This document shows, one piece after another, positions 1-35,838 of a stretch of DNA of 35,838 nucleotides. The stretch covers positions 1 to 35,838 of the forward strand of contig JAZQGX010000297.1 in assembly GCA_045540275.1 (NCBI GenBank), given 5' to 3'. Source of the DNA: Kiritimatiellia bacterium. Its GTDB lineage: Bacteria; Verrucomicrobiota; Kiritimatiellia; RFP12; UBA1067. Below the pieces are notes generated by a model. That model saw only the letters and a program-made list of their open reading frames with translations. It was not told where the DNA came from and did not search any database. Each line of letters begins with the position of its first letter. Positions within the stretch are counted from its first letter, which is position 1. The position numbers and the translations under genes are program-made.

Positions 1-671
1 TGGAACTGCTGATGGTGATTGTCATCATCGGCATTCTCTCGGCATTGACCGTGCCGGCGGTTACCGGCGGAGACATGACGCGCGTGAAATCTGCTTCACG
101 CGCGCTTATGCAAATGTCCCGCTATGCCCGCACGATGGCAATATTGCATCAGTGTACGGTTGAGCTGCACATATATCCGGACGGAAAGCTCGTCACCGTT
201 CCGCGCAATAAAGAAGCTCCGGAAGAAAAGGGAGAAGATTCCGGCACCGGCGGCGGCGTTGTCGCCGCTCCGATTGCAGATTCGCAGCGCGGTCAGGGCG
301 GTGCGGATGCGCCGCCTCAGATAAACCCCGATGATCTGGGGGGGACGATGGTCGAGATTGAAGAGGAAAAGCAATTCAAGCGCATTGTCTTCGAACTGGA
401 CGACCGTAATCTCGAGGCCGATTCCTACGAGGAGCAGATCAGAACCCGGGAAGACGATGACGATTCGGAGTCGGATGATGCCGTTTCGGGACAGCCGTGG
501 ATCATTCCATTCGGAGGCAATGGGCGATGCCCCCCGTTTTCAGTAAAAGTGATGAGTTCCGATGACGAGGGGGAGCCTGAACGAGATGCGTTCAGCTTGG
601 ATGTCCGGGTTGACCGGTTCGGTTCGGCAAAGGTGTATGATGAGAAGGATTCGCACAGGGACAGGGATTAG
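1..671 (+). CDS. GspH-like pseudopilin, 5'-truncated at the window edge, with an acidic low-complexity C-terminus
   Basis: The frame-3 translation from nt 3 reads ELLMVIVIIGILSALTVPAV, which is the tail of a prepilin-type N-terminal helix (FTLIELLVVIAIIGIL). The following SASRALMQMSRYARTMAI is GspH/FimT-like. The C-terminal part is D/E-rich (DDDDSESDD). The N-terminus lies outside the window. Confidence 0.55.
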   Translation, partial: ELLMVIVIIGILSALTVPAVTGGDMTRVKSASRALMQMSRYARTMAILHQCTVELHIYPDGKLVTVPRNKEAPEEKGEDSGTGGGVVAAPIADSQRGQGGADAPPQINPDDLGGTMVEIEEEKQFKRIVFELDDRNLEADSYEEQIRTREDDDDSESDDAVSGQPWIIPFGGNGRCPPFSVKVMSSDDEGEPERDAFSLDVRVDRFGSAKVYDEKDSHRDRD

Positions 672-1116
672 CGAAGCGGGTTTTACGCTTATTGAAATTC
701 TCATCGCCACCATAATCCTCTCGATGGGATTGATGGCGCTGATGGGAGGCATGGGCAACTGTGCGCGAATGATGACATTGTCCAAACAGTTTCAGGATGC
801 GCAATTCGTCTTTTCGCTCGGCGACCGCCTTTACCCGGTTCCGCCCGCCGATGAAATCACCGAGCCTGAAGAGGACGAGCGGCTCAATATCGAAGAGGTG
901 AGCGCCGAGGAAATGATAGACGAGCTCGAGCTGGAGATGCCCAACAAAACCCGCCGTCTTTACGCCAATTACCGTTTTTCGCGTTCGGTTGACGAGAAGG
1001 AACTGGATGCGACCGATTTCGACGACGGCTTGTATGTGTTGCGCACCGTAATTGTCTGGGGAGACTCCGAAGAGGAGCGCGAGGAACTAGTCAGATTGAT
1101 CAGGAAGCGCCGTTAA
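637..1116 (+). CDS. GspI-like minor pseudopilin with a prepilin-type N-terminus
   Basis: MMRRIRTGTGISEAGFTLIEILIATIILSMGLMAL carries the G-FTLIE prepilin cleavage/methylation motif. The protein is about 160 aa. The ORF-track start at 562 overlaps the upstream gene, so I take the internal ATG at 637/640. Confidence 0.55.
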   Translation: MMRRIRTGTGISEAGFTLIEILIATIILSMGLMALMGGMGNCARMMTLSKQFQDAQFVFSLGDRLYPVPPADEITEPEEDERLNIEEVSAEEMIDELELEMPNKTRRLYANYRFSRSVDEKELDATDFDDGLYVLRTVIVWGDSEEEREELVRLIRKRR

Positions 1117-1117
1117 A

Positions 1118-2014
1118 ATGAAAAAGGCATTCACATTGCTTGAACTTATGATGGCCATAATGATCCTTTCGATCATGTTGCTGCTGTCGTTCATCTGTTT
1201 CAATGCAGTGGTCAGCAGCTGGACGGCCGGACGCGAAATGTCCGATTCGCTTTCCCAGGGCGATTACGTCATGAATCAAATCGAATCGGCTCTGCGCAGC
1301 GCCTATTTTTCGATGAACGTCGAAAAGGAGTTCGAGCGCGGATTCATTTTCAAGAAGAACGGCGAAGAGGCCGACGCCCGCGACGTTCTCGAGTGGATGA
1401 AGCTTGGACGCGCATTCGTCGGAACGATGAAGGACACCGACGGTAAAACCGAACTTGCTGAAACTCCCCACCGCGTACGACTTTTCGTCCGCGACGAAAG
1501 CTCGTGGGAAAGCAAGAATGCCGAAGAGGGGTTTGGACTTTTCGCCAAGGCCTGGTGCAACGATTTCCGCGATGAAAACGAAACGGAAGAGGAACGCGAA
1601 GAGGCGATTCGCGAATATTTGATTTCACCCCGTGTAATCGCGCTCGATTGCAAAGTTCTCAAGGAGCCTCCGCCGGAAAACGCCAAGGAGGTGGAATGGG
1701 AGACCGAATGGACCAGTTCCAACGCTCTGCCCTACAAAGTATCGGTTACGCTTTACCTCAAGCCCGCGCAGGACGACGGCGATCCCATCATCCTTACGCG
1801 CGACATCGAAATACCCGTATGGAAATATTCACAGAATCCCGGTGAGGCGGGCAAGAGCACGGGCAAGGGGGGCGGCAAGTCCCAAGGCGGAAAATCCGAG
1901 GCCGGCACCACGGGAGCGGCATCAGGACCCGGCAGCGGTAGGCGCCCCGGCGGTCAGCCCGGTCCGGGAGGTCCCAGCGGTCCCGGTCCGGGAGGCGGAG
2001 GGATGATGCGATGA
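1118..2014 (+). CDS. GspJ-like minor pseudopilin with a Gly/Pro/Ser-rich C-terminal tail
   Basis: MKKAFTLLELMMAIMILSIMLLL is a prepilin-type N-terminus. The start lies 1 nt after the upstream stop. The C-terminal ~60 aa are low complexity (GKGGGKSQGGKSEAG...PGPGGPSGPGPGGGG). Confidence 0.55.
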   Translation: MKKAFTLLELMMAIMILSIMLLLSFICFNAVVSSWTAGREMSDSLSQGDYVMNQIESALRSAYFSMNVEKEFERGFIFKKNGEEADARDVLEWMKLGRAFVGTMKDTDGKTELAETPHRVRLFVRDESSWESKNAEEGFGLFAKAWCNDFRDENETEEEREEAIREYLISPRVIALDCKVLKEPPPENAKEVEWETEWTSSNALPYKVSVTLYLKPAQDDGDPIILTRDIEIPVWKYSQNPGEAGKSTGKGGGKSQGGKSEAGTTGAASGPGSGRRPGGQPGPGGPSGPGPGGGGMMR

Positions 2015-3240
2015 ACAAACGCAAGTCTTCAGCCCGGCGCGGCGCCGCGATGATCATCTCAATCTGGACGATTGCGATACTTTCTCTTCTTGTGCTCTCG
2101 TTTGCGTTGGATGCCAAGCTTGAAGGAAAGATCGATATGTACGTGCGCAACCGTCGCCACGTCGACCATTTGACCCAATCGGGCATCGCTATCGCCGAAA
2201 TGATTCTGTTCGATTACAAAAATGCAAGTTCCTCGACCGAGAACCAGGGAAGCGGTTTGAGTGGCAATTCGAAATCCGGGGCGGGAAAATCCGCATCCGG
2301 CGGCAGCGGTGGCGCGAAAGACAGCGGCGTCAGCAAAACCGCGGGCAACGGGGAAGAGGATGAGAACGAGGATCCCTGGCTGTTGCAGAAGCTCGATTTG
2401 CAGCATGGCAAGTGTCAGATCGTCAATTATCCGGTCGACGCCGACCATCCCGAGAGCGGAACGGTTTCCGTGACCATCGAGTCGGCGGATGCCAACAAGT
2501 GGCCGATTAACCGGCTGGAAAAAAACGACACCTCGGATTTGATCTGGGAGGCGATACTCACATTGATGGGGCTTCCCATGGAATATCACGAAGAGATCAT
2601 CGACAGCTGGTATGACTGGCGCGATGCCGACAACACGGTGACGGGGCGCAACGGGGCAGAAGATGAATTTTATTCCGATCTGGAAATGCCGTATCGTCCC
2701 CGCAACAACGAGATATCTTCGGTCGAGGAACTGACCAAGATCCGCGGCATCCGCGACCACCTTGCCGTATTCGATCCCGGTAGCTATGACAACGGTCTTT
2801 ACAACCCGGAAGAGCGCGACAAGAAAAAACAGATTAAACTTGCATACGGTTTAAAAGATTTCTTTGATATTTGGGGCGAAAATGTTAAAATAAATGTCAA
2901 TTCTGCGCCTAAACACATCTTGTTGTCCGTTCCGGGGATGGAGGGTGACGAGGAATTGGTTTCAGCCATCATCCAGGAGCGGGAGTCCGGTGAAAATCGC
3001 GATGACCGATATTCGAACGATGATGCGGTGCAGAGTACGTATTTCTCCGATTGGAGTGATTTGAATTCCCGTATTCCCGGAATTCCGACCACGTGCGAAG
3101 GCTATTTGTCGTATTCGCCAGAGTCGTACTTCAGGATTAGGGTTACCGGAAACTCCGCGGGGGTGACGCATACCATTGAAGCGGTGGCGGCGGTTGTGGA
3201 TACGGAGATTCGGTATTTACGGTGGCGTGAGGATCCATAA
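2011..3240 (+). CDS. GspK-like minor pseudopilin
   Basis: RRGAAMIISIWTIAILSLLVLSFAL matches the GspK N-terminal pattern (RG.ALi.VLW.iaLL). The C-terminal LLSVPGMEGDEELVSAIIQER resembles the GspK helix-hairpin-helix/SAM-like region. It overlaps the upstream stop in an ATGA arrangement. There is a G/S-rich insertion (GSGLSGNSKSGAGKSASGGSGGAKDSG). Confidence 0.55.
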   Translation: MNKRKSSARRGAAMIISIWTIAILSLLVLSFALDAKLEGKIDMYVRNRRHVDHLTQSGIAIAEMILFDYKNASSSTENQGSGLSGNSKSGAGKSASGGSGGAKDSGVSKTAGNGEEDENEDPWLLQKLDLQHGKCQIVNYPVDADHPESGTVSVTIESADANKWPINRLEKNDTSDLIWEAILTLMGLPMEYHEEIIDSWYDWRDADNTVTGRNGAEDEFYSDLEMPYRPRNNEISSVEELTKIRGIRDHLAVFDPGSYDNGLYNPEERDKKKQIKLAYGLKDFFDIWGENVKINVNSAPKHILLSVPGMEGDEELVSAIIQERESGENRDDRYSNDDAVQSTYFSDWSDLNSRIPGIPTTCEGYLSYSPESYFRIRVTGNSAGVTHTIEAVAAVVDTEIRYLRWREDP

Positions 3241-3248
3241 GTTTTCAG

Positions 3249-4772
3249 ATGACAGCGAACGAGACAGCGGTTTTAGTGATAGAAGGCGACATGCTTCGCG
3301 GCATTGTCGGCGAGTTGCGTGCCACCGGCGAGGTGGTAAGACGCAAAAGCGCCTCTTGGAGCATGGTTGACGGCTCCGTTTCCGGCGACGGCAATCCGTC
3401 GGAAAACATCATGCCGTCCCCGGTCAAAGCGGTCGATGATTCAGCAAGTGCGGCGGCGAACGGCGATTCGCAGGCATTAACCTTCGGCGCAAATGACCCG
3501 GCCAGCATCCAGTTGGAGGTCAGCTCTGACGACACACCGCGCGTGCGCGCGTTCCGCGCGGCTCGCGAAGAGCTAGGCGTCCCACGCGTAATTTTGGGCA
3601 TCCCTATGTCGCGCCTGATTGTCCAGGTGCTTCGTCTCCCGGTCGACGTGCGCGAGAATCTGGCTTCGGTGGTGTCATTGCAGCTGGAGAAGAAATCCCC
3701 CTGCACCGCCGATGAGATGACGGTTGGTTATGAGATTTTGAGCGAGTTCGAGGATTCGCTGATTGTGTTGGCCGCGGGATTTCCCAACAGTGAGGCGGAT
3801 GACATCATCGCCGATGCCGAACTGGCGGGGCTGGAAATTACGCGTGTTGACATTCCGCTGCTGGGGTGGTTCCGCACCATGTACGCCAGCTCCAATCTGA
3901 TGGCTCAGGGCCGGAAGGCCGTCCTCTCCAAGATGAACGCGGACTGGAATATCCAGGTGCTGCAGGACGGAATTCCCTGTTTCGCCCGCACCATCGGCAG
4001 TATTTCGCCGACCGCGCTTCCTCGCGAAATCTATCTCTCGATACTGGAGGCGGAGGAAATTTACAGCAAGGACGAAGTAGGGGAGATCATTCTCTTTTCG
4101 CCGTCCGACCACACCCCGGCTGAAAGCGTCGCCGGCGAAATCGCCGAAAGACTGAAGACGTTTCTCGATGTTCCGGTCCGCGGAGTCGTCTCGTCCGACT
4201 GCTATCTGAGTTGCGACGGCCTTTTGATTCGCGCTTTCGAAAAGATGACTTTGGATCTGACTCCCGAGGCGTGGAAGCAGGCGCGGTATGCCAGAGTCGT
4301 CGGCAACCGGGTGAAAATGATCTCAATCACCGTCTCTTCAATCGCCGTGGCGGCACTTGCGGTTCTGCTGGCAGCGCCTCTCGTTTTCGGGATGCTCGCC
4401 GACAGACAGCGCAAAATCAGCACCAGTCACTATGTCGCCTACAAAAAGGTTTCCAATACTCGCGAGAAGGTCAAGCTGATTGAGTCGTATACCGATCGTT
4501 CAAGTTCCGCTTTGGAGATGCTGAAAATCGTCAGCGAGTCGATTACACCGGGTATTACCCTGACCTCGTTCTCTTACCGCCGGCAGGATTCGGTTAAAAT
4601 CTCCGCCGAGGCGGATACATCGGCCGAGGTGTATTCCTTCAAAGACAAGTTGTCGGAGAAAACCGTTTTCGGTACCGTCAATCTCTCCGGACCATCATCG
4701 ACGAGAAACGGAAAGTTCCGTTTCGAGATCAATGCGTTTTTCAAGAATTCGGAGGATGACAAGAAAAAATGA
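3249..4772 (+). CDS. GspL / fused PilM-PilN-like inner-membrane platform protein
   Basis: The product is 507 aa. It has an N-terminal ~350-aa cytoplasmic, probably actin-like, domain, one TM helix (ISITVSSIAVAALAVLLAAPLVFGML) and a ~130-aa periplasmic C-terminal domain. It lies between the pseudopilin genes and the secretin. Confidence 0.5.
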   Translation: MTANETAVLVIEGDMLRGIVGELRATGEVVRRKSASWSMVDGSVSGDGNPSENIMPSPVKAVDDSASAAANGDSQALTFGANDPASIQLEVSSDDTPRVRAFRAAREELGVPRVILGIPMSRLIVQVLRLPVDVRENLASVVSLQLEKKSPCTADEMTVGYEILSEFEDSLIVLAAGFPNSEADDIIADAELAGLEITRVDIPLLGWFRTMYASSNLMAQGRKAVLSKMNADWNIQVLQDGIPCFARTIGSISPTALPREIYLSILEAEEIYSKDEVGEIILFSPSDHTPAESVAGEIAERLKTFLDVPVRGVVSSDCYLSCDGLLIRAFEKMTLDLTPEAWKQARYARVVGNRVKMISITVSSIAVAALAVLLAAPLVFGMLADRQRKISTSHYVAYKKVSNTREKVKLIESYTDRSSSALEMLKIVSESITPGITLTSFSYRRQDSVKISAEADTSAEVYSFKDKLSEKTVFGTVNLSGPSSTRNGKFRFEINAFFKNSEDDKKK

Positions 4773-5302
4773 ATGCTTTGAATTCAGTGAACGACAAGGG
4801 GAAGCTTTTTATCTTGATGGCGCTGATGCTTTGCGGCGTTGCGGTCTTTGCGTATAAACCCCAGATGGAAAAAATCAAGGCGAAGCAAAAAGAGTATCGC
4901 AATGCGGTGGCAAAGGTCGAAAAGGAAAGAAAACTGATTTCCGAAAGCAAAAGCTGGGAGGCGAAGTATGAAAAGTCGGCGGCATTGATGCCGGTCTTTT
5001 CGGCGGAGCAGGCGGTGGACACTCATTGGCTTGGCGTAATGGACTCGCTGGCGGTTTCCAACCACGTCGAGATTGCCAAACGGCAGGTCGGCAAGGAGAT
5101 TGAGGTCGGTGACGTGTTCGAGTTCCCGGTGGACTGCAAGGATTGGGAGGCAACGCTCAAATCGACAGTCGATTTTCTTTGGGCGCTCAATGCGGCGGGG
5201 GCGATGCTGGATATCCGCCAGCTGTACATTCGCCCCATCAACAACAAGCCGGGTTACCTGCGCGGGCAGTTTACTTTGAATTGCGCTTACATGCGTGATT
5301 GA
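4769..5302 (+). CDS. GspM / PilO-like bitopic membrane protein
   Basis: The product is 177 aa with an N-terminal TM segment (LFILMALMLCGVAVFAY), then a coiled coil (KIKAKQKEYRNAVAKVEKERK) and a small periplasmic domain. It overlaps the upstream gene in an ATGA arrangement and sits immediately before the secretin. Confidence 0.45.
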   Translation: MNALNSVNDKGKLFILMALMLCGVAVFAYKPQMEKIKAKQKEYRNAVAKVEKERKLISESKSWEAKYEKSAALMPVFSAEQAVDTHWLGVMDSLAVSNHVEIAKRQVGKEIEVGDVFEFPVDCKDWEATLKSTVDFLWALNAAGAMLDIRQLYIRPINNKPGYLRGQFTLNCAYMRD

Positions 5303-5325
5303 TATCAGGAGTTTTCGAGAGGAGC

Positions 5326-8088
5326 ATGATGAAATCTAATATGAAAAATGCATTTACAATCGCGCTGATTGCGTTGATGTGCGCGCACACGGTTTTTGCG
5401 CAGGAGGCGAGAAAATCTCCGCTGGAGCGTTTGCGCGCCCGCCGTGCGAATTCGTTTGCGCGCCCGGGCGGCGTGGTCAGACCAGGAGCAAACGCGCAGC
5501 AGGGCGGAGCGCCGGATGCCGGTGCCGGCAATGTTCCGATGGCTCCCAATACCGTCAAGCATTTCGGCGATCAGGTTGAGGACGACACTAAGACCACAAT
5601 GCCCGCTTTGAAATTCGAGCAGTCCGATGCGGTTTTTTTGATGGAGGCCTATGCTCAGGAAGTCGGTCGCACCTTGTTGCTGGCACCCGATCTGCCGAAA
5701 GTGACCGGCATAACCCTTCGCAGCCAGAAGGGAGTGCCGCTGACCCGCCAGGAATATCTTGAAGCTATCGAGGCGGCGCTGGGCATGAATGGAATTTCGC
5801 TTCAGCCTTACGGCGACAAGTTTCTGAAGGCGGTTCAATCCAAGACCATCCGAACCAGCGGAATTTCCATCAATATGGAGAAACCCGAAGGGGGGCATCC
5901 CGAAAAAGGGCGCGTGGTCAGCCAGATGATTCAGCTGAAAAATATCGCCATTGAAGAGGCGCAGAAAGCGCTGGACGGGTTCAAGAGCATCAACGGTTTG
6001 ATTCAGGCTTTCGAACGCACCAACAGTCTGCTGGTCACCGACGTGCAGGAAAATATCAACCGGATGCTTGAAATCGTCCGTTTCATCGATCAGGCGGTTC
6101 CTGTTACCGAAGAGGTTCATGTCCGTCTTATCGCCCATGCAAAGGCCGAGGAGATTAAAACGGTTCTGATGGATATCGTCGAGGAGTCTCAGCGCCAGAC
6201 CAGCAAGAAGGAAGAGGTCAAACCTTCGTCATCGGGGGCGCCGGGGATGCAGCGGGTCAATCCCAGCGGTTCGTCTACCGCTTCCAGACTGCGAAGCGCA
6301 TTGCGTTCGCGCGACTCGCAGAATGCAAATACGGTTACGCCCAATGCTAATATCGAAACGCTGATGGCGGATGCCGAGCGCGGAATGATCCGCGGCAAGG
6401 TGCAGATCATCGCGGACGAGCGCTCCAATCAGCTGATTATCATCACCCGCAAGGAAAACATGAATTTCTTTGATAAGATAATCACCGTGCTTGACATCGA
6501 AACCACTCCGGAGGTCAAGGTCGAGGTCCGCCGTCTGGAGTTTGCCGATGCCGAAGAAGTCGCGCAGATGCTCAATGATCTTATTGGCAATTCCTCCTCG
6601 ACGTCGAGCAAAAATTCGAATTCGTCGAACCGCAATTCCAGCAGTTCGTCGGGCGACAATTACAACCAGCAGGGCTCTCGCCGGGTCGGACCGGGCGGAC
6701 GCAGCTCTTCGCTCTCCGATGCCGCCGCGGCGGCGGGAAATTCCTCCAGCCGCGCTGTCGGTAGCGAGGAGGTCGCCAAACTCGGAAAGATTACAAAAGA
6801 CGATATCAATATTCTTTCGGACAAGCGCACGAACGCAATCGTCATGATGGGGCGTCCGGCCGCGATCAAGGCGATTATCGAAGTGATCGACAGCATGGAT
6901 ATCCAGCTTGCCCAGGTTTTGATTGAAACCGTCGTCGTTCAGGTTTCGCTCGGCGACGAATTGCAGACTGGCATTGATTGGATCAAGAGCGGTCGCGACA
7001 GGGGAGCACGCAGCTCAACCCGGTTCAATAATGGCGATGCCCTAGGCGGCGGCGGAGGCACGCTCAACAGCAAGCTCAATTCATTCCTGGGCTTCGGCGA
7101 TAAGACGACCGGCTCAAATGTGGTCGAGGTCGCTTCCGACGCGGTCGCCACCTTCTTCGGTAAAGGCTTGAATTATTTCCTCAAGTCGGACAAGCTTCAG
7201 ATCGAGGCGGTTATTCAGGCGGCGAAATCCGACAGCCGCGCCAAGGTGCTCTCGTCGCCGATTTTGATGACCGTCGACAACAAGGAAGCTACGATCGAGG
7301 CAACCGACATGCGCTATCTGTACAAAGGCGTGCGCTATTCCGGATCGTCCTACAACGGCACCGAAGTTCCAGACTACGAACAGCGCGACATTGGTCTGAC
7401 GGTCAAAGTGACCCCCAGGATCAGCCCCAACGGCAATGTCATGCTCACGGTCGAGGAGACCTTCGAAACGATCGGTGCCAACCAGACCATTGGCGGCGAA
7501 TCGTATCCGACGGTGACCACAAGAAAACTTCAGGCCGACATCTCTCTGCAGAATATGCAGACGGTCGTTCTCGGCGGTTTGGTGCAGAACGACGAAAAGA
7601 ACGAAGAAGGGGGAATTCCGATTCTGAAGGATATTCCGGTAATCGGCAAGTACCTTTTCGGCTCGACGGCGAGAAGCTCCAACCGCTCCGAATTGCTGGT
7701 GTTCATGACCCCTTACGTCTTCAACGATCCCGAATCGCTGCAGCGCGAGGCTTTGCGCCGCAAGGGTGCGCTTTCCGATTCCCGTCCCTGGATCGACAAC
7801 GGATGGTCTGCCAGCAAGGTGGCCGACCAGCTTTCAATGAGCGAAAAGCTCCGCCGGCAGAAGGATATCTGGCACGAGGAGGACAAGGACCACCGCGCCG
7901 AACGCGAATATGATCGCGCCATCAAGATGCGCAAGGAACAGCTTCGCCGCCGGGCGGAAAAGGAGGCGAAAGAGGCGCTGAAGGAGATGCACCGCAAGGG
8001 AGGCGTCGAAGATAAGCCGGCGGTAAAAGCAGAAGAGGCGTGGGTGACCGGGGTCACCACCTCGCAAACCACGCGGGTAATCAAATGA
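5326..8088 (+). CDS. Secretin of the GspD/PilQ family, with a Ser/Asn-rich linker and a charged C-terminal extension
   Basis: The signal peptide is MMKSNMKNAFTIALIALMCAHTVFAQEA. The secretin-domain hallmarks VLSSPILMTVDNKEATIEA and GGIPILKDIPVIGKYLFGSTARSSNRSELLVFMTPYV are present. There is an S/N-rich tract (SSSTSSKNSNSSNRNSSSSSG). The last ~130 aa form a K/E/R-rich coiled-coil-like extension. The start is ambiguous between 5326, 5329 and 5341. Confidence 0.85.
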   Translation: MMKSNMKNAFTIALIALMCAHTVFAQEARKSPLERLRARRANSFARPGGVVRPGANAQQGGAPDAGAGNVPMAPNTVKHFGDQVEDDTKTTMPALKFEQSDAVFLMEAYAQEVGRTLLLAPDLPKVTGITLRSQKGVPLTRQEYLEAIEAALGMNGISLQPYGDKFLKAVQSKTIRTSGISINMEKPEGGHPEKGRVVSQMIQLKNIAIEEAQKALDGFKSINGLIQAFERTNSLLVTDVQENINRMLEIVRFIDQAVPVTEEVHVRLIAHAKAEEIKTVLMDIVEESQRQTSKKEEVKPSSSGAPGMQRVNPSGSSTASRLRSALRSRDSQNANTVTPNANIETLMADAERGMIRGKVQIIADERSNQLIIITRKENMNFFDKIITVLDIETTPEVKVEVRRLEFADAEEVAQMLNDLIGNSSSTSSKNSNSSNRNSSSSSGDNYNQQGSRRVGPGGRSSSLSDAAAAAGNSSSRAVGSEEVAKLGKITKDDINILSDKRTNAIVMMGRPAAIKAIIEVIDSMDIQLAQVLIETVVVQVSLGDELQTGIDWIKSGRDRGARSSTRFNNGDALGGGGGTLNSKLNSFLGFGDKTTGSNVVEVASDAVATFFGKGLNYFLKSDKLQIEAVIQAAKSDSRAKVLSSPILMTVDNKEATIEATDMRYLYKGVRYSGSSYNGTEVPDYEQRDIGLTVKVTPRISPNGNVMLTVEETFETIGANQTIGGESYPTVTTRKLQADISLQNMQTVVLGGLVQNDEKNEEGGIPILKDIPVIGKYLFGSTARSSNRSELLVFMTPYVFNDPESLQREALRRKGALSDSRPWIDNGWSASKVADQLSMSEKLRRQKDIWHEEDKDHRAEREYDRAIKMRKEQLRRRAEKEAKEALKEMHRKGGVEDKPAVKAEEAWVTGVTTSQTTRVIK

Positions 8089-8122
8089 CCGATATTCGGC
8101 AATTTCAACTTTGCACCGCTGG

Positions 8123-8153
8123 GCGGCACGAATACATTTCGTGCCGCTTTTTT
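8123..8153 (+). terminator. Rho-independent terminator after the secretin gene
   Basis: Stem GCGGCACGAA (8123-8132), loop TACAT, stem TTCGTGCCGC (8138-8147), then TTTTTT. Confidence 0.55.
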
Positions 8154-8285
8154 CGTCTTCTGAAAGCTGGAAACTGGAGTATGCCACTTTTTTGTTTTTA
8201 CGGTGATATTTGCATATAAATCAGCGTTGAAAAATGGTATAGTTGTTTAGTTTCATCAAGGTATTGTCACACAGATTGTTCAGGG

Positions 8286-8987
8286 ATGGATTTGCAGATG
8301 AAAAGAAGCGAAATTAACCGAGCGCTGAAGGAGCTGGAAGCGATGTGCAAAAAGCATTGTTGCTACCTGCCGCCTTTTTGCAGTTTTACACCGAAGGATT
8401 GGGCGGAGAAGGGACATGAGTACGACGAAGTGCGCGAATGCATGCTCGGTTGGGATATAACCGATTACGGTATGGGCGATTTCGACAGGATGGGCTTTTC
8501 CCTGATTACGATTCGAAACGGCAACCGCAAAGACCCCGACAGGTATCCCAAGGTCTACGCCGAGAAGCTGCTGTATCTCAAGGAAGGACAGTACGCGCCC
8601 AACCATTTCCACTGGTACAAGACTGAAGATATTATCAATCGTGGCGGCGGGAATTGTCTGATTCGCGTTTTCAATTCGCTTCCCGACGAGACGGTCGACC
8701 GCCAATCGCCGGTGACGGTGCATTTGGACGGTCGCAAAGTTGTAGTCCCGGCGGGAACCCAGATTCGCCTGCGCCCGGGAGAATCGATTTTCGTCCAGCA
8801 GTATCTCTATCACGATTTTTCGGTCGAAGAGGGTACGGGCGCCGTTCTTCTCGGCGAAGTTTCGCAGTGTAACGATGACAATAACGACAATCGATTTGAA
8901 CAACCAATAGGGCGCTTCCCAAAAATCGAAGAGGATGAGGAGCCTTACCGTCTTTTGTGCAACGAATATCCTCCTGCGGCAGAATAA
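8286..8987 (+). CDS. D-lyxose/D-mannose ketol-isomerase (cupin, YdaE-like)
   Basis: KRSEIN...LPPF.SF.P.W......E.....LGWD.T.YG...F...G..L.T.RNG........Y...YAEK........Q..P.HFHW.K.EDIINRGGGN...R..NS is colinear with what I recall of the E. coli YdaE-type lyxose isomerase. That includes the HFHWxKxEDIINRGGGN metal-binding cupin core and the C-terminal LCNEY. Confidence 0.7.
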   Translation: MDLQMKRSEINRALKELEAMCKKHCCYLPPFCSFTPKDWAEKGHEYDEVRECMLGWDITDYGMGDFDRMGFSLITIRNGNRKDPDRYPKVYAEKLLYLKEGQYAPNHFHWYKTEDIINRGGGNCLIRVFNSLPDETVDRQSPVTVHLDGRKVVVPAGTQIRLRPGESIFVQQYLYHDFSVEEGTGAVLLGEVSQCNDDNNDNRFEQPIGRFPKIEEDEEPYRLLCNEYPPAAE

Positions 8988-9974
8988 ATGAGCTGGACAG
9001 ACAAATCTGGAAAAGACGTAGTCGCAATCGGAGAATTGCTGATTGATTTCATCGCAACCGGAATTGACGATCAGGGCAATCCGATAATGACCGCCAATCC
9101 CGGCGGTGCGCCCTGCAACGTGCTTTCGATGCTTTCCCGTCTAGGGAAAAAAACCGGGTTCATCGGTCGCGTCGGCGATGATATTTTCGGTCGGCAGTTG
9201 CGCGAGGCGATAACCTCGTGCGGTATTGAAGATTGCGCACTGGCAGTCGATCCAAGCGTTCGGACCACACTTGCCTTCGTCAAAACGCTGGAGGGGGGAG
9301 AACGCGAATTTTCCTTCTATCGCAATCCCGGTGCGGATATGCGTCTTTGCCAAGCCGATGTCAGCGCATCGTATATCGGACAATTCAGAATTCTGCATTT
9401 CGGAACGCTGTCATCGACACATCCCGAAAACCGGGCGGCAACCCGAAAGGCGTTGGATATCGCCAAACGCGCCGGGCTGGCGATTTCCTTCGACCCAAAC
9501 CTGAGACCGATGCTGTGGGATAGTCCTGATGATGCCAGAGCCGAGATGCTGTACGGATTGGACCGGGCCGATATCGTAAAAATCTCTGACGATGAGATTA
9601 TGTTTCTCGTTCCTGACGCTTCGACTCCGATCGAAGGTGCCGAAAGACTGATGAAGAATCATCCGGGGATAAAAATTCTCTTCGCCACGTTGGGCGCCGC
9701 CGGATCAGCGGTGCTGTGCAACGGACGAACGGTTTCGGCACCAACCTTTACCGGAATTCCGGCCGTCGAGAAAACCGGAGCGGGTGACACCTTTATGGGG
9801 GCGGCGCTTGCCTGTCTTCTTGAATCCGATACGCCTTTTGGCATGAACGACGAAGCGTTGCGGCAGACGCTTTTGTTCGCCAATGCCGCAGCGACAATCT
9901 GCGCTTCGCGCAAAGGCGCATTGAAATCCATGCCGGAACGCGACGAGATTATTGAGTTGTTGAGGATGTCATGA
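8988..9974 (+). CDS. PfkB-family carbohydrate kinase (fructokinase-like)
   Basis: AIGELLIDFI and LGAAGSAV...EKTGAGDTFMGAALACLL give the ribokinase/PfkB signature, with the GAGD anion hole. The start directly follows the isomerase stop (TAAATG). Confidence 0.8.
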   Translation: MSWTDKSGKDVVAIGELLIDFIATGIDDQGNPIMTANPGGAPCNVLSMLSRLGKKTGFIGRVGDDIFGRQLREAITSCGIEDCALAVDPSVRTTLAFVKTLEGGEREFSFYRNPGADMRLCQADVSASYIGQFRILHFGTLSSTHPENRAATRKALDIAKRAGLAISFDPNLRPMLWDSPDDARAEMLYGLDRADIVKISDDEIMFLVPDASTPIEGAERLMKNHPGIKILFATLGAAGSAVLCNGRTVSAPTFTGIPAVEKTGAGDTFMGAALACLLESDTPFGMNDEALRQTLLFANAAATICASRKGALKSMPERDEIIELLRMS

Positions 9975-12268
9975 CATTTAAATGTTTTTCCGTTACGATT
10001 TTAACATTCGCCTTCGCATTTTTTGCCGTTGCCCAGAACGATGTCGCTGTACTGCACGGACGAAACGCCAATGCAACCGACTTTGACGCTGCGGTGAAAA
10101 ATACCGGCATTAATGCCGATTTTTTCAAGTGCAACGATTCTGAAATCAGGCGATTCTGCGCGAATCTGGGACAATACCGACTTGTTCTGCTCGATTCGCT
10201 TTTTAATATGGGGCGCGATGGGAATCTGCTTTCGGACGATGCTACCGATTTCAGGGCGGTACGCGGTTTTTTGGAACGGGGAGGGGTGTTGGTCGCCACC
10301 GATGCGGTTTATCCCCATGTCAACGGCTGGCTCGACAAGGTGTTGGGCGGAGCGAAAGTGCCAAAAATCGGAAAATGTAACTCGTCGCAATGGGCGGTAC
10401 TGGGGCATACCGAAAACGTCGAGCCGGTATCGTCGCTCCGTTCTTTCCCGAATTCGATAACGCAAGGCAATTCCTGGCCGCATTACGAGAAGGATATCGA
10501 TCCGTCCTGGACGGTCGTCGCCAATTGTTCGGAAGGATTTCCGGTCGTTCTGACGCGCAATGTCGGCAAGGGTCTGGTGGTGCTTTCCGCCATTCGCCAG
10601 CCCGGTGAAAAAATCCTCGAGAACAATTACGCGCAAGCCCAGCTCAGGGCTGCCGGTGTGGATGTGAAAAACTTTTCCATGTCGCCGCTGGCTCCCGGGC
10701 GCGGCGAGCTGAACATCGAATTGACCAGACCCGCCCCGAAGGGAGCGGTTCTGATATGCGAATTCATCGATGCCAAAGGGGTGAAAACCACCGCGAGTGC
10801 AAGTTTTACCGGTAATGTCGCAAGAGTAGAATATTTCATCAAATCCCGGGGAGAGCTTGCGTCAAAGCTGTATCTAAGTGCAAACGGCAGGCAGTACAGT
10901 CTTTGCGCAAGAAAAGCCACGCTTCCTCCGCTGCTGACGATCGAGCCTCCGGCATATCGCGGCATCATTTCCACCAAGCGCCGTCTCCCTGCGGTAAGGT
11001 TCCGCATCCGTCTTGCGCCGACTGCTGAAAAACTGCACGGGGCGGTGTTGACGGTGGGACTGTACGATTCATTGAGCAATTGCGTTTTCAAAACCAGCAG
11101 TAAAATCCCAGAAGAGTCGAAGGCAAGGCTTGATACCGATTTCGATCTGCCGCTTGAATTGCCGAAAGAACTTTCTGACGGTGAATATGAAGTTCGCGCC
11201 TCGCTCAACCGCTACAACGCCAAATCATCCGCACCGGTGCGAATTCTCGCCCCCCGTCCCGCGCAGACGGTCATTGATGAAGACAATACCTTTTTAATCA
11301 ACGGCAATCCGTTCTTCCCGTTGGGCATCTACCATCCCGCCGGCAATTATGCCGATATTTCCGAAATCGGTTTCAATACCGTTCAATTCTGGAAATGGGA
11401 TATGGGGACAGATCAGCGCTACGGGGTGCCGATGGGCTTATACAAGGCTTTCGCCAACGGACTGCGCTGTTTGTTTGAATCGAATCATCACGGTGATATG
11501 ATATACCGCGATGTCGTCAGCAAGGCCGGTGACCATCCGGCGATTCTGATGTGGTATGTGGTTGACGAACCTGCGGAAGGGGCGGAACGCAGAATGCAGA
11601 GCATCAACGACGGATGGCATAAATACGATATTCACCATCCGACCTATCTGCTCTCGTGCAGAGAGGACCTTTTCACGCAGCATCAGAGATACGGCGATGT
11701 CTTCGCGTTCGATCCTTACGGAAGCAAGACCAGAGACAGCTTCGATCAGACGATCAGCTGGATGAAGAAGGGGAAGGAGGCGACCGAAGGACGCAAGGCG
11801 CTGATCTGCGTGCCGTGGGCGACGCCGGAAAAGGTCGATAGCATAAGACCGCTGGCTTATGCCGCGTTGGTGCACGATGCCCGCGGGTTGATCTGGTATT
11901 GCTGGCGGCAGGCCGGCGGCGGACCGCTCGGCATAGGATTGAATACCCGAAAAGACTGTCAAGAGGAATACCGGAAATTGCTTGCTGAAATCAAAACGCT
12001 GATGCCGGGTCTGCTTTCCGCAAGACGGCGGACGTTTGAGGACGGAAATCTGCACGGCATGGTTTGCGGCGACGCGCACGCTCGCAACAAGCGTTTTGCA
12101 ATTCTGCTCAATGTGGCTTCGGGCAAAGGGGACTATGAACTTGTCGTTCCGGAGCTGTCGGCCGTCAAGACGGTGACGGATCATTTTACGGGAGCTCAAC
12201 TCCCGGTGGTGGACGGAAAAATCAAGGTGTCATTGGGTCCTCGGGAGGTTGCTGTCTATCGGTGGTAG
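9971..12268 (+). CDS. Secreted 765-aa protein, a putative clan GH-A-like glycoside hydrolase with an N-terminal ThuA/GATase1-like domain
   Basis: The signal peptide is MTFKCFSVTILTFAFAFFAVAQ. GGVLVATDAVYPHVNGW resembles class-I glutamine-amidotransferase-like/trimerisation domains. NGNPFFPLGIYHP...FNTVQFW and ILMWYVVDEP recall the (beta/alpha)8 GH-A NEP acid/base strand. It overlaps the kinase stop in an ATGA arrangement. The family assignment is not secure. Confidence 0.4.
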   Translation: MTFKCFSVTILTFAFAFFAVAQNDVAVLHGRNANATDFDAAVKNTGINADFFKCNDSEIRRFCANLGQYRLVLLDSLFNMGRDGNLLSDDATDFRAVRGFLERGGVLVATDAVYPHVNGWLDKVLGGAKVPKIGKCNSSQWAVLGHTENVEPVSSLRSFPNSITQGNSWPHYEKDIDPSWTVVANCSEGFPVVLTRNVGKGLVVLSAIRQPGEKILENNYAQAQLRAAGVDVKNFSMSPLAPGRGELNIELTRPAPKGAVLICEFIDAKGVKTTASASFTGNVARVEYFIKSRGELASKLYLSANGRQYSLCARKATLPPLLTIEPPAYRGIISTKRRLPAVRFRIRLAPTAEKLHGAVLTVGLYDSLSNCVFKTSSKIPEESKARLDTDFDLPLELPKELSDGEYEVRASLNRYNAKSSAPVRILAPRPAQTVIDEDNTFLINGNPFFPLGIYHPAGNYADISEIGFNTVQFWKWDMGTDQRYGVPMGLYKAFANGLRCLFESNHHGDMIYRDVVSKAGDHPAILMWYVVDEPAEGAERRMQSINDGWHKYDIHHPTYLLSCREDLFTQHQRYGDVFAFDPYGSKTRDSFDQTISWMKKGKEATEGRKALICVPWATPEKVDSIRPLAYAALVHDARGLIWYCWRQAGGGPLGIGLNTRKDCQEEYRKLLAEIKTLMPGLLSARRRTFEDGNLHGMVCGDAHARNKRFAILLNVASGKGDYELVVPELSAVKTVTDHFTGAQLPVVDGKIKVSLGPREVAVYRW

Positions 12269-12517
12269 GAGACTTCGGCTAAAAAATCCCAAAACATTCA
12301 TTTAGTGCTTGGTTTTTCCAAAAAAATTTGCAATAATTATAATCGCTTTTGTGGTTGAATTATCGCAAAATGCAAAATCAAAGGGTCGTGTGCTTTTTGA
12401 TTGTCGGGGGTGTTCGCAAACGTGACACCGCGGGGCAACCTGATTTCGCAGAAAATACCATGGTTTTTGCGAAGGCCGATTTCACTGAAATCATGGTGGT
12501 CATGGATTAAGGAAAAA

Positions 12518-12850
12518 ATGATGGACATCTATGTTGGCAACCTTGCCTATGCAACGACGGATGATGGACTGAAGGCTGCATTTGCCGCTTATGGCGAAGT
12601 CACTTCTGCCCGTGTGGTTACCGATCGCATGAGCGGGCGCTCCAAGGGGTTCGGATTCGTCGAGATGCCCGACAATGCTCAGGCCCAAGCTGCAATCGAT
12701 GCACTTAACGGTCAGGATTTGGACGGACGCACCATTCGTGTAAACGAGTCTCAGCCCAAACCCCGCCGCGAAGGTGGCGGTCGCGGTTTCGGTCACCGTT
12801 CTGATCGTGGCGGCGGTTTTGGTGGTGGTCGCCGCGAGCAGCGCTGGTAA
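12518..12850 (+). CDS. RRM-type glycine-rich RNA-binding protein
   Basis: RNP2 is IYVGNL and RNP1 is KGFGFVEM. The tail is an RGG/glycine-rich C-terminus (GGGRGFGHRSDRGGGFGGGRREQRW). An AAGGA sequence precedes the ATG. The ORF-track start at 12401 is an in-frame upstream extension without an RBS. Confidence 0.85.
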   Translation: MMDIYVGNLAYATTDDGLKAAFAAYGEVTSARVVTDRMSGRSKGFGFVEMPDNAQAQAAIDALNGQDLDGRTIRVNESQPKPRREGGGRGFGHRSDRGGGFGGGRREQRW

Positions 12851-12866
12851 CGGCAATTTGCGGTAA

Positions 12867-12898
12867 CGCGCATCCTTTCACGGGATGCGCGTTTTTTT
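12867..12898 (+). terminator. Rho-independent terminator after the RRM gene
   Basis: Stem CGCGCATCC (12867-12875), loop TTTCACG, stem GGATGCGCG (12883-12891), then TTTTTTT. Confidence 0.65.
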
Positions 12899-12903
12899 CA
12901 CAG

Positions 12904-12933
12904 TTGAATTTTACCGGTTCGCTTTGATATAAT
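12904..12933 (+). promoter_or_regulatory. Candidate sigma70-type promoter for the glycosyltransferase gene
   Basis: TTGAAT (12904-12909), an 18-nt spacer, then an extended -10 TGATATAAT (12925-12933). This is sequence only, with no transcript evidence. Confidence 0.3.
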
Positions 12934-12962
12934 TTTGGTGTTAGTTAAAAGCATAGTTTGAA

Positions 12963-12996
12963 GCTTGCCGCTTTATCAGCAGTTGTGGCGGCAAGC
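12963..12996 (+). promoter_or_regulatory. Hairpin in the leader of the glycosyltransferase gene
   Basis: Stem GCTTGCCGC (12963-12971), a 16-nt loop, stem GCGGCAAGC (12988-12996). It lies between the candidate promoter and the start codon at 13033. Its function is unknown. Confidence 0.3.
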
Positions 12997-13032
12997 GCTG
13001 TGTTTTGTCATTTCAGGAAGATTGGTTAACCG

Positions 13033-14133
13033 ATGAAGGTAGCTTTGTTGCACTACTGGCTTACCAATATGCGCGGTGGCGAAAGAGTGTTGCAGACGAT
13101 AGCCTCGCTATTTGAAGAAGCCGACATTTATACGCATGCATGCATCCGTTCATCGCTTCCTGAATTTGCGAAATATCCCATTTGCGAATCGTTCGTGTCG
13201 CATCTCCCCTTTGGCCGCCGATTCCCGCAGCTTTATGTGCCGTTGATGCCGACCGCTTCGCGCCGGTTCAAGCTGGACGGGTATGATTTGATCGTTTCAA
13301 GCGAATCGGGCCCGATAAAAGGGATAGTCAAACCCAAGCACGCAAGACACATCTGCTACTGCCACACTCCGATGCGCTATGTTTGGGATTTGTTTGACGA
13401 GTACTATCGCGCCGCGCTGTTCCCGACTAAAGTGGCAATGCGCGTTTTCAGACGGTATTTGCAGAATTGCGATTTGAAGAGTGCGGAAAGCGTCGATGAA
13501 TTTATCGCCAACTCGCGTTTTGTGGCGGAGCGGATCAGACGCATATACGGTCGCGATTCGGCGGTGGTGCATCCGCCGGTGGACACGGCTTATTTTACGA
13601 CCTCGGGAAAAATCAAGTATCCGGTTTTCAATGGGGAGCCGTACTATCTTTTTGTCGGCGAGTTGCGTACCTACAAGCGTCCCCAGCTTGCGATAGAGGC
13701 TTGTTTGCGGATGAACCGCAGGCTGGTGGTGATCGGCAACGGCGAGATGCGCAAGCAGCTGCTGAAGATGGTGAGGGGGCGCGGCAAGATTGAGTTTTGC
13801 GGCGGGGTGACGCGCGATCAGCTCCGTTACGGCTATGCACACGCGCGAGCGCTGATATTCCCCGGAATCGAAGATTTCGGAATGGTGCCGGTTGAGGCGC
13901 AGGCGACAGGCACTCCGGTTTTGGCGTTGGGCGAGGGCGGAGCGTTGGAGACGGTCAGGCGCGGCGAGACGGGTTTGTTTTTCGAAGACGGCACGGTTGA
14001 CTCGCTGTGCGGCTGCATTGAGGAGTTTGAGGCGGCTGAATTCCGATCTGAGGCCTGCCGCCGCAATGCCCTGCAATTTTCCGAAGAAGTTTTCATTGAA
14101 AAGATCAAAGCGATACTATGCAATAGGCATTAG
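13033..14133 (+). CDS. GT4-family (GT-B) glycosyltransferase
   Basis: MKVALLHYWL.N.RGGERVL plus the C-terminal FPGIEDFGMVPVEAQATGTPVLALGEGGALETV, with its E-x7-E-like donor-binding region, is typical of group-1 glycosyltransferases. Confidence 0.8.
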   Translation: MKVALLHYWLTNMRGGERVLQTIASLFEEADIYTHACIRSSLPEFAKYPICESFVSHLPFGRRFPQLYVPLMPTASRRFKLDGYDLIVSSESGPIKGIVKPKHARHICYCHTPMRYVWDLFDEYYRAALFPTKVAMRVFRRYLQNCDLKSAESVDEFIANSRFVAERIRRIYGRDSAVVHPPVDTAYFTTSGKIKYPVFNGEPYYLFVGELRTYKRPQLAIEACLRMNRRLVVIGNGEMRKQLLKMVRGRGKIEFCGGVTRDQLRYGYAHARALIFPGIEDFGMVPVEAQATGTPVLALGEGGALETVRRGETGLFFEDGTVDSLCGCIEEFEAAEFRSEACRRNALQFSEEVFIEKIKAILCNRH

Positions 14134-14156
14134 TTCATGCAATTGAGAGGCAAGGG

Positions 14157-17100
14157 ATGAGTATTGAGGATTCATTTGATTACAATCAGACGCTTACGGG
14201 GCTTGGTAAAATAGACCAATACGAAATTTTGCAGGAACTTGGCGGAGGCGGTTTCGGTTCGGTGTATCTCGCGCGAGACACCACCTCCAGGGTGCTGGTT
14301 GCAATCAAGGGGCTTCCCCCGTCGGTCAAGAACGATAACGAGGATATGGAAAATATCAGAAATAATTTTACCATCGTTCACGATCTGCACCACCCCCATA
14401 TCGCCGCTGCTCTAGTTCTGCATCGTGCGAACAAGGTTTGCTACTCCAAAGAGGAGGTGCGGCAAAAGCTTCGGGTGCTGGAAGGCGATCCTCTTCTCGT
14501 CATGGCATACGCTCCGGGTGTTACTCTCTCAAAATGGCGCAGGCAGTTTCCGAAAAATATCGTTCCAACTGATCAGGCGATAGAGATTGTTAAGCAGATC
14601 GCCTCCGCCTTGGATTATGCCCATGCTGAAAAAGTGCTTCATCGCGATGTAAAACCCGCCAATGTAATGATTGAAACCAAAGCCGACGGCTCAATAACCG
14701 CGCGCGTGCTGGATTTCGGTTTGGCGGCGGAAATCAGATCATCGCTCGGGCGCAGTGCCGGTCAGGTGCATGACACATCGGGCACTCGTCCGTATATGGC
14801 GCCTGAACAGTGGATTGGAGCTAGGCAGAGTAGTGCTACCGATCAGTATGCTTTGGCGGCGATGTTTTATGAACTTATTACCGGGGAGGTCCCGTTCGCT
14901 TCCGTTTTTCAGACGGGAGATGCGATAGTGATGATGAATGTTGTCAGGGGGCAGAATTTTGTTCCGCCGCCCGATATGCCGAAAAATACAGCCAAGGCGC
15001 TATCGAAAGCGCTTTCAAAAGATATTGATCAGCGCTTTCCCTGCTGCATGGATTTTGTCAAGGCCTTGCAGGGGGATTTTGCGACAACCGGCCGCAACAG
15101 CCGGACGGTCGTGAAAGAATCTAAACCGCTGCCGTTTGCGCGGATTTTCGCCGCCGTTTCAATTGTCGCGCTGGCGCTTGGCGGTGCGTGGTACGGATGG
15201 ATGAGATACGATCAGGCGGCGAAGGCGCGCAAACTCGAAGAAGAGCGTCTTCGCGGAGAAGTATACGATATGCAGGGCCGTGCCAGTCAGGTGCGTGAAC
15301 TCAATCAAAGTGCGGTGTGGAAAAATTGGAAGCATTTTCAATTTCATGCCAAAGAGTTGGAGTCTTCATACCGCGCCGGTGAAATGGCGTTGGAGAAAAA
15401 CGATTTCAATCTCGCCAAGGTGCAATTCCAGAAAGTGCGCGAGTATTGGCTGCTCTTGAGTTCGAACAAGGCGGACCGCGCACAGGCGCTACAGAAGTGC
15501 GAGGTGGTAAAGGTCGCCCGCCGTACCGCCGAAAAGGCCTCGGCCGGAGTGTTAGCGTCGAATGATTTTGCCGTTGCTGAAAGTATCGAGCGCAATGCCG
15601 ATGAATTGTTCGAAAACGGTTTGTTCAACAAAGCGATTGCGGAGTATGAGCAAGCGAATGCCGCTTTTGCAAAAGCGCTAAAGAGTGCTGAAAATGAAAA
15701 TAAACGCCGGATAAAAGCGAAAATAAAAGCAGACACCGAGGCGGCGCTGCTTGCGTTTAATGCAAATCCTCCCCGATATATCGAAGGCATGAAATATTCG
15801 GCAACGGCGGACAGGGAAAATCCCGATCTTCAGTTTCATCTCGCCCGCTGTTATTTTCATGGATACGGTGGGGTCGCGGTCAATAAGCCCGAGGCCGCAC
15901 GCTGGTATCTCAAATCGGCAAATCAGGGGTGTGCGGAAGCATTGGTGCCGATCGGTCTTATGTACGAGAAAGGTGATGGGGTTGCTCTGAATTATGCGGA
16001 AGCGGTAAAATGGTATCGCAAGGCGGCGGAAAAGGGAGATTGCTCCGGCGAGAATTATCTCGGTGAAATGTACGAGACGGGAGACGGCGTTGCCAAGGAT
16101 ATTGCAGAGGCCGTCAAGTGGTATCGCAAGGCGGCGGAAAAGGGATTTGCGCGGGGGCAACTCAATCTGGCTCGCATGTATGCCCAAGGCACCGGAGTTG
16201 AAGAAAATCAGCTGGAAGCCGCGTCCTGGTTCCGCAAAGCGGCAGAACAAGGTGAAGCGAAAGCGCAATACCTGCTCGGATTAATGTATGCCGAGGGGAA
16301 TGCGGTAGCAAAGGACAATAAGGAAGCCGTATCCTGGTTCCGCAAAGCGGCCGAGCAGGGTGATGCGTCGGCGGCTTTTTCTCTGGCTATTCATTGTGCC
16401 AACGGGCGCGGAGTCGATAAAGACCTGGCGGAAGCGGCGAAGTGGTATCGCAAGGCGGCCAATGTTGGACACGCTCAGGCGCAACGTAATCTCGGAATGG
16501 CGTATGAAGAAGGTGCGGGGGTTCCCAAAGATGCCGTCGAAGCATTTAAGTGGTATTATAAGTCGGCGGAACAAGGTGATAAATTCGCACAGTTTCTAGT
16601 CGCTTATTCCTATTTTAAAGGACAAGGGGTCAATGAAAACAAAACCGAGGCCGTTAAGTGGTATCTCAAGTCCGCAGAACAAGGAGTTGTAAGTGCGCAA
16701 CGGAACCTCGGCATATTGTACTTCGAGGGACAAGGAGTCGATAAAAATTATTCAGAGGCGGTCAAGTGGTCTCGCAAAGCAGCTGAAAAGGGAGATGCAG
16801 TCTCCCAATCGAATTTGGGGTGGGCGTATGAGCACGGTAACGGCATAGAACAGGACTATGCGGAAGCAGCAAAGTGGTATCGGAAGGCCGCCGAGCAAGG
16901 CAATGGGACTGCGCAGTGCAATCTGGGTGATCTCTATGAGAAGGGGAAAGGGGTCGATAAAAACATGGCCGAGGCGATGGCCTGGTATCAAAAGGCGGCG
17001 AAAAATGGCAGCGTGCGCGCCAAGGAGCGGCTTAGCGAGTTTACTTCTGCGTCCGATGTTGACAAGCGCTGTCGCGAGGGAATTACCATGCTTGGGTTGG

Positions 17101-17924
17101 AACCCGACAATGACTCCTTCCGCAATGGCCAGACGATATATATTTCTCCCGGCGACAACGCCAAGGAAAAAATTGAAAACAGCCCCGACTGGGCAACGAT
17201 ATTATTTGACAAGGGTGAATATGATTTGGGTTGGTTTAAGCTAAAGGGGAATAAGCGCATTCGAGGGAAGGGCATCGGTAAGACCATTATCAAAGGAAGG
17301 ATTAATTCCGGGAATGGAGGGAGTTATTTGATAGCGATGGATGCTACTTTTGTTATTGATAGCAGCACAAGTGGGAAATATCCAATTTGGGTGGATGAGT
17401 ACGGTAAAGCGGTGATAAAAAACTGTGGGCTAATCGGCGGAGGAATTTGGGCAAGCGATGGTAGCAAATGCGTTGTATCCCGTACCAATGTGAAAGATGC
17501 TTATGGCCGTGGAATTTCAATGGGCGATAATTCGAAAGTTTATGTTGCCGACTCAAAACTCAATGCTGCAAATGACAAATCGGCGGTATTGCATGGAGGA
17601 GCGCGAGTTGTAATGAAAAACACTCAGCTTTCTACGCAGAAACAAGATGAGAGTGTTTGTTATTTCGGATTTGAAAATACTGCTTTCTATTTAGAGAACT
17701 GCATATTAACAGGAGATGATAGAGGCATAGCTATAGGCAATGGCGCTAGCGGATGTCTTAAAAATGTTACCTTTCAACGATGCAAAGATAGTATAGAGAA
17801 TTATGGGGATATTGAACTATTTGGCAATACCTATCACGGTAATAAGTTCTCAAGTTCTTCCAAAGGCAAATATATCAATAAAGAGAACGGCAACTTTGAC
17901 GTAAATCCTAATTTCTTTAAATGA
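14157..17924 (+). CDS. Kinase 1: a Hanks-type Ser/Thr kinase with a TM helix, a coiled coil, about 12 Sel1 repeats and a C-terminal parallel beta-helix
   Basis: The kinase motifs are LGGGGFGSVYLARD, AIK, HRDVKPANVMI, DFGLA and GTRPYMAPEQ. The TM segment is IFAAVSIVALALGGAWYGW. The Sel1 repeats are units like AVKWYRKAAEKG...LG.MYE.G.GV.KD. The tail has PbH1-like turns (NCGLIGGGIWASDGSKCVV...GISMGDNSKVYVADSKL...GIAIGNGASGC). Confidence 0.85.
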   Translation: MSIEDSFDYNQTLTGLGKIDQYEILQELGGGGFGSVYLARDTTSRVLVAIKGLPPSVKNDNEDMENIRNNFTIVHDLHHPHIAAALVLHRANKVCYSKEEVRQKLRVLEGDPLLVMAYAPGVTLSKWRRQFPKNIVPTDQAIEIVKQIASALDYAHAEKVLHRDVKPANVMIETKADGSITARVLDFGLAAEIRSSLGRSAGQVHDTSGTRPYMAPEQWIGARQSSATDQYALAAMFYELITGEVPFASVFQTGDAIVMMNVVRGQNFVPPPDMPKNTAKALSKALSKDIDQRFPCCMDFVKALQGDFATTGRNSRTVVKESKPLPFARIFAAVSIVALALGGAWYGWMRYDQAAKARKLEEERLRGEVYDMQGRASQVRELNQSAVWKNWKHFQFHAKELESSYRAGEMALEKNDFNLAKVQFQKVREYWLLLSSNKADRAQALQKCEVVKVARRTAEKASAGVLASNDFAVAESIERNADELFENGLFNKAIAEYEQANAAFAKALKSAENENKRRIKAKIKADTEAALLAFNANPPRYIEGMKYSATADRENPDLQFHLARCYFHGYGGVAVNKPEAARWYLKSANQGCAEALVPIGLMYEKGDGVALNYAEAVKWYRKAAEKGDCSGENYLGEMYETGDGVAKDIAEAVKWYRKAAEKGFARGQLNLARMYAQGTGVEENQLEAASWFRKAAEQGEAKAQYLLGLMYAEGNAVAKDNKEAVSWFRKAAEQGDASAAFSLAIHCANGRGVDKDLAEAAKWYRKAANVGHAQAQRNLGMAYEEGAGVPKDAVEAFKWYYKSAEQGDKFAQFLVAYSYFKGQGVNENKTEAVKWYLKSAEQGVVSAQRNLGILYFEGQGVDKNYSEAVKWSRKAAEKGDAVSQSNLGWAYEHGNGIEQDYAEAAKWYRKAAEQGNGTAQCNLGDLYEKGKGVDKNMAEAMAWYQKAAKNGSVRAKERLSEFTSASDVDKRCREGITMLGLEPDNDSFRNGQTIYISPGDNAKEKIENSPDWATILFDKGEYDLGWFKLKGNKRIRGKGIGKTIIKGRINSGNGGSYLIAMDATFVIDSSTSGKYPIWVDEYGKAVIKNCGLIGGGIWASDGSKCVVSRTNVKDAYGRGISMGDNSKVYVADSKLNAANDKSAVLHGGARVVMKNTQLSTQKQDESVCYFGFENTAFYLENCILTGDDRGIAIGNGASGCLKNVTFQRCKDSIENYGDIELFGNTYHGNKFSSSSKGKYINKENGNFDVNPNFFK

Positions 17925-18013
17925 GCGTTATTACAATGATAAAAAATCAATCAGATGTAAATAAATATAAACAAATATAAACAAATACAATACTATGTAT
18001 CAAAAATAAACAG

Positions 18014-18042
18014 TTGACAATTGGTATAATTAATGATAATAT
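18014..18042 (+). promoter_or_regulatory. Candidate sigma70 promoter in an extremely AT-rich intergenic region
   Basis: TTGACA (18014-18019), a 17-nt spacer, then TAATAT (18037-18042) preceded by TG. The region 17925-18071 is about 20-25% GC with a tandem AAATATAAAC x2. It lies upstream of the HTH gene. Confidence 0.35.
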
Positions 18043-18074
18043 AACGTCATTAATTAAACAAACTAGGAGTCGTG

Positions 18075-18404
18075 ATGTCAAAAGATGGTGAGTATATGAG
18101 CCTGGAGGAGGTCGCCGACCTTCTCGGTGTTACATATCAATTGATTTATCGATTGGTACGCTCTGGTGAATTACCGGCAATTCGATTGGGGAAATTGTAT
18201 CGAGTTGCCCGCGAAGATCTGGAGCTGTATTTGCAGCGCAATAAGCGTTCTGCAAAATCCGGCGGTGTCTGCAGCGTGTGCGGAACATTTTACAGGTCGC
18301 AGGATTCGTTGGGCAATATTTGCACCGAAGACGGTTGCGGACAGCCGATTTGCTTTGACTGCTGGACGCGTCTGGGGATAAACAAGTGTAAAAATCATTC
18401 GTAG
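18075..18404 (+). CDS. HTH_17 (excisionase/MerR-type) DNA-binding protein with a C-terminal Cys-rich zinc-finger module
   Basis: LEEVADLLGVTYQLIYRLVRSGELPAIRLGKLYRVAREDLELYL matches the excisionase-family HTH consensus. The C-terminus has CSVCG...CTEDGCGQPICFDCW, i.e. 8 Cys. AGGAG lies 5 nt before the ATG at 18075. Confidence 0.7.
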   Translation: MSKDGEYMSLEEVADLLGVTYQLIYRLVRSGELPAIRLGKLYRVAREDLELYLQRNKRSAKSGGVCSVCGTFYRSQDSLGNICTEDGCGQPICFDCWTRLGINKCKNHS

Positions 18405-18480
18405 CTTTAAATGAGAGAGTCGCGGCATCTGATGATGCTGCAAATGTTGTTGGGTTAGGTAGAGCAATAAGGAGTTGGCA

Positions 18481-20268
18481 ATGGGAATCTTTTTCGATAT
18501 CTGTGATGCATTGATTGATCCTAGCACGGGACGCGCCTTGTCCGGCGAAGCACTTGAAAAAGCGATGGCCGATCGCAAATGGCCTCGTTGCGGAAACACA
18601 GTCAGTAAGCGTGCCCGCTTTTGCAATTCGTGCGGCAAACCGGCTCCCGGTGGATGGTGGAAGTGCCCGAATTGCAAAAAATGGATCGGCAACGATTCCC
18701 GCTTCTGTCCTCATTGCAACCAGCCGCTCTTTCCGGAAGAGCGTGCGGCGATTGCCGGCGGCGTCTGGTGCAAGGAACAGCGTTTCTTCGCACAGCGGTT
18801 TGAGGTGGGAGATATCAAGCGTCTCCTTTCCGACGGAATTTTAGTGCAGGAGGGGACCTTGGCGATTCTGCTCGACGCCGGGCAGATCCACGGCATCTTG
18901 GAACCCGGACGCCATAATCCTGATTCGCTTGCCCGTAAAATCAACTGGTTCGGTAATCCGCCGCCGCGCAGCGTGGTATTGGTGGACGCTGCGGAGATTG
19001 TCGTGCCTCTGCAGATTGAGGCGTTGCGCACCAGCGAACACTTCCCGATTGATTTTTACGGTGAAGTGATGCTCCGCTTCAAGGGCGACAAAGATGCGGC
19101 AAAAGCGTTTATCGGCAATATATTGGGTTCTGAACGCAGCTGCACCTTCAAGGAACTTTCTGACAATTTCATCCGTTCGGTTCGCATCGCCGTCGATGAA
19201 ATGGTCGTTGCCTCCACCATCGACGATTTGGTTCGCGATCCTGAACGCCGCATCCGATTGCAGGAGCGCATGAATGCCCGTCTTTCCGAAGATCTTGCCG
19301 CTTGCGGTTTGGAGCTTGTGCGGGTCTCTTCGGCGGAATTCACCGGTGAGCAATATGAAGAGTATGCCGAAAAACTGGGTAAGATCGATATTCAGCGGCG
19401 CGAACTTGAGTACAGTGCGGCATTGCGCAAGATGTTCGAAAGAGATTCGATGGCCCAGCACAAAGATGCCGACGCGCTTAAGCAATACAAGGAAATCGTC
19501 GACCACGAATACCGCATTTCCCGCGAGCGGCGCGATCACGAATTCAAACTGATTCAGCGCGAACACAGCCACGACGACATCGTCTATCAGCGTATGCTTG
19601 AAGTCGAAAATCTCGAACAGCAGCACAAGGTGGAAGACATCAAGCAGCACCACCAGCATGCGCAGGAATCGCGTCAGACCGAGCATGACATCTCAATCAA
19701 TTCGCGCATGGACGAATATGAGCGCGGCAAAAAGGTCGGGGACGCTCAGAGCGATGTGCAGGCGCAGGATATCCACACCCAGCAGGATGTTAAAGACGCC
19801 ATGGCGTGGCTCGACGTCAAAATGCGTAAAAACGCAATTAAACAACAGGACAAAGGACTAGACGCCGAACGCCGCAAGGGGATGTCCCCGCTTGAACTGC
19901 TCGCCGATATCGAAGATGCCCAGTTGCGCAATGATATTTTCGAGATGTACAAACTGCAGCTTCAGTCCGGAATGTCGCCCGAGCAGATCCTGGCGCAAAT
20001 GGGCAAGAGCCACTATGGACCGGAATACGAACAGTTCATGCAGAAAATGGCCGATCTCTACAAGGATAATTCCGACCGCGCCGAGCGCGGATTGGCAGGA
20101 CTCGTTTCCGCGCTTCGGGTGAACATCAACGGCTCTGTTTCGCAGGGCGCGCAGTACAATGTCGGAATCCACCAGCAGAATCACAACCAGAACTGCACGA
20201 GCATGAGCAACAGTCATTCTTCCTGGCAAAATATGAACAATTCGACTGAAGACAACAAGAATTCGTAA
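18481..20268 (+). CDS. Double zinc-ribbon plus SPFH/band-7 (flotillin/stomatin-like) domain protein with a long charged coiled-coil tail
   Basis: The N-terminus has CGNTV...CNSCG...CPNCKK...CPHC, which are two CxxC pairs twice. The middle region (GILVQEGTLAILLDAGQIHGILEPGRH...VVLVDAAEIVVPLQIEALRTSEHFPIDFYGEVMLRF...) has an SPFH-like pattern. The C-terminal ~250 aa are E/Q/H/K-rich heptad-like. AAGGAG lies 6 nt before the ATG at 18481. Confidence 0.65.
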   Translation: MGIFFDICDALIDPSTGRALSGEALEKAMADRKWPRCGNTVSKRARFCNSCGKPAPGGWWKCPNCKKWIGNDSRFCPHCNQPLFPEERAAIAGGVWCKEQRFFAQRFEVGDIKRLLSDGILVQEGTLAILLDAGQIHGILEPGRHNPDSLARKINWFGNPPPRSVVLVDAAEIVVPLQIEALRTSEHFPIDFYGEVMLRFKGDKDAAKAFIGNILGSERSCTFKELSDNFIRSVRIAVDEMVVASTIDDLVRDPERRIRLQERMNARLSEDLAACGLELVRVSSAEFTGEQYEEYAEKLGKIDIQRRELEYSAALRKMFERDSMAQHKDADALKQYKEIVDHEYRISRERRDHEFKLIQREHSHDDIVYQRMLEVENLEQQHKVEDIKQHHQHAQESRQTEHDISINSRMDEYERGKKVGDAQSDVQAQDIHTQQDVKDAMAWLDVKMRKNAIKQQDKGLDAERRKGMSPLELLADIEDAQLRNDIFEMYKLQLQSGMSPEQILAQMGKSHYGPEYEQFMQKMADLYKDNSDRAERGLAGLVSALRVNINGSVSQGAQYNVGIHQQNHNQNCTSMSNSHSSWQNMNNSTEDNKNS

Positions 20269-20280
20269 AAGTTTTTTCAA

Positions 20281-21801
20281 ATGAAGATCGTTTGTCCAAA
20301 TTGTGGAAAAAAAGTCGAGCACGGAAGGTTCTGCGAAAAATGCGGAAATCCTTTTGCCGCCGAATCGGATACTGGAAATGACCGTTCTTCGGAATGCCGG
20401 AGCTCTTTTGGCGAGGAGCCTACCCGCGGCGGCAGCGTCAATTCGGGCCAATCGGATTTTTCGCAGATGCCGATTTTGCATCAAGGTGATTGTTTTTCAA
20501 ATGTGCATGAGGGTTTGAAAAAGTCCCAGTCGGCCGGTGGAAATATCGCATTTCCGCAGACGGAAAACGCCACCTCGCTGTTTTTTTCCGATCAAAGCGG
20601 TCCTGAGTTGATGGTGGATCAGCTCTGCGTACAATTTGAGAATCTTTCCGGCATCGTGCGCTTCCTGTTCAATCCCGGGAATGCGCGAGACGGGCTGGAG
20701 AACATCGTGTTCAAATTTGAAAATCAGCTGACCGGGGAGTCTGTCTCGTCGCGCATGCTGCCGTTTCTCAATCGTTCGTGGGAGTTTTCTCTGCCGTTTC
20801 CCGCACAACGCGCCGGAGCAACGGTGTGGTCGGTTACCGGATTGTATGAGATTTCCGGCGTAAGGCACCAGATTGTGGGCGATATGCAGATGGTGGTTAT
20901 TCAACCTCGCGAAGCGCAGACCATCGCCGACAATCTTTGCATCAACATCAGCAACAACATCAACAACGGAAACGCCTCGGACGTCCATGTTTCGCAACGC
21001 GCGCTTGAGGATTTGACCAAGTTGGCCTCCGCGGAAAATCCTTTTGACGAACTTCGCCGCATCATATCAGGCAGGACTCGCTCATGGTGCGGATTGCCGC
21101 TGATCGACTCGAATACTTCCGGTCAAATGCCGCCGATGCCGCCACGGGCAAAAACGGAACGCATAACCCTGGATTTCGGCACTCATCGAGTCACTTTTCT
21201 TGGGGGGCGCACCATCCGCTTTGGACGAAACAGGGATGTAAACGACATTTCGCTGCGACCGGCGGCCTCCGCCACAGAAGATCAGAAGCGTCCGTATTGC
21301 ATGATTAGCCGCGCCCATTGCCACTTCGAACATCAGGGGCAGTCAGTTGTCATTTGCGACGGTCAGCGTGATGAGCGACAGGTGCTGGTGGCGTCAAGCG
21401 GCGGCACATTCTGGAATGGTGTCCGCATTGACGGTTCGATAAGGCTCAACGCGGGGGATCGGGGCGTGGTTTCATTTGCCGGCAGTTATAACGGCGCGAT
21501 CTCGCTTGACGTAAAGGTATGCAAATCGGCGGGGGATTGCAGTTCCTGTCCTCACGCGGGCAGACAATGGTGCGGAGACGGATTGCGCTCATCGCTCATG
21601 CTTACCCGCAGAGACGGCATACCGGAGAAATTCATTGCGGTCTGGAGCTGCTTCCGGTTGGAAGAGGCCGACCCGTCGTTTAACGGGGTTTTGATTTTCC
21701 GAAAAGACGGAGCCTTCGCCTGGCGGAAGGGGCGCAAGTGCGGATGGATTATTCCCGGGACATCGCAACAGACGGATTTTGGAACGGTAACTGTTAACTG
21801 A
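20281..21801 (+). CDS. Zinc-ribbon plus FHA-domain protein
   Basis: The N-terminus has CPNCGKKVEHGRFCEKCG. The FHA-like core is ITLDFGTHRVTFLGGRTIRFGRNRDVNDISL...MISRAHCHFEHQG..VVICDGQ...SSGGTFWNGVRIDG..RLNAGDRGVVSF, matching the G-R...SR.H......D.GS.NGT.vNG pattern. The middle ~250 aa and the Cys-rich C-terminus are unassigned. Confidence 0.55.
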   Translation: MKIVCPNCGKKVEHGRFCEKCGNPFAAESDTGNDRSSECRSSFGEEPTRGGSVNSGQSDFSQMPILHQGDCFSNVHEGLKKSQSAGGNIAFPQTENATSLFFSDQSGPELMVDQLCVQFENLSGIVRFLFNPGNARDGLENIVFKFENQLTGESVSSRMLPFLNRSWEFSLPFPAQRAGATVWSVTGLYEISGVRHQIVGDMQMVVIQPREAQTIADNLCINISNNINNGNASDVHVSQRALEDLTKLASAENPFDELRRIISGRTRSWCGLPLIDSNTSGQMPPMPPRAKTERITLDFGTHRVTFLGGRTIRFGRNRDVNDISLRPAASATEDQKRPYCMISRAHCHFEHQGQSVVICDGQRDERQVLVASSGGTFWNGVRIDGSIRLNAGDRGVVSFAGSYNGAISLDVKVCKSAGDCSSCPHAGRQWCGDGLRSSLMLTRRDGIPEKFIAVWSCFRLEEADPSFNGVLIFRKDGAFAWRKGRKCGWIIPGTSQQTDFGTVTVN

Positions 21802-21811
21802 GGAGGTAGAA

Positions 21812-22393
21812 ATGGGATTCCTGTTTTTTAAAAGCAAGCGTGAAAAAGAGCGTGCCGAACGCCGCGAACGCCGTCATGCGCTTCGCAAGGCCGAGAGTGC
21901 GGTCGATGAAGTGGTCTCGCGCATCAAAAGGATGGAAAAGGATGCCGACGCCGAATGGGAACGCGCCCGCGAAGCGACTAAAGAAGGCAAGCAGGCCGCG
22001 GCTCAGCGTGCTCTGACCAGTTATCGTTCGGCACAAGTGCTGGTTACCAAACTCGAGCAGAAAAAATGGGTCTTTAAGCAGGTTCTTATGAAACTTGAAA
22101 CCGCTGGAACCGACGCCGAGTTCGCCAAAGCGCTTGCGGCGGTCAACAGGGTTACCGATATCAATGTCGAGATGGTCGAAGACGTGTTTGACGAAGCCGG
22201 AGATCTTCTCGCCGAATCCGGCGACGTCGACAAGTTCTGGGCGCAGATGTACGGCAAGGAGGTCGAGGGTTCGAAAGTAGCGCTTCAAGACCATATTCCA
22301 TCAATGGAAGATTTGGAAAGGCATCTTCAGGAGGAAGTTGCAGGCAAAATTGCAAGCGGCATTTCACCGGAAGAGCTTGAGAAAGAGATTTAG
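21812..22393 (+). CDS. ESCRT-III (Snf7/CHMP/Vps2-like) family protein
   Basis: The product is 193 aa. It begins MGFLFF and has a basic N-terminal half (KSKREKERAERRERRHALRK) and an acidic C-terminal half. EATKEGKQAAAQRALTSYRSAQVLVTKLEQKK is colinear with the Vps2/CHMP2 alpha2 region (KMAKQGQMDAVRIMAKDLVRTRRYV). VNRVTDINVEMVEDVFDE...DLL matches the alpha4/alpha5 region. The C-terminal EDLERHLQEE is MIM1-like. GGAGG lies upstream of the ATG. Confidence 0.6.
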   Translation: MGFLFFKSKREKERAERRERRHALRKAESAVDEVVSRIKRMEKDADAEWERAREATKEGKQAAAQRALTSYRSAQVLVTKLEQKKWVFKQVLMKLETAGTDAEFAKALAAVNRVTDINVEMVEDVFDEAGDLLAESGDVDKFWAQMYGKEVEGSKVALQDHIPSMEDLERHLQEEVAGKIASGISPEELEKEI

Positions 22394-22467
22394 TTCATAA
22401 TCACTGCTGGTTCCGGCGTGAAAGCAGCTTGTGATGAGTTGTTATTTGATGATGCAAGAGGTGGATC

Positions 22468-23577
22468 ATGCAATCGATAGGCGATAAGAAGAACGATCGA
22501 ATGTCTGCTTGCCAGACGGCGATGAAGGCTCGTGATTACGCCGCTGCCGCCAAGGCTGCGGCAGATGTGGCTGATTGCGCTGAAATTCTCGCCTCTCGTA
22601 CGACCGGTGTCGTGGCCAAGGCGTATGCCCGGGAAATGGAATCATGGCGGTCGCTGGCGAACAGGCTTGAAGCGAGAAAAGCCTGCTCCGCACCTCGCGA
22701 TGACGCTCGCCCACAGGCGGCGCAGGTTATTGCAGATGGCGATGAATGGCTTGTCGGCGAGAAACCGGATGTGACCTTCGATGACATCGCGGGGATGGAA
22801 GAGGCAAAGCGCATTATCGACGAGATGGTGATCTACCCCATGAAGTCGCCGGATAAGGCTCGCGCTTTGGGGCTTAACCCCGGCGGCGGCGTTTTGCTCT
22901 TCGGCCCTCCCGGAACCGGCAAAACCATGCTCGGGAAAGCGATAGCAGGGGCTCTCAACGCACCGTTCTACTATGCTTCCGGTGCAGATTTGCGCTCTAA
23001 ATGGTACGGTGAATCAGAGCAGCGCCTGTCAAAACTTCTCAATGCCGCAAAGTCACAGCCGGTGGCGGTGTTGTTTCTTGATGAAATCGAATCGCTGCTT
23101 CCGAAACGCACCGAATCATCGCACGCTGCCGACAATCGGGTGGTGACGCAATTTCTTTCCGATATCGGTGGGTTTGATGGATCGGAGAATCTGCTTCTGA
23201 TTCTCGGAGCGACCAATAAGCCGTGGAATATCGACGAAGCGGTTTTTCGTACCGGGCGTTTCGACGAAAAGATTTATGTCGCACCGCCGGATGCCGCCGC
23301 CAGACTCAAAATTCTGGAGTTGAACATCGCCGGGGCGCAGCTCGGTCCGGAAGTCGATTTAAACGAAATCGCCAAAGCGATGGAAGGGGCGTCGGGCTCG
23401 GATGTGTCGGCAGTAGTTTCCGCGGCCAAGCGTTCGGCATTGGCTCGCGCAATCCGGGAGGACAGCGATCCGGTTATCTGCAAAGAGGATTTGCAAGCGG
23501 CGCGTGAGCGTATTCCGCTTAGCATCACCGGTGAAATACTTGAGCCTTATGAGCGGTTTATGAAGGAGCGGCTTTGA
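22468..23577 (+). CDS. Vps4-like meiotic-clade AAA+ ATPase with an MIT-like N-terminal three-helix region
   Basis: Walker A is VLLFGPPGTGKTMLGKAIA. The diagnostic SKWYGESE(Q) corresponds to the Vps4/katanin/spastin SKW(V/L)GESEK. Walker B is VLFLDEIESL. LGATNKPWNIDEAVFRTGRFDEKIYVAPPD and ...MEGASGSDVSAVV are present. The C-terminal helix EDLQAARERIPLSITGEILEPYERFMKE resembles the Vps4 C-terminus. The N-terminus has the MIT-like helices AAAAKAAADVADCAEILASR...AKAYAREMESWRSLANRLE. Confidence 0.8.
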   Translation: MQSIGDKKNDRMSACQTAMKARDYAAAAKAAADVADCAEILASRTTGVVAKAYAREMESWRSLANRLEARKACSAPRDDARPQAAQVIADGDEWLVGEKPDVTFDDIAGMEEAKRIIDEMVIYPMKSPDKARALGLNPGGGVLLFGPPGTGKTMLGKAIAGALNAPFYYASGADLRSKWYGESEQRLSKLLNAAKSQPVAVLFLDEIESLLPKRTESSHAADNRVVTQFLSDIGGFDGSENLLLILGATNKPWNIDEAVFRTGRFDEKIYVAPPDAAARLKILELNIAGAQLGPEVDLNEIAKAMEGASGSDVSAVVSAAKRSALARAIREDSDPVICKEDLQAARERIPLSITGEILEPYERFMKERL

Positions 23578-24482
23578 AACCTGTATGTTGCAAGTGCGGA
23601 AAAACCCTGCCCAATCGCTGGGCGGTTGGCAAGCGGGTGGTGGTCGACGGAGTTGAACAGTGCTATTGCCATTTGCATGCGGTCGATAAGCGAGGCGAAC
23701 AGATGGCAACCGGCAGAGCAATGAAGAGAGAGGAGGTTGTCGCGATGAGTGACAATGAACAAAATGACAAATCCGGCACTCGGGAGGAAGAATTGACGAA
23801 AAACGCCTCAGGGGAGCTTGTTAAAAAGGCCTGGGGCGAGTGCTCGTCGCTTGTTTCAAAACTGGGCGGCGGTATTAAGGTTGTATGGGCAAAAATACAC
23901 CCCGACCGTTCGCCGGAGGCGATGCTGTCGAGCCTCGACGGCGATTTGGCGGAAAACCGGCGCAGGCTGGCAGAAATCAAGCCCGAGCTGGATCGAGCCT
24001 ATCGCGATATCGTCGCCGGGAAAAAGGATTACCTGTCGGCGCCACCGGCGCGTCAGCGTATTCTTAAAATCGAGTTGCAGAGCCTGTTGGCACGCTATAA
24101 ATCACTCGAACGTGAGTTCGGGATTCTTTGCGAAAACGAACGATCCATCGAGATGGTCCGCGGCAGATTTCTTGAGGTGCTTGCGCACGGTATGCGCGGC
24201 AAACTCAACGTCGATACCGTTGACCGCCTGACCGACAGCATCGAGGAGCAGGTCGATGAGGCCGAGGATGTGCAGGACGCGCTGTCAGATCTCGAGCGCG
24301 CCGGCAAAAGAAGCGAACGAGATACTGGAGATTTTGATTCGGAACTCGCCGATTTTGACGGCGAACTGGGTTTGGTCGAAGATGTTAAAAAGGAGGAGAA
24401 AAATGAAGAAAAGAACAATATTGATATCGTCACTGATAAGCGCGGTACTGCTCTCGAGGAATCTGACGGCGGGATTGCGTGA
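23574..24482 (+). CDS. Zinc-ribbon plus ESCRT-III/PspA-superfamily-like coiled-coil protein with an acidic MIM-like tail
   Basis: It has a TTG start that overlaps the Vps4-like stop by 4 nt (TTGA). The N-terminus has CCKCGK...CYCHLH. The central helices are LSSLDGDLAENRRRLAEIKPELDRAYRDIVAGKKDYLSAPPARQRILKIELQSLLARYKSLEREFGIL. The C-terminus has DEAEDVQDALSDLERAGKR, which resembles the Vps2 MIM1 DLEERLKNLRR, then DFDSELADFDGELGLVEDV. The fold assignment is tentative. Confidence 0.4.
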   Translation: MKPVCCKCGKTLPNRWAVGKRVVVDGVEQCYCHLHAVDKRGEQMATGRAMKREEVVAMSDNEQNDKSGTREEELTKNASGELVKKAWGECSSLVSKLGGGIKVVWAKIHPDRSPEAMLSSLDGDLAENRRRLAEIKPELDRAYRDIVAGKKDYLSAPPARQRILKIELQSLLARYKSLEREFGILCENERSIEMVRGRFLEVLAHGMRGKLNVDTVDRLTDSIEEQVDEAEDVQDALSDLERAGKRSERDTGDFDSELADFDGELGLVEDVKKEEKNEEKNNIDIVTDKRGTALEESDGGIA

Positions 24483-25623
24483 AATTTCGTATGCGGTTGA
24501 GGATGCCGCATATCAGGCGGCAAGTAGACTTGCCGAGGATCCACGCGCCGAAAAAGAGATAAAGCGAATTGCATTTGTCAAACTTTGGACGGGCGATTCT
24601 ACCAACTCGATTCCCAACAGCGACGGATTGGTAGCGGTGTTTGAATCGGCATTGGGAGCGGTACCTGCACCCTTCAGCATCGTGCTGCACTCGAATCGCG
24701 ACGACCAGTGGTCGCTTATCGACAGCGTTTTCGATCAGATCGCCGATTTCGACGATTATAATCCGGCGACCTCTCCGCAGCTGAGCAAATTCGAACTTTG
24801 CGACACGCTGCTGCTTGCCAAGATGATCAACGGCATCGACGGCGGCGACAAAGGGGTCAGCTCCGTGCGTATTGCGCTGAAGGCGATACAGGTCAAAACC
24901 GCCCGTCAGATCTGGAGCGCGGTGGTGGAAGGCTCCTACGACGCGCGCACTCAGCCCGACAACGAGAAGCTCAGCTATTTCTCGCGCAAGGCGCTTGAGC
25001 AGGCGGCTGCCGATGCGGTCGAAAAACTTCCGCGCTCGCTCGACGGCTACGGTGTGCTGATCACGCCGATTCAAGGCGCTGGCGGCAAAGCATTGACCCA
25101 GATGTTCATGAATGCCCTGACCGCCGCGGGCCGCCAGGACAAGGTTCGCCTTTACGATTTGCCCAACGGTAACGCCTCCGACCGTATGCTCGGACGCTAC
25201 CTGTGGGAGCGTACTGGTTCGGGCAAAGCGCTTGCTCCGTCGGCGATCAAGCAGATTAAGAGCAAGACCGGTGCCGAAGGGAAGCTCGCGATCTTGACCG
25301 GTATGGTCGTTACCGGTCGCATCTATCCCGACACCTGGGTCGATCCCACGGGCGAGCCGGTTAACACCCTCACCGGTTCCTATTCCGACGCAAGAAAAAA
25401 TCCGACCAGCTTTGAGATTATTGCGGACTTGAAGTTCCGTGATGTCAACGATGGCTTCCGTGTCGTGGCGGCCGTCTCTGCCAATGGTGTTTACAAGCGC
25501 GATATCGGCGGCGATGTCACCGAGCAGCTCAGAAGTTTTGTGACCGTTCGCAATATCGCGGTCGTTGCTGTAATCCTGATATTGATCTGGTTCGTATGCA
25601 AATATGCATTGCGCGTCCGTTAA
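24403..25623 (+). CDS. Exported protein with a signal peptide and a C-terminal TM anchor (function unknown)
   Basis: AGGAGG lies 8 nt upstream of the ATG at 24403. The signal peptide is MKKRTILISSLISAVLLSRNLTA. The C-terminal hydrophobic helix is IAVVAVILILIWFV. The ORF-track start at 24256 is an RBS-less upstream extension that overlaps the previous gene. The - strand ORF 24430-25731 is rejected as a shadow. Confidence 0.5.
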   Translation: MKKRTILISSLISAVLLSRNLTAGLREISYAVEDAAYQAASRLAEDPRAEKEIKRIAFVKLWTGDSTNSIPNSDGLVAVFESALGAVPAPFSIVLHSNRDDQWSLIDSVFDQIADFDDYNPATSPQLSKFELCDTLLLAKMINGIDGGDKGVSSVRIALKAIQVKTARQIWSAVVEGSYDARTQPDNEKLSYFSRKALEQAAADAVEKLPRSLDGYGVLITPIQGAGGKALTQMFMNALTAAGRQDKVRLYDLPNGNASDRMLGRYLWERTGSGKALAPSAIKQIKSKTGAEGKLAILTGMVVTGRIYPDTWVDPTGEPVNTLTGSYSDARKNPTSFEIIADLKFRDVNDGFRVVAAVSANGVYKRDIGGDVTEQLRSFVTVRNIAVVAVILILIWFVCKYALRVR

Positions 25624-25651
25624 CGTTGCATGAAGTTGAATGGAGAACATC

Positions 25652-26413
25652 ATGAAAAAAAGTATTTTTGCGATTTTTGCCGCTGCTCTGATCTCGGGAT
25701 GCGTAACCCATCTGGCCGATCCGGAGGTCAAGACCTACGTCAACGGTACAGTGCAGCCGCTTCGTGTGCTGGTATCGATTGATGGCGGCAAAGACCAATC
25801 CAGCGCGTCGTATCAGCTCAGCGGCTACCTTCAGTCGCATCTTGAAAGCGCATTGGCCGCTGCGGGCTATCGCGTAGTCTATGAAGGGAACCATGAAATC
25901 CTCGTTTCGACTTGCGGTCAGGTGACGTGTCAGGAAAGAAATAAGCGCGGAACCCGTTCGGTGTACTATGGCGATGCGGATGTCCAGGTGACCCGTGCGG
26001 CATTTGAAAACACCATGCGCAACGAGACGATGCGCGATATTGTCGCCCGTCAGCGTTTCGATGTTCAGGGCGGACAGGCGCGTACGCCGACCGAGGCAAT
26101 CAAATCGGTGGCGGATACGCTCGCTCCTGAGCTTTCGAAGTGGACGGCCGCCTCGGTGACCAAAGTTGCCTCGAAGCTGGAATGCTGCCAGGTCACTATC
26201 AGCAACGCATGGACATATCGCGGCGAAGAGGACTACCCATCCCGTTTTACCGCTACGGTTAACCGGATGCGCGGCATCTACAGCTGCCGCATTCTCTCCA
26301 CTGACAACGTAAACCGTTCGTTTCGCGCTGAGATCATCTACGACCGTGATATGTATCCCGACGGCATCGTAAACGGTCTTATCGCCACCAGCGGCCTCAA
26401 TCTCTACCGATAA
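25652..26413 (+). CDS. Predicted lipoprotein (function unknown)
   Basis: MKKSIFAIFAAALISGC has a lipobox (LISGC). No recognisable domain is present. Confidence 0.5.
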   Translation: MKKSIFAIFAAALISGCVTHLADPEVKTYVNGTVQPLRVLVSIDGGKDQSSASYQLSGYLQSHLESALAAAGYRVVYEGNHEILVSTCGQVTCQERNKRGTRSVYYGDADVQVTRAAFENTMRNETMRDIVARQRFDVQGGQARTPTEAIKSVADTLAPELSKWTAASVTKVASKLECCQVTISNAWTYRGEEDYPSRFTATVNRMRGIYSCRILSTDNVNRSFRAEIIYDRDMYPDGIVNGLIATSGLNLYR

Positions 26414-26442
26414 GACAATTGGAAATCTGAAAGGATCTCGAA

Positions 26443-27111
26443 ATGAAAAAGATGATATGTGTAATCTTTGGAATCGTTATTTGCGGGGTGGCGTTCGGCC
26501 AGGGTGCCGGCCGGGGCGTCTACAAACCGGGACAAACCCATCCTCATCGCGGCGGTGCGGTACACCGCTCCGATTTTCATCGTGCTCCGCACAAGGTCGA
26601 CCGCAAGGTTTACGATCGCACGGCCGGGTACGAAGGACATGTGGCATATTCCCCGTTCGCTTTGAGTCTGGGCAGTTTGTCGATGCCTTGCGGCCGTCAC
26701 TGGGCAATCGGAGGCGCCCGTCTGAATCTGGGGCTGCCGGGGTGGACCTCGGTTTATGACAGTGTATACGGATTTGATATCGGCCTTTCCGGTGAGTCCA
26801 CCATCGAGACCGGCGGTATTGCCGTAAATGCGTTCAACAATACCACGCGCGATTTCTACGGAGTGGCGGTTGCGGGATTGTGGAACCGCACTTACGGAAG
26901 AGACACCCAGGCTCTTCAAATCGCCTCGTTGTGCAATTTCGCCGAAAATATCAGCGGCGTGCAGATCGGACTCTTCAACCGTGCCCGGGTTTTGCACGGA
27001 TTGCAGATAGGCCTTTGCAATTCCGCACCTTCGGGCAGCGGGTTGCAGATAGGCGTTTGGAATGCAAATTCTAACGGTGTGGGCAGCCCGGTTATTGGCA
27101 TCGTTTTTTAA
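26443..27111 (+). CDS. Secreted repeat protein with G(L/V)QIG(L/V)(F/C/W)N motifs
   Basis: The signal peptide is MKKMICVIFGIVICGVAFGQ. GVQIGLFN, GLQIGLCN and GLQIGVWN recur at about 16-18-aa spacing near the C-terminus. AAGGA precedes the ATG. Confidence 0.45.
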   Translation: MKKMICVIFGIVICGVAFGQGAGRGVYKPGQTHPHRGGAVHRSDFHRAPHKVDRKVYDRTAGYEGHVAYSPFALSLGSLSMPCGRHWAIGGARLNLGLPGWTSVYDSVYGFDIGLSGESTIETGGIAVNAFNNTTRDFYGVAVAGLWNRTYGRDTQALQIASLCNFAENISGVQIGLFNRARVLHGLQIGLCNSAPSGSGLQIGVWNANSNGVGSPVIGIVF

Positions 27112-27137
27112 GTTCGATAAAGAAAGGCCGGTAAACT

Positions 27138-28178
27138 ATGAGCAGAATGGATGCCATTCGCAAGCAATACGAACAAAATTCCGATGGCGATGGACTTCAA
27201 CGTCCGAATTATCGCGTTCACCCCGCACGCTCACGCAATCTAGTATTCAAGTTCTTTTGGCTGATGCTGATTTTGTCGGTGCTGGGAGGCTTTTTCAGCG
27301 CAAAGAATAAAATAATTCCTTTTTTTAAGGGGGCGTTCGGTATCGGATCTCAGCCCACTCCTCATAGCCAGAGTATGGGAAAGGACCTTGGCACTCATCA
27401 GGGCGCCAGGGAAGTTGAGGTTTCAAAGCAGGCGCTCTCTCAGTACTTGCAGCCGACGAAAGCCGAGATGGAGCAACTTTTCGAATATGTGCGCAATTCG
27501 TCGCATGTTAAAGAAAACTTGCTTTATGCCAAAACCATGCAGGAGTGCCGCTTTTTGTATTTGCCGGACAATGAAACCGTAAATGCGCTCGCCGGTTTGC
27601 ATAAATTGGATAAGGACAGCGAGAAGTTGACGCGTGTTGTCTGTTTTCTGGGCGGTGCAGCCCGTTTTGCCCGTGTCGCCGCACTTGCCGGTGCGGCTGA
27701 GCAATGTGGCGACAAGGGGGCGGGTGCGCGTTTTTTGCGGGCCTGCACGGCGGCAGACTGTGGAAAGATGGATGCCGACGCTGCACTCCGGATTGTGAAT
27801 GAAGCTTGTTTGGGGGGCGTGCTTAACAATCAGATTGCGTTGACGAAGGCAAAATCCATTTCGGCCGGCCTGATGCTCGGCATTATCGCTCATGAGTGCG
27901 GTCACCAGAGTCTTGGTCATGTGCTCAAGACCGGTGAAACCGTCAATCTTGATATTTCGCGCAATCAGGAGCGGGAGGCGGATTCGTTTGCCTCTTCAGT
28001 AATATCTTCCAGTCCGTTTGGTGAATACATTCTGGCGGGTACGCTCTTTTGGTACTATGCGCTTGCCAATCAGCAGCGTGATTCGAACGAAACGACACAT
28101 CCGTTGGCAAAAGAACGCTTTGAAAATTATGTCCGGTCCAACAAGGCGTTGGCGGCATCACTTGGCATCAGACTGTGA
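27138..28178 (+). CDS. Membrane-anchored HExxH zinc-metallopeptidase-like protein, paralog A
   Basis: The N-terminal TM segment is LVFKFFWLMLILSVLGGFF. The motif IAHECGHQSLGHV is HExxH plus a downstream H. The C-terminus has QEREADSFASSVI...SPFGEYILAGTLFWYYALANQ...TTHPLAKERFENYVRSN. Confidence 0.5.
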   Translation: MSRMDAIRKQYEQNSDGDGLQRPNYRVHPARSRNLVFKFFWLMLILSVLGGFFSAKNKIIPFFKGAFGIGSQPTPHSQSMGKDLGTHQGAREVEVSKQALSQYLQPTKAEMEQLFEYVRNSSHVKENLLYAKTMQECRFLYLPDNETVNALAGLHKLDKDSEKLTRVVCFLGGAARFARVAALAGAAEQCGDKGAGARFLRACTAADCGKMDADAALRIVNEACLGGVLNNQIALTKAKSISAGLMLGIIAHECGHQSLGHVLKTGETVNLDISRNQEREADSFASSVISSSPFGEYILAGTLFWYYALANQQRDSNETTHPLAKERFENYVRSNKALAASLGIRL

Positions 28179-28193
28179 AACGAGGTGGCAGCA

Positions 28194-29054
28194 ATGGGAA
28201 GATTGGAAGATTTTAGAGCGCGCACGCGCATGCGCGCTTTGTCGCTATCGGATGGTGGATCCGGCGGGCTGTTCAACGGCCAAGCCGCCGGCATGAAAGA
28301 AGATTCCGAGCAGGAATTGATTGCGTATCTAAATCCCGACGGAACCGAAATCAGCCAATGGTGGTCGATGCTGGTGCAGTCGCCCTATCTGCACACCAAT
28401 CTTTCCTATGCCAATTCGCTTCAGCGCACAAAATTCTTCTATGACGTCGACAATAATCAGATAAATGCGTTCGCATGCTGTGAAGATGAGCAGGCATCCG
28501 GTTTTCGCATCTGTTTTCTTGGAGGGCTGATGCGTTTTTCCCGTCTTGCATCACTGGCGGCGGCTGCGGATATGTGCGGCCGCCCCGGCACTGCCGGCCG
28601 ATTCGCCCAGTCATTCGACCGATACGGCGGACTTTCTCAGAACGAAGCGCTGGAGGAGATGGAGAATCTTGGCTTGGCTTCGGTTTATCATCTGCCCGGG
28701 GTGAAAAGTAAGGCGTTGGCGATTTCATCGGGGATGATAATTTCGATTCTCGCCCATGAGATGGGCCATATCTGCTTGGGTCACGTTCAAGGTCCGACCT
28801 ATTACAATTCTAACCATGAAATTTCACGGAATCGTGAACGCGAGGCTGATTCGTTTGCCTCGACAATAACTGCCGCAAGCCCTTTTGGTGAGTATATGCT
28901 GGTCGGGATTTTGTTTTGGGCGTATGCAATGGCGCAGCAGGAAAAGGGAATGACGGCGACGACCCATCCGCTATCGATTGAACGTTTTAACAACTTTGTT
29001 AGATCAAATTCATCACTTGCCTCGACTTTTGGTTTGGTTGAATTTAACGATTGA
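28194..29054 (+). CDS. HExxH zinc-metallopeptidase-like protein, paralog B (tandem duplicate of 27138-28178)
   Basis: LAHEMGHICLGHV...REREADSFASTITAASPFGEYMLVGILFWAYAMAQQ...TTHPLSIERFNNFVRSN is colinear with paralog A. It has no N-terminal TM segment. The ATG at 28194 follows GAGGTGG. Confidence 0.5.
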   Translation: MGRLEDFRARTRMRALSLSDGGSGGLFNGQAAGMKEDSEQELIAYLNPDGTEISQWWSMLVQSPYLHTNLSYANSLQRTKFFYDVDNNQINAFACCEDEQASGFRICFLGGLMRFSRLASLAAAADMCGRPGTAGRFAQSFDRYGGLSQNEALEEMENLGLASVYHLPGVKSKALAISSGMIISILAHEMGHICLGHVQGPTYYNSNHEISRNREREADSFASTITAASPFGEYMLVGILFWAYAMAQQEKGMTATTHPLSIERFNNFVRSNSSLASTFGLVEFND

Positions 29055-29071
29055 CCGCTAGATATCCTACC

Positions 29072-32000
29072 ATGAACAAGAATTCAATTAATAACGATAT
29101 TACGATAACTGAGGAGGGTGAGCATCCTCGTGAAGGGGATGGTAATCGTCCTCGCGCTTGGGAGGGCGAGCATCCTCGTGCTTGGGAGGGCGAGCGTCCC
29201 CGCGAGCCGTTATCGATGAACAATGCGGTAACGTTGCGTCCTCAAGCGGGCGCATCGCTCGGTCGTATCGACCAATATGAGCTTATCCGCGAGCTTGGCG
29301 GAGGTGGATTCGGTTGCGTGTATCTCGCACGCGACACGGTTGCCGGGATTGAGGTCGCGGTAAAGGGCTTGCCTCCGCTCGTTCGGCTCAATAAGGAAGA
29401 GCTTGAAAATGTCCGAAAGAATTTCGCTTTAGTTTCGCGACTTCATCATCCGAATATTGCGGCGGCGCTTCATCTGCAGAAGGTTGAAAAGGCTTTTTAC
29501 GACGACAAGGCTGATGCTGAAAAACTGCGCGTCTTTAATGGTGACACTCTCGTTGTAATGCAGTACGCGCCAGGCGTCACGCTCTCGCAATGGCGTAAGC
29601 AGTTCCCTGACGGCAAGGTGCCGTTGGATAAGGCGCTCGAAATTGTGCGGCAGATTGCGTCCGCGCTCGATTACGCGCATAAAGAGAAGATTCTTCATCG
29701 TGACATCAAGCCAGCGAACGTGATGATTGAAACATTACCTGACGGCTCGATTGCGGCACACGTTCTTGACTTTGGGCTTGCCGCCGAAATTCGCTCCTCA
29801 ATGAGCCGCGTCTCGCGTGAAGTAACTGATACGTCGGGTACGCGACCTTATATGGCGCCGGAACAGTGGGGCGGACGGAAACAAGGCAAGGAAACTGATT
29901 TATATTCTCTTGCAGTTCTTTTTTATGAACTCGTTACAGGAGAGGTGCCGTTTGCATCTGTATTTGATACGGGTGATTCAGTACTCATGATGAATGTGAT
30001 TGAGACTAAGAATCCAGAATTTTCATCTGAACTGCCAAAGCCCATCCGCCTTGCACTCACCAAGGCCTTGTCCAAAAAGCGCGAAGACCGCTTCGGTTCA
30101 TGCTCAGAGTTCGTTGACGCGCTACAGGGCGGGCGTATATCAGGAGGGCGAGCGTCCTCGCGAGCCACCGTTATCCTCACCGCCCTTGCATCCCTTTGCC
30201 TCGCTGTCGGCGGCGTTTGGTATTGGCAAGAAGCGAAGGCGAAAGAGGAGGCTCGAATCGTCGCCGAGCAAAAAGCCGAGGCGGAACGAAAGGCTGCCGA
30301 AGAAGCGCGGCGTATAGCCGAGGAGAAAGCCAAGAAAGAGAAGGCTGAAACGGAGCGAAAGCAAAAAGAGGAAGCGGCACGGATAGCCGCCGAGAAGGCA
30401 AAGGCTGAAGCCGAAGAACGAGCTCGAAAGACAGAAGCGGTACGCATCGCGGCCGAGAAGGATGCGGAACGCAAAGCTGAACTCGAAGTGTTTCGACTTT
30501 CTTCTAAAGCACAAAGTGCACATGATCTTATCGATGGCGAGTCGTCTGAGATAAAGGAGTTTTTCGCAAAGGAAATCCGTGCCTTTGAGAATGATCGCCG
30601 AGCAGGTGATGACGCCAAGCAAAATTCAAAGTATGTAGTTGCAACGAATTTCTATGCGCAAGCGTTGATGGCTGCGACTGCGCTTAAGGTGTCGGTAGCG
30701 AATTATCGCGAGTGTAAGGAGTTGTTGCCGAAAATTGAACGTGCCAAGGAACGTGCCGATGAAGTGAATGCGGCAGGATCGTTGCCAAGCGGGTACAGGG
30801 CGGCGCAAAATGCCCATAGCGCAGCTTTAGATGCATTAAAACAAAAGCGTTTTGATGAAAGCAAGGCCAAGATGCAAGAGGCGGAGAAGCTTTTTGTATC
30901 TTTGCGAAACGATGTCATCAATGCAGTTCTTGATTTGGCGGAAGGGCACAAGACGGCAGCGCGTTGGGAGCTTTGCAAACAAGAGGCGGATAAGGTGCTT
31001 AAGTGGGAAAGCGGGAATGCAAAAGCGATTGCGCTTAAAGAGGTTGCGCAAAAAAGTCTCATGCCGTCGCTGAAAATTGTTGCGCAGATTGACGGAGAGG
31101 AGATTGACGGAGTTACGATAAAAATTGGCGACAAAGAATATGCAACTCCCTATGTAATGCAAAATTTGAAGAAGGGTGATCTTATCGGTCCTTGTGATGT
31201 TGCATATATGCGCAATGGCAAGAACTATGTCGGTACTTTCTCACAGGTAAGTGTAGATTGGCTTGGTGCTAAAGTGCTTGCAGTTGCGCTTAAGGAGCAT
31301 GCTGGCCTGCAGGCCGGAGATGTTAAGGCCATTACACTTCCTGGCGGTGTTGCAATGGTGATGGTTTATGTTGCTCCCGGATCGTTTATGATGGGAAGCC
31401 CGGAAACGGAAGAGGGGCGATACAATAATGAGACGCAGCATCGCGTTACATTAACTGAAGGATACTGGATTGGCAAGTATCCGGTAACTCAAGCGCAATG
31501 GTCGGCACTCGTAAGTGCGAATAATGTTTCATTCGATAATGGTGCTCCGGTTGCATGGTTTAGTTCTAAACGTGGAGGTGCTGATGATTTTCCGATGGAG
31601 AATATCAGCTGGGATGATTGCTACAGATTGATAAAAGCTTTGAACGCCAATGAATCGACACATAGAAGATGGATGCTGCCGACTGAGGCGCAATGGGAAT
31701 TTGCGGCAAGGGGAGGCACGAAGTCTAAAGGATATAAGTATAGTGGAAGCGATATTTTGAGTGAGGTTGGTTGGTATGACAAGAATTCTGGACATAGGAC
31801 CCATTCTGTTTCTGCGAAAAATAGAGGTAATGAGTTGGGCATTGTCGGTATGAGCGGCAATGTGTGGGAGCTGTGCCAGGACTGGTATGGTAACGATTAT
31901 TATGCAACAAGTCCACACCTGAATCCTATAGGCCCAGCTTCGGGTGATAAACGTGTCTTGCGCGGGGGTAGCTGGATGCACGATGCTCGGGATTGTCGCT

Positions 32001-32638
32001 CCGCCTCACGTGTCAATCTATCTCCCTCTCGCCGCGTCTACGGCACTGGTGTCCGCCTCGTTTGTTCGGACACGACTGTGACACAACAAGACAAAGCTCA
32101 TTCTGTGCCGGCTCAAGAAAAGAAGTCGGTCGCTGGATTGTCTCAAAAAGCCCGAAAATTTGTCGGTACATGGATTTGCCAATCAGAAGTTACTCAAAAA
32201 ACGGAGCATAACACAAAATGGGATGGCAATATCATGAAGTGCTTGCCGATTTCAACATCCATAGAGTTGGTTTGCAGAGAGGATGGGACGGCGACCCTTA
32301 AAGAAGGGGCCAATAAGGTCTTTGGCGTATCTTCCGGTACATGGAGATACAAGCATGGTATGTTTTTGATGGATATGAAAATGTCGGATGGCATTTCGTA
32401 TGAAATTAGTGCGGCAGTAAAATGGATTGGCGATGATAGTTTTTCGTTGCGCTTCGATAATGGCGAGTATGCTGCTTTGATCAAGAGTCGATGTGGGAAT
32501 ATTCACGATTTGAATGCCGTTCTCTCAATTTATGCCGATGAAAATATGGAGGTGTCGATTTCTACAAAAACACCAAATTTCAGAAGTGGCAAGGCAATAT
32601 GCAAGCCGTATGTGTTTAAAAAGATTTCAAATCGATAA
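29072..32638 (+). CDS. Kinase 2: a Ser/Thr kinase with a TM helix, a K/E/A-rich coiled coil, an FGE-sulfatase (C-type-lectin-fold) domain and a ~200-aa C-terminal extension
   Basis: The N-terminus carries a WEGEHPRA peptide repeat. The kinase motifs are GGGGFGCVYLARD, HRDIKPANVMI, DFGLA and GTRPYMAPEQ. The TM segment is VILTALASLCLAVGGVWYW. The coiled coil is about 100 aa of EEARRIAEEKAKAE-type repeats. The FGE domain reads VYVAPGSFMMGSP...YWIGKYPVTQAQW...RWMLPTEAQWEFAARGG...VWELCQDWY...RVLRGGSW...CRSASR. The ATG at 29072 is chosen because the ORF-track TTG at 29051 overlaps the upstream stop. Confidence 0.85.
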   Translation: MNKNSINNDITITEEGEHPREGDGNRPRAWEGEHPRAWEGERPREPLSMNNAVTLRPQAGASLGRIDQYELIRELGGGGFGCVYLARDTVAGIEVAVKGLPPLVRLNKEELENVRKNFALVSRLHHPNIAAALHLQKVEKAFYDDKADAEKLRVFNGDTLVVMQYAPGVTLSQWRKQFPDGKVPLDKALEIVRQIASALDYAHKEKILHRDIKPANVMIETLPDGSIAAHVLDFGLAAEIRSSMSRVSREVTDTSGTRPYMAPEQWGGRKQGKETDLYSLAVLFYELVTGEVPFASVFDTGDSVLMMNVIETKNPEFSSELPKPIRLALTKALSKKREDRFGSCSEFVDALQGGRISGGRASSRATVILTALASLCLAVGGVWYWQEAKAKEEARIVAEQKAEAERKAAEEARRIAEEKAKKEKAETERKQKEEAARIAAEKAKAEAEERARKTEAVRIAAEKDAERKAELEVFRLSSKAQSAHDLIDGESSEIKEFFAKEIRAFENDRRAGDDAKQNSKYVVATNFYAQALMAATALKVSVANYRECKELLPKIERAKERADEVNAAGSLPSGYRAAQNAHSAALDALKQKRFDESKAKMQEAEKLFVSLRNDVINAVLDLAEGHKTAARWELCKQEADKVLKWESGNAKAIALKEVAQKSLMPSLKIVAQIDGEEIDGVTIKIGDKEYATPYVMQNLKKGDLIGPCDVAYMRNGKNYVGTFSQVSVDWLGAKVLAVALKEHAGLQAGDVKAITLPGGVAMVMVYVAPGSFMMGSPETEEGRYNNETQHRVTLTEGYWIGKYPVTQAQWSALVSANNVSFDNGAPVAWFSSKRGGADDFPMENISWDDCYRLIKALNANESTHRRWMLPTEAQWEFAARGGTKSKGYKYSGSDILSEVGWYDKNSGHRTHSVSAKNRGNELGIVGMSGNVWELCQDWYGNDYYATSPHLNPIGPASGDKRVLRGGSWMHDARDCRSASRVNLSPSRRVYGTGVRLVCSDTTVTQQDKAHSVPAQEKKSVAGLSQKARKFVGTWICQSEVTQKTEHNTKWDGNIMKCLPISTSIELVCREDGTATLKEGANKVFGVSSGTWRYKHGMFLMDMKMSDGISYEISAAVKWIGDDSFSLRFDNGEYAALIKSRCGNIHDLNAVLSIYADENMEVSISTKTPNFRSGKAICKPYVFKKISNR
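29114..29209. repeat. Tandem copies of the GC-rich ~24-27-bp element GAGGG(C/T)GAGC(A/G)TCC(T/C)CG(T/C)G, encoding the WEGEHPRA/WEGERPRE peptide repeats
   Basis: Copies lie at 29114-29132 and 29162-29185 (GAGGGCGAGCATCCTCGTGCTTGG) and at 29186-29209 (GAGGGCGAGCGTCCCCGCGAGCCG). A degenerate copy lies at 29141-29161. Confidence 0.6.
29267..30232. repeat. A ~970-bp segment duplicated at 33487-34470 (kinase plus TM halves of kinases 2 and 3), about 90% nucleotide identity
   Basis: Long collinear runs are identical. One example is GAGCTTATCCGCGAGCTTGGCGGAGG, which is present in both copies. Another is ...GAAAAACTGCGCGTCTTTAATGGTGACACTCT(C/T)GTTGTAATGCAGTACGCGCC... Divergence rises abruptly after the TM helix. 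Confidence 0.7.
30143..30166. repeat. Copy of the same element (GGAGGGCGAGCGTCCTCGCGAGCC) inside kinase 2, read in a different frame (GGRASSRAT)
   Basis: It is near-identical to 29186-29209 but sits in the juxtamembrane region and is translated in another frame. Confidence 0.6.
30300..30465. repeat. Imperfect ~63-69-bp tandem repeat x3 in the kinase 2 coiled-coil region
   Basis: GAAGCGCGGCGTATAGCCGAGGAGAAAGCC (30302), GAAGCGGCACGGATAGCCGCCGAGAAGGCA (30371) and GAAGCGGTACGCATCGCGGCCGAGAAGGAT (30434) encode EEARRIAEEKA, EEAARIAAEKA and EAVRIAAEKD. Confidence 0.5.
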
Positions 32639-32656
32639 CAAGCAGAAAGGAACTGT

Positions 32657-33310
32657 ATGAGAATAAATAAGTTGATGTTGGCCATTTGTGGCATTGTTGG
32701 ATTGGCGGGGTGCGTCTCTGTCGTTTCTACGCCAGTTAGATATCCGCTTTCGGATGAAAAACCCGTATTGACGGAGAATTATCCGATTCGCACTCCATCT
32801 GCTGTTCGCGGGTGTGAAAAGATTGTGGGTGTCTGGGAAATTGTGCAATCCCATGAGACGATTTCGTCAAACACAACGACGGAAAAACCATTTAAGTTTT
32901 CGCAAATTGTTAAGATTCAATACAAATTTTATAAAGATCAGACAGTTTTGTGTAATCAAAAAGTTGGGGGGACGGAGCATAATCACAGAGGGAAATGGAG
33001 TTACGACGATGGGAAATTGACATTGCGTTTTAAGAATGCGCACAAAGGACTGGAAGATAGCATTGTTATGAATACACTCTGGTATTCCAATGAAGAAGTG
33101 GAGTTGCGCTATGCTGATTTGCGTGCATATGAAAAAATGTTTTATGTCTCGCCAAACGTAAAATCAATGACGGCTTTTTACAATCCAAATGGCACGTTGG
33201 AGACTCGGATGTATATGGATTATTCTAAATTGTCGGCGGCATCGGTATTTAATTCTATCTATTCGCCGATGATTATGAGCCGAATTGGAGATGTTTCCGA
33301 AGATGATTGA
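32657..33310 (+). CDS. Predicted lipoprotein (function unknown)
   Basis: MRINKLMLAICGIVGLAGC has a lipobox (LAGC). The gene is AT-rich (about 40% GC) relative to the window. No domain is recognised. Confidence 0.5.
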   Translation: MRINKLMLAICGIVGLAGCVSVVSTPVRYPLSDEKPVLTENYPIRTPSAVRGCEKIVGVWEIVQSHETISSNTTTEKPFKFSQIVKIQYKFYKDQTVLCNQKVGGTEHNHRGKWSYDDGKLTLRFKNAHKGLEDSIVMNTLWYSNEEVELRYADLRAYEKMFYVSPNVKSMTAFYNPNGTLETRMYMDYSKLSAASVFNSIYSPMIMSRIGDVSEDD

Positions 33311-33409
33311 ACAGTTGATGGATAAGAAAGTGAGAGGTAATGTTGAGGACGTAAAATCAAGTTGATTGGAAGAGTGTTGTTGTGTGTGAAAATCATACTA
33401 TGAAAAGGA

Positions 33410-35497
33410 ATGGTTCCCTTTATGAGTGAGAATTCGTTGAGCGATGCTGTGACGATGTGCCTGGGCGCACCGGATGCCGTTTGTTCCATCGACCAGTATG
33501 AGCTTATCCGCGAGCTTGGCGGAGGCGGGTTCGGCTGCGTATATCTCGCGCACGATACGGTCGCCGGGATTGATGTCGCGGTAAAGGGCTTACCTCCGCT
33601 CGTTCGCCTAAATAAAGAAGAGCTGGAGAACGTCCGAAAGAATTTCGCTTTAGTCTCGCGTCTTCATCATCCGAATATCGCCGCTGCGCTTCATCTGCAG
33701 AAGGTTGAAAAGGCTTTTTACAATGATAAAACCGATGCCGAAAAACTGCGCGTCTTTAATGGTGACACTCTTGTTGTAATGCAGTACGCGCCGGGAGTCA
33801 CACTCTCGCAATGGCGTAAGCAATTCCCCGATTGTAAAGTTCCGTTAGATAAGGCTTTAGAAATCACGCGGCAAATTGCATCCGCGCTCGATTACGCGCA
33901 TAAGGAGCGTATTCTCCATCGCGATATAAAGCCGGCGAATGTTATGATAGAGACTGGGGCTGACGGCTCGCTCACGGCTCGCGTTCTCGACTTCGGCCTC
34001 GCCGCTGAAATCCGCTCGTCGATGAGCCGTGTGTCGCAGAGTGTTACCGATACGTCGGGTACGCGCCCCTATATGGCGCCGGAACAGTGGGGTGGACGGA
34101 AACAAGGCAAGGAGACTGATTTATATTCTCTTGCGGTTCTTTTTTATGAACTTGTTTCAGGGGAAGTTCCGTTCGCTTCGGTATTTGACACGGGTGATCC
34201 CGTATTGATGATGAACGTAATTGAGACGAAGAATCCAGAACTTTCATCTGAACTTTCAAAACCCATTCGCCGCGCACTTGCCAAGGCCTTGGCGAAAAAG
34301 CGCGAAGATCGTTTCGCTTCATGTTCCGAGTTCGTTGATGCGTTACAAAGTGGGCGTATGTCGGGAGGGCGAGCGTCCTCGCTGGGAGGGCGAGCGTCCC
34401 CGCGAGCCGCCGCTATCCTTACCGCCGTTGCTGCCCTCGGTCTCGCTGTCGGCATCTGGTATTGGCAACAAGGATCTTCTGATGTGAATGGGAATGCGGC
34501 TCGCGAGGACGCTCGCAGGCCTCTGGCGACTTCGCTACGCGAAGCGGACTCCGTCCGGGCTATACCTCCCGTAAATGTGGCTCGCGAGTACGCTCGCCCT
34601 CCCAAAAACATCGTCCCCGCGAGCCGTGAAGATAAGGAATATACCGGTCCAAAGGATGGTGAGTGTAAAACTTTTACGCTCCCTGGCGATGTTATAATGG
34701 AGATGGTATATGTTGGCCCTGGTGAATTCATGATGGGTAGTGAAGATGGTGATGACGACGAAAAGCCAGTTCATTCCGTGCGAATCTCTCAAGGCTATTG
34801 GATTGGTAAATACCCGGTTACACAAAAGCAATGGAAAGCGTTGGTTGAAGCTAGCGATATAACCTTTGATAATGGTCAGCCTGTAGCGTACTTCAGCTCT
34901 CACGGCGGCGGTAGTAAAACTGTGGCAGGCATTGACACGTCGGACTTTCCGATGGAATGCGTTAGTTGGGATGACTGCAATAAGTTGGTAGAGGTGCTTA
35001 ACAGGAAGGAAAACTCTTCAAGAAGATGGATGATTCCGACAGAAGCGCAATGGGAGTTTGCAGCGCGAGGTGGTAGCAAATCTAAGGGTTATAAATATTC
35101 TGGTGGCGATAATATGAGCGCTTTGGGTTGGTATTATGAGAATTCAGGAGTAGACAGGCTTGCAGATTTGCAATGGAGTGTTGATAAATTAAGAAGCAAT
35201 AAATGTCGACCGCATCGAGTGGATGAAAAAGATGTAGGCAATGAGCTTGGCATAGTCGGGATGAGTGGTAATGTTTGGGAGTGGTGTCAAGATTGGTATG
35301 GGAAAGATTATTATGCAAATAGTTCAAGGTTAGATCCTAAGGGACCGGCATCGGGCGATATCCGTGTCTTGCGCGGGGGCAGCTGGTACGACCTCGCCAG
35401 GCTCTGCCGCTCCGCCGACCGCAGCGGGTCCTGGCCCGGCGACCGCATCAGCAACTGTGGCTTCCGCCTCTGTTGCTCCGCAGGACCGCGCGATTAA
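33410..35497 (+). CDS. Kinase 3: a Ser/Thr kinase with a TM helix and a C-terminal FGE-sulfatase/C-type-lectin-fold domain whose last ~40 codons look like a DGR variable region
   Basis: The kinase and TM halves are about 90% nucleotide-identical to kinase 2. The FGE domain reads MVYVGPGEFMMGS...YWIGKYPVTQKQW...RWMIPTEAQWEFAARGG...VWEWCQDWY...RVLRGGSWYDLARLCRSADRSGSWPGDRISNCGFRLCCS. The protein ends about 10 aa after GFRL. Confidence 0.85.
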   Translation: MVPFMSENSLSDAVTMCLGAPDAVCSIDQYELIRELGGGGFGCVYLAHDTVAGIDVAVKGLPPLVRLNKEELENVRKNFALVSRLHHPNIAAALHLQKVEKAFYNDKTDAEKLRVFNGDTLVVMQYAPGVTLSQWRKQFPDCKVPLDKALEITRQIASALDYAHKERILHRDIKPANVMIETGADGSLTARVLDFGLAAEIRSSMSRVSQSVTDTSGTRPYMAPEQWGGRKQGKETDLYSLAVLFYELVSGEVPFASVFDTGDPVLMMNVIETKNPELSSELSKPIRRALAKALAKKREDRFASCSEFVDALQSGRMSGGRASSLGGRASPRAAAILTAVAALGLAVGIWYWQQGSSDVNGNAAREDARRPLATSLREADSVRAIPPVNVAREYARPPKNIVPASREDKEYTGPKDGECKTFTLPGDVIMEMVYVGPGEFMMGSEDGDDDEKPVHSVRISQGYWIGKYPVTQKQWKALVEASDITFDNGQPVAYFSSHGGGSKTVAGIDTSDFPMECVSWDDCNKLVEVLNRKENSSRRWMIPTEAQWEFAARGGSKSKGYKYSGGDNMSALGWYYENSGVDRLADLQWSVDKLRSNKCRPHRVDEKDVGNELGIVGMSGNVWEWCQDWYGKDYYANSSRLDPKGPASGDIRVLRGGSWYDLARLCRSADRSGSWPGDRISNCGFRLCCSAGPRD
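34364..34411. repeat. Two tandem copies of the element in kinase 3 (GGGAGGGCGAGCGTCCTCGCT GGGAGGGCGAGCGTCCCCGCGAGCCGCC)
   Basis: It encodes SGGRASSLGGRASPRAA. This is the same position as the single copy in kinase 2, but duplicated. Confidence 0.6.
34497..34630. repeat. Inverted and partial copies of the element in the kinase 3 linker
   Basis: 34499-34516 GCTCGCGAGGACGCTCGC is the reverse complement of GCGAGCGTCCTCGCGAGC. 34575-34601 GTGGCTCGCGAGTACGCTCGCCCTCCC is the reverse complement of GGGAGGGCGAGCGTACTCGCGAGCCAC, with 1 mismatch to the consensus. 34609-34628 holds the direct partial copy CGTCCCCGCGAGCCG. The encoded peptides are AREDARRP, AREYARPP and PASRED. Confidence 0.55.
35370..35497 (+). 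other. Candidate diversity-generating-retroelement variable region (VR) at the C-terminus of kinase 3
   Basis: The scaffold is RVLRGGSW-xx-A-x-CRSA-x-R-xxxx-P-x-x-R-xxx-GFRL. The scaffold residues are shared with kinase 2, while the intervening positions differ at 16 of 17 positions that are not conserved. In kinase 3 those positions are almost all NNC codons (tac, gac, ctc, ctc, gac, agc, tcc, ggc, gac, atc, agc, aac, ttc, tgc). The GC content rises sharply from the preceding FGE-domain sequence. No template repeat or RT is visible inside the window. Confidence 0.3.
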
Positions 35498-35603
35498 GGG
35501 GCGGAGCACAGTCGCGAGCGGCGGAGAGGCGCCCCCAAGCGGAGCGAGGGGGTGAGCGGCACCATGCTCCCTAACTCCTTGCCTATAACTTGGTTTTTAT
35601 TTC

Positions 35604-35698
35604 TTTGCTTTCGCTTCTTGGAGTTTAGGAGATTGGGAGTTTAGGAACTTTACCCCTCCCGATCTCCAAAACTCCAAATCTCCAAGAAGCGAAAGCAA
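35604..35698. repeat. 19-bp perfect inverted repeat (TTGCTTTCGCTTCTTGGAG / CTCCAAGAAGCGAAAGCAA) flanking a 57-nt partially self-complementary core; a long hairpin/cruciform candidate
   Basis: Arm 35604-35622 is the exact reverse complement of 35680-35698. The inner sequence has GGAGTTTAGGA/GGGAGTTTAGG direct repeats that face CTCCAAAACTCC/CTCCCGATCTCC. Confidence 0.6.
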
Positions 35699-35838
35699 CC
35701 TAAAAAGTTAGCTCCATGAACATTCACGCGCGAGCGCGGGCAGGGCGCTAACTACTAACTCCTGACTCCAGAAATAGGCCCGCCGGGAGCCTCGCCCCCC
35801 CCTTGTGGTGCAGGCCGGCCCTCCCCGGCCTCGCGCGG

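Follow-up and report, generated by a model that had tools for sequence, protein, structure and literature searches.

A conserved operon of gut and rumen Kiritimatiellae combining zinc-module, SPFH and FHA proteins with ESCRT-III-like genes

Gene content of the locus

The window, the whole stretch of 35,838 nt analyzed here (Kiritimatiellia bacterium, contig JAZQGX010000297.1), contains a sigma-70-type promoter at 18014..18042 (TTGACA, 17-nt spacer and extended -10 (TG)ATAATAT), which, like all features described below, is on the + strand. It was a joint-best consensus match (10/12) across 13-33 kb and the only one among these located on the + strand or carrying the extended -10 TG. The preliminary description had placed a promoter at this position, and footprinting indicated that the -35 and extended -10 were kept in 10 loci. 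An upstream direct repeat, GTAAA[CT]AAATATAAACAAA (17955..17987), was kept in nine of the 10 aligned orthologous upstream regions, its flanks being unconserved; the window has one extra copy. Judged from sequence, the repeat is a candidate operator or UP element.

The first gene of the operon (18075..18404) encodes an HTH_17 (excisionase/MerR-like) DNA-binding protein (Pfam HTH_17, E 1e-15). An RBS, AGGAG, is located at 18066, and a GTG at 18072 is another possible start. The second gene (18481..20268) encodes an SPFH/Band_7 protein (Band_7, E 1.1e-9) in which no TM segment was found. Its true start is ATG 18481 (MGIFFD) and not TTG 18475; the orthologues share the start MG[ILF]F.D. A double zinc ribbon (18502..18717) is followed by the SPFH/Band_7 domain (18844..19413; Pfam PF01145, aa 124-313 of the TTG-start ORF) and by a C-terminal tail (19465..20265) presumed from its composition to be a coiled coil. 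This tail had been described as about 250 aa long and E/Q/H-rich; a long tail was indeed present (267 aa), but it was richest in Q (11%), D (9%), E (8%) and S (8%), with H at 5%. The third gene (20281..21801) encodes an adaptor composed of a zinc ribbon, a disordered S/T-rich linker, an Ig/C2-like beta-sandwich, a helical linker, an FHA domain (21148..21525) and a C-terminal beta-domain. The FHA domain scored 29.7 bits (cut-off 20.7), and both the FHA fold and the pThr-binding residues (G315-R316, S343-x-x-H346 and N379-G380) are present.

Downstream are two ESCRT-III-like genes separated by an ATPase gene. Snf7A (21812..22393), with a hydrophobic N-terminus (MGFLFFK), matched Snf7 as the sole Pfam family in 10/10 orthologues. 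Its family profile matched yeast Snf7 (E 1.4e-14), Asgard ESCRT-IIIB (E 2.4e-9) and CHMP3, CHMP1B and CHMP2A (1e-3 to 1e-4), and a PspA/Vipp1 match was not found with this profile. By these sequence comparisons, Snf7A belongs to the Snf7 family. The ATPase (22468..23577; AAA E 8e-38) is a single-cassette classical AAA protein of the Cdc48/CdvC-like type with a 72-aa N-terminal helical domain, in which MIT and Vps4_C domains were sought and not detected. Its core scored about equally with PAN (209 bits), CDC48 (208 bits) and CdvC (202 bits) in NCBIfam. Snf7B (23574..24482) has an N-terminal zinc module followed by a helical hairpin, and its predicted ESCRT-III-like assignment is based on fold shape. 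The Pfam matches agree with the HTH, SPFH and FHA domains and the downstream ESCRT-like genes of the preliminary description. Its four adjacent proteins at 18075-21801, however, are three, the fourth being located outside at 23574-24482 with two genes between. None of the six cytoplasmic proteins of the operon contains a TM segment.

The genes that follow are envelope-related. They encode an exported protein with a signal-like N-terminus and a C-terminal TM anchor (24403..25623; TM aa 434-452 of the long ORF), which is kept downstream in window-like loci, a conserved lipoprotein (25640..26413; LPAM_1 match, LISGC lipobox), a conserved secreted protein with a signal peptide and repeated GLQIG motifs (26443..27111), and two M48/U49 (Lit-like) zinc metallopeptidases (27138..29054; Pfam Peptidase_M48), the first with an N-terminal TM helix. 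Two receptor Ser/Thr kinases, each with a TM helix in addition to the Pfam domains, follow at 29051..32638, with an extracytoplasmic FGE-sulfatase (C-type-lectin fold) domain, and at 33410..35497, with a C-terminal FGE-sulfatase domain. Another receptor Ser/Thr kinase is encoded upstream (14157..17924; Pkinase E 8.7e-41), with a cytoplasmic kinase domain, one TM helix (aa 325-348) and, outside, 11 Sel1 repeats and a beta-helix. The receptor kinases thus display a kinase-TM-ectodomain layout. A phosphatase was not found in the window.

Conservation of the operon

The orthologous loci belonged to uncultured Kiritimatiellae of gut and rumen. The gene order is kept in about 48 non-redundant loci, which fall into two divergent types (type I, window-like; type II, rearranged). 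The HTH gene leads the operon in all loci and is followed by the SPFH gene in 34/34 non-redundant loci with downstream room, while the order HTH, SPFH, FHA was found in all loci with room except one frameshifted assembly. Neighboring genes of the operon in the window overlap or are separated by gaps of 10-76 bp. Farther downstream, the genes for the exported protein, the lipoprotein and the M48-like peptidases are also retained, the last in nearly all loci with enough sequence, and these observations bear out the earlier proposal that the genes form one unit. FGE-sulfatase-type receptor kinases flank most loci, and homologues of the Sel1 kinase were identified within or adjoining the operon in L024 and L046. 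The wider genomic surroundings vary from locus to locus.

A check for co-occurrence of the ribbon-SPFH and ribbon-FHA genes with Snf7/Vps4-like genes had been suggested. This association was frequent but not obligatory, since Snf7/AAA genes followed the HTH-SPFH-FHA triad in 10 of the 13 sufficiently long loci. In L004 and L046 (2/13) they were not found within 10 kb, although the triad, envelope genes and an M48 peptidase were retained, and L034 (1/13) has Snf7B alone of the ESCRT-like genes. The triad may therefore function without the ESCRT-like part. Sequence identity differed between components: Snf7A displayed 71-86% identity across type I loci and about 50% in type II, and within window-like loci the AAA ATPase displayed 71-75% and the FHA protein only 33-51%. 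A genome scan that relied on two short conserved peptide patterns covered 185,579 species representatives and confirmed only five loci, all of them from uncultured MAGs.

Two families of zinc modules

The cysteine motifs were conserved across all orthologues found. The preliminary description had proposed a single recurring ribbon, whereas profile-profile comparison separates the modules, at the sequence level, into two families. The first consists of classical zinc ribbons; the SPFH protein has two of them and the FHA protein one. The two SPFH ribbons (C8...C37/C48xxC51 and C62xxC65/C76xxC79 in the window) were present in 40/40 orthologues, as described earlier, and matched DZR at 32.9 bits (cut-off 27.3); in the window, the first knuckle of ribbon 1 is interrupted by a 28-residue insertion (C8...C37). 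The earlier assignment of the FHA-protein ribbon (20293..20346; C5xxC8-x10-C19xxC22) likewise stood, CxxC-x10/11-CxxC being found in every orthologue. In hhalign, SPFH ribbon 1 aligned with ribbon 2 (P 6.7e-9) and the FHA ribbon with both (P 5.7e-8 and 1e-8).

The second family is a RING/FYVE-like finger with eight ligands. It occupies the C-terminus of the HTH protein and the N-terminus of Snf7B, both of which had been regarded as ribbons. In the HTH protein (18270..18398), the binuclear pattern is CxxC-x13-C-x4-C-x4-CxxC-x8-CxxH, and the eight ligands (C67, C70, C84, C89, C94, C97, C106 and H109) were invariant in 38/38 unique orthologues; a ribbon was rejected in favor of this module, which gave weak matches to FYVE, RING and Prok-RING. 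The Snf7B N-terminus was rejected as a ribbon because its modeled shape is treble-clef-like, with the pattern CxxC-x(about 21)-CxxH. The segment CxxCG..LPN[KR]WA..CxxH was kept in 117 Snf7B homologues. In hhalign, the HTH finger aligned with the type II Snf7B N-terminus over 44 columns (probability 97%, P 8.1e-11), and the type I and type II Snf7B N-termini with each other (probability 99.5%, P 6.6e-23). The window lineage retains a single zinc site, apparently a half-site remnant (23586..23678; C5xxC8...C32xxH35). Ligand pairs 2 and 4 were lost together and pairs 1 and 3 retained, which is the pattern expected of a cross-brace finger losing one site. Across the two families, only one CxxCG knuckle aligned (P 1e-2 to 1e-4).

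The classical ribbons fall in the ubiquitous Pfam families DZR, Zn_ribbon_1 and Zn_ribbon_3, so the resemblance between them may not be meaningful for this system. The rubredoxin-type ribbons on the SPFH and FHA proteins are generic and probably act as small docking or membrane-proximal units. No Pfam model matched the binuclear finger above its cut-off, and its carriers in the fetched loci were the HTH regulator, Snf7B and P/A-rich proteins adjoining an STK-FGE kinase, together pointing to a dedicated role.

Related systems and interpretation

In Bacillus subtilis, PspA is localized to the membrane by YdjI/SamI, a cytosolic SPFH protein required for this step, together with YdjG and YdjH (PMC8581546; bioRxiv 10.64898/2026.02.06.704340), and YdjG and the SPFH partner bear zinc ribbons (PMC11237479). 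The pspA-ydjGHI (samGHI) operon thus resembles that of Kiritimatiellae in uniting an ESCRT-III-superfamily gene, a TM-less cytosolic SPFH protein and zinc-ribbon partners, the SPFH likeness being one of family, orthology aside. However, the Kiritimatiellae polymer proteins are Snf7-type and not PspA_IM30, and the SPFH protein itself carries ribbons, which are N-terminal. A dedicated AAA ATPase and an FHA adaptor are also encoded, as are receptor Ser/Thr kinases, while homologues of YdjG and YdjH (TPM) were not seen in the operon. In archaea, non-Asgard ESCRT variants (Halo_FHA, Meth_adaptin and Main clades) are described as combining Vps4-like and ESCRT-III proteins with FHA, Ser/Thr kinases or SPFH-coiled-coil-zinc-ribbon proteins (Makarova et al., 2024, PMC11188069), and phosphorylation control is proposed for both. 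Here the host is a bacterium of the PVC superphylum, and one operon unites all three accessory themes; the FHA protein has an Ig-like domain between its zinc ribbon and its C-terminal beta-domain, with no CdvA-like domain demonstrated, and the ATPase has no detected MIT domain. Sulfolobus ArnA also joins a zinc finger to FHA but is a small regulator of archaellum expression, whereas the Kiritimatiellae protein is 506 aa long, contains two additional beta-domains and is linked to SPFH and ESCRT-III-like genes. Homologous Snf7-type paralogues occur in wider PVC Snf7-AAA-DUF4384 clusters (Planctomycetia MAG L015; metagenome loci L017, L059 and L060), with the same AAA ATPase, including its conserved N-terminal DKK...DY motif, and nearby FGE-sulfatase-domain sensors and peptidases. 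These clusters have no HTH finger, ZnR-SPFH or ZnR-FHA protein; in their place are DUF4384, Peptidase_C14 or C1 and a roughly 290-aa TM protein.

We suggest, with a probability of roughly 55%, that the zinc-module proteins belong together in a single conserved operon of some 12-15 genes, which is transcribed from the 18014-18042 promoter and encodes a kinase-controlled, SPFH-scaffolded ESCRT-III-like system for membrane remodeling or repair. The receptor kinases would detect a signal from outside the cytoplasm with their Sel1/beta-helix or FGE-sulfatase ectodomains and phosphorylate threonines of system components, the S/T-rich disordered linkers being candidate targets. The ZnR-FHA adaptor would bind the phospho-threonine, the SPFH protein may form a sub-membrane scaffold recruiting the Snf7-type polymers, as YdjI/SamI does for PspA, and the AAA ATPase would recycle or remodel the polymer, while the exported protein, lipoproteins and M48-like peptidases may work on the envelope side. 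The finger common to the HTH regulator and Snf7B suggests that both bind, or compete for, the same partner. Such sharing would allow feedback from assembly state to transcription resembling the PspA/PspF partner switch of Proteobacteria, in which an ESCRT-III-family protein is coupled to the operon transcription factor; in Kiritimatiellae the coupling is proposed from the shared finger only, and the regulator is HTH_17 and not a sigma-54 enhancer-binding AAA protein.

It is possible, though we consider it doubtful, that the zinc modules are ordinary structural segments without a shared or system-specific role and that the proteins act via their main domains only. The ubiquity of the ribbon families, the single knuckle behind the cross-family signal and the conservation of type I Snf7B despite the loss of half its finger agree with this. 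However, the modules are kept in every SPFH, FHA and HTH orthologue, the binuclear finger recurs on HTH, Snf7B and P/A-rich proteins, and the combination of zinc ribbon, SPFH and ESCRT-III-family proteins recurs in Firmicutes and Methanobacteriales (PMC11237479, PMC11188069).

An anti-phage or inter-cellular conflict system appears unlikely. In such a system, variable receptor kinases would detect an invader or competitor, the Lit-like M48/U49 peptidases, or caspase- or papain-like peptidases in relatives, would be effectors, and ESCRT-III/AAA would repair or deliberately remodel the membrane. The M48-like proteins matched NCBIfam Lit and, weakly, Lit, peptidase_U41, CapP and RmrA in PADLOC (E 1e-5 to 1e-4), relatives encode Peptidase_C14 and Peptidase_C1-lectin genes, accessory genes are inserted in some loci (DUF4062-HATPase_c_4 in L010), and the variable surroundings also fit. 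A diversity-generating retroelement in L009 mutates the FGE-sulfatase end of the adjoining kinase (about 20/21 TR/VR mismatches at template adenines), but in one of about 50 loci only. PADLOC matched no system model, giving only generic AAA and HTH hits; nuclease, NADase and pore-forming effectors are absent, the Snf7A and AAA identities are unusual for fast-evolving defense genes, and neither Snf7 nor ESCRT is mentioned in the Aravind-group surveys of conflict systems. An ESCRT-based machine for cell division or vesicle budding, along the lines of archaeal Cdv or the ESCRT variants of euryarchaea, is improbable. Snf7-type paralogues with a Cdc48/CdvC-like AAA, very high Snf7A conservation and the FHA, kinase and SPFH-ZnR companions of archaeal ESCRT systems (PMC11188069) would fit, but the loci of some genomes lack Snf7 and AAA genes, which speaks against an essential division role, and neither CdvA/PRC-barrel nor ESCRT-I/II-like components were recognized. 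That the two-pattern scan confirmed only five loci, in uncultured MAGs, also argues against it.

Associations of ESCRT-III, SPFH and zinc-ribbon proteins were thus already known, and the Kiritimatiellae operon adds a variant of them. To our knowledge, reviews regard bacteria as lacking Snf7-type ESCRT-III plus Vps4-like ATPase machinery. The operon of gut Kiritimatiellae joins Snf7-type and Vps4-like genes to those of a DNA-binding regulator, a flotillin-like scaffold and a reader of phospho-threonine, each with a zinc module.

Gene content, promoter and conservation of the operon

All genes of interest are on the + strand. A receptor Ser/Thr kinase gene (14157-17924), encoding a kinase domain, a TM helix, 11 Sel1 repeats and a beta-helix, is followed by an AT-rich gap of 147 bp (17925-18071). 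Downstream are the genes for an HTH_17 protein with a Cys-rich C-terminus (18075-18404), an SPFH/Band_7 protein with an N-terminal double zinc ribbon and a 267-aa polar tail and without a TM segment (18481-20268), and an FHA protein with a zinc ribbon (ZnR-FHA; 20281-21801), together called the triad here. Next come the Snf7-like Snf7A (21812-22393), an AAA ATPase with one cassette (22468-23577) and Snf7B, a second helical protein with Cys/His residues at its N-terminus (23574-24482). They are followed by an exported protein with a TM anchor at its C-terminus (24403-25623), a lipoprotein (25640-26413), a secreted protein (26443-27111), two M48/U49-like metallopeptidases (27138-29054) and two further receptor kinases whose ectodomains are of the FGE-sulfatase type (STK-FGE; 29051-32638 and 33410-35497). 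The intergenic gaps from 18404 to 29054 were 6-76 bp or were else replaced by a 4-bp overlap.

The kinase domains of the two STK-FGE genes (29267-29566 and 33488-33787) shared 90% identity, which suggests a recent duplication or gene conversion. Repeats were noted at 29113-29204, 30143-30211 and 34385-34453: short tandem 24-nt units in the first STK-FGE gene encode a repeated motif close to the N-terminus of its product, and a related 69-nt segment was common to both genes. Far upstream (12-8088) lies a type II secretion/type IV pilus-like set (N_methyl pseudopilins, GspK-like, PilN-like and a 929-aa secretin), with sugar-metabolism and glycosyltransferase genes between it and the operon. This set was not conserved beside the operon in other loci.

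The AT-rich promoter proposed in the preliminary description at 18014-18042 was supported by comparison. It consists of TTGACA, a 17-nt spacer and TAATAT with TG upstream, and was the joint best consensus match (10/12) in 20 kb; no other match of this rank lay on the + strand. The upstream regions of ten loci, whose FHA proteins were just 35-51% identical to that of the window, were aligned; the -35 hexamer, the extended -10 (TATGATAAnAT) and an upstream direct repeat were kept, while the flanks were not. This repeat (GTAAACAAATATAAACAAA, GTAAA[CT]AAATATAAACAAA; 17955-17987 in the window, which has an extra copy) precedes the -35 by some 25-45 bp in nine of ten orthologous loci and could be an HTH_17 operator or an UP element. 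A role of HTH_17 as an excisionase or mobile-element gene was rejected, since no integrase was present and the gene was always first in the operon behind the conserved promoter. Internal terminators were likewise rejected: terminator-like sites showed no excess over shuffled sequences (34 versus 25.3 +/- 5.2), the T-tail of the hairpin at 18422-18441 was poor, and the HTH-SPFH gap elsewhere was short (about 13-35 bp). Because the promoter is conserved, this gap is short and terminator-like sites are not above shuffles, co-transcription of the gene set is well supported in silico.

In a set of 5.8 billion proteins the ZnR-FHA protein was represented by just 71 clusters, each with E <1e-57. A scan of 185,579 species genomes detected five loci, labeled as Kiritimatiellae (three), Verrucomicrobia bacterium UBA3624 (one) and 'uncultured bacterium' RUG14821 (one), with source names that suggest sheep, cattle and goat gut. 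About 50 further loci came from looking up contigs and from scanning metagenomes with the HTH protein as seed, and about 48 non-redundant loci were analyzed. The neighborhood was thus conserved beyond the window genome. HTH was followed by SPFH in all 34 loci with downstream room, and the order HTH, SPFH, FHA was found in all loci with room except one frameshifted assembly. The gene set is one conserved, promoter-led unit.

Downstream of FHA two arrangements were observed. The window-like type I loci displayed the order FHA, Snf7A, [kinase], AAA, Snf7B, exported protein, lipoprotein, secreted protein and M48 peptidase, while the rearranged type II loci displayed FHA, lipoprotein-like genes, Snf7B, Snf7A, AAA and M48 peptidase. 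The secreted 222-aa protein (26443-27111 in the window), which had no Pfam match, ends in repeated G[LV]QIG[LV].N motifs and was kept in type I loci. The expected co-occurrence of the ribbon genes with Snf7/AAA genes was found in most long loci, but not in all. Among the 13 loci that extend at least 9.5 kb downstream, Snf7A and AAA were present in ten, and Snf7B also in ten. Locus L034 carried Snf7B only, and in L004 and L046 no Snf7 or AAA genes were found within 10-13 kb; these two loci kept HTH, SPFH, FHA, the envelope genes and the M48 peptidase, so that the peptidase and envelope genes remain where the ESCRT-like genes are absent. From the 34/34 order compared with 10/13 loci with Snf7A and AAA, the triad is linked more tightly internally than to the ESCRT-like genes.

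Distant relatives of Snf7A adjoin the same type of AAA gene in a Planctomycetia MAG (L015) and in environmental contigs (L017/L018, L059 and L060). In the clusters of L015, L017, L059 and L060, two to four Snf7 paralogues were accompanied by DUF4384, Peptidase_C14 or C1, FGE-sulfatase-domain fusions and a TM protein of roughly 290 aa, and the HTH finger, ZnR-SPFH and ZnR-FHA were absent. Because these clusters have Snf7 and AAA without the triad, the Snf7-AAA core belongs to a broader family distributed in Kiritimatiellae, one Planctomycetia-labeled MAG and metagenome contigs, and the zinc-module triad is an addition of the Kiritimatiellae.

Accessory genes were also identified. In locus L009 (1467-3718), an STK-FGE kinase gene and the ZnR-FHA gene flank a reverse transcriptase (E 5e-38) and an HRDC accessory gene. 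A 144-nt repeat with 85% identity connected a template (3254-3397) with a variable repeat at the 3' end of the kinase gene (1481-1624), and about 20 of the 21 mismatches fell at template adenines. By these sequence features the element is a diversity-generating retroelement (DGR), predicted to diversify the kinase ectodomain. No reverse transcriptase was found in the window. In L010 a DUF4062-HATPase_c_4 gene (12077-13951), with weak PADLOC matches to SIR2/pAgo-associated proteins, directly followed Snf7A. Since other loci have a kinase there, this position seems to be an insertion hotspot.

ESCRT-like proteins

Snf7 was the sole Pfam family detected in Snf7A, in 10/10 orthologues (best E 7.6e-7); the window sequence alone scored 23.8 bits, under the cut-off of 27.3. 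A search of 1.84 billion representatives yielded at least 150 relatives, 84 of them at E <1e-10, mostly about 210 aa long and aligned end to end. A profile of 104 relatives searched against PDB matched yeast Snf7 (E 1.4e-14), Heimdallarchaeal ESCRT-IIIB over the full length (E 2.4e-9; residues 17-210 to 10-216), CHMP3 (E 4e-4), CHMP1B (E 9e-4), Shrub (E 1e-3) and CHMP2A (E 3e-3), while PspA and Vipp1 were not matched. Significance was first reached with this profile; neither the single sequence nor a 10-sequence profile gave significant PDB matches. Because the 104-sequence profile matched Snf7/CHMP and not PspA/Vipp1, Snf7A is, by profile comparison, a true Snf7-type ESCRT-III protein and not a PspA/Vipp1 protein. 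Its N-terminus is a conserved hydrophobic MGFLFFK followed by basic residues.

The assignment of Snf7B is weaker. It matched Pfam Snf7 at E 0.025, and its sole match in the PDB profile search was CHMP4B (E 9.7). It showed no significant similarity to the Snf7A family in hhalign (P 0.03-0.06), and narrow profiles of Snf7A and Snf7B showed no similarity. The AlphaFold model (pLDDT 78.7) consists of a zinc module, a disordered linker, three short helices, a hairpin of 42+53 residues and two more helices (alpha-4 and alpha-5). The best Foldseek match was Asgard ESCRT-IIIB (E 0.05). The modeled Snf7B is therefore compatible with ESCRT-III by fold only.

The ATPase scored 209 bits against PAN, 208 against CDC48 and 202 against CdvC in NCBIfam, and five of five relatives ranked CDC48 over CdvC over PAN. 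The CdvC alignment covered residues 36-366 of the window ATPase and started at residue 11 in the distant locus L060. Its score was under the CdvC cut-off of 650, and Vps4_C was not matched in Pfam, results that do not support orthology to CdvC/Vps4. The N-terminal helical region (72 aa plus linker) is of three-helix size and conserved across the family; no MIT domain was matched in Pfam or in the PDB profile search, where the profile matched a Sel1-repeat protein instead. In most of the ten long loci with an AAA gene, this gene adjoins a Snf7-type gene; a kinase or other gene lies between the two in L001, L009, L024 and L033, and in the distant PVC loci L015, L017, L059 and L060 the AAA gene directly follows the Snf7-type genes. 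By its sequence the enzyme is assigned to the classical AAA clade and is Vps4-like in its architecture and context.

Zinc modules and the SPFH and FHA proteins

The HTH, SPFH and FHA domains named in the preliminary description were all identified above Pfam cut-offs: HTH_17 at E 1e-15, Band_7 at 39.0 bits versus 23.6 (PF01145, aa 124-313) and FHA at 29.7 versus 20.7. The SPFH ribbons also exceeded theirs (DZR 32.9 versus 27.3, Zn_ribbon_3 31.1 versus 27, Zn_Ribbon_1 29.2 versus 25). That description had also placed four adjacent zinc-ribbon proteins at 18075-21801 and suggested that their ribbons may be a shared module. The fourth, Snf7B, lies outside that interval (23574-24482). The Cys motifs are present and, being kept in every orthologue found, are no chance occurrence, but those of HTH (eight ligands) and Snf7B (CxxC...CxxH) do not follow the classical ribbon pattern of two CxxC knuckles about 10-15 residues apart, which the SPFH and FHA proteins display.

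Two ribbons and an MG[ILF]F.D start were found in 40/40 SPFH orthologues, with the first knuckle of ribbon 1 split by a 28-residue insertion in the window and its closest relatives. All FHA orthologues carried CxxC-x10/11-CxxC. The FHA ribbon reached 15.1 bits, under the Pfam cut-offs, and aligned to the SPFH ribbons by hhalign (P 1e-8 and 5.7e-8); among the three ribbons the probabilities were about 95% (P 5.7e-8 to 6.7e-9). By these alignments all three ribbons belong to one family.

The HTH module, CxxC-x13-C-x4-C-x4-CxxC-x8-CxxH, kept its eight ligands in 38 unique C-termini, and CxxCG..LPN[KR]WA..CxxH was kept in 117 Snf7B homologues. The type II Snf7B N-terminus carries a complete eight-ligand CxxCG-x12-C-x4-C-x4-C-x2-H-x7-C-x2-H, invariant in eight sequences. 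This module could be aligned along its entire length to that of the HTH C-terminus (44 columns, probability 97%, P 8.1e-11), and it also aligned to the N-terminus of window-type Snf7B (probability 99.5%, P 6.6e-23). In window-type (type I) Snf7B, ligand pairs 1 and 3 are retained and pairs 2 and 4 have been lost. In a cross-brace, eight Cys/His ligands form four pairs, of which 1+3 and 2+4 bind one zinc each; the loss in type I is what would be expected of a binuclear finger of this kind from which one zinc site has disappeared. The Snf7B model places the last ligand pair at a helix start and is treble-clef-like. Pfam matches of the finger were all below threshold (FYVE 0.006, zf-RING_2 0.016, Prok-RING_1 0.035; also B-box, HIT and AN1) and point to the cross-brace class. 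A protein database search with the 47-aa finger alignment gave no match.

Alignments of the HTH and Snf7B modules to the classical ribbons covered 5-21 columns with a single CxxCG knuckle (P 1e-2 to 1e-4), and the single recurring ribbon was therefore ruled out by the profile-profile comparison. Because matches were strong within and limited to one knuckle between the groups, the modules are two: a generic ribbon in SPFH and FHA, and a specific finger common to the regulator and Snf7B. This putative binuclear finger (CSVCG...CPEC..PICFDCW..C..H) is also found at the end of two tandem proteins that otherwise consist of Pro/Ala-rich low-complexity sequence (L056:21-1718 and L057:73-198), encoded directly upstream of an STK-FGE kinase on unrelated metagenome contigs outside the gut Kiritimatiellae set.

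The SPFH protein starts at ATG 18481 behind an AAGGAG ribosome-binding site, and a Pfam SPFH match was also precomputed in its orthologues. In contrast to flotillins, stomatins and HflK/C, it has no N-terminal membrane anchor, as no hydrophobic segment (TM helix or hairpin) was found. A phmmer search against PDB sequences gave no SPFH match and showed a weak likeness of the ribbon region to the rubredoxin domain of LapB. The model of the FHA protein (pLDDT 80.4) displayed six parts, namely the ribbon (residues 1-28), an S/T-rich disordered linker (30-104), an Ig/C2-like beta-sandwich (109-207), helices (209-263), the FHA domain (about 290-415) and a C-terminal beta-domain (438-505). Among the pThr-binding residues, G315 does not vary, R316 and S343 reach a conservation of at least 90%, and H346 and N379-G380 are present.

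Possible function and relation to known systems

The gene set combines a soluble cytoplasmic regulator and SPFH, FHA, Snf7-type and AAA proteins with membrane-spanning kinases and envelope proteins. The kinases may sense something outside the cytoplasm and then phosphorylate components, and the FHA adaptor would read this mark. The SPFH protein, having no TM segment, may organize a sub-membrane platform and recruit Snf7 polymers, which the ATPase would remodel. The finger common to the regulator and Snf7B may tie the assembly to transcription. We consider this general picture slightly better than even (probability about 0.55). A more far-reaching proposal is that PVC bacteria possess a complete phospho-regulated ESCRT-III/Vps4-type scission machine, assembled by SPFH and FHA, triggered by receptor kinases that are hypervariable in at least one lineage, and wired by the finger to its own transcription factor; this is tentative and on balance unlikely.

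The zinc modules might have no system-specific role, which for the classical ribbons is somewhat unlikely. A conflict or defense system would agree with the Lit-like peptidases, the caspases in relatives, the DGR and the inserted accessory genes. However, the core is highly conserved and none of the defined systems of PADLOC 2.0 was matched, with generic or weak matches only (mad1 HTH, IetA/TRIP13 AAA, and Lit/CapP/RmrA at E 1e-4 to 1e-5), and we regard this function as quite unlikely. A division or vesicle-budding machine, weakened by the loci without Snf7 and AAA genes, is very unlikely.

According to reviews, bacterial ESCRT-III proteins are of the PspA/Vipp1 type only, with no clear Vps4 (PMC7615534). 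Sporadic bacterial Snf7-clade genes beside AAA ATPases were reported by Ravi et al. (PMC11237479). In Firmicutes an ESCRT-III-family protein is associated with SPFH and zinc-ribbon proteins in pspA-ydjGHI (PMC11237479, PMC8581546), and in B. subtilis the cytosolic YdjI/SamI recruits PspA (PMC8581546; bioRxiv 10.64898/2026.02.06.704340). As a cytosolic SPFH protein, YdjI/SamI resembles the window SPFH protein, which has no TM segment (bioRxiv 10.64898/2026.02.06.704340). In archaea, FHA, Ser/Thr kinases or SPFH-CC-ZnR proteins belong to variants of the ESCRT system (PMC11188069). By these published descriptions the FHA, Ser/Thr kinase and SPFH-ZnR themes are separate in archaea, whereas here all occur in one operon. 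In the literature we found no description of the operon, of the three-theme combination in a bacterium or of the common finger. Snf7-type proteins and a Cdc48/CdvC-like AAA are here encoded in a conserved bacterial operon together with FHA, Ser/Thr kinases and SPFH-ZnR.

If functional, the operon would allow the control of ESCRT-III assembly by phosphorylation and SPFH scaffolds to be studied in a compact and genetically defined setting, and a finger without significant Pfam match would link a transcription factor to a polymer subunit. It would also raise the question whether genes passed between rumen archaea and Kiritimatiellae or whether the same combination was assembled independently. If the proposal of a scission machine is true, the operon would serve as a model in bacteria of how ESCRT function is regulated, and possibly also as one of the unusual membrane biology found in the PVC group.

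Follow-up and report, generated by a model that had tools for sequence, protein, structure and literature searches.

Whether a bacterium can pair a Snf7-type ESCRT-III protein with a Vps4-like AAA ATPase is the question raised by three adjacent genes in a 35,838-nt stretch of DNA (hereafter, the window) from a gut bacterium of the class Kiritimatiellia. According to recent surveys and reviews, this pairing, which cuts and repairs membranes, is found only in archaea and eukaryotes. The initial annotation had read the three genes as an ESCRT-III/Vps4 module, and all three open reading frames were found at the positions and on the strand given there (Table 1). As had been described, the start of the 302-aa gene overlaps the stop codon of the ATPase gene (cTTTGAaa, sharing TTGA), with a ribosome-binding site (AAGGAG) 8 nt upstream, and the three genes are translationally coupled. 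The operon is conserved, and on balance the locus probably encodes bacterial machinery of the ESCRT-III/Vps4 type that remodels or repairs membranes. The best reading is a phospho-regulated ESCRT-III/Vps4-like membrane-remodelling system, which would place the pairing in a bacterium. The observation of a three-gene module and the core of its interpretation stand, whereas the ATPase clade, the MIT domain and the second ESCRT-III-like protein have weaker evidence than was claimed.

Table 1. Features of the module and its flanks, with positions in the window.
Feature	Position	Strand	Details
Ser/Thr protein kinase with Sel1 repeats and beta-helix domain	14157..17924	+	Pfam Pkinase E=9e-41; 11 Sel1 repeats; upstream flank
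Candidate sigma-70-like promoter	18014..18042	+	TTGACA-17-TAATAT, extended -10 TG; 10/12 matches
SPFH/Band-7 protein with N-terminal double zinc ribbon and long charged coiled-coil tail	18475..20268	+	597 aa; Pfam Band_7 E=1e-9, DZR E=7.5e-8
Zinc-ribbon + FHA protein	20281..21801	+	506 aa; Pfam FHA E=9e-7, residues 312-394
ORF 1, Snf7-family ESCRT-III protein	21812..22393	+	193 aa; N-terminus MGFLFF
ORF 2, single-cassette classical AAA ATPase	22468..23577	+	369 aa
ORF 3, zinc ribbon + predicted ESCRT-III-like helical hairpin + acidic disordered tail	23574..24482	+	302 aa; TTG start
Exported protein with signal peptide and C-terminal TM helix	24403..25623	+	~406 aa; RBS AAGGAGGAG, then ATG at 24403
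Lipoprotein	25640..26413	+	257 aa; weak Pfam LPAM_1 E=0.0034, 18.2 bits (cut-off 20)
Membrane-anchored M48-like HExxH metallopeptidase, first of two tandem paralogues	27138..28178	+	346 aa; Pfam Peptidase_M48 E=1.9e-4
Second M48-like metallopeptidase	28185..29054	+	289 aa; Pfam Peptidase_M48 E=2.8e-7
Ser/Thr kinase with FGE-sulfatase-type domain	29051..32638	+	1195 aa; Pfam Pkinase E=9e-42, FGE-sulfatase E=1e-41; downstream flank

On its profile matches, the 193-aa protein belongs to the Snf7 family and not to PspA. Snf7 was its sole significant Pfam family (E=4e-5; 23.8 bits, 3.5 bits short of the gathering cut-off of 27.3 bits), and no PspA_IM30 signal was found in Pfam or profile searches. 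The majority of its close homologues have a precomputed PF03357 match, and one is labelled 'Snf7 family protein' by NCBI. Orthologues with 41–55% identity match Pfam Snf7 over nearly the full length of the profile (E values of 1.9e-4 to 2.8e-6), and one of them (L012; 41% identity) exceeds the gathering cut-off with 27.6 bits. When a profile of the family that included the distant orthologues (A6) was compared with the PDB, the top four matches were all yeast Snf7 (best E=8.7e-4). The nearest structural family is Snf7/CHMP4, not Vps2/CHMP2, with which its alpha2 region had initially been aligned by eye. The charge asymmetry typical of ESCRT-III was borne out, with a net charge of +10 in residues 1–96 and −16 in residues 97–193. 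In addition to its N-terminal hydrophobic motif, the protein has a conserved C-terminal helix (PSMEDLExxLQEEVA). Its tail contains no recognisable canonical MIM1 or MIM2, a difference from the crenarchaeal CdvB/CdvC and eukaryotic Snf7/Vps4 systems.

The ATPase has Walker A (GPPGTGKT at 146) and Walker B (204–206) motifs and matches Pfam AAA (E=8e-38) and AAA_lid_3. Its pore-loop motif SKWYGESE (177–184; SKWMGESE in yeast Vps4) agrees with the earlier assignment to the Vps4/meiotic clade. However, its second region of homology and arginine-finger region (FRTGRFDEKIYV) contains FRTGRFD, which is of the Cdc48/PAN/FtsH type (RRRF in yeast Vps4), and neither Pfam Vps4_C nor Pfam MIT matched the window protein. 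The NCBIfam CdvC profile (NF041006) aligns residues 36–366 with positions 40–366 of 370 at 202 bits, far under the equivalog cut-off of 650 bits, and the scores for PAN, CDC48 and CdvC are similar, all far under their cut-offs. The ratio of CdvC to CDC48 bit scores is 0.97, compared with 1.03 for yeast Vps4 and 0.55 for p97 D2, and in this profile of family scores the ATPase resembles Vps4 and not Cdc48 D2. The best raw PDB sequence match is p97 D2 (183 bits, 36% identity), and the 38% identity to yeast Vps4 is confined to the large AAA domain. The ATPase does not group with FtsH, ClpX or CbbX. In a rough neighbor-joining tree, it falls in a clade of its own (B) together with other AAA proteins that have MIT-like N-termini. 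This clade joined Vps4 in 98 of 200 bootstraps (49%) and was separate from Cdc48 D1/D2 in 167 of 200. The AF2 model, which is mediocre (pLDDT 68) and gave uninformative Foldseek matches, consists of a three-helix MIT-like N-domain (4–71), a disordered linker (72–96), the AAA core, the lid and a C-terminal helix (355–368). The three-helix prediction is of moderate confidence; relatives' N-domains match Pfam MIT weakly (best E=8e-4), and an N-domain profile weakly reaches the MIT structure of Sulfolobus Vps4 (2w2u). The C-terminal helix, described initially as Vps4-type, is present but not diagnostic, because it aligns with the end of p97/Cdc48 D2 as well.

For the 302-aa protein, the features noted at the outset were all recovered: the zinc ribbon as a zinc-ribbon-like Cys/His motif at the N-terminus, the helical hairpin as long helices, and the acidic tail as a C-terminal part with a net charge of −18. 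An ESCRT-III-like hairpin (114–155/158–207) is confidently predicted in its AF2 model (mean pLDDT 78; 96–98 over the hairpin), followed by helices at 213–244 and 251–260. This architecture fits a second ESCRT-III-like protein, but the sequence and fold matches are all sub-threshold, and homology to ESCRT-III lies below significance. The best Foldseek match in the PDB is Asgard ESCRT-IIIB (E=0.045), among fold matches that are inseparable from generic coiled-coil hairpins; 12 of the 30 family members have sub-threshold Pfam Snf7 matches, and hhalign found no profile-profile similarity between the 302-aa and 193-aa families.

The module extends beyond 21812–24482: its conserved neighbourhood also includes the upstream genes for the SPFH–zinc-ribbon and FHA–zinc-ribbon proteins (18475–21801) and the flanking kinase and peptidase genes. 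Of the module's genes, Snf7 is the best conserved across loci, with 77–87% identity, compared with 66–75% for the AAA ATPase, 34–62% for the 302-aa protein and 30–61% for the SPFH and FHA proteins. The SPFH gene lies upstream of Snf7 in most of the Kiritimatiellia loci whose sequence extends to that point (44–60% identity), with 33% identity in the variant loci L006/L010 and 41% in L042/L043. The FHA gene is located directly 5' of Snf7 with a 10-nt gap, and its product, a candidate phospho-threonine-dependent adaptor, retains 24% identity (E=7e-17) in L042/L043. In L001, L005, L014, L015, L019, L020, L027, L029 and L033, a homologue of the upstream kinase gene either follows Snf7 immediately or separates it from the AAA gene. 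L042 has, upstream of the module, a homologue of the downstream kinase that carries zinc ribbons itself. Downstream, the gene for the exported protein, which had no Pfam match, starts 80 nt within the 302-aa ORF and is kept in L004, L005, L007, L008, L021 and L026. The lipoprotein gene is kept in L004, L005, L007 and L008, and L042 has a 24% identical homologue. The region's best sigma-70-like match, a consensus match only, is located in low-GC intergenic DNA before the SPFH gene (GC is 0.408 across 17001–18000) and is a candidate start of the operon.

In the preferred reading, the Snf7-family protein would insert its N-terminal hydrophobic motif into the inner membrane at the cytoplasmic face and polymerise, with the divergent zinc-ribbon 302-aa protein as its probable co-polymer partner. 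The hexameric AAA ATPase would use its helical MIT-like N-domain to dock on the acidic C-terminal tails and would thread subunits through the KWYG pore, such that the polymer is remodelled or recycled. A scaffold or microdomain in the membrane may be provided by the SPFH–zinc-ribbon protein, assembly may depend on phosphorylation through the FHA protein and the Ser/Thr kinases on either side, and the M48-like peptidases may clear extracted proteins. The analysis itself shows which families the proteins belong to, how their domains are arranged, that the genes are translationally coupled and that their pairing is conserved; polymerisation, the N-domain/tail interaction and ATP-driven disassembly are steps that we infer, and the process served may be repair, vesiculation or division.

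A parallel is provided by the euryarchaeal ESCRT systems, which combine Vps4, ESCRT-III and accessory genes and include the groups 'Main', 'Halo_FHA' and 'Meth_adaptin' (Makarova et al., 2024; PMC10936438). As in those systems, the ESCRT-III gene adjoins a gene for a single-cassette MIT-type AAA ATPase, and the accessory genes mirror theirs, with SPFH (plus coiled coil and zinc ribbon), other zinc-ribbon fusions, an FHA protein and Ser/Thr kinases, as well as a phosphatase in L042. Vps4 was recognised in that study by ESCRT genes in the neighbourhood and a MIT N-domain; the window ATPase has both, its MIT-like N-domain being weakly supported. Unlike the euryarchaeal systems, the window module has an RxGRF-type second region of homology in its ATPase, M48-like peptidases, envelope lipoproteins and an N-terminal zinc ribbon on the second ESCRT-III-like protein, and it yielded no component of the winged-helix (ESCRT-II-like), adaptin-like or CdvA-like kind. 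With CdvB/CdvC and Snf7(CHMP4)/Vps4, it shares a Snf7-family subunit with a basic N-terminal half, an acidic C-terminal half and an N-terminal hydrophobic motif. The ATPase is similar in length to crenarchaeal CdvC (about 370 aa) and collinear with it, and shares with CdvC and Vps4 a KW-hydrophobic-G pore loop and a conserved operon, but it lacks their beta-domain and RRRF arginine fingers. Bacterial Vps4-like ATPases transferred from archaea, e.g., Opitutus ACB74714.1, have been reported (Ravi et al., 2024; PMC11237479). These are likewise Vps4-like classical AAA proteins of PVC-group and other bacteria with a proposed near-membrane action. In their operons, however, snf7 is reportedly replaced by a gene for a TPR+6TM protein, whereas here the Snf7-family gene is kept beside the ATPase. 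The module has the same composition as its flanks; its horizontal acquisition from archaea is possible and unsupported.

Alternatively, the locus may serve membrane-protein quality control as an HflK/C-FtsH-type system split over several genes, in which SPFH builds a cage in the membrane and the AAA ATPase pulls out damaged membrane proteins for degradation by the M48-like peptidases, with the Snf7-like protein as an adaptor or membrane stabiliser and not the main substrate. The combination of SPFH protein, AAA ATPase and two HExxH peptidases in one co-directional cluster recalls HflK/C-FtsH, and the RxGRF-type second region of homology and the C-terminal helix are shared with Cdc48/p97/VAT. 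Moreover, a related protein (P0299) fuses MIT-like–AAA–AAA to a C-terminal peptidase domain with 32% identity (E=1.5e-8) to the first window peptidase, and another (P0272; 58% identity in the AAA part) is membrane-anchored as FtsH is. However, the window peptidases are M48-like and encoded separately, in contrast to the fused M41 domain of FtsH-type proteins, and they are missing or distant in several loci. The ATPase differs from Cdc48/p97 in having one AAA cassette and no double-psi-barrel N-domain, and its helical MIT-like N-domain is of the kind that binds ESCRT-III tails, unlike that of FtsH or Cdc48. Given also that Snf7 is better conserved than any other gene of the module and that the smallest unit to be conserved consists of the Snf7 and AAA genes, which have neither SPFH nor peptidase genes nearby (L011/L012 and L035), quality control is a fairly unlikely explanation.

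It is also improbable that the locus is a passive envelope-stress system like PspA, in which the Snf7-family protein would coat damaged membrane and the AAA ATPase would be only a chaperone or regulator of its solubility, without scission or turnover. [quoted passage not shown] Ravi et al. (2024; PMC11237479) link PspA/Vipp1 (IM30) loci to Band-7/SPFH proteins and, in some cases, to AAA+ ATPases, and envelope proteins (lipoprotein, exported proteins) are encoded downstream in the window operon. Against this, the 193-aa protein is of the Snf7 type, PspA systems lack a Vps4-type ATPase (PMC7619361), and PspF is a bEBP-type AAA+ transcription factor unrelated to the window ATPase, whose pore loops are of the substrate-threading kind and whose N-domain is of the recruitment type. 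The second ESCRT-III-like paralogue also suggests composite polymers such as those of archaeal and eukaryotic systems.

An anti-phage or abortive-infection module, with kinase/FHA signalling that triggers a membrane-active effector, is very unlikely. Ser/Thr kinases, FHA, AAA ATPase and Lit/U41-like peptidase similarities do occur together, PADLOC gave matches to IetA (110 bits) and Lit/peptidase_U41 (E about 1e-5), and the genes that lie between Snf7 and AAA differ among loci. However, these matches reflect generic family similarity and are much weaker than the CdvC, CDC48 and PAN scores, and no defence-specific component was found in the module. In contrast to patchy defence islands, the module occurs in practically every relative sampled, and Snf7 is under strong purifying selection. 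The composition shows no anomaly.

As the initial annotation had anticipated for a genuine ESCRT-III/Vps4-like pair, the pairing is shared with related genomes. Snf7 and AAA genes occur together in every Kiritimatiellia locus long enough for both. The pairing is found in many Kiritimatiellia from ruminant guts and in two more divergent lineages. In L011/L012 the two genes overlap by 4 nt (41% identity for Snf7, 44% for AAA), and in L035 their order is reversed, 21 nt apart. A chance adjacency of a generic coiled-coil protein and an unrelated housekeeping AAA ATPase is strongly disfavoured and hardly credible, even though the 193-aa protein is under the Pfam cut-off and helical proteins easily collect weak profile matches, given the independent Snf7 matches in Pfam and the PDB profile search and a pairing kept at 41–54% identity in three arrangements. 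In addition, relatives with tandem MIT-like AAA architecture adjoin small helical proteins, one of which has a weak Snf7 match, and the locus of one relative (P0256, L013) includes a Band_7_1+DZR (SPFH + zinc ribbon) protein as well.

The three open reading frames (ORFs) that the initial annotation proposed as an ESCRT-III/Vps4 module are present in the window, which is from a member of the Kiritimatiellia (PVC group), but the cluster to which they belong is larger than described and includes SPFH and FHA genes, downstream genes, and kinases. From 14157 to 35497, every gene is encoded on the + strand. The SPFH, FHA, and Snf7-like genes are separated by 12 and 10 nt, respectively. Moreover, the TTG start of the 302-aa ORF overlaps the TGA of the ATPase gene, such that the coupling noted earlier is real. 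The downstream gene for an exported protein appears to start at the ATG at 24403, as judged from the strong AAGGAGGAG site ahead of it; the listed 455-aa ORF, with a start at 24256, probably extends too far upstream. The ATG falls 80 nt inside the 302-aa ORF, in its poorly conserved, disordered tail. Among the envelope genes that follow downstream, the 222-aa protein with LA_2272-family repeats is conserved. Three large Ser/Thr kinases are encoded within 21 kb.

Coordinates of features in the window and in the related loci (L012 to L042) used for comparison.
Feature	Sequence	Coordinates	Strand	Remarks
Type II secretion/type IV pilus-like gene set	Window	562-8088		Two prepilin-type N-methylation proteins, T2SS-K-like protein, PilN-domain protein, 929-aa secretin
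Sugar-utilization pair	Window	8286-9974		
765-aa ORF	Window	9971-12268		
Ser/Thr kinase	Window	14157-17924	+	11 Sel1 repeats and beta-helix; flanks cluster
Best promoter-like site	Window	18014-18042		Low-GC spacer
SPFH/Band-7 protein	Window	18475-20268	+	Double zinc ribbon, long coiled-coil tail
Zinc-ribbon and FHA protein	Window	20281-21801	+	
193-aa ORF	Window	21812-22393	+	Starts MGFLFF; GAGGAGG ribosome-binding site
ATPase ORF	Window	22468-23577	+	369 aa
302-aa ORF	Window	23574-24482	+	TTG start; AAGGAG site upstream
Exported protein	Window	Start 24403	+	Downstream of 302-aa ORF
Lipoprotein gene	Window		+	Downstream envelope set, after exported protein
222-aa protein	Window	26443-27111	+	LA_2272-family surface repeats (NCBIfam E = 1e-14); similar to VC2662 family
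Two tandem M48-like HExxH peptidases	Window	27138-29054	+	
Ser/Thr kinases	Window	29051-32638 and 33410-35497	+	Flank cluster; two kinases carry FGE-sulfatase-type fusions
Snf7 ortholog with extra MIM1-like C-terminal helix	L012	3551-4207		SDLRSRARRIIDG
Snf7 ortholog with extra MIM1-like C-terminal helix	L034	1496-2119		KKRISEGRNRVKKLLDD
Snf7 ortholog with extra MIM1-like C-terminal helix	L035	805-1476		LANRITNAKQRVDKILRDG
Peptidase fusion P0299	L037	10611-10985		Gene-fusion link to window 27138-29054
ATPase relative P0272	L039	470-2560		696 aa
Metallophos-type phosphatase	L042	10806-11672		Right after Snf7 gene

By its sequence, the 193-aa protein belongs to the Snf7 family of ESCRT-III proteins. 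Pfam Snf7 (PF03357) was the sole significant family (E = 4e-5); the score of 23.8 bits falls 3.5 bits short of the curated gathering cut-off of 27.3. Precomputed PF03357 matches are present in most of its close homologs, one of which is titled "Snf7 family protein" by NCBI. The divergent orthologs on metagenome contigs span the Snf7 profile almost entirely, including those of L012 (41% identity; 27.6 bits, over the cut-off), L035 (48% identity; 25.8 bits, E = 9e-6), and L034/L042 (about 54% identity; E = 2e-4, with 21.6 bits for L034). Searches of the PDB with the single sequence or with a shallow family profile (A1) returned nothing relevant, and Snf7 structures were matched only once three divergent orthologs had joined the profile (A6). 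With A6, yeast Snf7 provided the best four matches (E = 8.7e-4 to 0.018) and Asgard ESCRT-IIIB came next; the alignment to the Snf7 core structures spans up to residues 20-183. The nearest family is Snf7/CHMP4 instead of the Vps2/CHMP2 family that had been suggested from an alignment by eye.

The charge asymmetry reported for this protein holds, with a net charge of +10 over residues 1-96 and -16 over residues 97-193. The N-terminal MGFLFF is unvarying within the family, and the distant orthologs retain M-[GS]-x-L-F-K; this hydrophobic stretch is a putative membrane-insertion motif. A C-terminal helix, PS[MVIL][DE]xLxxxLxxE[VA]A (PSxExLxxxLxxEVA), is kept in all Snf7 lineages. At their very end, the distant orthologs have one more helix, basic and amphipathic (RNRVKKLLDD, KQRVDKILRDG), which is MIM1-like, whereas the window protein ends with LEKEI and is without this helix. 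Inspection revealed no exact match to the MIM1 or MIM2 consensus. Across loci L001-L010 and L014-L036, identity to the window proteins is 77-87% for Snf7, compared to 66-75% for the ATPase, 34-62% for the 302-aa protein, 33-60% for the SPFH protein, and 30-61% for the FHA protein. That Snf7 is conserved far beyond every neighbor suggests an unusually strong constraint on this small helical protein.

The ATPase resembles Vps4 in its architecture and context and is a candidate member of the Vps4 clade. Its single AAA cassette is of the classical type (Pfam AAA, E = 8e-38) and is accompanied by AAA_lid_3; the Walker A motif GPPGTGKT is at 146 and the Walker B DE at 205-206. The pore loop SKWYGESE reported for this protein is found at 177, and its counterpart in yeast Vps4 (the sequence used for comparison being 100% identical to PDB 5uie_A) is SKWMGESE. 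AlphaFold2 predicts three N-terminal helices (residues 4-20, 24-44, and 48-71; pLDDT 74-83) followed by a disordered linker, such that the three-helix part of the proposed MIT-like region stands as a prediction, but Pfam MIT did not match the window protein. Among the homologous N-domains of its relatives, two of eight are matched by Pfam MIT (best E = 8e-4). In the PDB, the N-domain profile recovered TPR/Sel1 proteins and weakly matched the Sulfolobus Vps4 MIT structure 2w2u (E = 0.23). At the other end of the protein, the C-terminal helix described before is predicted at residues 355-368, but it is not specific to Vps4 given that the end of p97 D2 aligns equally well. Vps4_C (PF09336) had no match to the window ATPase at E ≤ 1; the alignment to yeast Vps4 ends at residue 351, ahead of the beta-domain, and the window ATPase is without this domain. 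Vps4_C is matched in P0256, one of the relatives with tandem AAA domains and an MIT-like N-domain. The arginine-finger region is FRTGRFDEKIYVAPPD (also given as FRTGRFDEKIYV) in the window ATPase and AIRRRFERRIYIPLPD in yeast 5uie_A. The RxGRF form of the former is that of p97 D1/D2, Cdc48, PAN, and FtsH, and the adjacent arginine fingers RRRFxxRIYIPLP of yeast Vps4 are not found in the window ATPase.

Profile scores also bear on the claim that this ATPase belongs to the meiotic or Vps4 clade. The NCBIfam CdvC model aligns with residues 36-366 at profile positions 40-366 of 370, whereas the PAN, CDC48, and FtsH models span the ATPase core only. The CdvC score of the window ATPase (202 bits) is under the equivalog cut-off of 650, for which yeast Vps4 itself reaches only 244. 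The CdvC and CDC48 scores are 202 and 208 bits for the window ATPase, 244 and 238 for yeast Vps4, 181 and 193 for the relative P0284, 230 and 231 for the N-terminal half of P0256, and 209 and 381 for p97 D2. Judged from these scores, the pattern of the window ATPase appears Vps4-like and unlike that of p97 D2. In pairwise phmmer comparisons, the window ATPase scored 183 bits with p97 D2, 165.5 with yeast Vps4, and 163 with p97 D1. An identity as Cdc48, p97, or VAT was rejected because the ATPase has one cassette and a helical N-domain, not two cassettes and a double-psi-barrel; its 208 bits with the CDC48 model (TIGR01243) also fall short of the cut-off of 803. The search against a representative library was swamped by multi-cassette AAA proteins, since domain scores add up, and it served only to pick the relatives P0284, P0256, P0272, P0271, P0299, and P0283. 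The AlphaFold2 model of the ATPase was poor (pLDDT 68, from a shallow alignment) and thus unusable for a fold-based clade assignment; Foldseek matched it only to p97 chains (TM about 0.35).

In a neighbor-joining tree of 66 AAA domains (255 columns, 200 bootstraps), in which Vps4 is represented by the yeast protein, the window family forms a clade with P0272 and P0284 (199/200). This clade groups with the tandem AAA proteins that have an MIT-like N-domain (167/200), apart from Cdc48 D1/D2. The combined group unites with yeast Vps4 in 98/200 replicates, and the window clade alone does so in 2/200. The clade assignment made in the initial annotation is tentative. The C-terminal AAA part of P0272 shares 58% identity with the window ATPase. 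P0272 has a hydrophobic N-terminus, with several apparent transmembrane segments as judged by eye, and then about 300 residues of unknown fold in place of the MIT-like domain.

For the third protein, the predicted architecture agrees with the zinc ribbon, helical hairpin, and acidic tail described before. In the AlphaFold2 model, 155 residues are above pLDDT 90. Residues 1-36 form a small zinc-ribbon-like beta unit, in which C5, C8, and C32 are invariant and H35 is nearly so. Three short helices connect to a hairpin of 42 and 50 residues (114-155 and 158-207; pLDDT 96-98), which is followed by helices 213-244 and 251-260 and then a disordered acidic tail (net charge -18 over 208-302). Although this architecture stands, comparisons by sequence and by fold gave no significant match for the designation as a second ESCRT-III-like protein. 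Among the Foldseek PDB matches, the filament subunit of Asgard ESCRT-IIIB ranked first (E = 0.045, probability 0.85) and Vipp1/PspA recurred, with no match reaching significance. Pfam Snf7 matched the window protein at E = 0.025 and was the commonest weak match of the family, being found in the alpha3-alpha4 region of 12 of 30 members (best E = 0.0036). The hhalign comparison with the Snf7 family detected no likeness (probability <1%), and a PDB profile search with the 302-aa family returned nothing significant; aligned with the 214-aa protein of L012, the family gave a weak in-register alignment. Given the matches below significance and the null hhalign result, the reading as a second ESCRT-III-like subunit is kept at plausible.

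The Snf7 and ATPase genes are found together in every Kiritimatiellia-family locus that is long enough, among 10 species-level genomes and 23 metagenome loci, such that the neighborhood is conserved. The contig scans used specific peptide patterns and recovered mainly the same family. The usual gene order is SPFH with zinc ribbon, FHA with zinc ribbon, Snf7, AAA, and the 302-aa protein. In a variant arrangement, a paralog of the last gene is located upstream, and some loci also have an M48 gene there. A Ser/Thr kinase gene intervenes between Snf7 and the ATPase in some loci, and kinase paralogs are repeatedly found beside or inside the module. In the divergent loci L011/L012, the Snf7 gene runs into the start of an ATPase gene with 44% identity (BLAST); in L035, the order is reversed, with the ATPase followed by Snf7 after 21 nt. 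The L042/L043 lineage (GC 38%) has a kinase, a lipoprotein, an SPFH-DZR protein (41%), a homolog of the FHA gene (24%, E = 7e-17) in which Pfam recorded no FHA domain, and Snf7 (about 55%), and the contig stops before any ATPase position. A phosphatase gene lies right after Snf7 in this lineage, which together with the kinase gives a complete set of kinase, FHA-gene homolog, and phosphatase around the module. In L013, helical proteins of 206 and 197 aa (starting with MWFFKSR and MGIFMSK, respectively) are encoded beside a tandem ATPase relative and a Band_7+DZR gene, and profile A6 has a weak in-register alignment with the 197-aa protein (hhalign). In L037, a 217-aa neighbor of a tandem ATPase relative matches Snf7 at E = 0.02.

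These findings suggest that the locus is probably an ESCRT-III/Vps4-type module for membrane remodeling or repair under phospho-regulation. The family assignments, the architecture, the translational coupling, and the conserved linkage are shown by these data. Beyond them, the ESCRT-III proteins may polymerize, the N-domain of the ATPase may be recruited to their tails, and ATP may drive their turnover, with a presumed physiological role in such remodeling or repair. A more far-reaching proposal, which we regard as possible but doubtful, is that Kiritimatiellia and some other uncultured bacteria own a complete phospho-regulated ESCRT machinery for ATP-driven scission of reverse topology. Such machinery would comprise an SPFH scaffold, an FHA adaptor, two ESCRT-III paralogs, and a Vps4-type disassemblase, and the scission could serve to bud vesicles, to mend membranes, or to carry out one stage of cell division.

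The main alternative is a quality-control machine similar to HflK/C-FtsH. It would account for the combination of SPFH, AAA, and peptidase genes, as well as for P0299, in which the ATPase is fused to a C-terminal peptidase domain with 32% identity (E = 1.5e-8) to the first M48-like gene of the window. The fusion points to a functional link between the ATPase clade and the M48-like peptidase. However, this alternative leaves unexplained why Snf7 and AAA are the minimal and most conserved unit, and we consider it unlikely. A passive, PspA-like stabilizer with a chaperone ATPase is quite unlikely, and this reading was dropped because neither the 193-aa nor the 302-aa protein had a match to PspA_IM30 (PF04012) at E ≤ 1 in the Pfam search. 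A defense module is very improbable; PADLOC reported only generic AAA (IetA, 110 bits; TRIP13) and HExxH-peptidase similarities. Chance adjacency of Snf7 and the ATPase, which recur together across the loci compared, is the least probable of these explanations. As for the origin of the ESCRT-III/Vps4-type module, recent horizontal transfer has no compositional support since the composition of the module equals that of its flanks; the module may be ancient or derived from inter-domain transfer.

The Vps4-ESCRT-III partnership is said to be absent from bacteria in several sources, including Makarova et al. (PMC10936438), and according to a 2025 review (PMC7619361), such an ATPase of the Vps4 type "appears absent in bacteria", leaving the regulation of bacterial ESCRT-III polymers open. 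Archaeal-type Vps4-like ATPases from several bacterial phyla were described by Ravi et al. (2024; PMC11237479), with snf7 gone and a TPR+6TM gene present instead. The authors also remarked briefly that AAA+ ATPases are occasionally tied to some Snf7-clade proteins of bacteria. Given this precedent and the NCBI label, the surprise is real but not absolute. Full-text literature searches found no description of this bacterial operon. What is new here is an ESCRT-III/Vps4-like bacterial system with a Cdc48-type arginine-finger region (SRH), a candidate second subunit fused to a zinc ribbon, and attached peptidases. The accessory set is strikingly similar to that of euryarchaeal ESCRT variants, which have FHA proteins, Ser/Thr kinases, phosphatases, and an SPFH protein that carries a coiled coil and a zinc ribbon (Makarova et al., PMC10936438). 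In the operon, bacteria offer a tangible setting in which ATP-driven turnover of ESCRT-III can be put to the test, and its small proteins, from abundant rumen bacteria, are offered for reconstitution. If the complete machinery is true, the ESCRT-III/Vps4 partnership would not be an archaeal-eukaryotic invention, and would either be older than the bacterial-archaeal split or have moved between domains as a working module. The operon also bears on whether Vps4 had a single origin from Cdc48 in archaea, and on how SPFH proteins and phospho-signaling joined ESCRT.

Outside of the cluster, the window contains a type II secretion/type IV pilus-like gene set, and a 765-aa ORF without a Pfam match follows a small sugar-utilization pair of D-lyxose isomerase (E = 3e-97) and PfkB-family sugar kinase genes. 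The species-level relatives are ruminant-gut MAGs, and the close homologs are named Kiritimatiellia or Kiritimatiellae bacterium.

Follow-up and report, generated by a model that had tools for sequence, protein, structure and literature searches.

The question raised by this stretch of DNA is why a short GC-rich sequence should recur inside protein kinase genes while its translation changes from copy to copy. The window analysed (35,838 nt of contig JAZQGX010000297.1, from a Kiritimatiellia bacterium) contains some 10 occurrences of TGGGAGGGCGAGCGTCCYCGCGAGCC within two genes on the forward strand. K2 (29072..32638) encodes a Ser/Thr kinase with a transmembrane (TM) helix, a coiled coil and an FGE-sulfatase domain (Pfam Pkinase 8.8e-42, FGE-sulfatase 1.1e-41; identical to P0003). 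K3 (33422..35497) encodes a similar protein with a short linker after the TM helix (Pkinase 3.6e-42, FGE-sulfatase 1.8e-47; identical to P0001). The original prediction held that the element is selected or spread as DNA or RNA and not as a peptide, its candidates being a REP/MITE-like repeat, a slippage or recombination hotspot and an RNA structure. Our answer is that it is very probably a REP (repetitive palindromic) sequence of the GTAG-tagged superfamily, a selfish repeat of the type moved by RAYT transposases, that has landed in frame in the linkers of kinase genes.

The element and its copies in the window

The element is GC-rich, 25-26 bases long, and begins with a 4-nt head (GTGG, GGAG or GTAG) followed by GGCGAGCG-TCCY-CGCGAGCC; the pattern including the head can be written G[TG][AG]G-GGCGAGCGTCCYCGCGAGCC. 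With the 25-mer GGGAGGGCGAGCGTCCYCGCGAGCC and up to 3 mismatches we obtained four matches in the window (29184+, 30142+, 34384+ and 34579-), where the chance expectation from 100 dinucleotide shuffles is none. A 26-mer allowed up to 8 mismatches found further copies in the kinase genes (29159+, 34362+ and 34498-), a decayed one in an AAA ATPase gene (22692-) and a 3' intergenic variant (35777-), against 0-1 matches in the shuffles. The predicted stem is imperfect, with 8 bp (6 of them Watson-Crick pairs), a tandem G.A mismatch in its middle and a loop of 4 nt. The hairpin predicted for a single unit, GGC..GCG(loop)CGC..GCC, has an energy of -5.2 to -5.5 kcal/mol (z -0.1 to -0.4 vs. shuffles). 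The palindrome is weak and dependent on tandem G.A pairs, and the failure of the single unit to fold better than the shuffles counts against the REP reading. There is also a sister variant, GGGCCCGTGTCCCCACGGGCC, that is a perfect palindrome (L010, L045). No Rfam family reached its gathering threshold anywhere in the window, and a literature search with the DNA strings GCGAGCGTCC and GGACGCTCGC returned only unrelated primer matches.

In the N-terminal tail of K2 (29113..29208, +) four 24-nt REP-derived units are read in frame, over amino acids 14-46, as EEGEHPREGDGNRPRAWEGEHPRAWEGERPRE; TRF gives a period of 24 nt and 3.8 copies at 29113-29204, and the final unit (29183-29208) matches the consensus exactly. 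The array, expected from the original prediction, is coding, since the conserved family start MNxN(S/T)xNNxxTM sits upstream of it, and it is present in no other homologue among the best 120. The single K2 copy anticipated in another frame (GGRASSRA) was placed at 30141..30166 (+), just ahead of the TM helix, in the juxtamembrane linker; it has one mismatch to the 25-mer and is read SGGRASSRA, and most close paralogues have G[GAL]RASSRA at this position. At the same spot K3 does carry the tandem pair proposed for it (34362..34408, +), with a 21-nt period and read SGGRASSLGGRASPRA (TRF at 34363-34403: 2.0 copies, 95% matches). The duplication is shared with P0004, P0026, P0029 and P0030, the other paralogues having a single copy. 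That K2, K3 and dozens of paralogues share one copy at an identical position is explained by its inheritance when the genes were duplicated.

The inverted and partial copies proposed for the K3 linker were likewise found and could be assigned a codon register. One is a reverse REP of the AGGCCT-head subfamily (34498-34523, read AREDARRP) followed by a companion of ca. 50 nt, LATSLREADSVRAIPP, the two spanning 34498..34570 (-). This composite of ca. 75 nt is also intergenic in related contigs, downstream of kinase genes in L122, L123 (P0018) and L123 (k2), and is in frame in P0004-P0007. The other is a unit at 34579..34625 (-) made up of a reverse REP (34579-34604, AREYARPP), a 7-nt spacer and a forward partial copy (34612-34625, VPAS); both copies can pair as a hairpin (-12.7 kcal/mol, z = -2.5). 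Kinase 1 (14157-17924) has no copy. The idea that the element is limited to kinases 2 and 3 had nevertheless to be corrected: a decayed copy with 6-8 mismatches (22692..22717, -), read APRDDARPQA, is located in the linker that connects the N-terminal and AAA domains of a Vps4-like ATPase, where the orthologues in L121, L123 and L124 carry an exact copy together with a partial one (ARGDARPPMRGDARPS). The intergenic variant (35777..35802, -; GGGGGGGGCGAGGCTCCCGGCGGGCC) belongs to the same repeat superfamily and lies downstream of K3, near the contig end; at the corresponding position, after a CTAACT/CTGAC tract, L122 and L123 have a standard REP in reverse orientation.

The registers of these copies bear out the claim of three frames and both orientations inside the kinase genes. 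At the K2 N-terminus (WEGERPRE) base 1 of the element falls on codon position 1, in the juxtamembrane linkers of K2 and K3 (GGRASSRA and GGRASPRA) on codon position 2, the partial copy read VPAS occupies the third forward register and the two reverse copies share one reverse register. Thus the window has four registers in use and the data as a whole have all six, and the resulting peptides are unrelated. No stop codon occurs in any of the six registers, and therefore the element is simply translated into a Gly/Arg/Ala/Ser/Pro/Glu-rich peptide. The frame is preserved by all copies in the window, which in this respect behave like the in-frame ORF insertions known as RPE (see below). As a side observation, K3 appears to be the target of a diversity-generating retroelement (DGR). 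We considered linking the juxtamembrane copies to the DGR machinery and dropped the idea, the DGR-related conserved block being after the stop codon and of different sequence.

Variation and decay among close relatives

Of the 47 copies in the window and in closely related contigs, 41 (ca. 87%) fall in called genes, whose products are kinases, the Vps4-like AAA ATPase and the DGR reverse transcriptase, and they do so in tails, linkers and loops; ca. 60 neighbouring genes are without any copy. Classical REPs are extragenic, and a location so predominantly genic argues against the REP reading, as does the restriction to three gene families, a pattern not wholly accounted for by random insertion and tolerance.

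Copies are polymorphic in presence and absence. Comparison of the orthologues L121_k1 and L123_k1 revealed one gained exact copy (+24 nt), and P0020 (L122) is without exactly the 54-nt block of the K3-type hairpin, although this last difference could be a deletion instead of an insertion and to that extent weakens the case for a REP. The juxtamembrane site varies both in copy number and in register (+1, +2 and +3 in different paralogues, none in those of types B and C), K3 carries an 81-nt duplication, and the AAA copy that is decayed in the window is exact in three contigs. All length differences (+24, 54 and 81 nt) and tandem units (21 and 24 nt) are multiples of three. The two empty/filled sites that we compared showed no clean or consistent target-site duplication; one had only a GGAA microhomology and in the other 13 nt were replaced by 37 nt. 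Aligning homologous kinases, as had been suggested, therefore did uncover copy-number variation (the +24 and 54 nt differences, the 21- and 24-nt amplifications and the decayed copies), and an element absent elsewhere and invariant among strains is clearly not what we have. The proposed slippage or recombination hotspot for linker-length variation is supported by these same units, duplication and differences, as a consequence of the repeat.

Distribution across PVC bacteria and association with RAYT genes

The 21-mer core was found at no fewer than 120 loci in genome contigs and the 26-mer at at least 120 loci in metagenome contigs. Among the matches listed, most were Verrucomicrobiia, Kiritimatiellae or Lentisphaerae/Victivallales, and several MAGs had many matching contigs (e.g., at least 14 in JAFGHX01 and at least 8 in WRJS01). 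Among the loci listed this is, as in REPs, a short repeat with many copies at unrelated genome sites, and the flanks of the copies are unrelated apart from the head and a 3' G. The heads preceding GGCGAG at 434 GGCGAG-N8-CGAGCC sites were GGAG in 302, GTGG in 93 and GTAG in 7, the GGAG count being inflated because the metagenome search pattern required this head; a scrambled control pattern occurred twice in the same survey. The tetranucleotide is thus of the GTAG type found in REPs. Inverted pairs are frequent in these wide PVC loci, with copies 20-40 nt apart and +/- starts 40-60 nt apart, i.e., the inverted doublets typical of REPINs, and the unit at 34579-34625 in the window is such a hairpin.

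At the genome loci the open frames around the copies are shorter than those around random positions (median 720 vs. 1347 nt, p = 7e-14), as would fit copies that in the wide PVC sample are mainly extragenic. Intragenic PVC copies with Pfam domains on either side were seen in MutS, a DEAD helicase/DUF3516 protein, a ResIII helicase and a UvrA-like protein. Viral contigs gave only 15 matches in 2.9 million and thus no support for spread by phages. A CRISPR-like or ordinary tandem-repeat identity was rejected, given the irregular spacing of the copies and their dispersed and inverted arrangement.

With E. coli RayT as a query, seven RAYT-like ORFs were identified in the fetched loci (L007, where the ORF spans 2713-3255, L111, L117, L140, L208, L209 and L221). 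In all seven, copies of the element are within ca. 100 nt of the ORF or overlap it, and in six they are on both sides, so that RAYT genes flanked by copies, as expected of REPs, do exist in other PVC genomes. One of these ORFs matched the NCBIfam model NF047646 REP_Tyr_transpos with 71.5 bits (E = 6.5e-20; the cut-off is 80 bits), a Pfam search gave no match to any of them, Y1_Tnp included, and some of the 647 homologues found have been named "REP-associated tyrosine transposase" by JGI. The missing Y1_Tnp match and a score just under the NCBIfam cut-off do count against the REP reading. Neither the window nor six closely related contigs (L121-L126), searched with E. coli RayT, contain a RAYT gene, and for this reason we infer, rather than show, RAYT-mediated insertion in the lineage of the window. 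Spread at the DNA level, in the REP/MITE-like manner first proposed, is otherwise borne out by the interspersion of the element in PVC loci, its inverted doublets and its position beside RAYT-type genes.

Identity, alternatives and possible history

GTAG-tagged REP and REPIN elements with RAYT transposases were reportedly described by Nunvar in 2010 and by Bertels and Rainey in 2011. The present element resembles them in being a GC-rich repeat of ca. 25 nt, putatively an imperfect palindrome, with a 4-nt G-T/G-A/G-G head, inverted doublets and copy-flanked RAYT-like genes, and it is from the doublets, the GTGG/GGAG/GTAG head and the flanking of RAYT-like ORFs together that we assign it to the GTAG-type REP/REPIN elements. 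It differs in the tandem G.A mismatch of its putative stem, in the mostly genic copies of the window's lineage, clustered in three gene families with no RAYT on its contigs, and, from the many REP families reported as species-specific, in a 21-26-mer common to several classes and phyla. In the verrucomicrobium Opitutus terrae there are ca. 70 REP-carrying ORFs with GTAG-type REPs of GTGG head, read in several registers, one of the hosts being a Ser/Thr kinase, and GTGG is the head reported for GTAG-20 (Di Nocera et al., 2013, PMC3733652). With O. terrae GTAG-17 to -20 the present element has in common the GTGG head, dozens of in-frame copies in multiple registers and a Ser/Thr kinase as host, and ours is another REP family because its sequence differs from the peptides listed for GTAG-17/18/19. 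Genic REPs are therefore a kind of phenomenon already described in other bacteria, of which the present case is a real example.

Two further classes of intragenic repeats invite comparison. Ogata and colleagues are said to have described in 2000 the Rickettsia palindromic elements (RPE), in-frame palindromic repeats in Rickettsia genes. Here as there, selfish palindromic repeats are in frame and translated as extra surface or linker segments without destroying the protein. Classical RPE-1 is longer (ca. 100-150 bp) and confined to Rickettsia, and RPE-4 and RPE-6 belong to a CGTC-tagged class for which no transposase is known, whereas the present element is ca. 25 nt long, GTAG-type, RAYT-linked and found in PVC bacteria; it acts like an RPE, yet is not a member of that class. 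MITEs also occur in genes (e.g., enterobacterial or cyanobacterial small mobile sequences and Correia elements), and as small non-autonomous repeats within ORFs that add peptide segments and are polymorphic among strains they are similar to what we find. MITEs have terminal inverted repeats matching those of IS with DDE transposases and make target-site duplications; the present element, in the two comparisons available, shows neither consistent duplications nor IS-type terminal repeats, and its linked enzyme is a RAYT of the HUH/Y1 type.

What else could account for the recurrence? The kinases might need a short Arg/Gly/Ser/Pro motif, e.g., a charged juxtamembrane signal or a phosphorylation/docking site, the nucleotide similarity then being a by-product of common descent. 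The single register in which most close paralogues read the juxtamembrane copy would fit, as would its cytoplasmic position beside the TM helix, since positive charges are expected there. However, some paralogues use the +1 or +2 register at this very site and types B and C do without a copy, the four or six registers specify unrelated peptides, copies reside in unrelated proteins and intergenic DNA too, and they flank RAYT genes. As several registers are read and copies are also found between genes, we reject a peptide motif, which we regard as most unlikely. Nor do we give much weight to a kinase-specific mRNA or DNA structure, in which inverted copies bracketing the TM-coding segment would form a hairpin controlling translation, membrane targeting or mRNA stability. 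The part of the original prediction that concerned folding holds only trivially: RNA 34340-34640 has an energy of -150.9 kcal/mol vs. -121 +/- 5.5 for shuffles (z = -5.4), through forward-reverse pairing of copies, and at least 10 paralogues among the best 120 homologues repeat the forward-TM-reverse arrangement. Yet any inverted repeat will fold strongly as a matter of course, many paralogues are like K2 in having forward copies only, neither the spacing nor the number of copies is constant, the window has no Rfam match at gathering thresholds and the same element sits at many unrelated loci (at least 120 in each of the two collections). A conserved functional RNA is very unlikely because K2 has no inverted partner and P0020 no reverse copy.

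Selection might instead have acted on the copies as recombination joints, i.e., portable homology at domain borders that shuffles sensor domains and linkers in DGR-diversified kinases. Kinase domains that are ca. 75-85% identical are indeed fused to FGE-sulfatase, Sel1, ankyrin, LysM or beta-helix domains with the element at the junction, copies are concentrated in the kinase gene cluster, and K3 has a mosaic linker, in which pieces of the P0004 type and of the P0013 type meet at REP cores through the 81-nt duplication. But paralogues free of copies (types B and C) are equally modular, no recombinase is linked to the copies, documented events are few, and rearrangement is the expected side effect of any dispersed repeat and requires no selection, all of which makes co-option unlikely. 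The element is over-represented, in both orientations, partly genic and found in terminator-like inverted pairs, and a signal for DNA uptake or another genome-wide binding protein, like the DUS of Neisseria or the USS of Haemophilus, would also be over-represented, in both orientations and in inverted pairs, and tolerated in several coding frames where genic. The cores of uptake sequences are 9-12 nt long, such sequences are lineage-specific, and we know of none linked to a transposase. Here copies specifically flank RAYT-type transposase genes, the element has 25-26 nt, a head like that of REPs and a predicted stem-loop, the sequence is identical in several phyla and no competence genes are linked, so that an uptake signal has hardly any probability. 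The window does contain T2SS/pilin genes (1-8088), unrelated to the copies.

For a GTAG-type REP landed in frame the following history can be proposed. RAYT-type HUH/tyrosine transposases mobilise such elements by way of single-stranded hairpin DNA. In the window's lineage copies would have been inserted into protein-coding DNA (kinase N-terminus, juxtamembrane segment, extracellular linker, AAA linker and kinase-domain loops), the survivors being copies whose added length is divisible by three and which lie in disordered tails, linkers or surface loops, with presumably neutral peptides. After insertion, copies may amplify by slippage in 24- and 21-nt units, provide the short stretches of homology at which deletions, duplications and mosaics arise, and slowly decay. 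Rather unlikely is the idea that they have been domesticated as "linker cassettes" and recombination joints, driving domain shuffling and linker-length tuning in hypervariable sensing; it could rest on the concentration of copies at module borders, in the DGR-diversified receptor kinases, the Vps4-like AAA ATPase and the DGR reverse transcriptase.

For annotation, this means that the N-terminus, the linkers and the surroundings of the TM helix would owe their Arg/Gly/Ser/Pro segments of low complexity to translated repeat DNA and not to conserved protein motifs. The study of REPIN-RAYT systems, so far mostly in Proteobacteria, gains a PVC-wide REP family and a RAYT clade missed by Pfam; if the 21-26-mer and a conserved RAYT clade have indeed persisted together across PVC classes, this would be among the oldest and widest of such partnerships known. 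The empty and filled examples suggest that repeats of this sort can insert into coding sequence without shifting the frame and thereafter vary linker length, which bears on selfish repeats as raw material for proteins. In metagenome assembly such repeats probably break contigs, and the window itself ends in one.

Copies of the element within the kinase genes

The GC-rich repeat that the original prediction placed inside the kinase genes is real. Matches to the 25-mer GGGAGGGCGAGCGTCCYCGCGAGCC, allowing one mismatch at most, lie at 29184, 30142 and 34384 on the forward strand and at 34579 on the reverse strand, and 100 shuffles of the window gave an expectation of none. A looser scan added copies at 29159 and 34362 (forward) and 34498 (reverse), a decayed copy at 22692 and a variant at 35777 (both reverse); no copy was found by either scan in the kinase gene K1 (14157-17924). 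Tandem Repeats Finder delimits an array of 3.8 units of 24 nt at 29113-29204 and one of two 21-nt units at 34363-34403. The host genes, K2 (29072-32638, forward) and K3 (33422-35497, forward), code for Ser/Thr kinases with a transmembrane helix and a C-terminal FGE-sulfatase domain. When compared with these open frames, the copies span three forward registers (WEGERPRE, GGRASSRA/GGRASPRA and, from a partial copy, VPAS) and one reverse register (AREDARRP/AREYARPP), in agreement with the claim of three frames and both orientations.

The N-terminal array of K2 is truly coding, since the conserved N-terminus of the family, MNxN(S/T)xNNxxTM, is located upstream of it, and a duplicated NNDxTx/NNAVTL motif lies on both sides. 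Several paralogues (K2, P0013 and P0044) have this NNDVTM motif twice, the regions involved being 29093-29116 and 29211-29237 in the window, 10001-10070 in the related contig L121 and 16239-16370 in L123. The inserts between the two motif copies are unrelated in K2 and P0044, so that the K2 array lies within a short duplication that either predates it or arose together with it.

A widespread repeat and its RAYT-like genes

The element is not restricted to these kinases, a point that the original prediction had proposed to check. Its 21-nt core was found at no fewer than 120 loci when scanned against 185,579 species-representative genomes, and the full 26-mer at 120 or more loci in the metagenomes. 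Most of the core loci among the matches listed belong to Verrucomicrobiia, Kiritimatiellae or Lentisphaerae/Victivallales MAGs, and a few carry the labels Acidobacteria, Armatimonadota, Nitrospirales or Bifidobacteriaceae. MAGs assigned to distant phyla contain exact copies that have the Verrucomicrobia-type GGTG head; they are labelled Bifidobacteriaceae/Bifidobacterium (L042, L052, L066, L108, L114), Nitrospirales (L015, L068, L116) and Ca. Acidoferrum (L020, L032, L037, L112). These copies could be due to mis-binned PVC contigs, horizontal transfers or a genuinely broader host range. Identity of a 21-26-mer across classes and phyla is broader than in most REP families described, and may stem from prolonged vertical persistence alongside a conserved RAYT transposase, from horizontal transfer or, again, from mis-binning.

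Flanks are unrelated between loci except for a 4-nt head and the following G. In the fetched DNA there were 434 GGCGAG-N8-CGAGCC sites (a scrambled control pattern occurred twice) with GGAG, GTGG or GTAG heads, GGAG being over-counted because the metagenome search pattern demanded it. Many copies form inverted pairs 20-40 nt apart, sometimes with a variant partner arm that has another central octamer.

Searching all ORFs of the fetched loci with E. coli RayT (K-12 record) retrieved seven RAYT-like ORFs of about 160-240 aa with HUH and tyrosine motifs. One matched the NCBIfam model "REP-associated tyrosine transposase" (E = 6.5e-20; 71.5 bits, slightly below the 80-bit cut-off); a Pfam search of these ORFs gave no match. 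All seven have element copies overlapping or within about 100 nt, six of them on both sides, and at L209 the copies of each side include inverted doublets. Homologues of this clade number 647 at E ≤ 1e-10, the best 120 being 58-79% identical, and some carry the JGI name RayT. A RAYT gene flanked by REP copies, the "REPtron" layout, is the defining trait of REP/REPIN-RAYT systems. Genes of mobile-element enzymes also host copies: one lies between the HUH and tyrosine motifs of a RAYT-like ORF (L117, 6366-7100), and others at about residue 203 of a DGR-type reverse transcriptase (exact in L124, 12699-12723; decayed in L126, 13684-13708).

REPs have been sorted into GTAG- and CGTC-tagged superfamilies, the former found in PVC bacteria, with a GTGG head in Opitutus terrae, and flexible linkers were argued to be the home of such inserts (Di Nocera et al., 2013; PMC3733652). 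What is seen here is the same phenomenon, but the peptides listed for O. terrae are unlike ours, so that the element represents another REP family. In the wide PVC sample, open frames around copies are shorter than at random positions (median 720 vs. 1347 nt, p = 7e-14), which fits a mainly extragenic location. Clearly intragenic copies, with Pfam domains on either side, were found there in MutS, a DEAD-box/DUF3516 helicase, a ResIII-type helicase and a UvrA-like protein. In-frame palindromic repeats are known classically from the RPEs of Rickettsia.

Variation among homologous kinases and its possible origin

Of 47 copies in the window and in six closely related contigs, which were retrieved by way of their homologous kinases, 41 are within called genes. 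In kinases they occupy N-terminal tails, the juxtamembrane segment, the extracellular linker and two kinase-domain loops; elsewhere, the linker of a Vps4-like AAA ATPase and one spot in the DGR-type reverse transcriptase. The variation among homologues that the original prediction suggested looking for is there. Among about 1000 homologous kinases, the juxtamembrane site may carry a single +3-register copy, a tandem pair of 21-nt copies, a copy together with a partial one, copies read in register +2 or +1 or, in paralogue types B and C, none. The kinase P0020 lacks exactly the 54-nt hairpin unit (reverse copy plus partial forward copy) present in K3, P0013, P0018 and P0008, and K3 has an additional 81-nt duplication joined at REP cores. 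Of two orthologous kinases in syntenic contigs, 88% identical overall and almost identical near the site, one has in a kinase loop an exact consensus copy that the other lacks, a gain of 24 nt. The AAA ATPase copy is exact in three contigs and has 6-8 mismatches in the window, indicating that copies decay once fixed. Every insert length difference and tandem-repeat period is a multiple of three.

The wide distribution, the flanking of RAYT genes and this variation in register and presence favor a REP/MITE-like repeat acting at the DNA level, the main reading of the original prediction. Very probably, RAYT-type insertion would put copies into coding DNA, those in frame within disordered segments would survive and be inherited through gene duplication, and slippage and decay would then modify them. 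Descent and tolerance do not fully explain why copies gather in one cluster, and there in three gene families, with about 60 neighbouring genes free of them. That copies were co-opted as recombination joints in a modular kinase family seems improbable to us. An RNA structure was also proposed originally; a conserved functional one is unlikely. Folding is weak for one unit alone (about -5.5 kcal/mol, z near 0), and the 54-nt unit gives a hairpin of 13 bp (-12.7 kcal/mol, z = -2.5). Pairing of forward with reverse copies makes the fold of the K3 segment 34340-34640 much more stable than that of shuffles (z = -5.4). This pairing is not conserved, K2 having forward copies only and P0020 no reverse copy, and we read the K3 fold as a by-product; Rfam gave no match.

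Other features of the contig

K3 looks like the target of a diversity-generating retroelement (DGR) at its C-terminus and the first ~80 nt past the stop (35380-35580; also L124 11865-12723 and L126 12850-14789). The last ~40 FGE-sulfatase codons differ codon by codon between otherwise near-identical homologues and precede a GC-rich block that is highly conserved, GGGGCGGAGCACAGTCGCGAGCGGCGGAGAGGCGCCCCCAAGCGGAGCGAGGGGGTGAGCGG. Immediately downstream in L124 and L126 lies a reverse-transcriptase gene (in the latter, RVT_1 plus an HRDC ORF); the window ends before any reverse transcriptase or template repeat. Downstream of K3 there is also a 42-nt inverted repeat of GGAGTTTAGGAGATT-like units (35605-35698; 83% complementary, 10-nt loop). 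Heptamer-like CTAACTC/CTGACTC tracts, a repeat of a second type, follow kinase genes (window 35740-35770; L122 ~2960-3020; L123 ~11990-12040), and their reverse complement appears translated as ELGVRSQESGVRE within kinase domains (residues ~118-133) in L121, L123 and L124.

An Snf7 (ESCRT-III-like) gene adjoins the Vps4-like AAA ATPase gene (21812-23577; syntenic in L121, L123 and L124), with a Band_7/zinc-ribbon protein and an FHA protein upstream and M48/U49-like peptidases and the kinase array downstream, a cluster kept across several contigs. K1 contains at least eleven 108-nt Sel1 repeats (15950-17010, from a repeat search; Pfam Sel1, 2.4e-106) and a C-terminal beta-helix. The contig starts within a pseudopilin gene with an N-terminal methylation motif, followed by T2SS K-like, PilN-like and secretin genes (1-8088), which marks its left third as a type II secretion/type IV pilus-like operon.

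Follow-up and report, generated by a model that had tools for sequence, protein, structure and literature searches.

Diversity-generating retroelements (DGRs) are bacterial systems in which error-prone reverse transcription rewrites a ligand-binding tip. The DGR of Treponema denticola has been classified as Architecture C, which contains HRDC, with a target of category b (an FGE-sulfatase CLec variable region, VR), and several of its remote targets are served by one template repeat (TR); targets that combine a kinase with a CLec domain form category b12 of the same classification (Wu et al. 2018, PMC5758913). Among cyanobacterial DGR variable proteins are some that begin with a Ser/Thr kinase and end in a CLec domain, and for most of these kinase-CLec targets a cytosolic location is predicted (Vallota-Eastman et al. 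2020, PMC7517822). In addition, DGR targets annotated as PknD/Pkn1 have been reported in MAG surveys (PMC11661182), and DGR-diversified putative antigen sensors have been described in conflict systems of multicellular bacteria (Dore et al. 2024, PMC10907252; Kaur et al. 2020, PMC7159879). The window analyzed here, 35,838 bp of Kiritimatiellia DNA that make up an entire contig, encodes a kinase (kinase 3) whose last ~45 codons are very probably a DGR target, a new example of the kinase type already described. We assign a probability of about 0.87 to the reading that positions 35348-35489 are a DGR variable region and that the host gene is a receptor-type Ser/Thr kinase.

Kinase 3 is listed among the open reading frames at positions 33410-35497 (695 amino acids; forward strand, as are all features given below), and an alternative start at 33422 yields a 691-amino acid product that is 100% identical to P0001, a protein encoded on a 35,838-bp contig. 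Positions 33497-34318 (residues 30-303) match the Pfam Pkinase family (PF00069, E = 3.6e-42), and the translation contains the full set of catalytic motifs, GGGGFG, VAVK, HRDIKPAN, DFG and APE, which by sequence places the domain among the Hanks-type Ser/Thr protein kinases. A single transmembrane helix (AAAILTAVAALGLAVGIWYW) is predicted at 34406-34465 (residues 333-352), where all five of the top windows of a 19-residue Kyte-Doolittle scan of the protein fall (best mean 1.98), and the predicted topology has the kinase in the cytoplasm and the downstream domain outside the membrane. This downstream domain, of the FGE-sulfatase-type C-type-lectin kind, extends over 34700-35470 (residues 431-687 of 695; PF03781, E = 1.8e-47). 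Among PDB sequences it matches FGEs as well as TvpA, the DGR variable protein of T. denticola (2y3c, E = 2.3e-20), and the VR lies at the C-terminal end of this fold, as in other DGR targets. These Pfam, transmembrane and PDB results bear out the first-pass annotation, which had put the VR at the end of such a fold on a transmembrane Ser/Thr kinase, and a single pass through the membrane is predicted. The active-site Cys pair of the GGS(Y/W)xC...C loop, by which catalytic FGE/SUMF1 proteins are recognized, was not found in the kinase 3 alignment. As a DGR-variable Asp of kinase 3, in a loop that is three residues shorter, stands opposite the first catalytic Cys of the Streptomyces FGE (6muj/2q17; in LCHDSYC, the first of the two Cys), the domain is probably non-catalytic and would serve in binding.

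The first-pass annotation had placed the VR in the C-terminal segment of kinase 3 beginning at 35370. The segment stands, with its start moved 22 nt upstream to 35348, where homology to the TR of a related cassette begins. An abrupt change to GC-rich, A-poor sequence had been reported here, with about 11% A, and was recovered in recomputation: A makes up 12.5% and C 38% of positions 35370-35497, versus 28.6% and 14.9% in the FGE domain directly upstream (34640-35369). The protein ends eight residues past GFRL (estimated before as about 10). The scaffold RVLRGGSW-xxx-AR-x-CRSA-x-R-xxxx-P-xx-R-xxxx-G(F/V)RL is present in both kinase 3 and kinase 2 (29051-32638), with a spacing slightly different from the one first given, and all 15 variable residues inside it differ between the two proteins, as does the F/V of GFRL; the earlier count had been 16 of 17 non-conserved positions. 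In kinase 3, codons of the form NNC fill 12 of these 15 positions, close to the uniformity first described. The exceptions are two NGG codons consistent with an AGG template codon (GGG at 35426 and TGG at 35432) and a TGT at 35456, where the TR of the related cassette also has TGT. Kinase 2 itself was considered as a second or fossil VR and rejected, having mismatches at 31 of 110 non-adenine positions of the TR and no local rise in DNA identity to kinase 3.

The first-pass annotation had predicted a template repeat with adenines at the variable positions, located beside an RT and an avd gene, and such a TR exists in a close relative. A metagenome scan with a pattern in which the AAC codons were left intact led to contig L037, where a TR and an HRDC gene accompany part of an RT (RVT_1; the motifs YMDD and IGSLTSQ are both present), and the RT homologue P0125 led to contig L038, with a cassette in the order avd (phrog_3206, E = 3.4e-10), RT (phrog_1423, E = 7e-70), TR and HRDC (PF00570, E = 1.5e-11). 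The kinase 3 VR aligns over 142 nt with positions 1826-1967 of L038, a metagenome contig from a different sample than the window and possibly from another species, at 88% identity (17 mismatches). Sixteen of these mismatches, between 35361 and 35451, fall on the 32 adenines of the TR, which align with window positions from 35350 to 35485 (seven A>T, six A>G and three A>C), whereas 109 of the 110 non-adenine positions are identical (Fisher p = 1.7e-11), the sole exception being a C>G marker at the boundary. The VR/TR relationship of kinase 3 is adenine-specific, and the L038 TR has AGG where the kinase 3 VR has its NGG codons. The TR predicted for the kinase 3 VR is GGCAGCTGGAACAACAACGCCAGGAACTGCCGCTCCGCCAACCGCAACAGGAACAGGCCCGGCAACCGCAACAACAACTGTGGCTTCCGCCTCTGTTGCTCCGCAGCACCGC. 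A 39-nt degenerate VR pattern occurred once in the window and in none of 100 shuffles; as no shuffle matched, and given the p value of the TR comparison, the kinase 3 pattern lies beyond chance.

Ordinary divergence between paralogues that share a conserved FGE C-terminus, with no retroelement involved, could be suspected from kinase 2, which shares the protein scaffold although it is no VR, and from FGE domains in general, which conserve RGGS...R...GFR. The codon positions at which related sequences differ contradict it. Across five homologous VRs, differences amounted to 0.34, 0.22 and 0.11 at codon positions 1, 2 and 3, so that third positions are nearly invariant while the first two vary, and the upstream FGE domain showed the reverse trend (0.30, 0.26 and 0.50). 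Furthermore, 271 of 275 residues at AAC-type positions in 25 family members fall within the 15-residue set that NNC codons can encode, and the AGG positions hold R, W or G; judged from these sequences, the VRs of the kinase 3 family carry the codon-position signature of a DGR target. Scaffold and 3' flank are conserved as DNA even where overall protein identity is only 54-59%, and 16 of the 17 differences from an independent TR are on adenines. The chance that divergence of this kind produced the segment is practically negligible.

Relatives also supply the setting that the window lacks. An accessory gene (avd and/or HRDC) stands beside the RT and TR in the related cassettes, with HRDC present in L037, L039 and L042-L045 in addition to L038; this arrangement, by which DGRs are recognized, was seen in relatives only. 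The TR of these cassettes sits inside the 3' tail of the RT open reading frame. The RT comes directly after the same kinase in L030 and L042-L045; in L039 HRDC stands between the two. The cognate TR and VR of L039 differ by 16 adenine mismatches and one non-adenine mismatch. Contigs L044 and L045 encode an identical RT protein and share their TR, yet their VRs differ, having changes at 22 and 18, respectively, of the 35 adenines; by this sequence evidence, this DGR lineage is active. Among 120 homologues, 69 have an FGE-type tail, the relatives being rich in paralogous VR-bearing kinases, and their kinase arrays use two VR types, FGE and Lcl_C/DUF1566. With so many paralogues at hand, the segment might instead have entered kinase 3 from one of them by gene conversion or recombination, without retrohoming into this gene, and the 3' element that these VRs share (below) could have moved with it. 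A donor of this kind would itself be a DGR VR, which leaves the sequence DGR-derived; the variable positions of kinase 3 are unique among the homologues seen, and, apart from the marker, only adenines of the TR are changed in it. We consider this route very improbable.

The 3' end of the VR and the sequence that follows it may hold signals for homing. Positions 35459-35489 form a GC-rich stretch that is invariant across the homologous VRs and resembles an IMH; TR/VR homology stops just past it. It includes the marker G35484, where TRs have C, and cognate TR and VR differ in the same way in L039, L044 and L045. We infer that this stretch acts as the IMH. Directly 3' of the stop codon lies a conserved non-coding element of 68 nt (GGGGCGGAGCACAGTCGCGAGCGGCGGAGAGGCGCCCCCAAGCGGAGCGAGGGGGTGAGCGG, 35498-35565). 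Conserved copies of it follow the VRs of L028, L029 (twice), L030 and L042-L045, and in the last five of these contigs, L030 and L042-L045, the copy separates the VR from the RT start. The element is specific to VRs, as TRs lack it, and is a candidate for target recognition that may take part in homing. A 17-bp stem was predicted between it and the 3' end of the VR; for this stem no compensatory pairs or covariation were found, and its DNA folding energy was not better than that of shuffled sequence (z = 0.43). No terminator-like or promoter-like sites were found in the 3' element, and an Rfam search of the cassette contigs gave no matches. Past the element, the kinase 3 flank resembles two flanks in L029 that lead to no RT, and no RT follows kinase 3.

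That flank is among the reasons to consider an orphan or fossil VR, written by a DGR in the past, whose cassette has since been lost or inactivated and whose tip is frozen and evolving normally. Neither an RT nor a TR was found in the 35,838 bp of the window, as had been noted before, and the window is the whole contig, which stops 341 bp past the kinase 3 stop codon, so that none is tied to this genome. The closest RTs (P0122-P0125) derive from ENA, Logan or JGI data and not from this MAG, no RT match from an NCBI source has a matching TR tail, and only one kinase 3 allele is on record in the databases. Nevertheless, the VR shows no decay, its 110 non-adenine positions matching the TR of a relative save for the boundary marker, and the break in codon usage and GC content that sets it off from the rest of the gene is still intact. 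The RT cassettes of this lineage were found on contigs of 1-6 kb; as contigs this short are expected to be commonly lost from MAG bins, the absence of a cassette is weak evidence. The activity of the lineage in relatives points the same way, and a fossil VR is improbable, though the most serious of the competing explanations. We found no matches to the TR pattern in viral contigs. A scan of genome contigs with the VR/TR pattern returned 27 loci, none from the organism of the window; these belong to other DGRs, ~75% identical, in Verrucomicrobiales and other groups. P0137, an RT known from NCBI only, was rejected as the cognate enzyme, since its TR tail would differ from the kinase 3 VR at several non-adenine positions.

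In total, the evidence supports the C-terminus of kinase 3 as a DGR variable region, and a working cassette is probably still present in its genome and currently active. Such a cassette, elsewhere in the genome and in the nearest relative ordered avd, RT, TR and HRDC, would supply the machinery. It would transcribe an A-rich TR encoding ...RGGSWNNNARNCRSANRNRNRPGNRNNNCGFRLCCSA, and the RT would copy the TR RNA with misincorporation opposite adenines, after which the cDNA would replace the VR, with the invariant GC-rich 3' end, and possibly the 68-nt element past the stop codon as well, directing homing. The codons open to recoding would be 12 AAC, three AGG, one AGC and one GAT, a theoretical repertoire of ~5.6e16 protein variants. 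The variable residues would lie on the face by which the FGE-type lectin domain, probably non-catalytic, binds its ligand. As this domain is predicted to be outside the membrane, the choice of ligand that activates the cytoplasmic kinase would depend on the variable tip, and ligand binding may gate kinase activity.

Kinase 3 belongs to a conserved island with Band7/zinc-ribbon, FHA (20281-21801), Snf7-like, AAA and M48/U49-like (Lit/M48-like) peptidase genes, which also encodes an LpoB-like protein. A reading of these neighbors as Vps4/ESCRT-III was not confirmed: the PDB matches of the AAA protein are generic Cdc48/p97-type, and for the Snf7-like protein the Pfam match falls short of the threshold and no relative was found in the PDB. 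A bolder and rather doubtful proposal is that the VR-bearing kinases are the hypervariable sensor arm of this Kiritimatiellia island, in which the DGR would retune an extracellular antigen or ligand sensor and FHA would relay the phospho-signal to effectors of the membrane-remodeling or abortive-infection type; pairing of the 68-nt element with the IMH-like end might direct homing into many dispersed kinase genes, and at least one related cassette, that of L038, may carry two different TRs.

These results add a well-supported DGR target in the poorly studied Kiritimatiellia (PVC superphylum). The diversified lectin tip is predicted to be on the outer side of a transmembrane kinase, so that the protein would be neither an adhesin nor a cytosolic sensor but a programmable receptor, and kinase arrays with two VR types in relatives suggest large-scale, DGR-driven tuning of signal input. 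Because the contigs that bear the DGR cassettes of this lineage are very short, and those that bear the targets, in the window and in L028, break just past the VR, MAG-based surveys may often see orphan VRs such as this one.

Compared with known systems, kinase 3 is close to TvpA in having a C-terminal VR on a non-catalytic FGE-type C-type-lectin fold, and its related cassettes resemble the T. denticola DGR in their HRDC accessory gene and in the service of several remote targets by one TR. The crystallized chain of TvpA, which we take to be a lipoprotein, has no kinase, whereas the kinase 3 lectin is joined through a transmembrane helix to a Hanks kinase; the TR of its relatives is within the 3' tail of the RT open reading frame, and the host is Kiritimatiellia-like. 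The prototype DGR of Bordetella phage BPP-1 (target Mtd) likewise shows adenine-specific differences between TR and VR and a GC-rich invariant 3' end with TR/VR markers, and its Avd has a homologue in the L038 cassette. Its target, however, is a phage tail-fiber protein with an Mtd-type lectin fold, and its TR is between avd and the RT. In BPP-1 a short cruciform directly past the IMH has been experimentally defined, whereas kinase 3 has the conserved 68-nt element with an unproven stem. The cyanobacterial targets share the Hanks kinase, the DGR-diversified CLec/FGE domain and the occurrence of both DGR-adjacent and remote paralogous targets; kinase 3 differs from them in the single transmembrane helix between kinase and lectin, in its phylum and in its embedding in a Band7/FHA/AAA/peptidase island. 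Conflict-system sensors also have C-terminal FGE/CLec VRs fused to signaling domains, including Pkinase, with many targets per genome and with peptidases and ATPases nearby, but no vWA-MoxR-VMAP or STAND components were seen beside kinase 3, and a defense role for it is speculation. Kinase-FGE targets and HRDC-type DGRs have thus been described before, and kinase 3 adds a member in a Kiritimatiellia-like genome; its less-known features are the receptor topology, the 68-nt element 3' of the VR and the FHA/AAA/peptidase gene island.

Kinase 3 is encoded at 33410-35497 on the + strand (695 aa; a 691-aa form starting at 33422 is the database version, P0001, 100% identical), and its translation contains the full set of kinase motifs (GGGGFG, VAVK, HRDIKPAN, DFG and APE). 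Pfam assigns aa 30-303 to a protein kinase domain (E = 3.6e-42) and aa 431-687 to an FGE-sulfatase domain (E = 1.8e-47), with the sole strongly hydrophobic stretch of the protein, AAAILTAVAALGLAVGIWYW (aa 333-352), lying between them, which bears out the first-pass annotation of a transmembrane Ser/Thr kinase with a C-terminal FGE-type variable region (VR) of a diversity-generating retroelement (DGR). With the kinase in the cytoplasm and one predicted transmembrane helix after it, the variable tip is expected on the periplasmic or outer side of the membrane. Sequence matches of the FGE domain include bacterial FGEs and TvpA (2y3c, E = 2.3e-20), a DGR protein of Treponema. In an alignment with the Streptomyces FGE, a variable residue of kinase 3 takes the place of the first active-site cysteine and the loop is shorter, suggesting that this domain is a binding module and not an enzyme.

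The scaffold previously described as common to kinases 2 and 3 held up with small corrections, and in kinase 3 reads RVLRGGSW-YDL-AR-L-CRSA-D-R-SGSW-PG-D-R-ISNC-GFRLCCSAGPRD followed by the stop. The two proteins had been said to differ at 16 of 17 non-conserved positions; the divergence stands, the count being 15 of 15 variable residues inside the scaffold. The kinase 3 codons at these positions comprise 12 NNC, two NGG and one TGT, so that the near-uniform NNC usage claimed earlier applies to 12 of the 15. The abrupt shift to a GC-rich, A-poor segment was likewise confirmed (35370-35497, 12.5% A and 38% C; 730 nt upstream, 28.6% A and 14.9% C), and a degenerate 39-nt VR pattern had a single match in the window and none in 100 shuffles.

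Dozens of kinase 3 homologues share the C-terminal scaffold, and the same positions in it are hypervariable. When the DNA of kinase 3 and four homologous genes was aligned, scaffold nucleotides were near-perfectly kept, synonymous sites included, in proteins just 54-59% identical overall, and this conservation ran ~70-95 nt past the stop codon. Over the ten pairwise comparisons among five homologous genes, per-site differences at codon positions 1/2/3 were 0.34/0.22/0.11 in the VR; the kinase domain gave 0.26/0.19/0.47 and the FGE domain immediately 5' of the VR 0.30/0.26/0.50, a reversal that ordinary divergence cannot give. Of the 275 residues that occupy AAC-type positions in the 25 family members having the strict scaffold, 271 fell within the 15-residue NNC repertoire. 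The AGC position held S, C or G, and R, W or G stood at the AGG-type positions.

No template repeat (TR) was found on searching the window, as the first-pass annotation had stated, and a scan of the genome collection for the VR/TR pattern returned unrelated DGRs only. The TR form predicted from the alignment (AAC AAC AAC GCC AGG AAC TGC CGC TCC GCC AAC CGC AAC AGG AAC AGG) was sought in JGI metagenomes using an AAC-intact pattern. One matching contig, L037, contains exactly this sequence (translation RGGSWNNNARNCRSANRNRNRPGNRNNNYGFRLACSA), just 3' of a reverse transcriptase (RT) fragment (RVT_1; YMDD and IGSLTSQ motifs) and 5' of an HRDC-domain gene. Its RT, used as a query, retrieved many relatives with ORFs that run on through similar TRs at their tails; one of these, P0125, has TGT codons in its tail, as a TR for kinase 3 should, and is encoded on the related metagenome contig L038. 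There, the adenine-bearing TR that had been predicted beside RT and avd genes was found at 1826-1967, with avd (PHROG 'Avd protein of DGR', E = 3.4e-10), RT (phrog_1423, E = 7e-70) and an HRDC gene on the same contig.

Window positions 35348-35489 align ungapped with this TR over 142 nt at 88% identity, with 17 mismatches. Sixteen of these coincide with one of the 32 adenines of the TR (seven A>T, six A>G and three A>C), and one lies among the 110 non-adenine positions (Fisher p 1.7e-11). The lone exception, a C>G at 35484, recurs just ahead of the end of homology in the cognate TR/VR pairs of three related contigs (L039, L044 and L045), and we take it for a boundary marker of the IMH/IMH* kind. 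Both NGG codons of the kinase 3 VR lie opposite TR AGG, and the TGT codon lies opposite TGT. The variable TR codons (12 AAC, 3 AGG, 1 AGC and 1 GAT) would permit ~5.6e16 protein variants. We assign a probability of about 0.87 to the C-terminal segment of kinase 3 being a real DGR variable region; its present-day diversification in this genome is inferred. Kinase 2 (29051-32638) was rejected as a VR: 31 of the 110 non-adenine TR positions differ despite the protein scaffold, and identity to kinase 3 is not locally raised. By its sequence it is an ordinary paralogue.

Among the relatives, L039 has the order kinase-FGE(VR), HRDC, RT with TR, and its cognate pair is mismatched at 16 adenines and one non-adenine position; in L030 and L042-L045, ~100 nt separate the kinase stop from the RT start codon. 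L044 and L045, from separate samples, have one RT protein and one TR in common, yet their VRs differ (22/35 and 18/35 adenines changed), evidence that this DGR lineage is diversifying in nature. The main rival reading, improbable in our estimation, is that the kinase 3 segment, with no TR in the window, is an orphan VR. The window is a whole MAG contig running 341 bp beyond the stop codon of kinase 3; like the related target contig L028, it ends just 3' of the VR, and RT contigs of the lineage are mostly 1-6 kb, which fits assembly breakage at repeats and would leave the MAG showing an orphan VR. The flank of the kinase 3 VR, past a conserved 68-nt element, resembles the two non-RT flanks of L029, so kinase 3 looks like a remote target that would be served in trans.

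The 68-nt element (35498-35565) directly follows the kinase 3 stop codon; it occurs after every VR of the kinase 3 sub-family, RT following or not, and is absent from TRs. In the RNAalifold prediction, the distal portion of the element (GCGGAGC-GAGG-GGTGAGC) base-pairs with the invariant VR end (GCTTCC-GCCTC-GCTCCGC), and one copy has a 48-nt insertion that lies within the loop. The pairing showed no compensatory changes, and its folding energy was no better than that of shuffled sequence. A candidate role in target recognition, like the BPP-1 hairpin, is plausible but unproven. Further downstream, ~110 nt 3' of the stop, lies an inverted repeat (35605-35646 / 35657-35698; 42-nt arms, 83% complementary, 10-nt spacer) of GGAGTTTAGG-like units resembling repeat family D5 of L029, with no T-run terminator after it.

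L038 carries a second A-rich repeat between avd and RT (623-672; …GNVNNNNATNANRAVP). Apart from one 3-nt indel, it is mismatched only at adenines with the 3' end (1-52) of an upstream ORF that is truncated (…GYVSSYYYATTANRAVP), so one RT might serve two unlike TRs. The closest kinase 3 orthologue, P0002 (ENA, 906 aa, 82% identical), reads in frame beyond the FGE-type VR into a second domain ending in an Lcl_C/DUF1566-type VR-like tail (YWSS…VRPVQ). Such tails end 14 of 120 kinase homologues (P0024, P0029 and P0030 among them), which suggests a second TR class in their genomes.

A gene island at 18475-29054 is syntenic and conserved in L028, L029, L030 and L039, always upstream of VR-bearing kinases, and may be their downstream module. 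It encodes zinc-ribbon/Band7 (18475) and zinc-ribbon/FHA (20281) proteins, a Snf7-like protein (21812) that scores 23.8 bits, under the Pfam cut-off, and an AAA ATPase (22468). Two further products (27138 and 28185) are HExxH peptidase-like, and their orthologues match Peptidase_U49/Lit. Kinase 1 (14157-17924) has the kinase domain in common, but a right-handed beta-helix and Sel1 repeats (11 matched stretches) replace the FGE domain, and its tail is not VR-like. Kinases 2 and 3 have, within their coding linkers, a 19-nt GC-rich repeat, GCGAGCGTCC(C/T)CGCGAGCC, in both orientations (+, 29190-29208, 30148-30166 and 34390-34408; -, 34498-34516 and 34579-34597), coding for stretches such as GGRASPRA or AREDAR. 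The family is also present within the L037 RT ORF and, as families D8-D10 of L029, in relatives, and looks like a small interspersed element tolerated in coding sequence. The contig opens (12-8088) with a series of short ORFs whose N-terminal segments are hydrophobic and look pseudopilin-like, and a 929-aa ORF that looks secretin-like (5299-8088) follows; judging from translations only, the group resembles a type II secretion or pilus cluster.

Within the library searched, no paper ties DGRs to Kiritimatiellae. FGE-type VRs form the largest target class of Wu et al. 2018, who list one kinase-fused architecture, b12, and place HRDC-containing DGRs in Architecture C, with Treponema as type (PMC5758913). 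Ser/Thr-kinase-CLec targets, mostly predicted to be cytosolic, were described in cyanobacteria by Vallota-Eastman et al. 2020 (PMC7517822), and later surveys include targets annotated PknD/Pkn1 (PMC11661182) and Pkinase-containing putative antigen sensors (PMC10907252). The kinase 3 VR thus adds to an already known type, and is modestly distinctive in its receptor topology, the 68-nt element, the TR within the RT ORF tail and the conserved neighbouring island.
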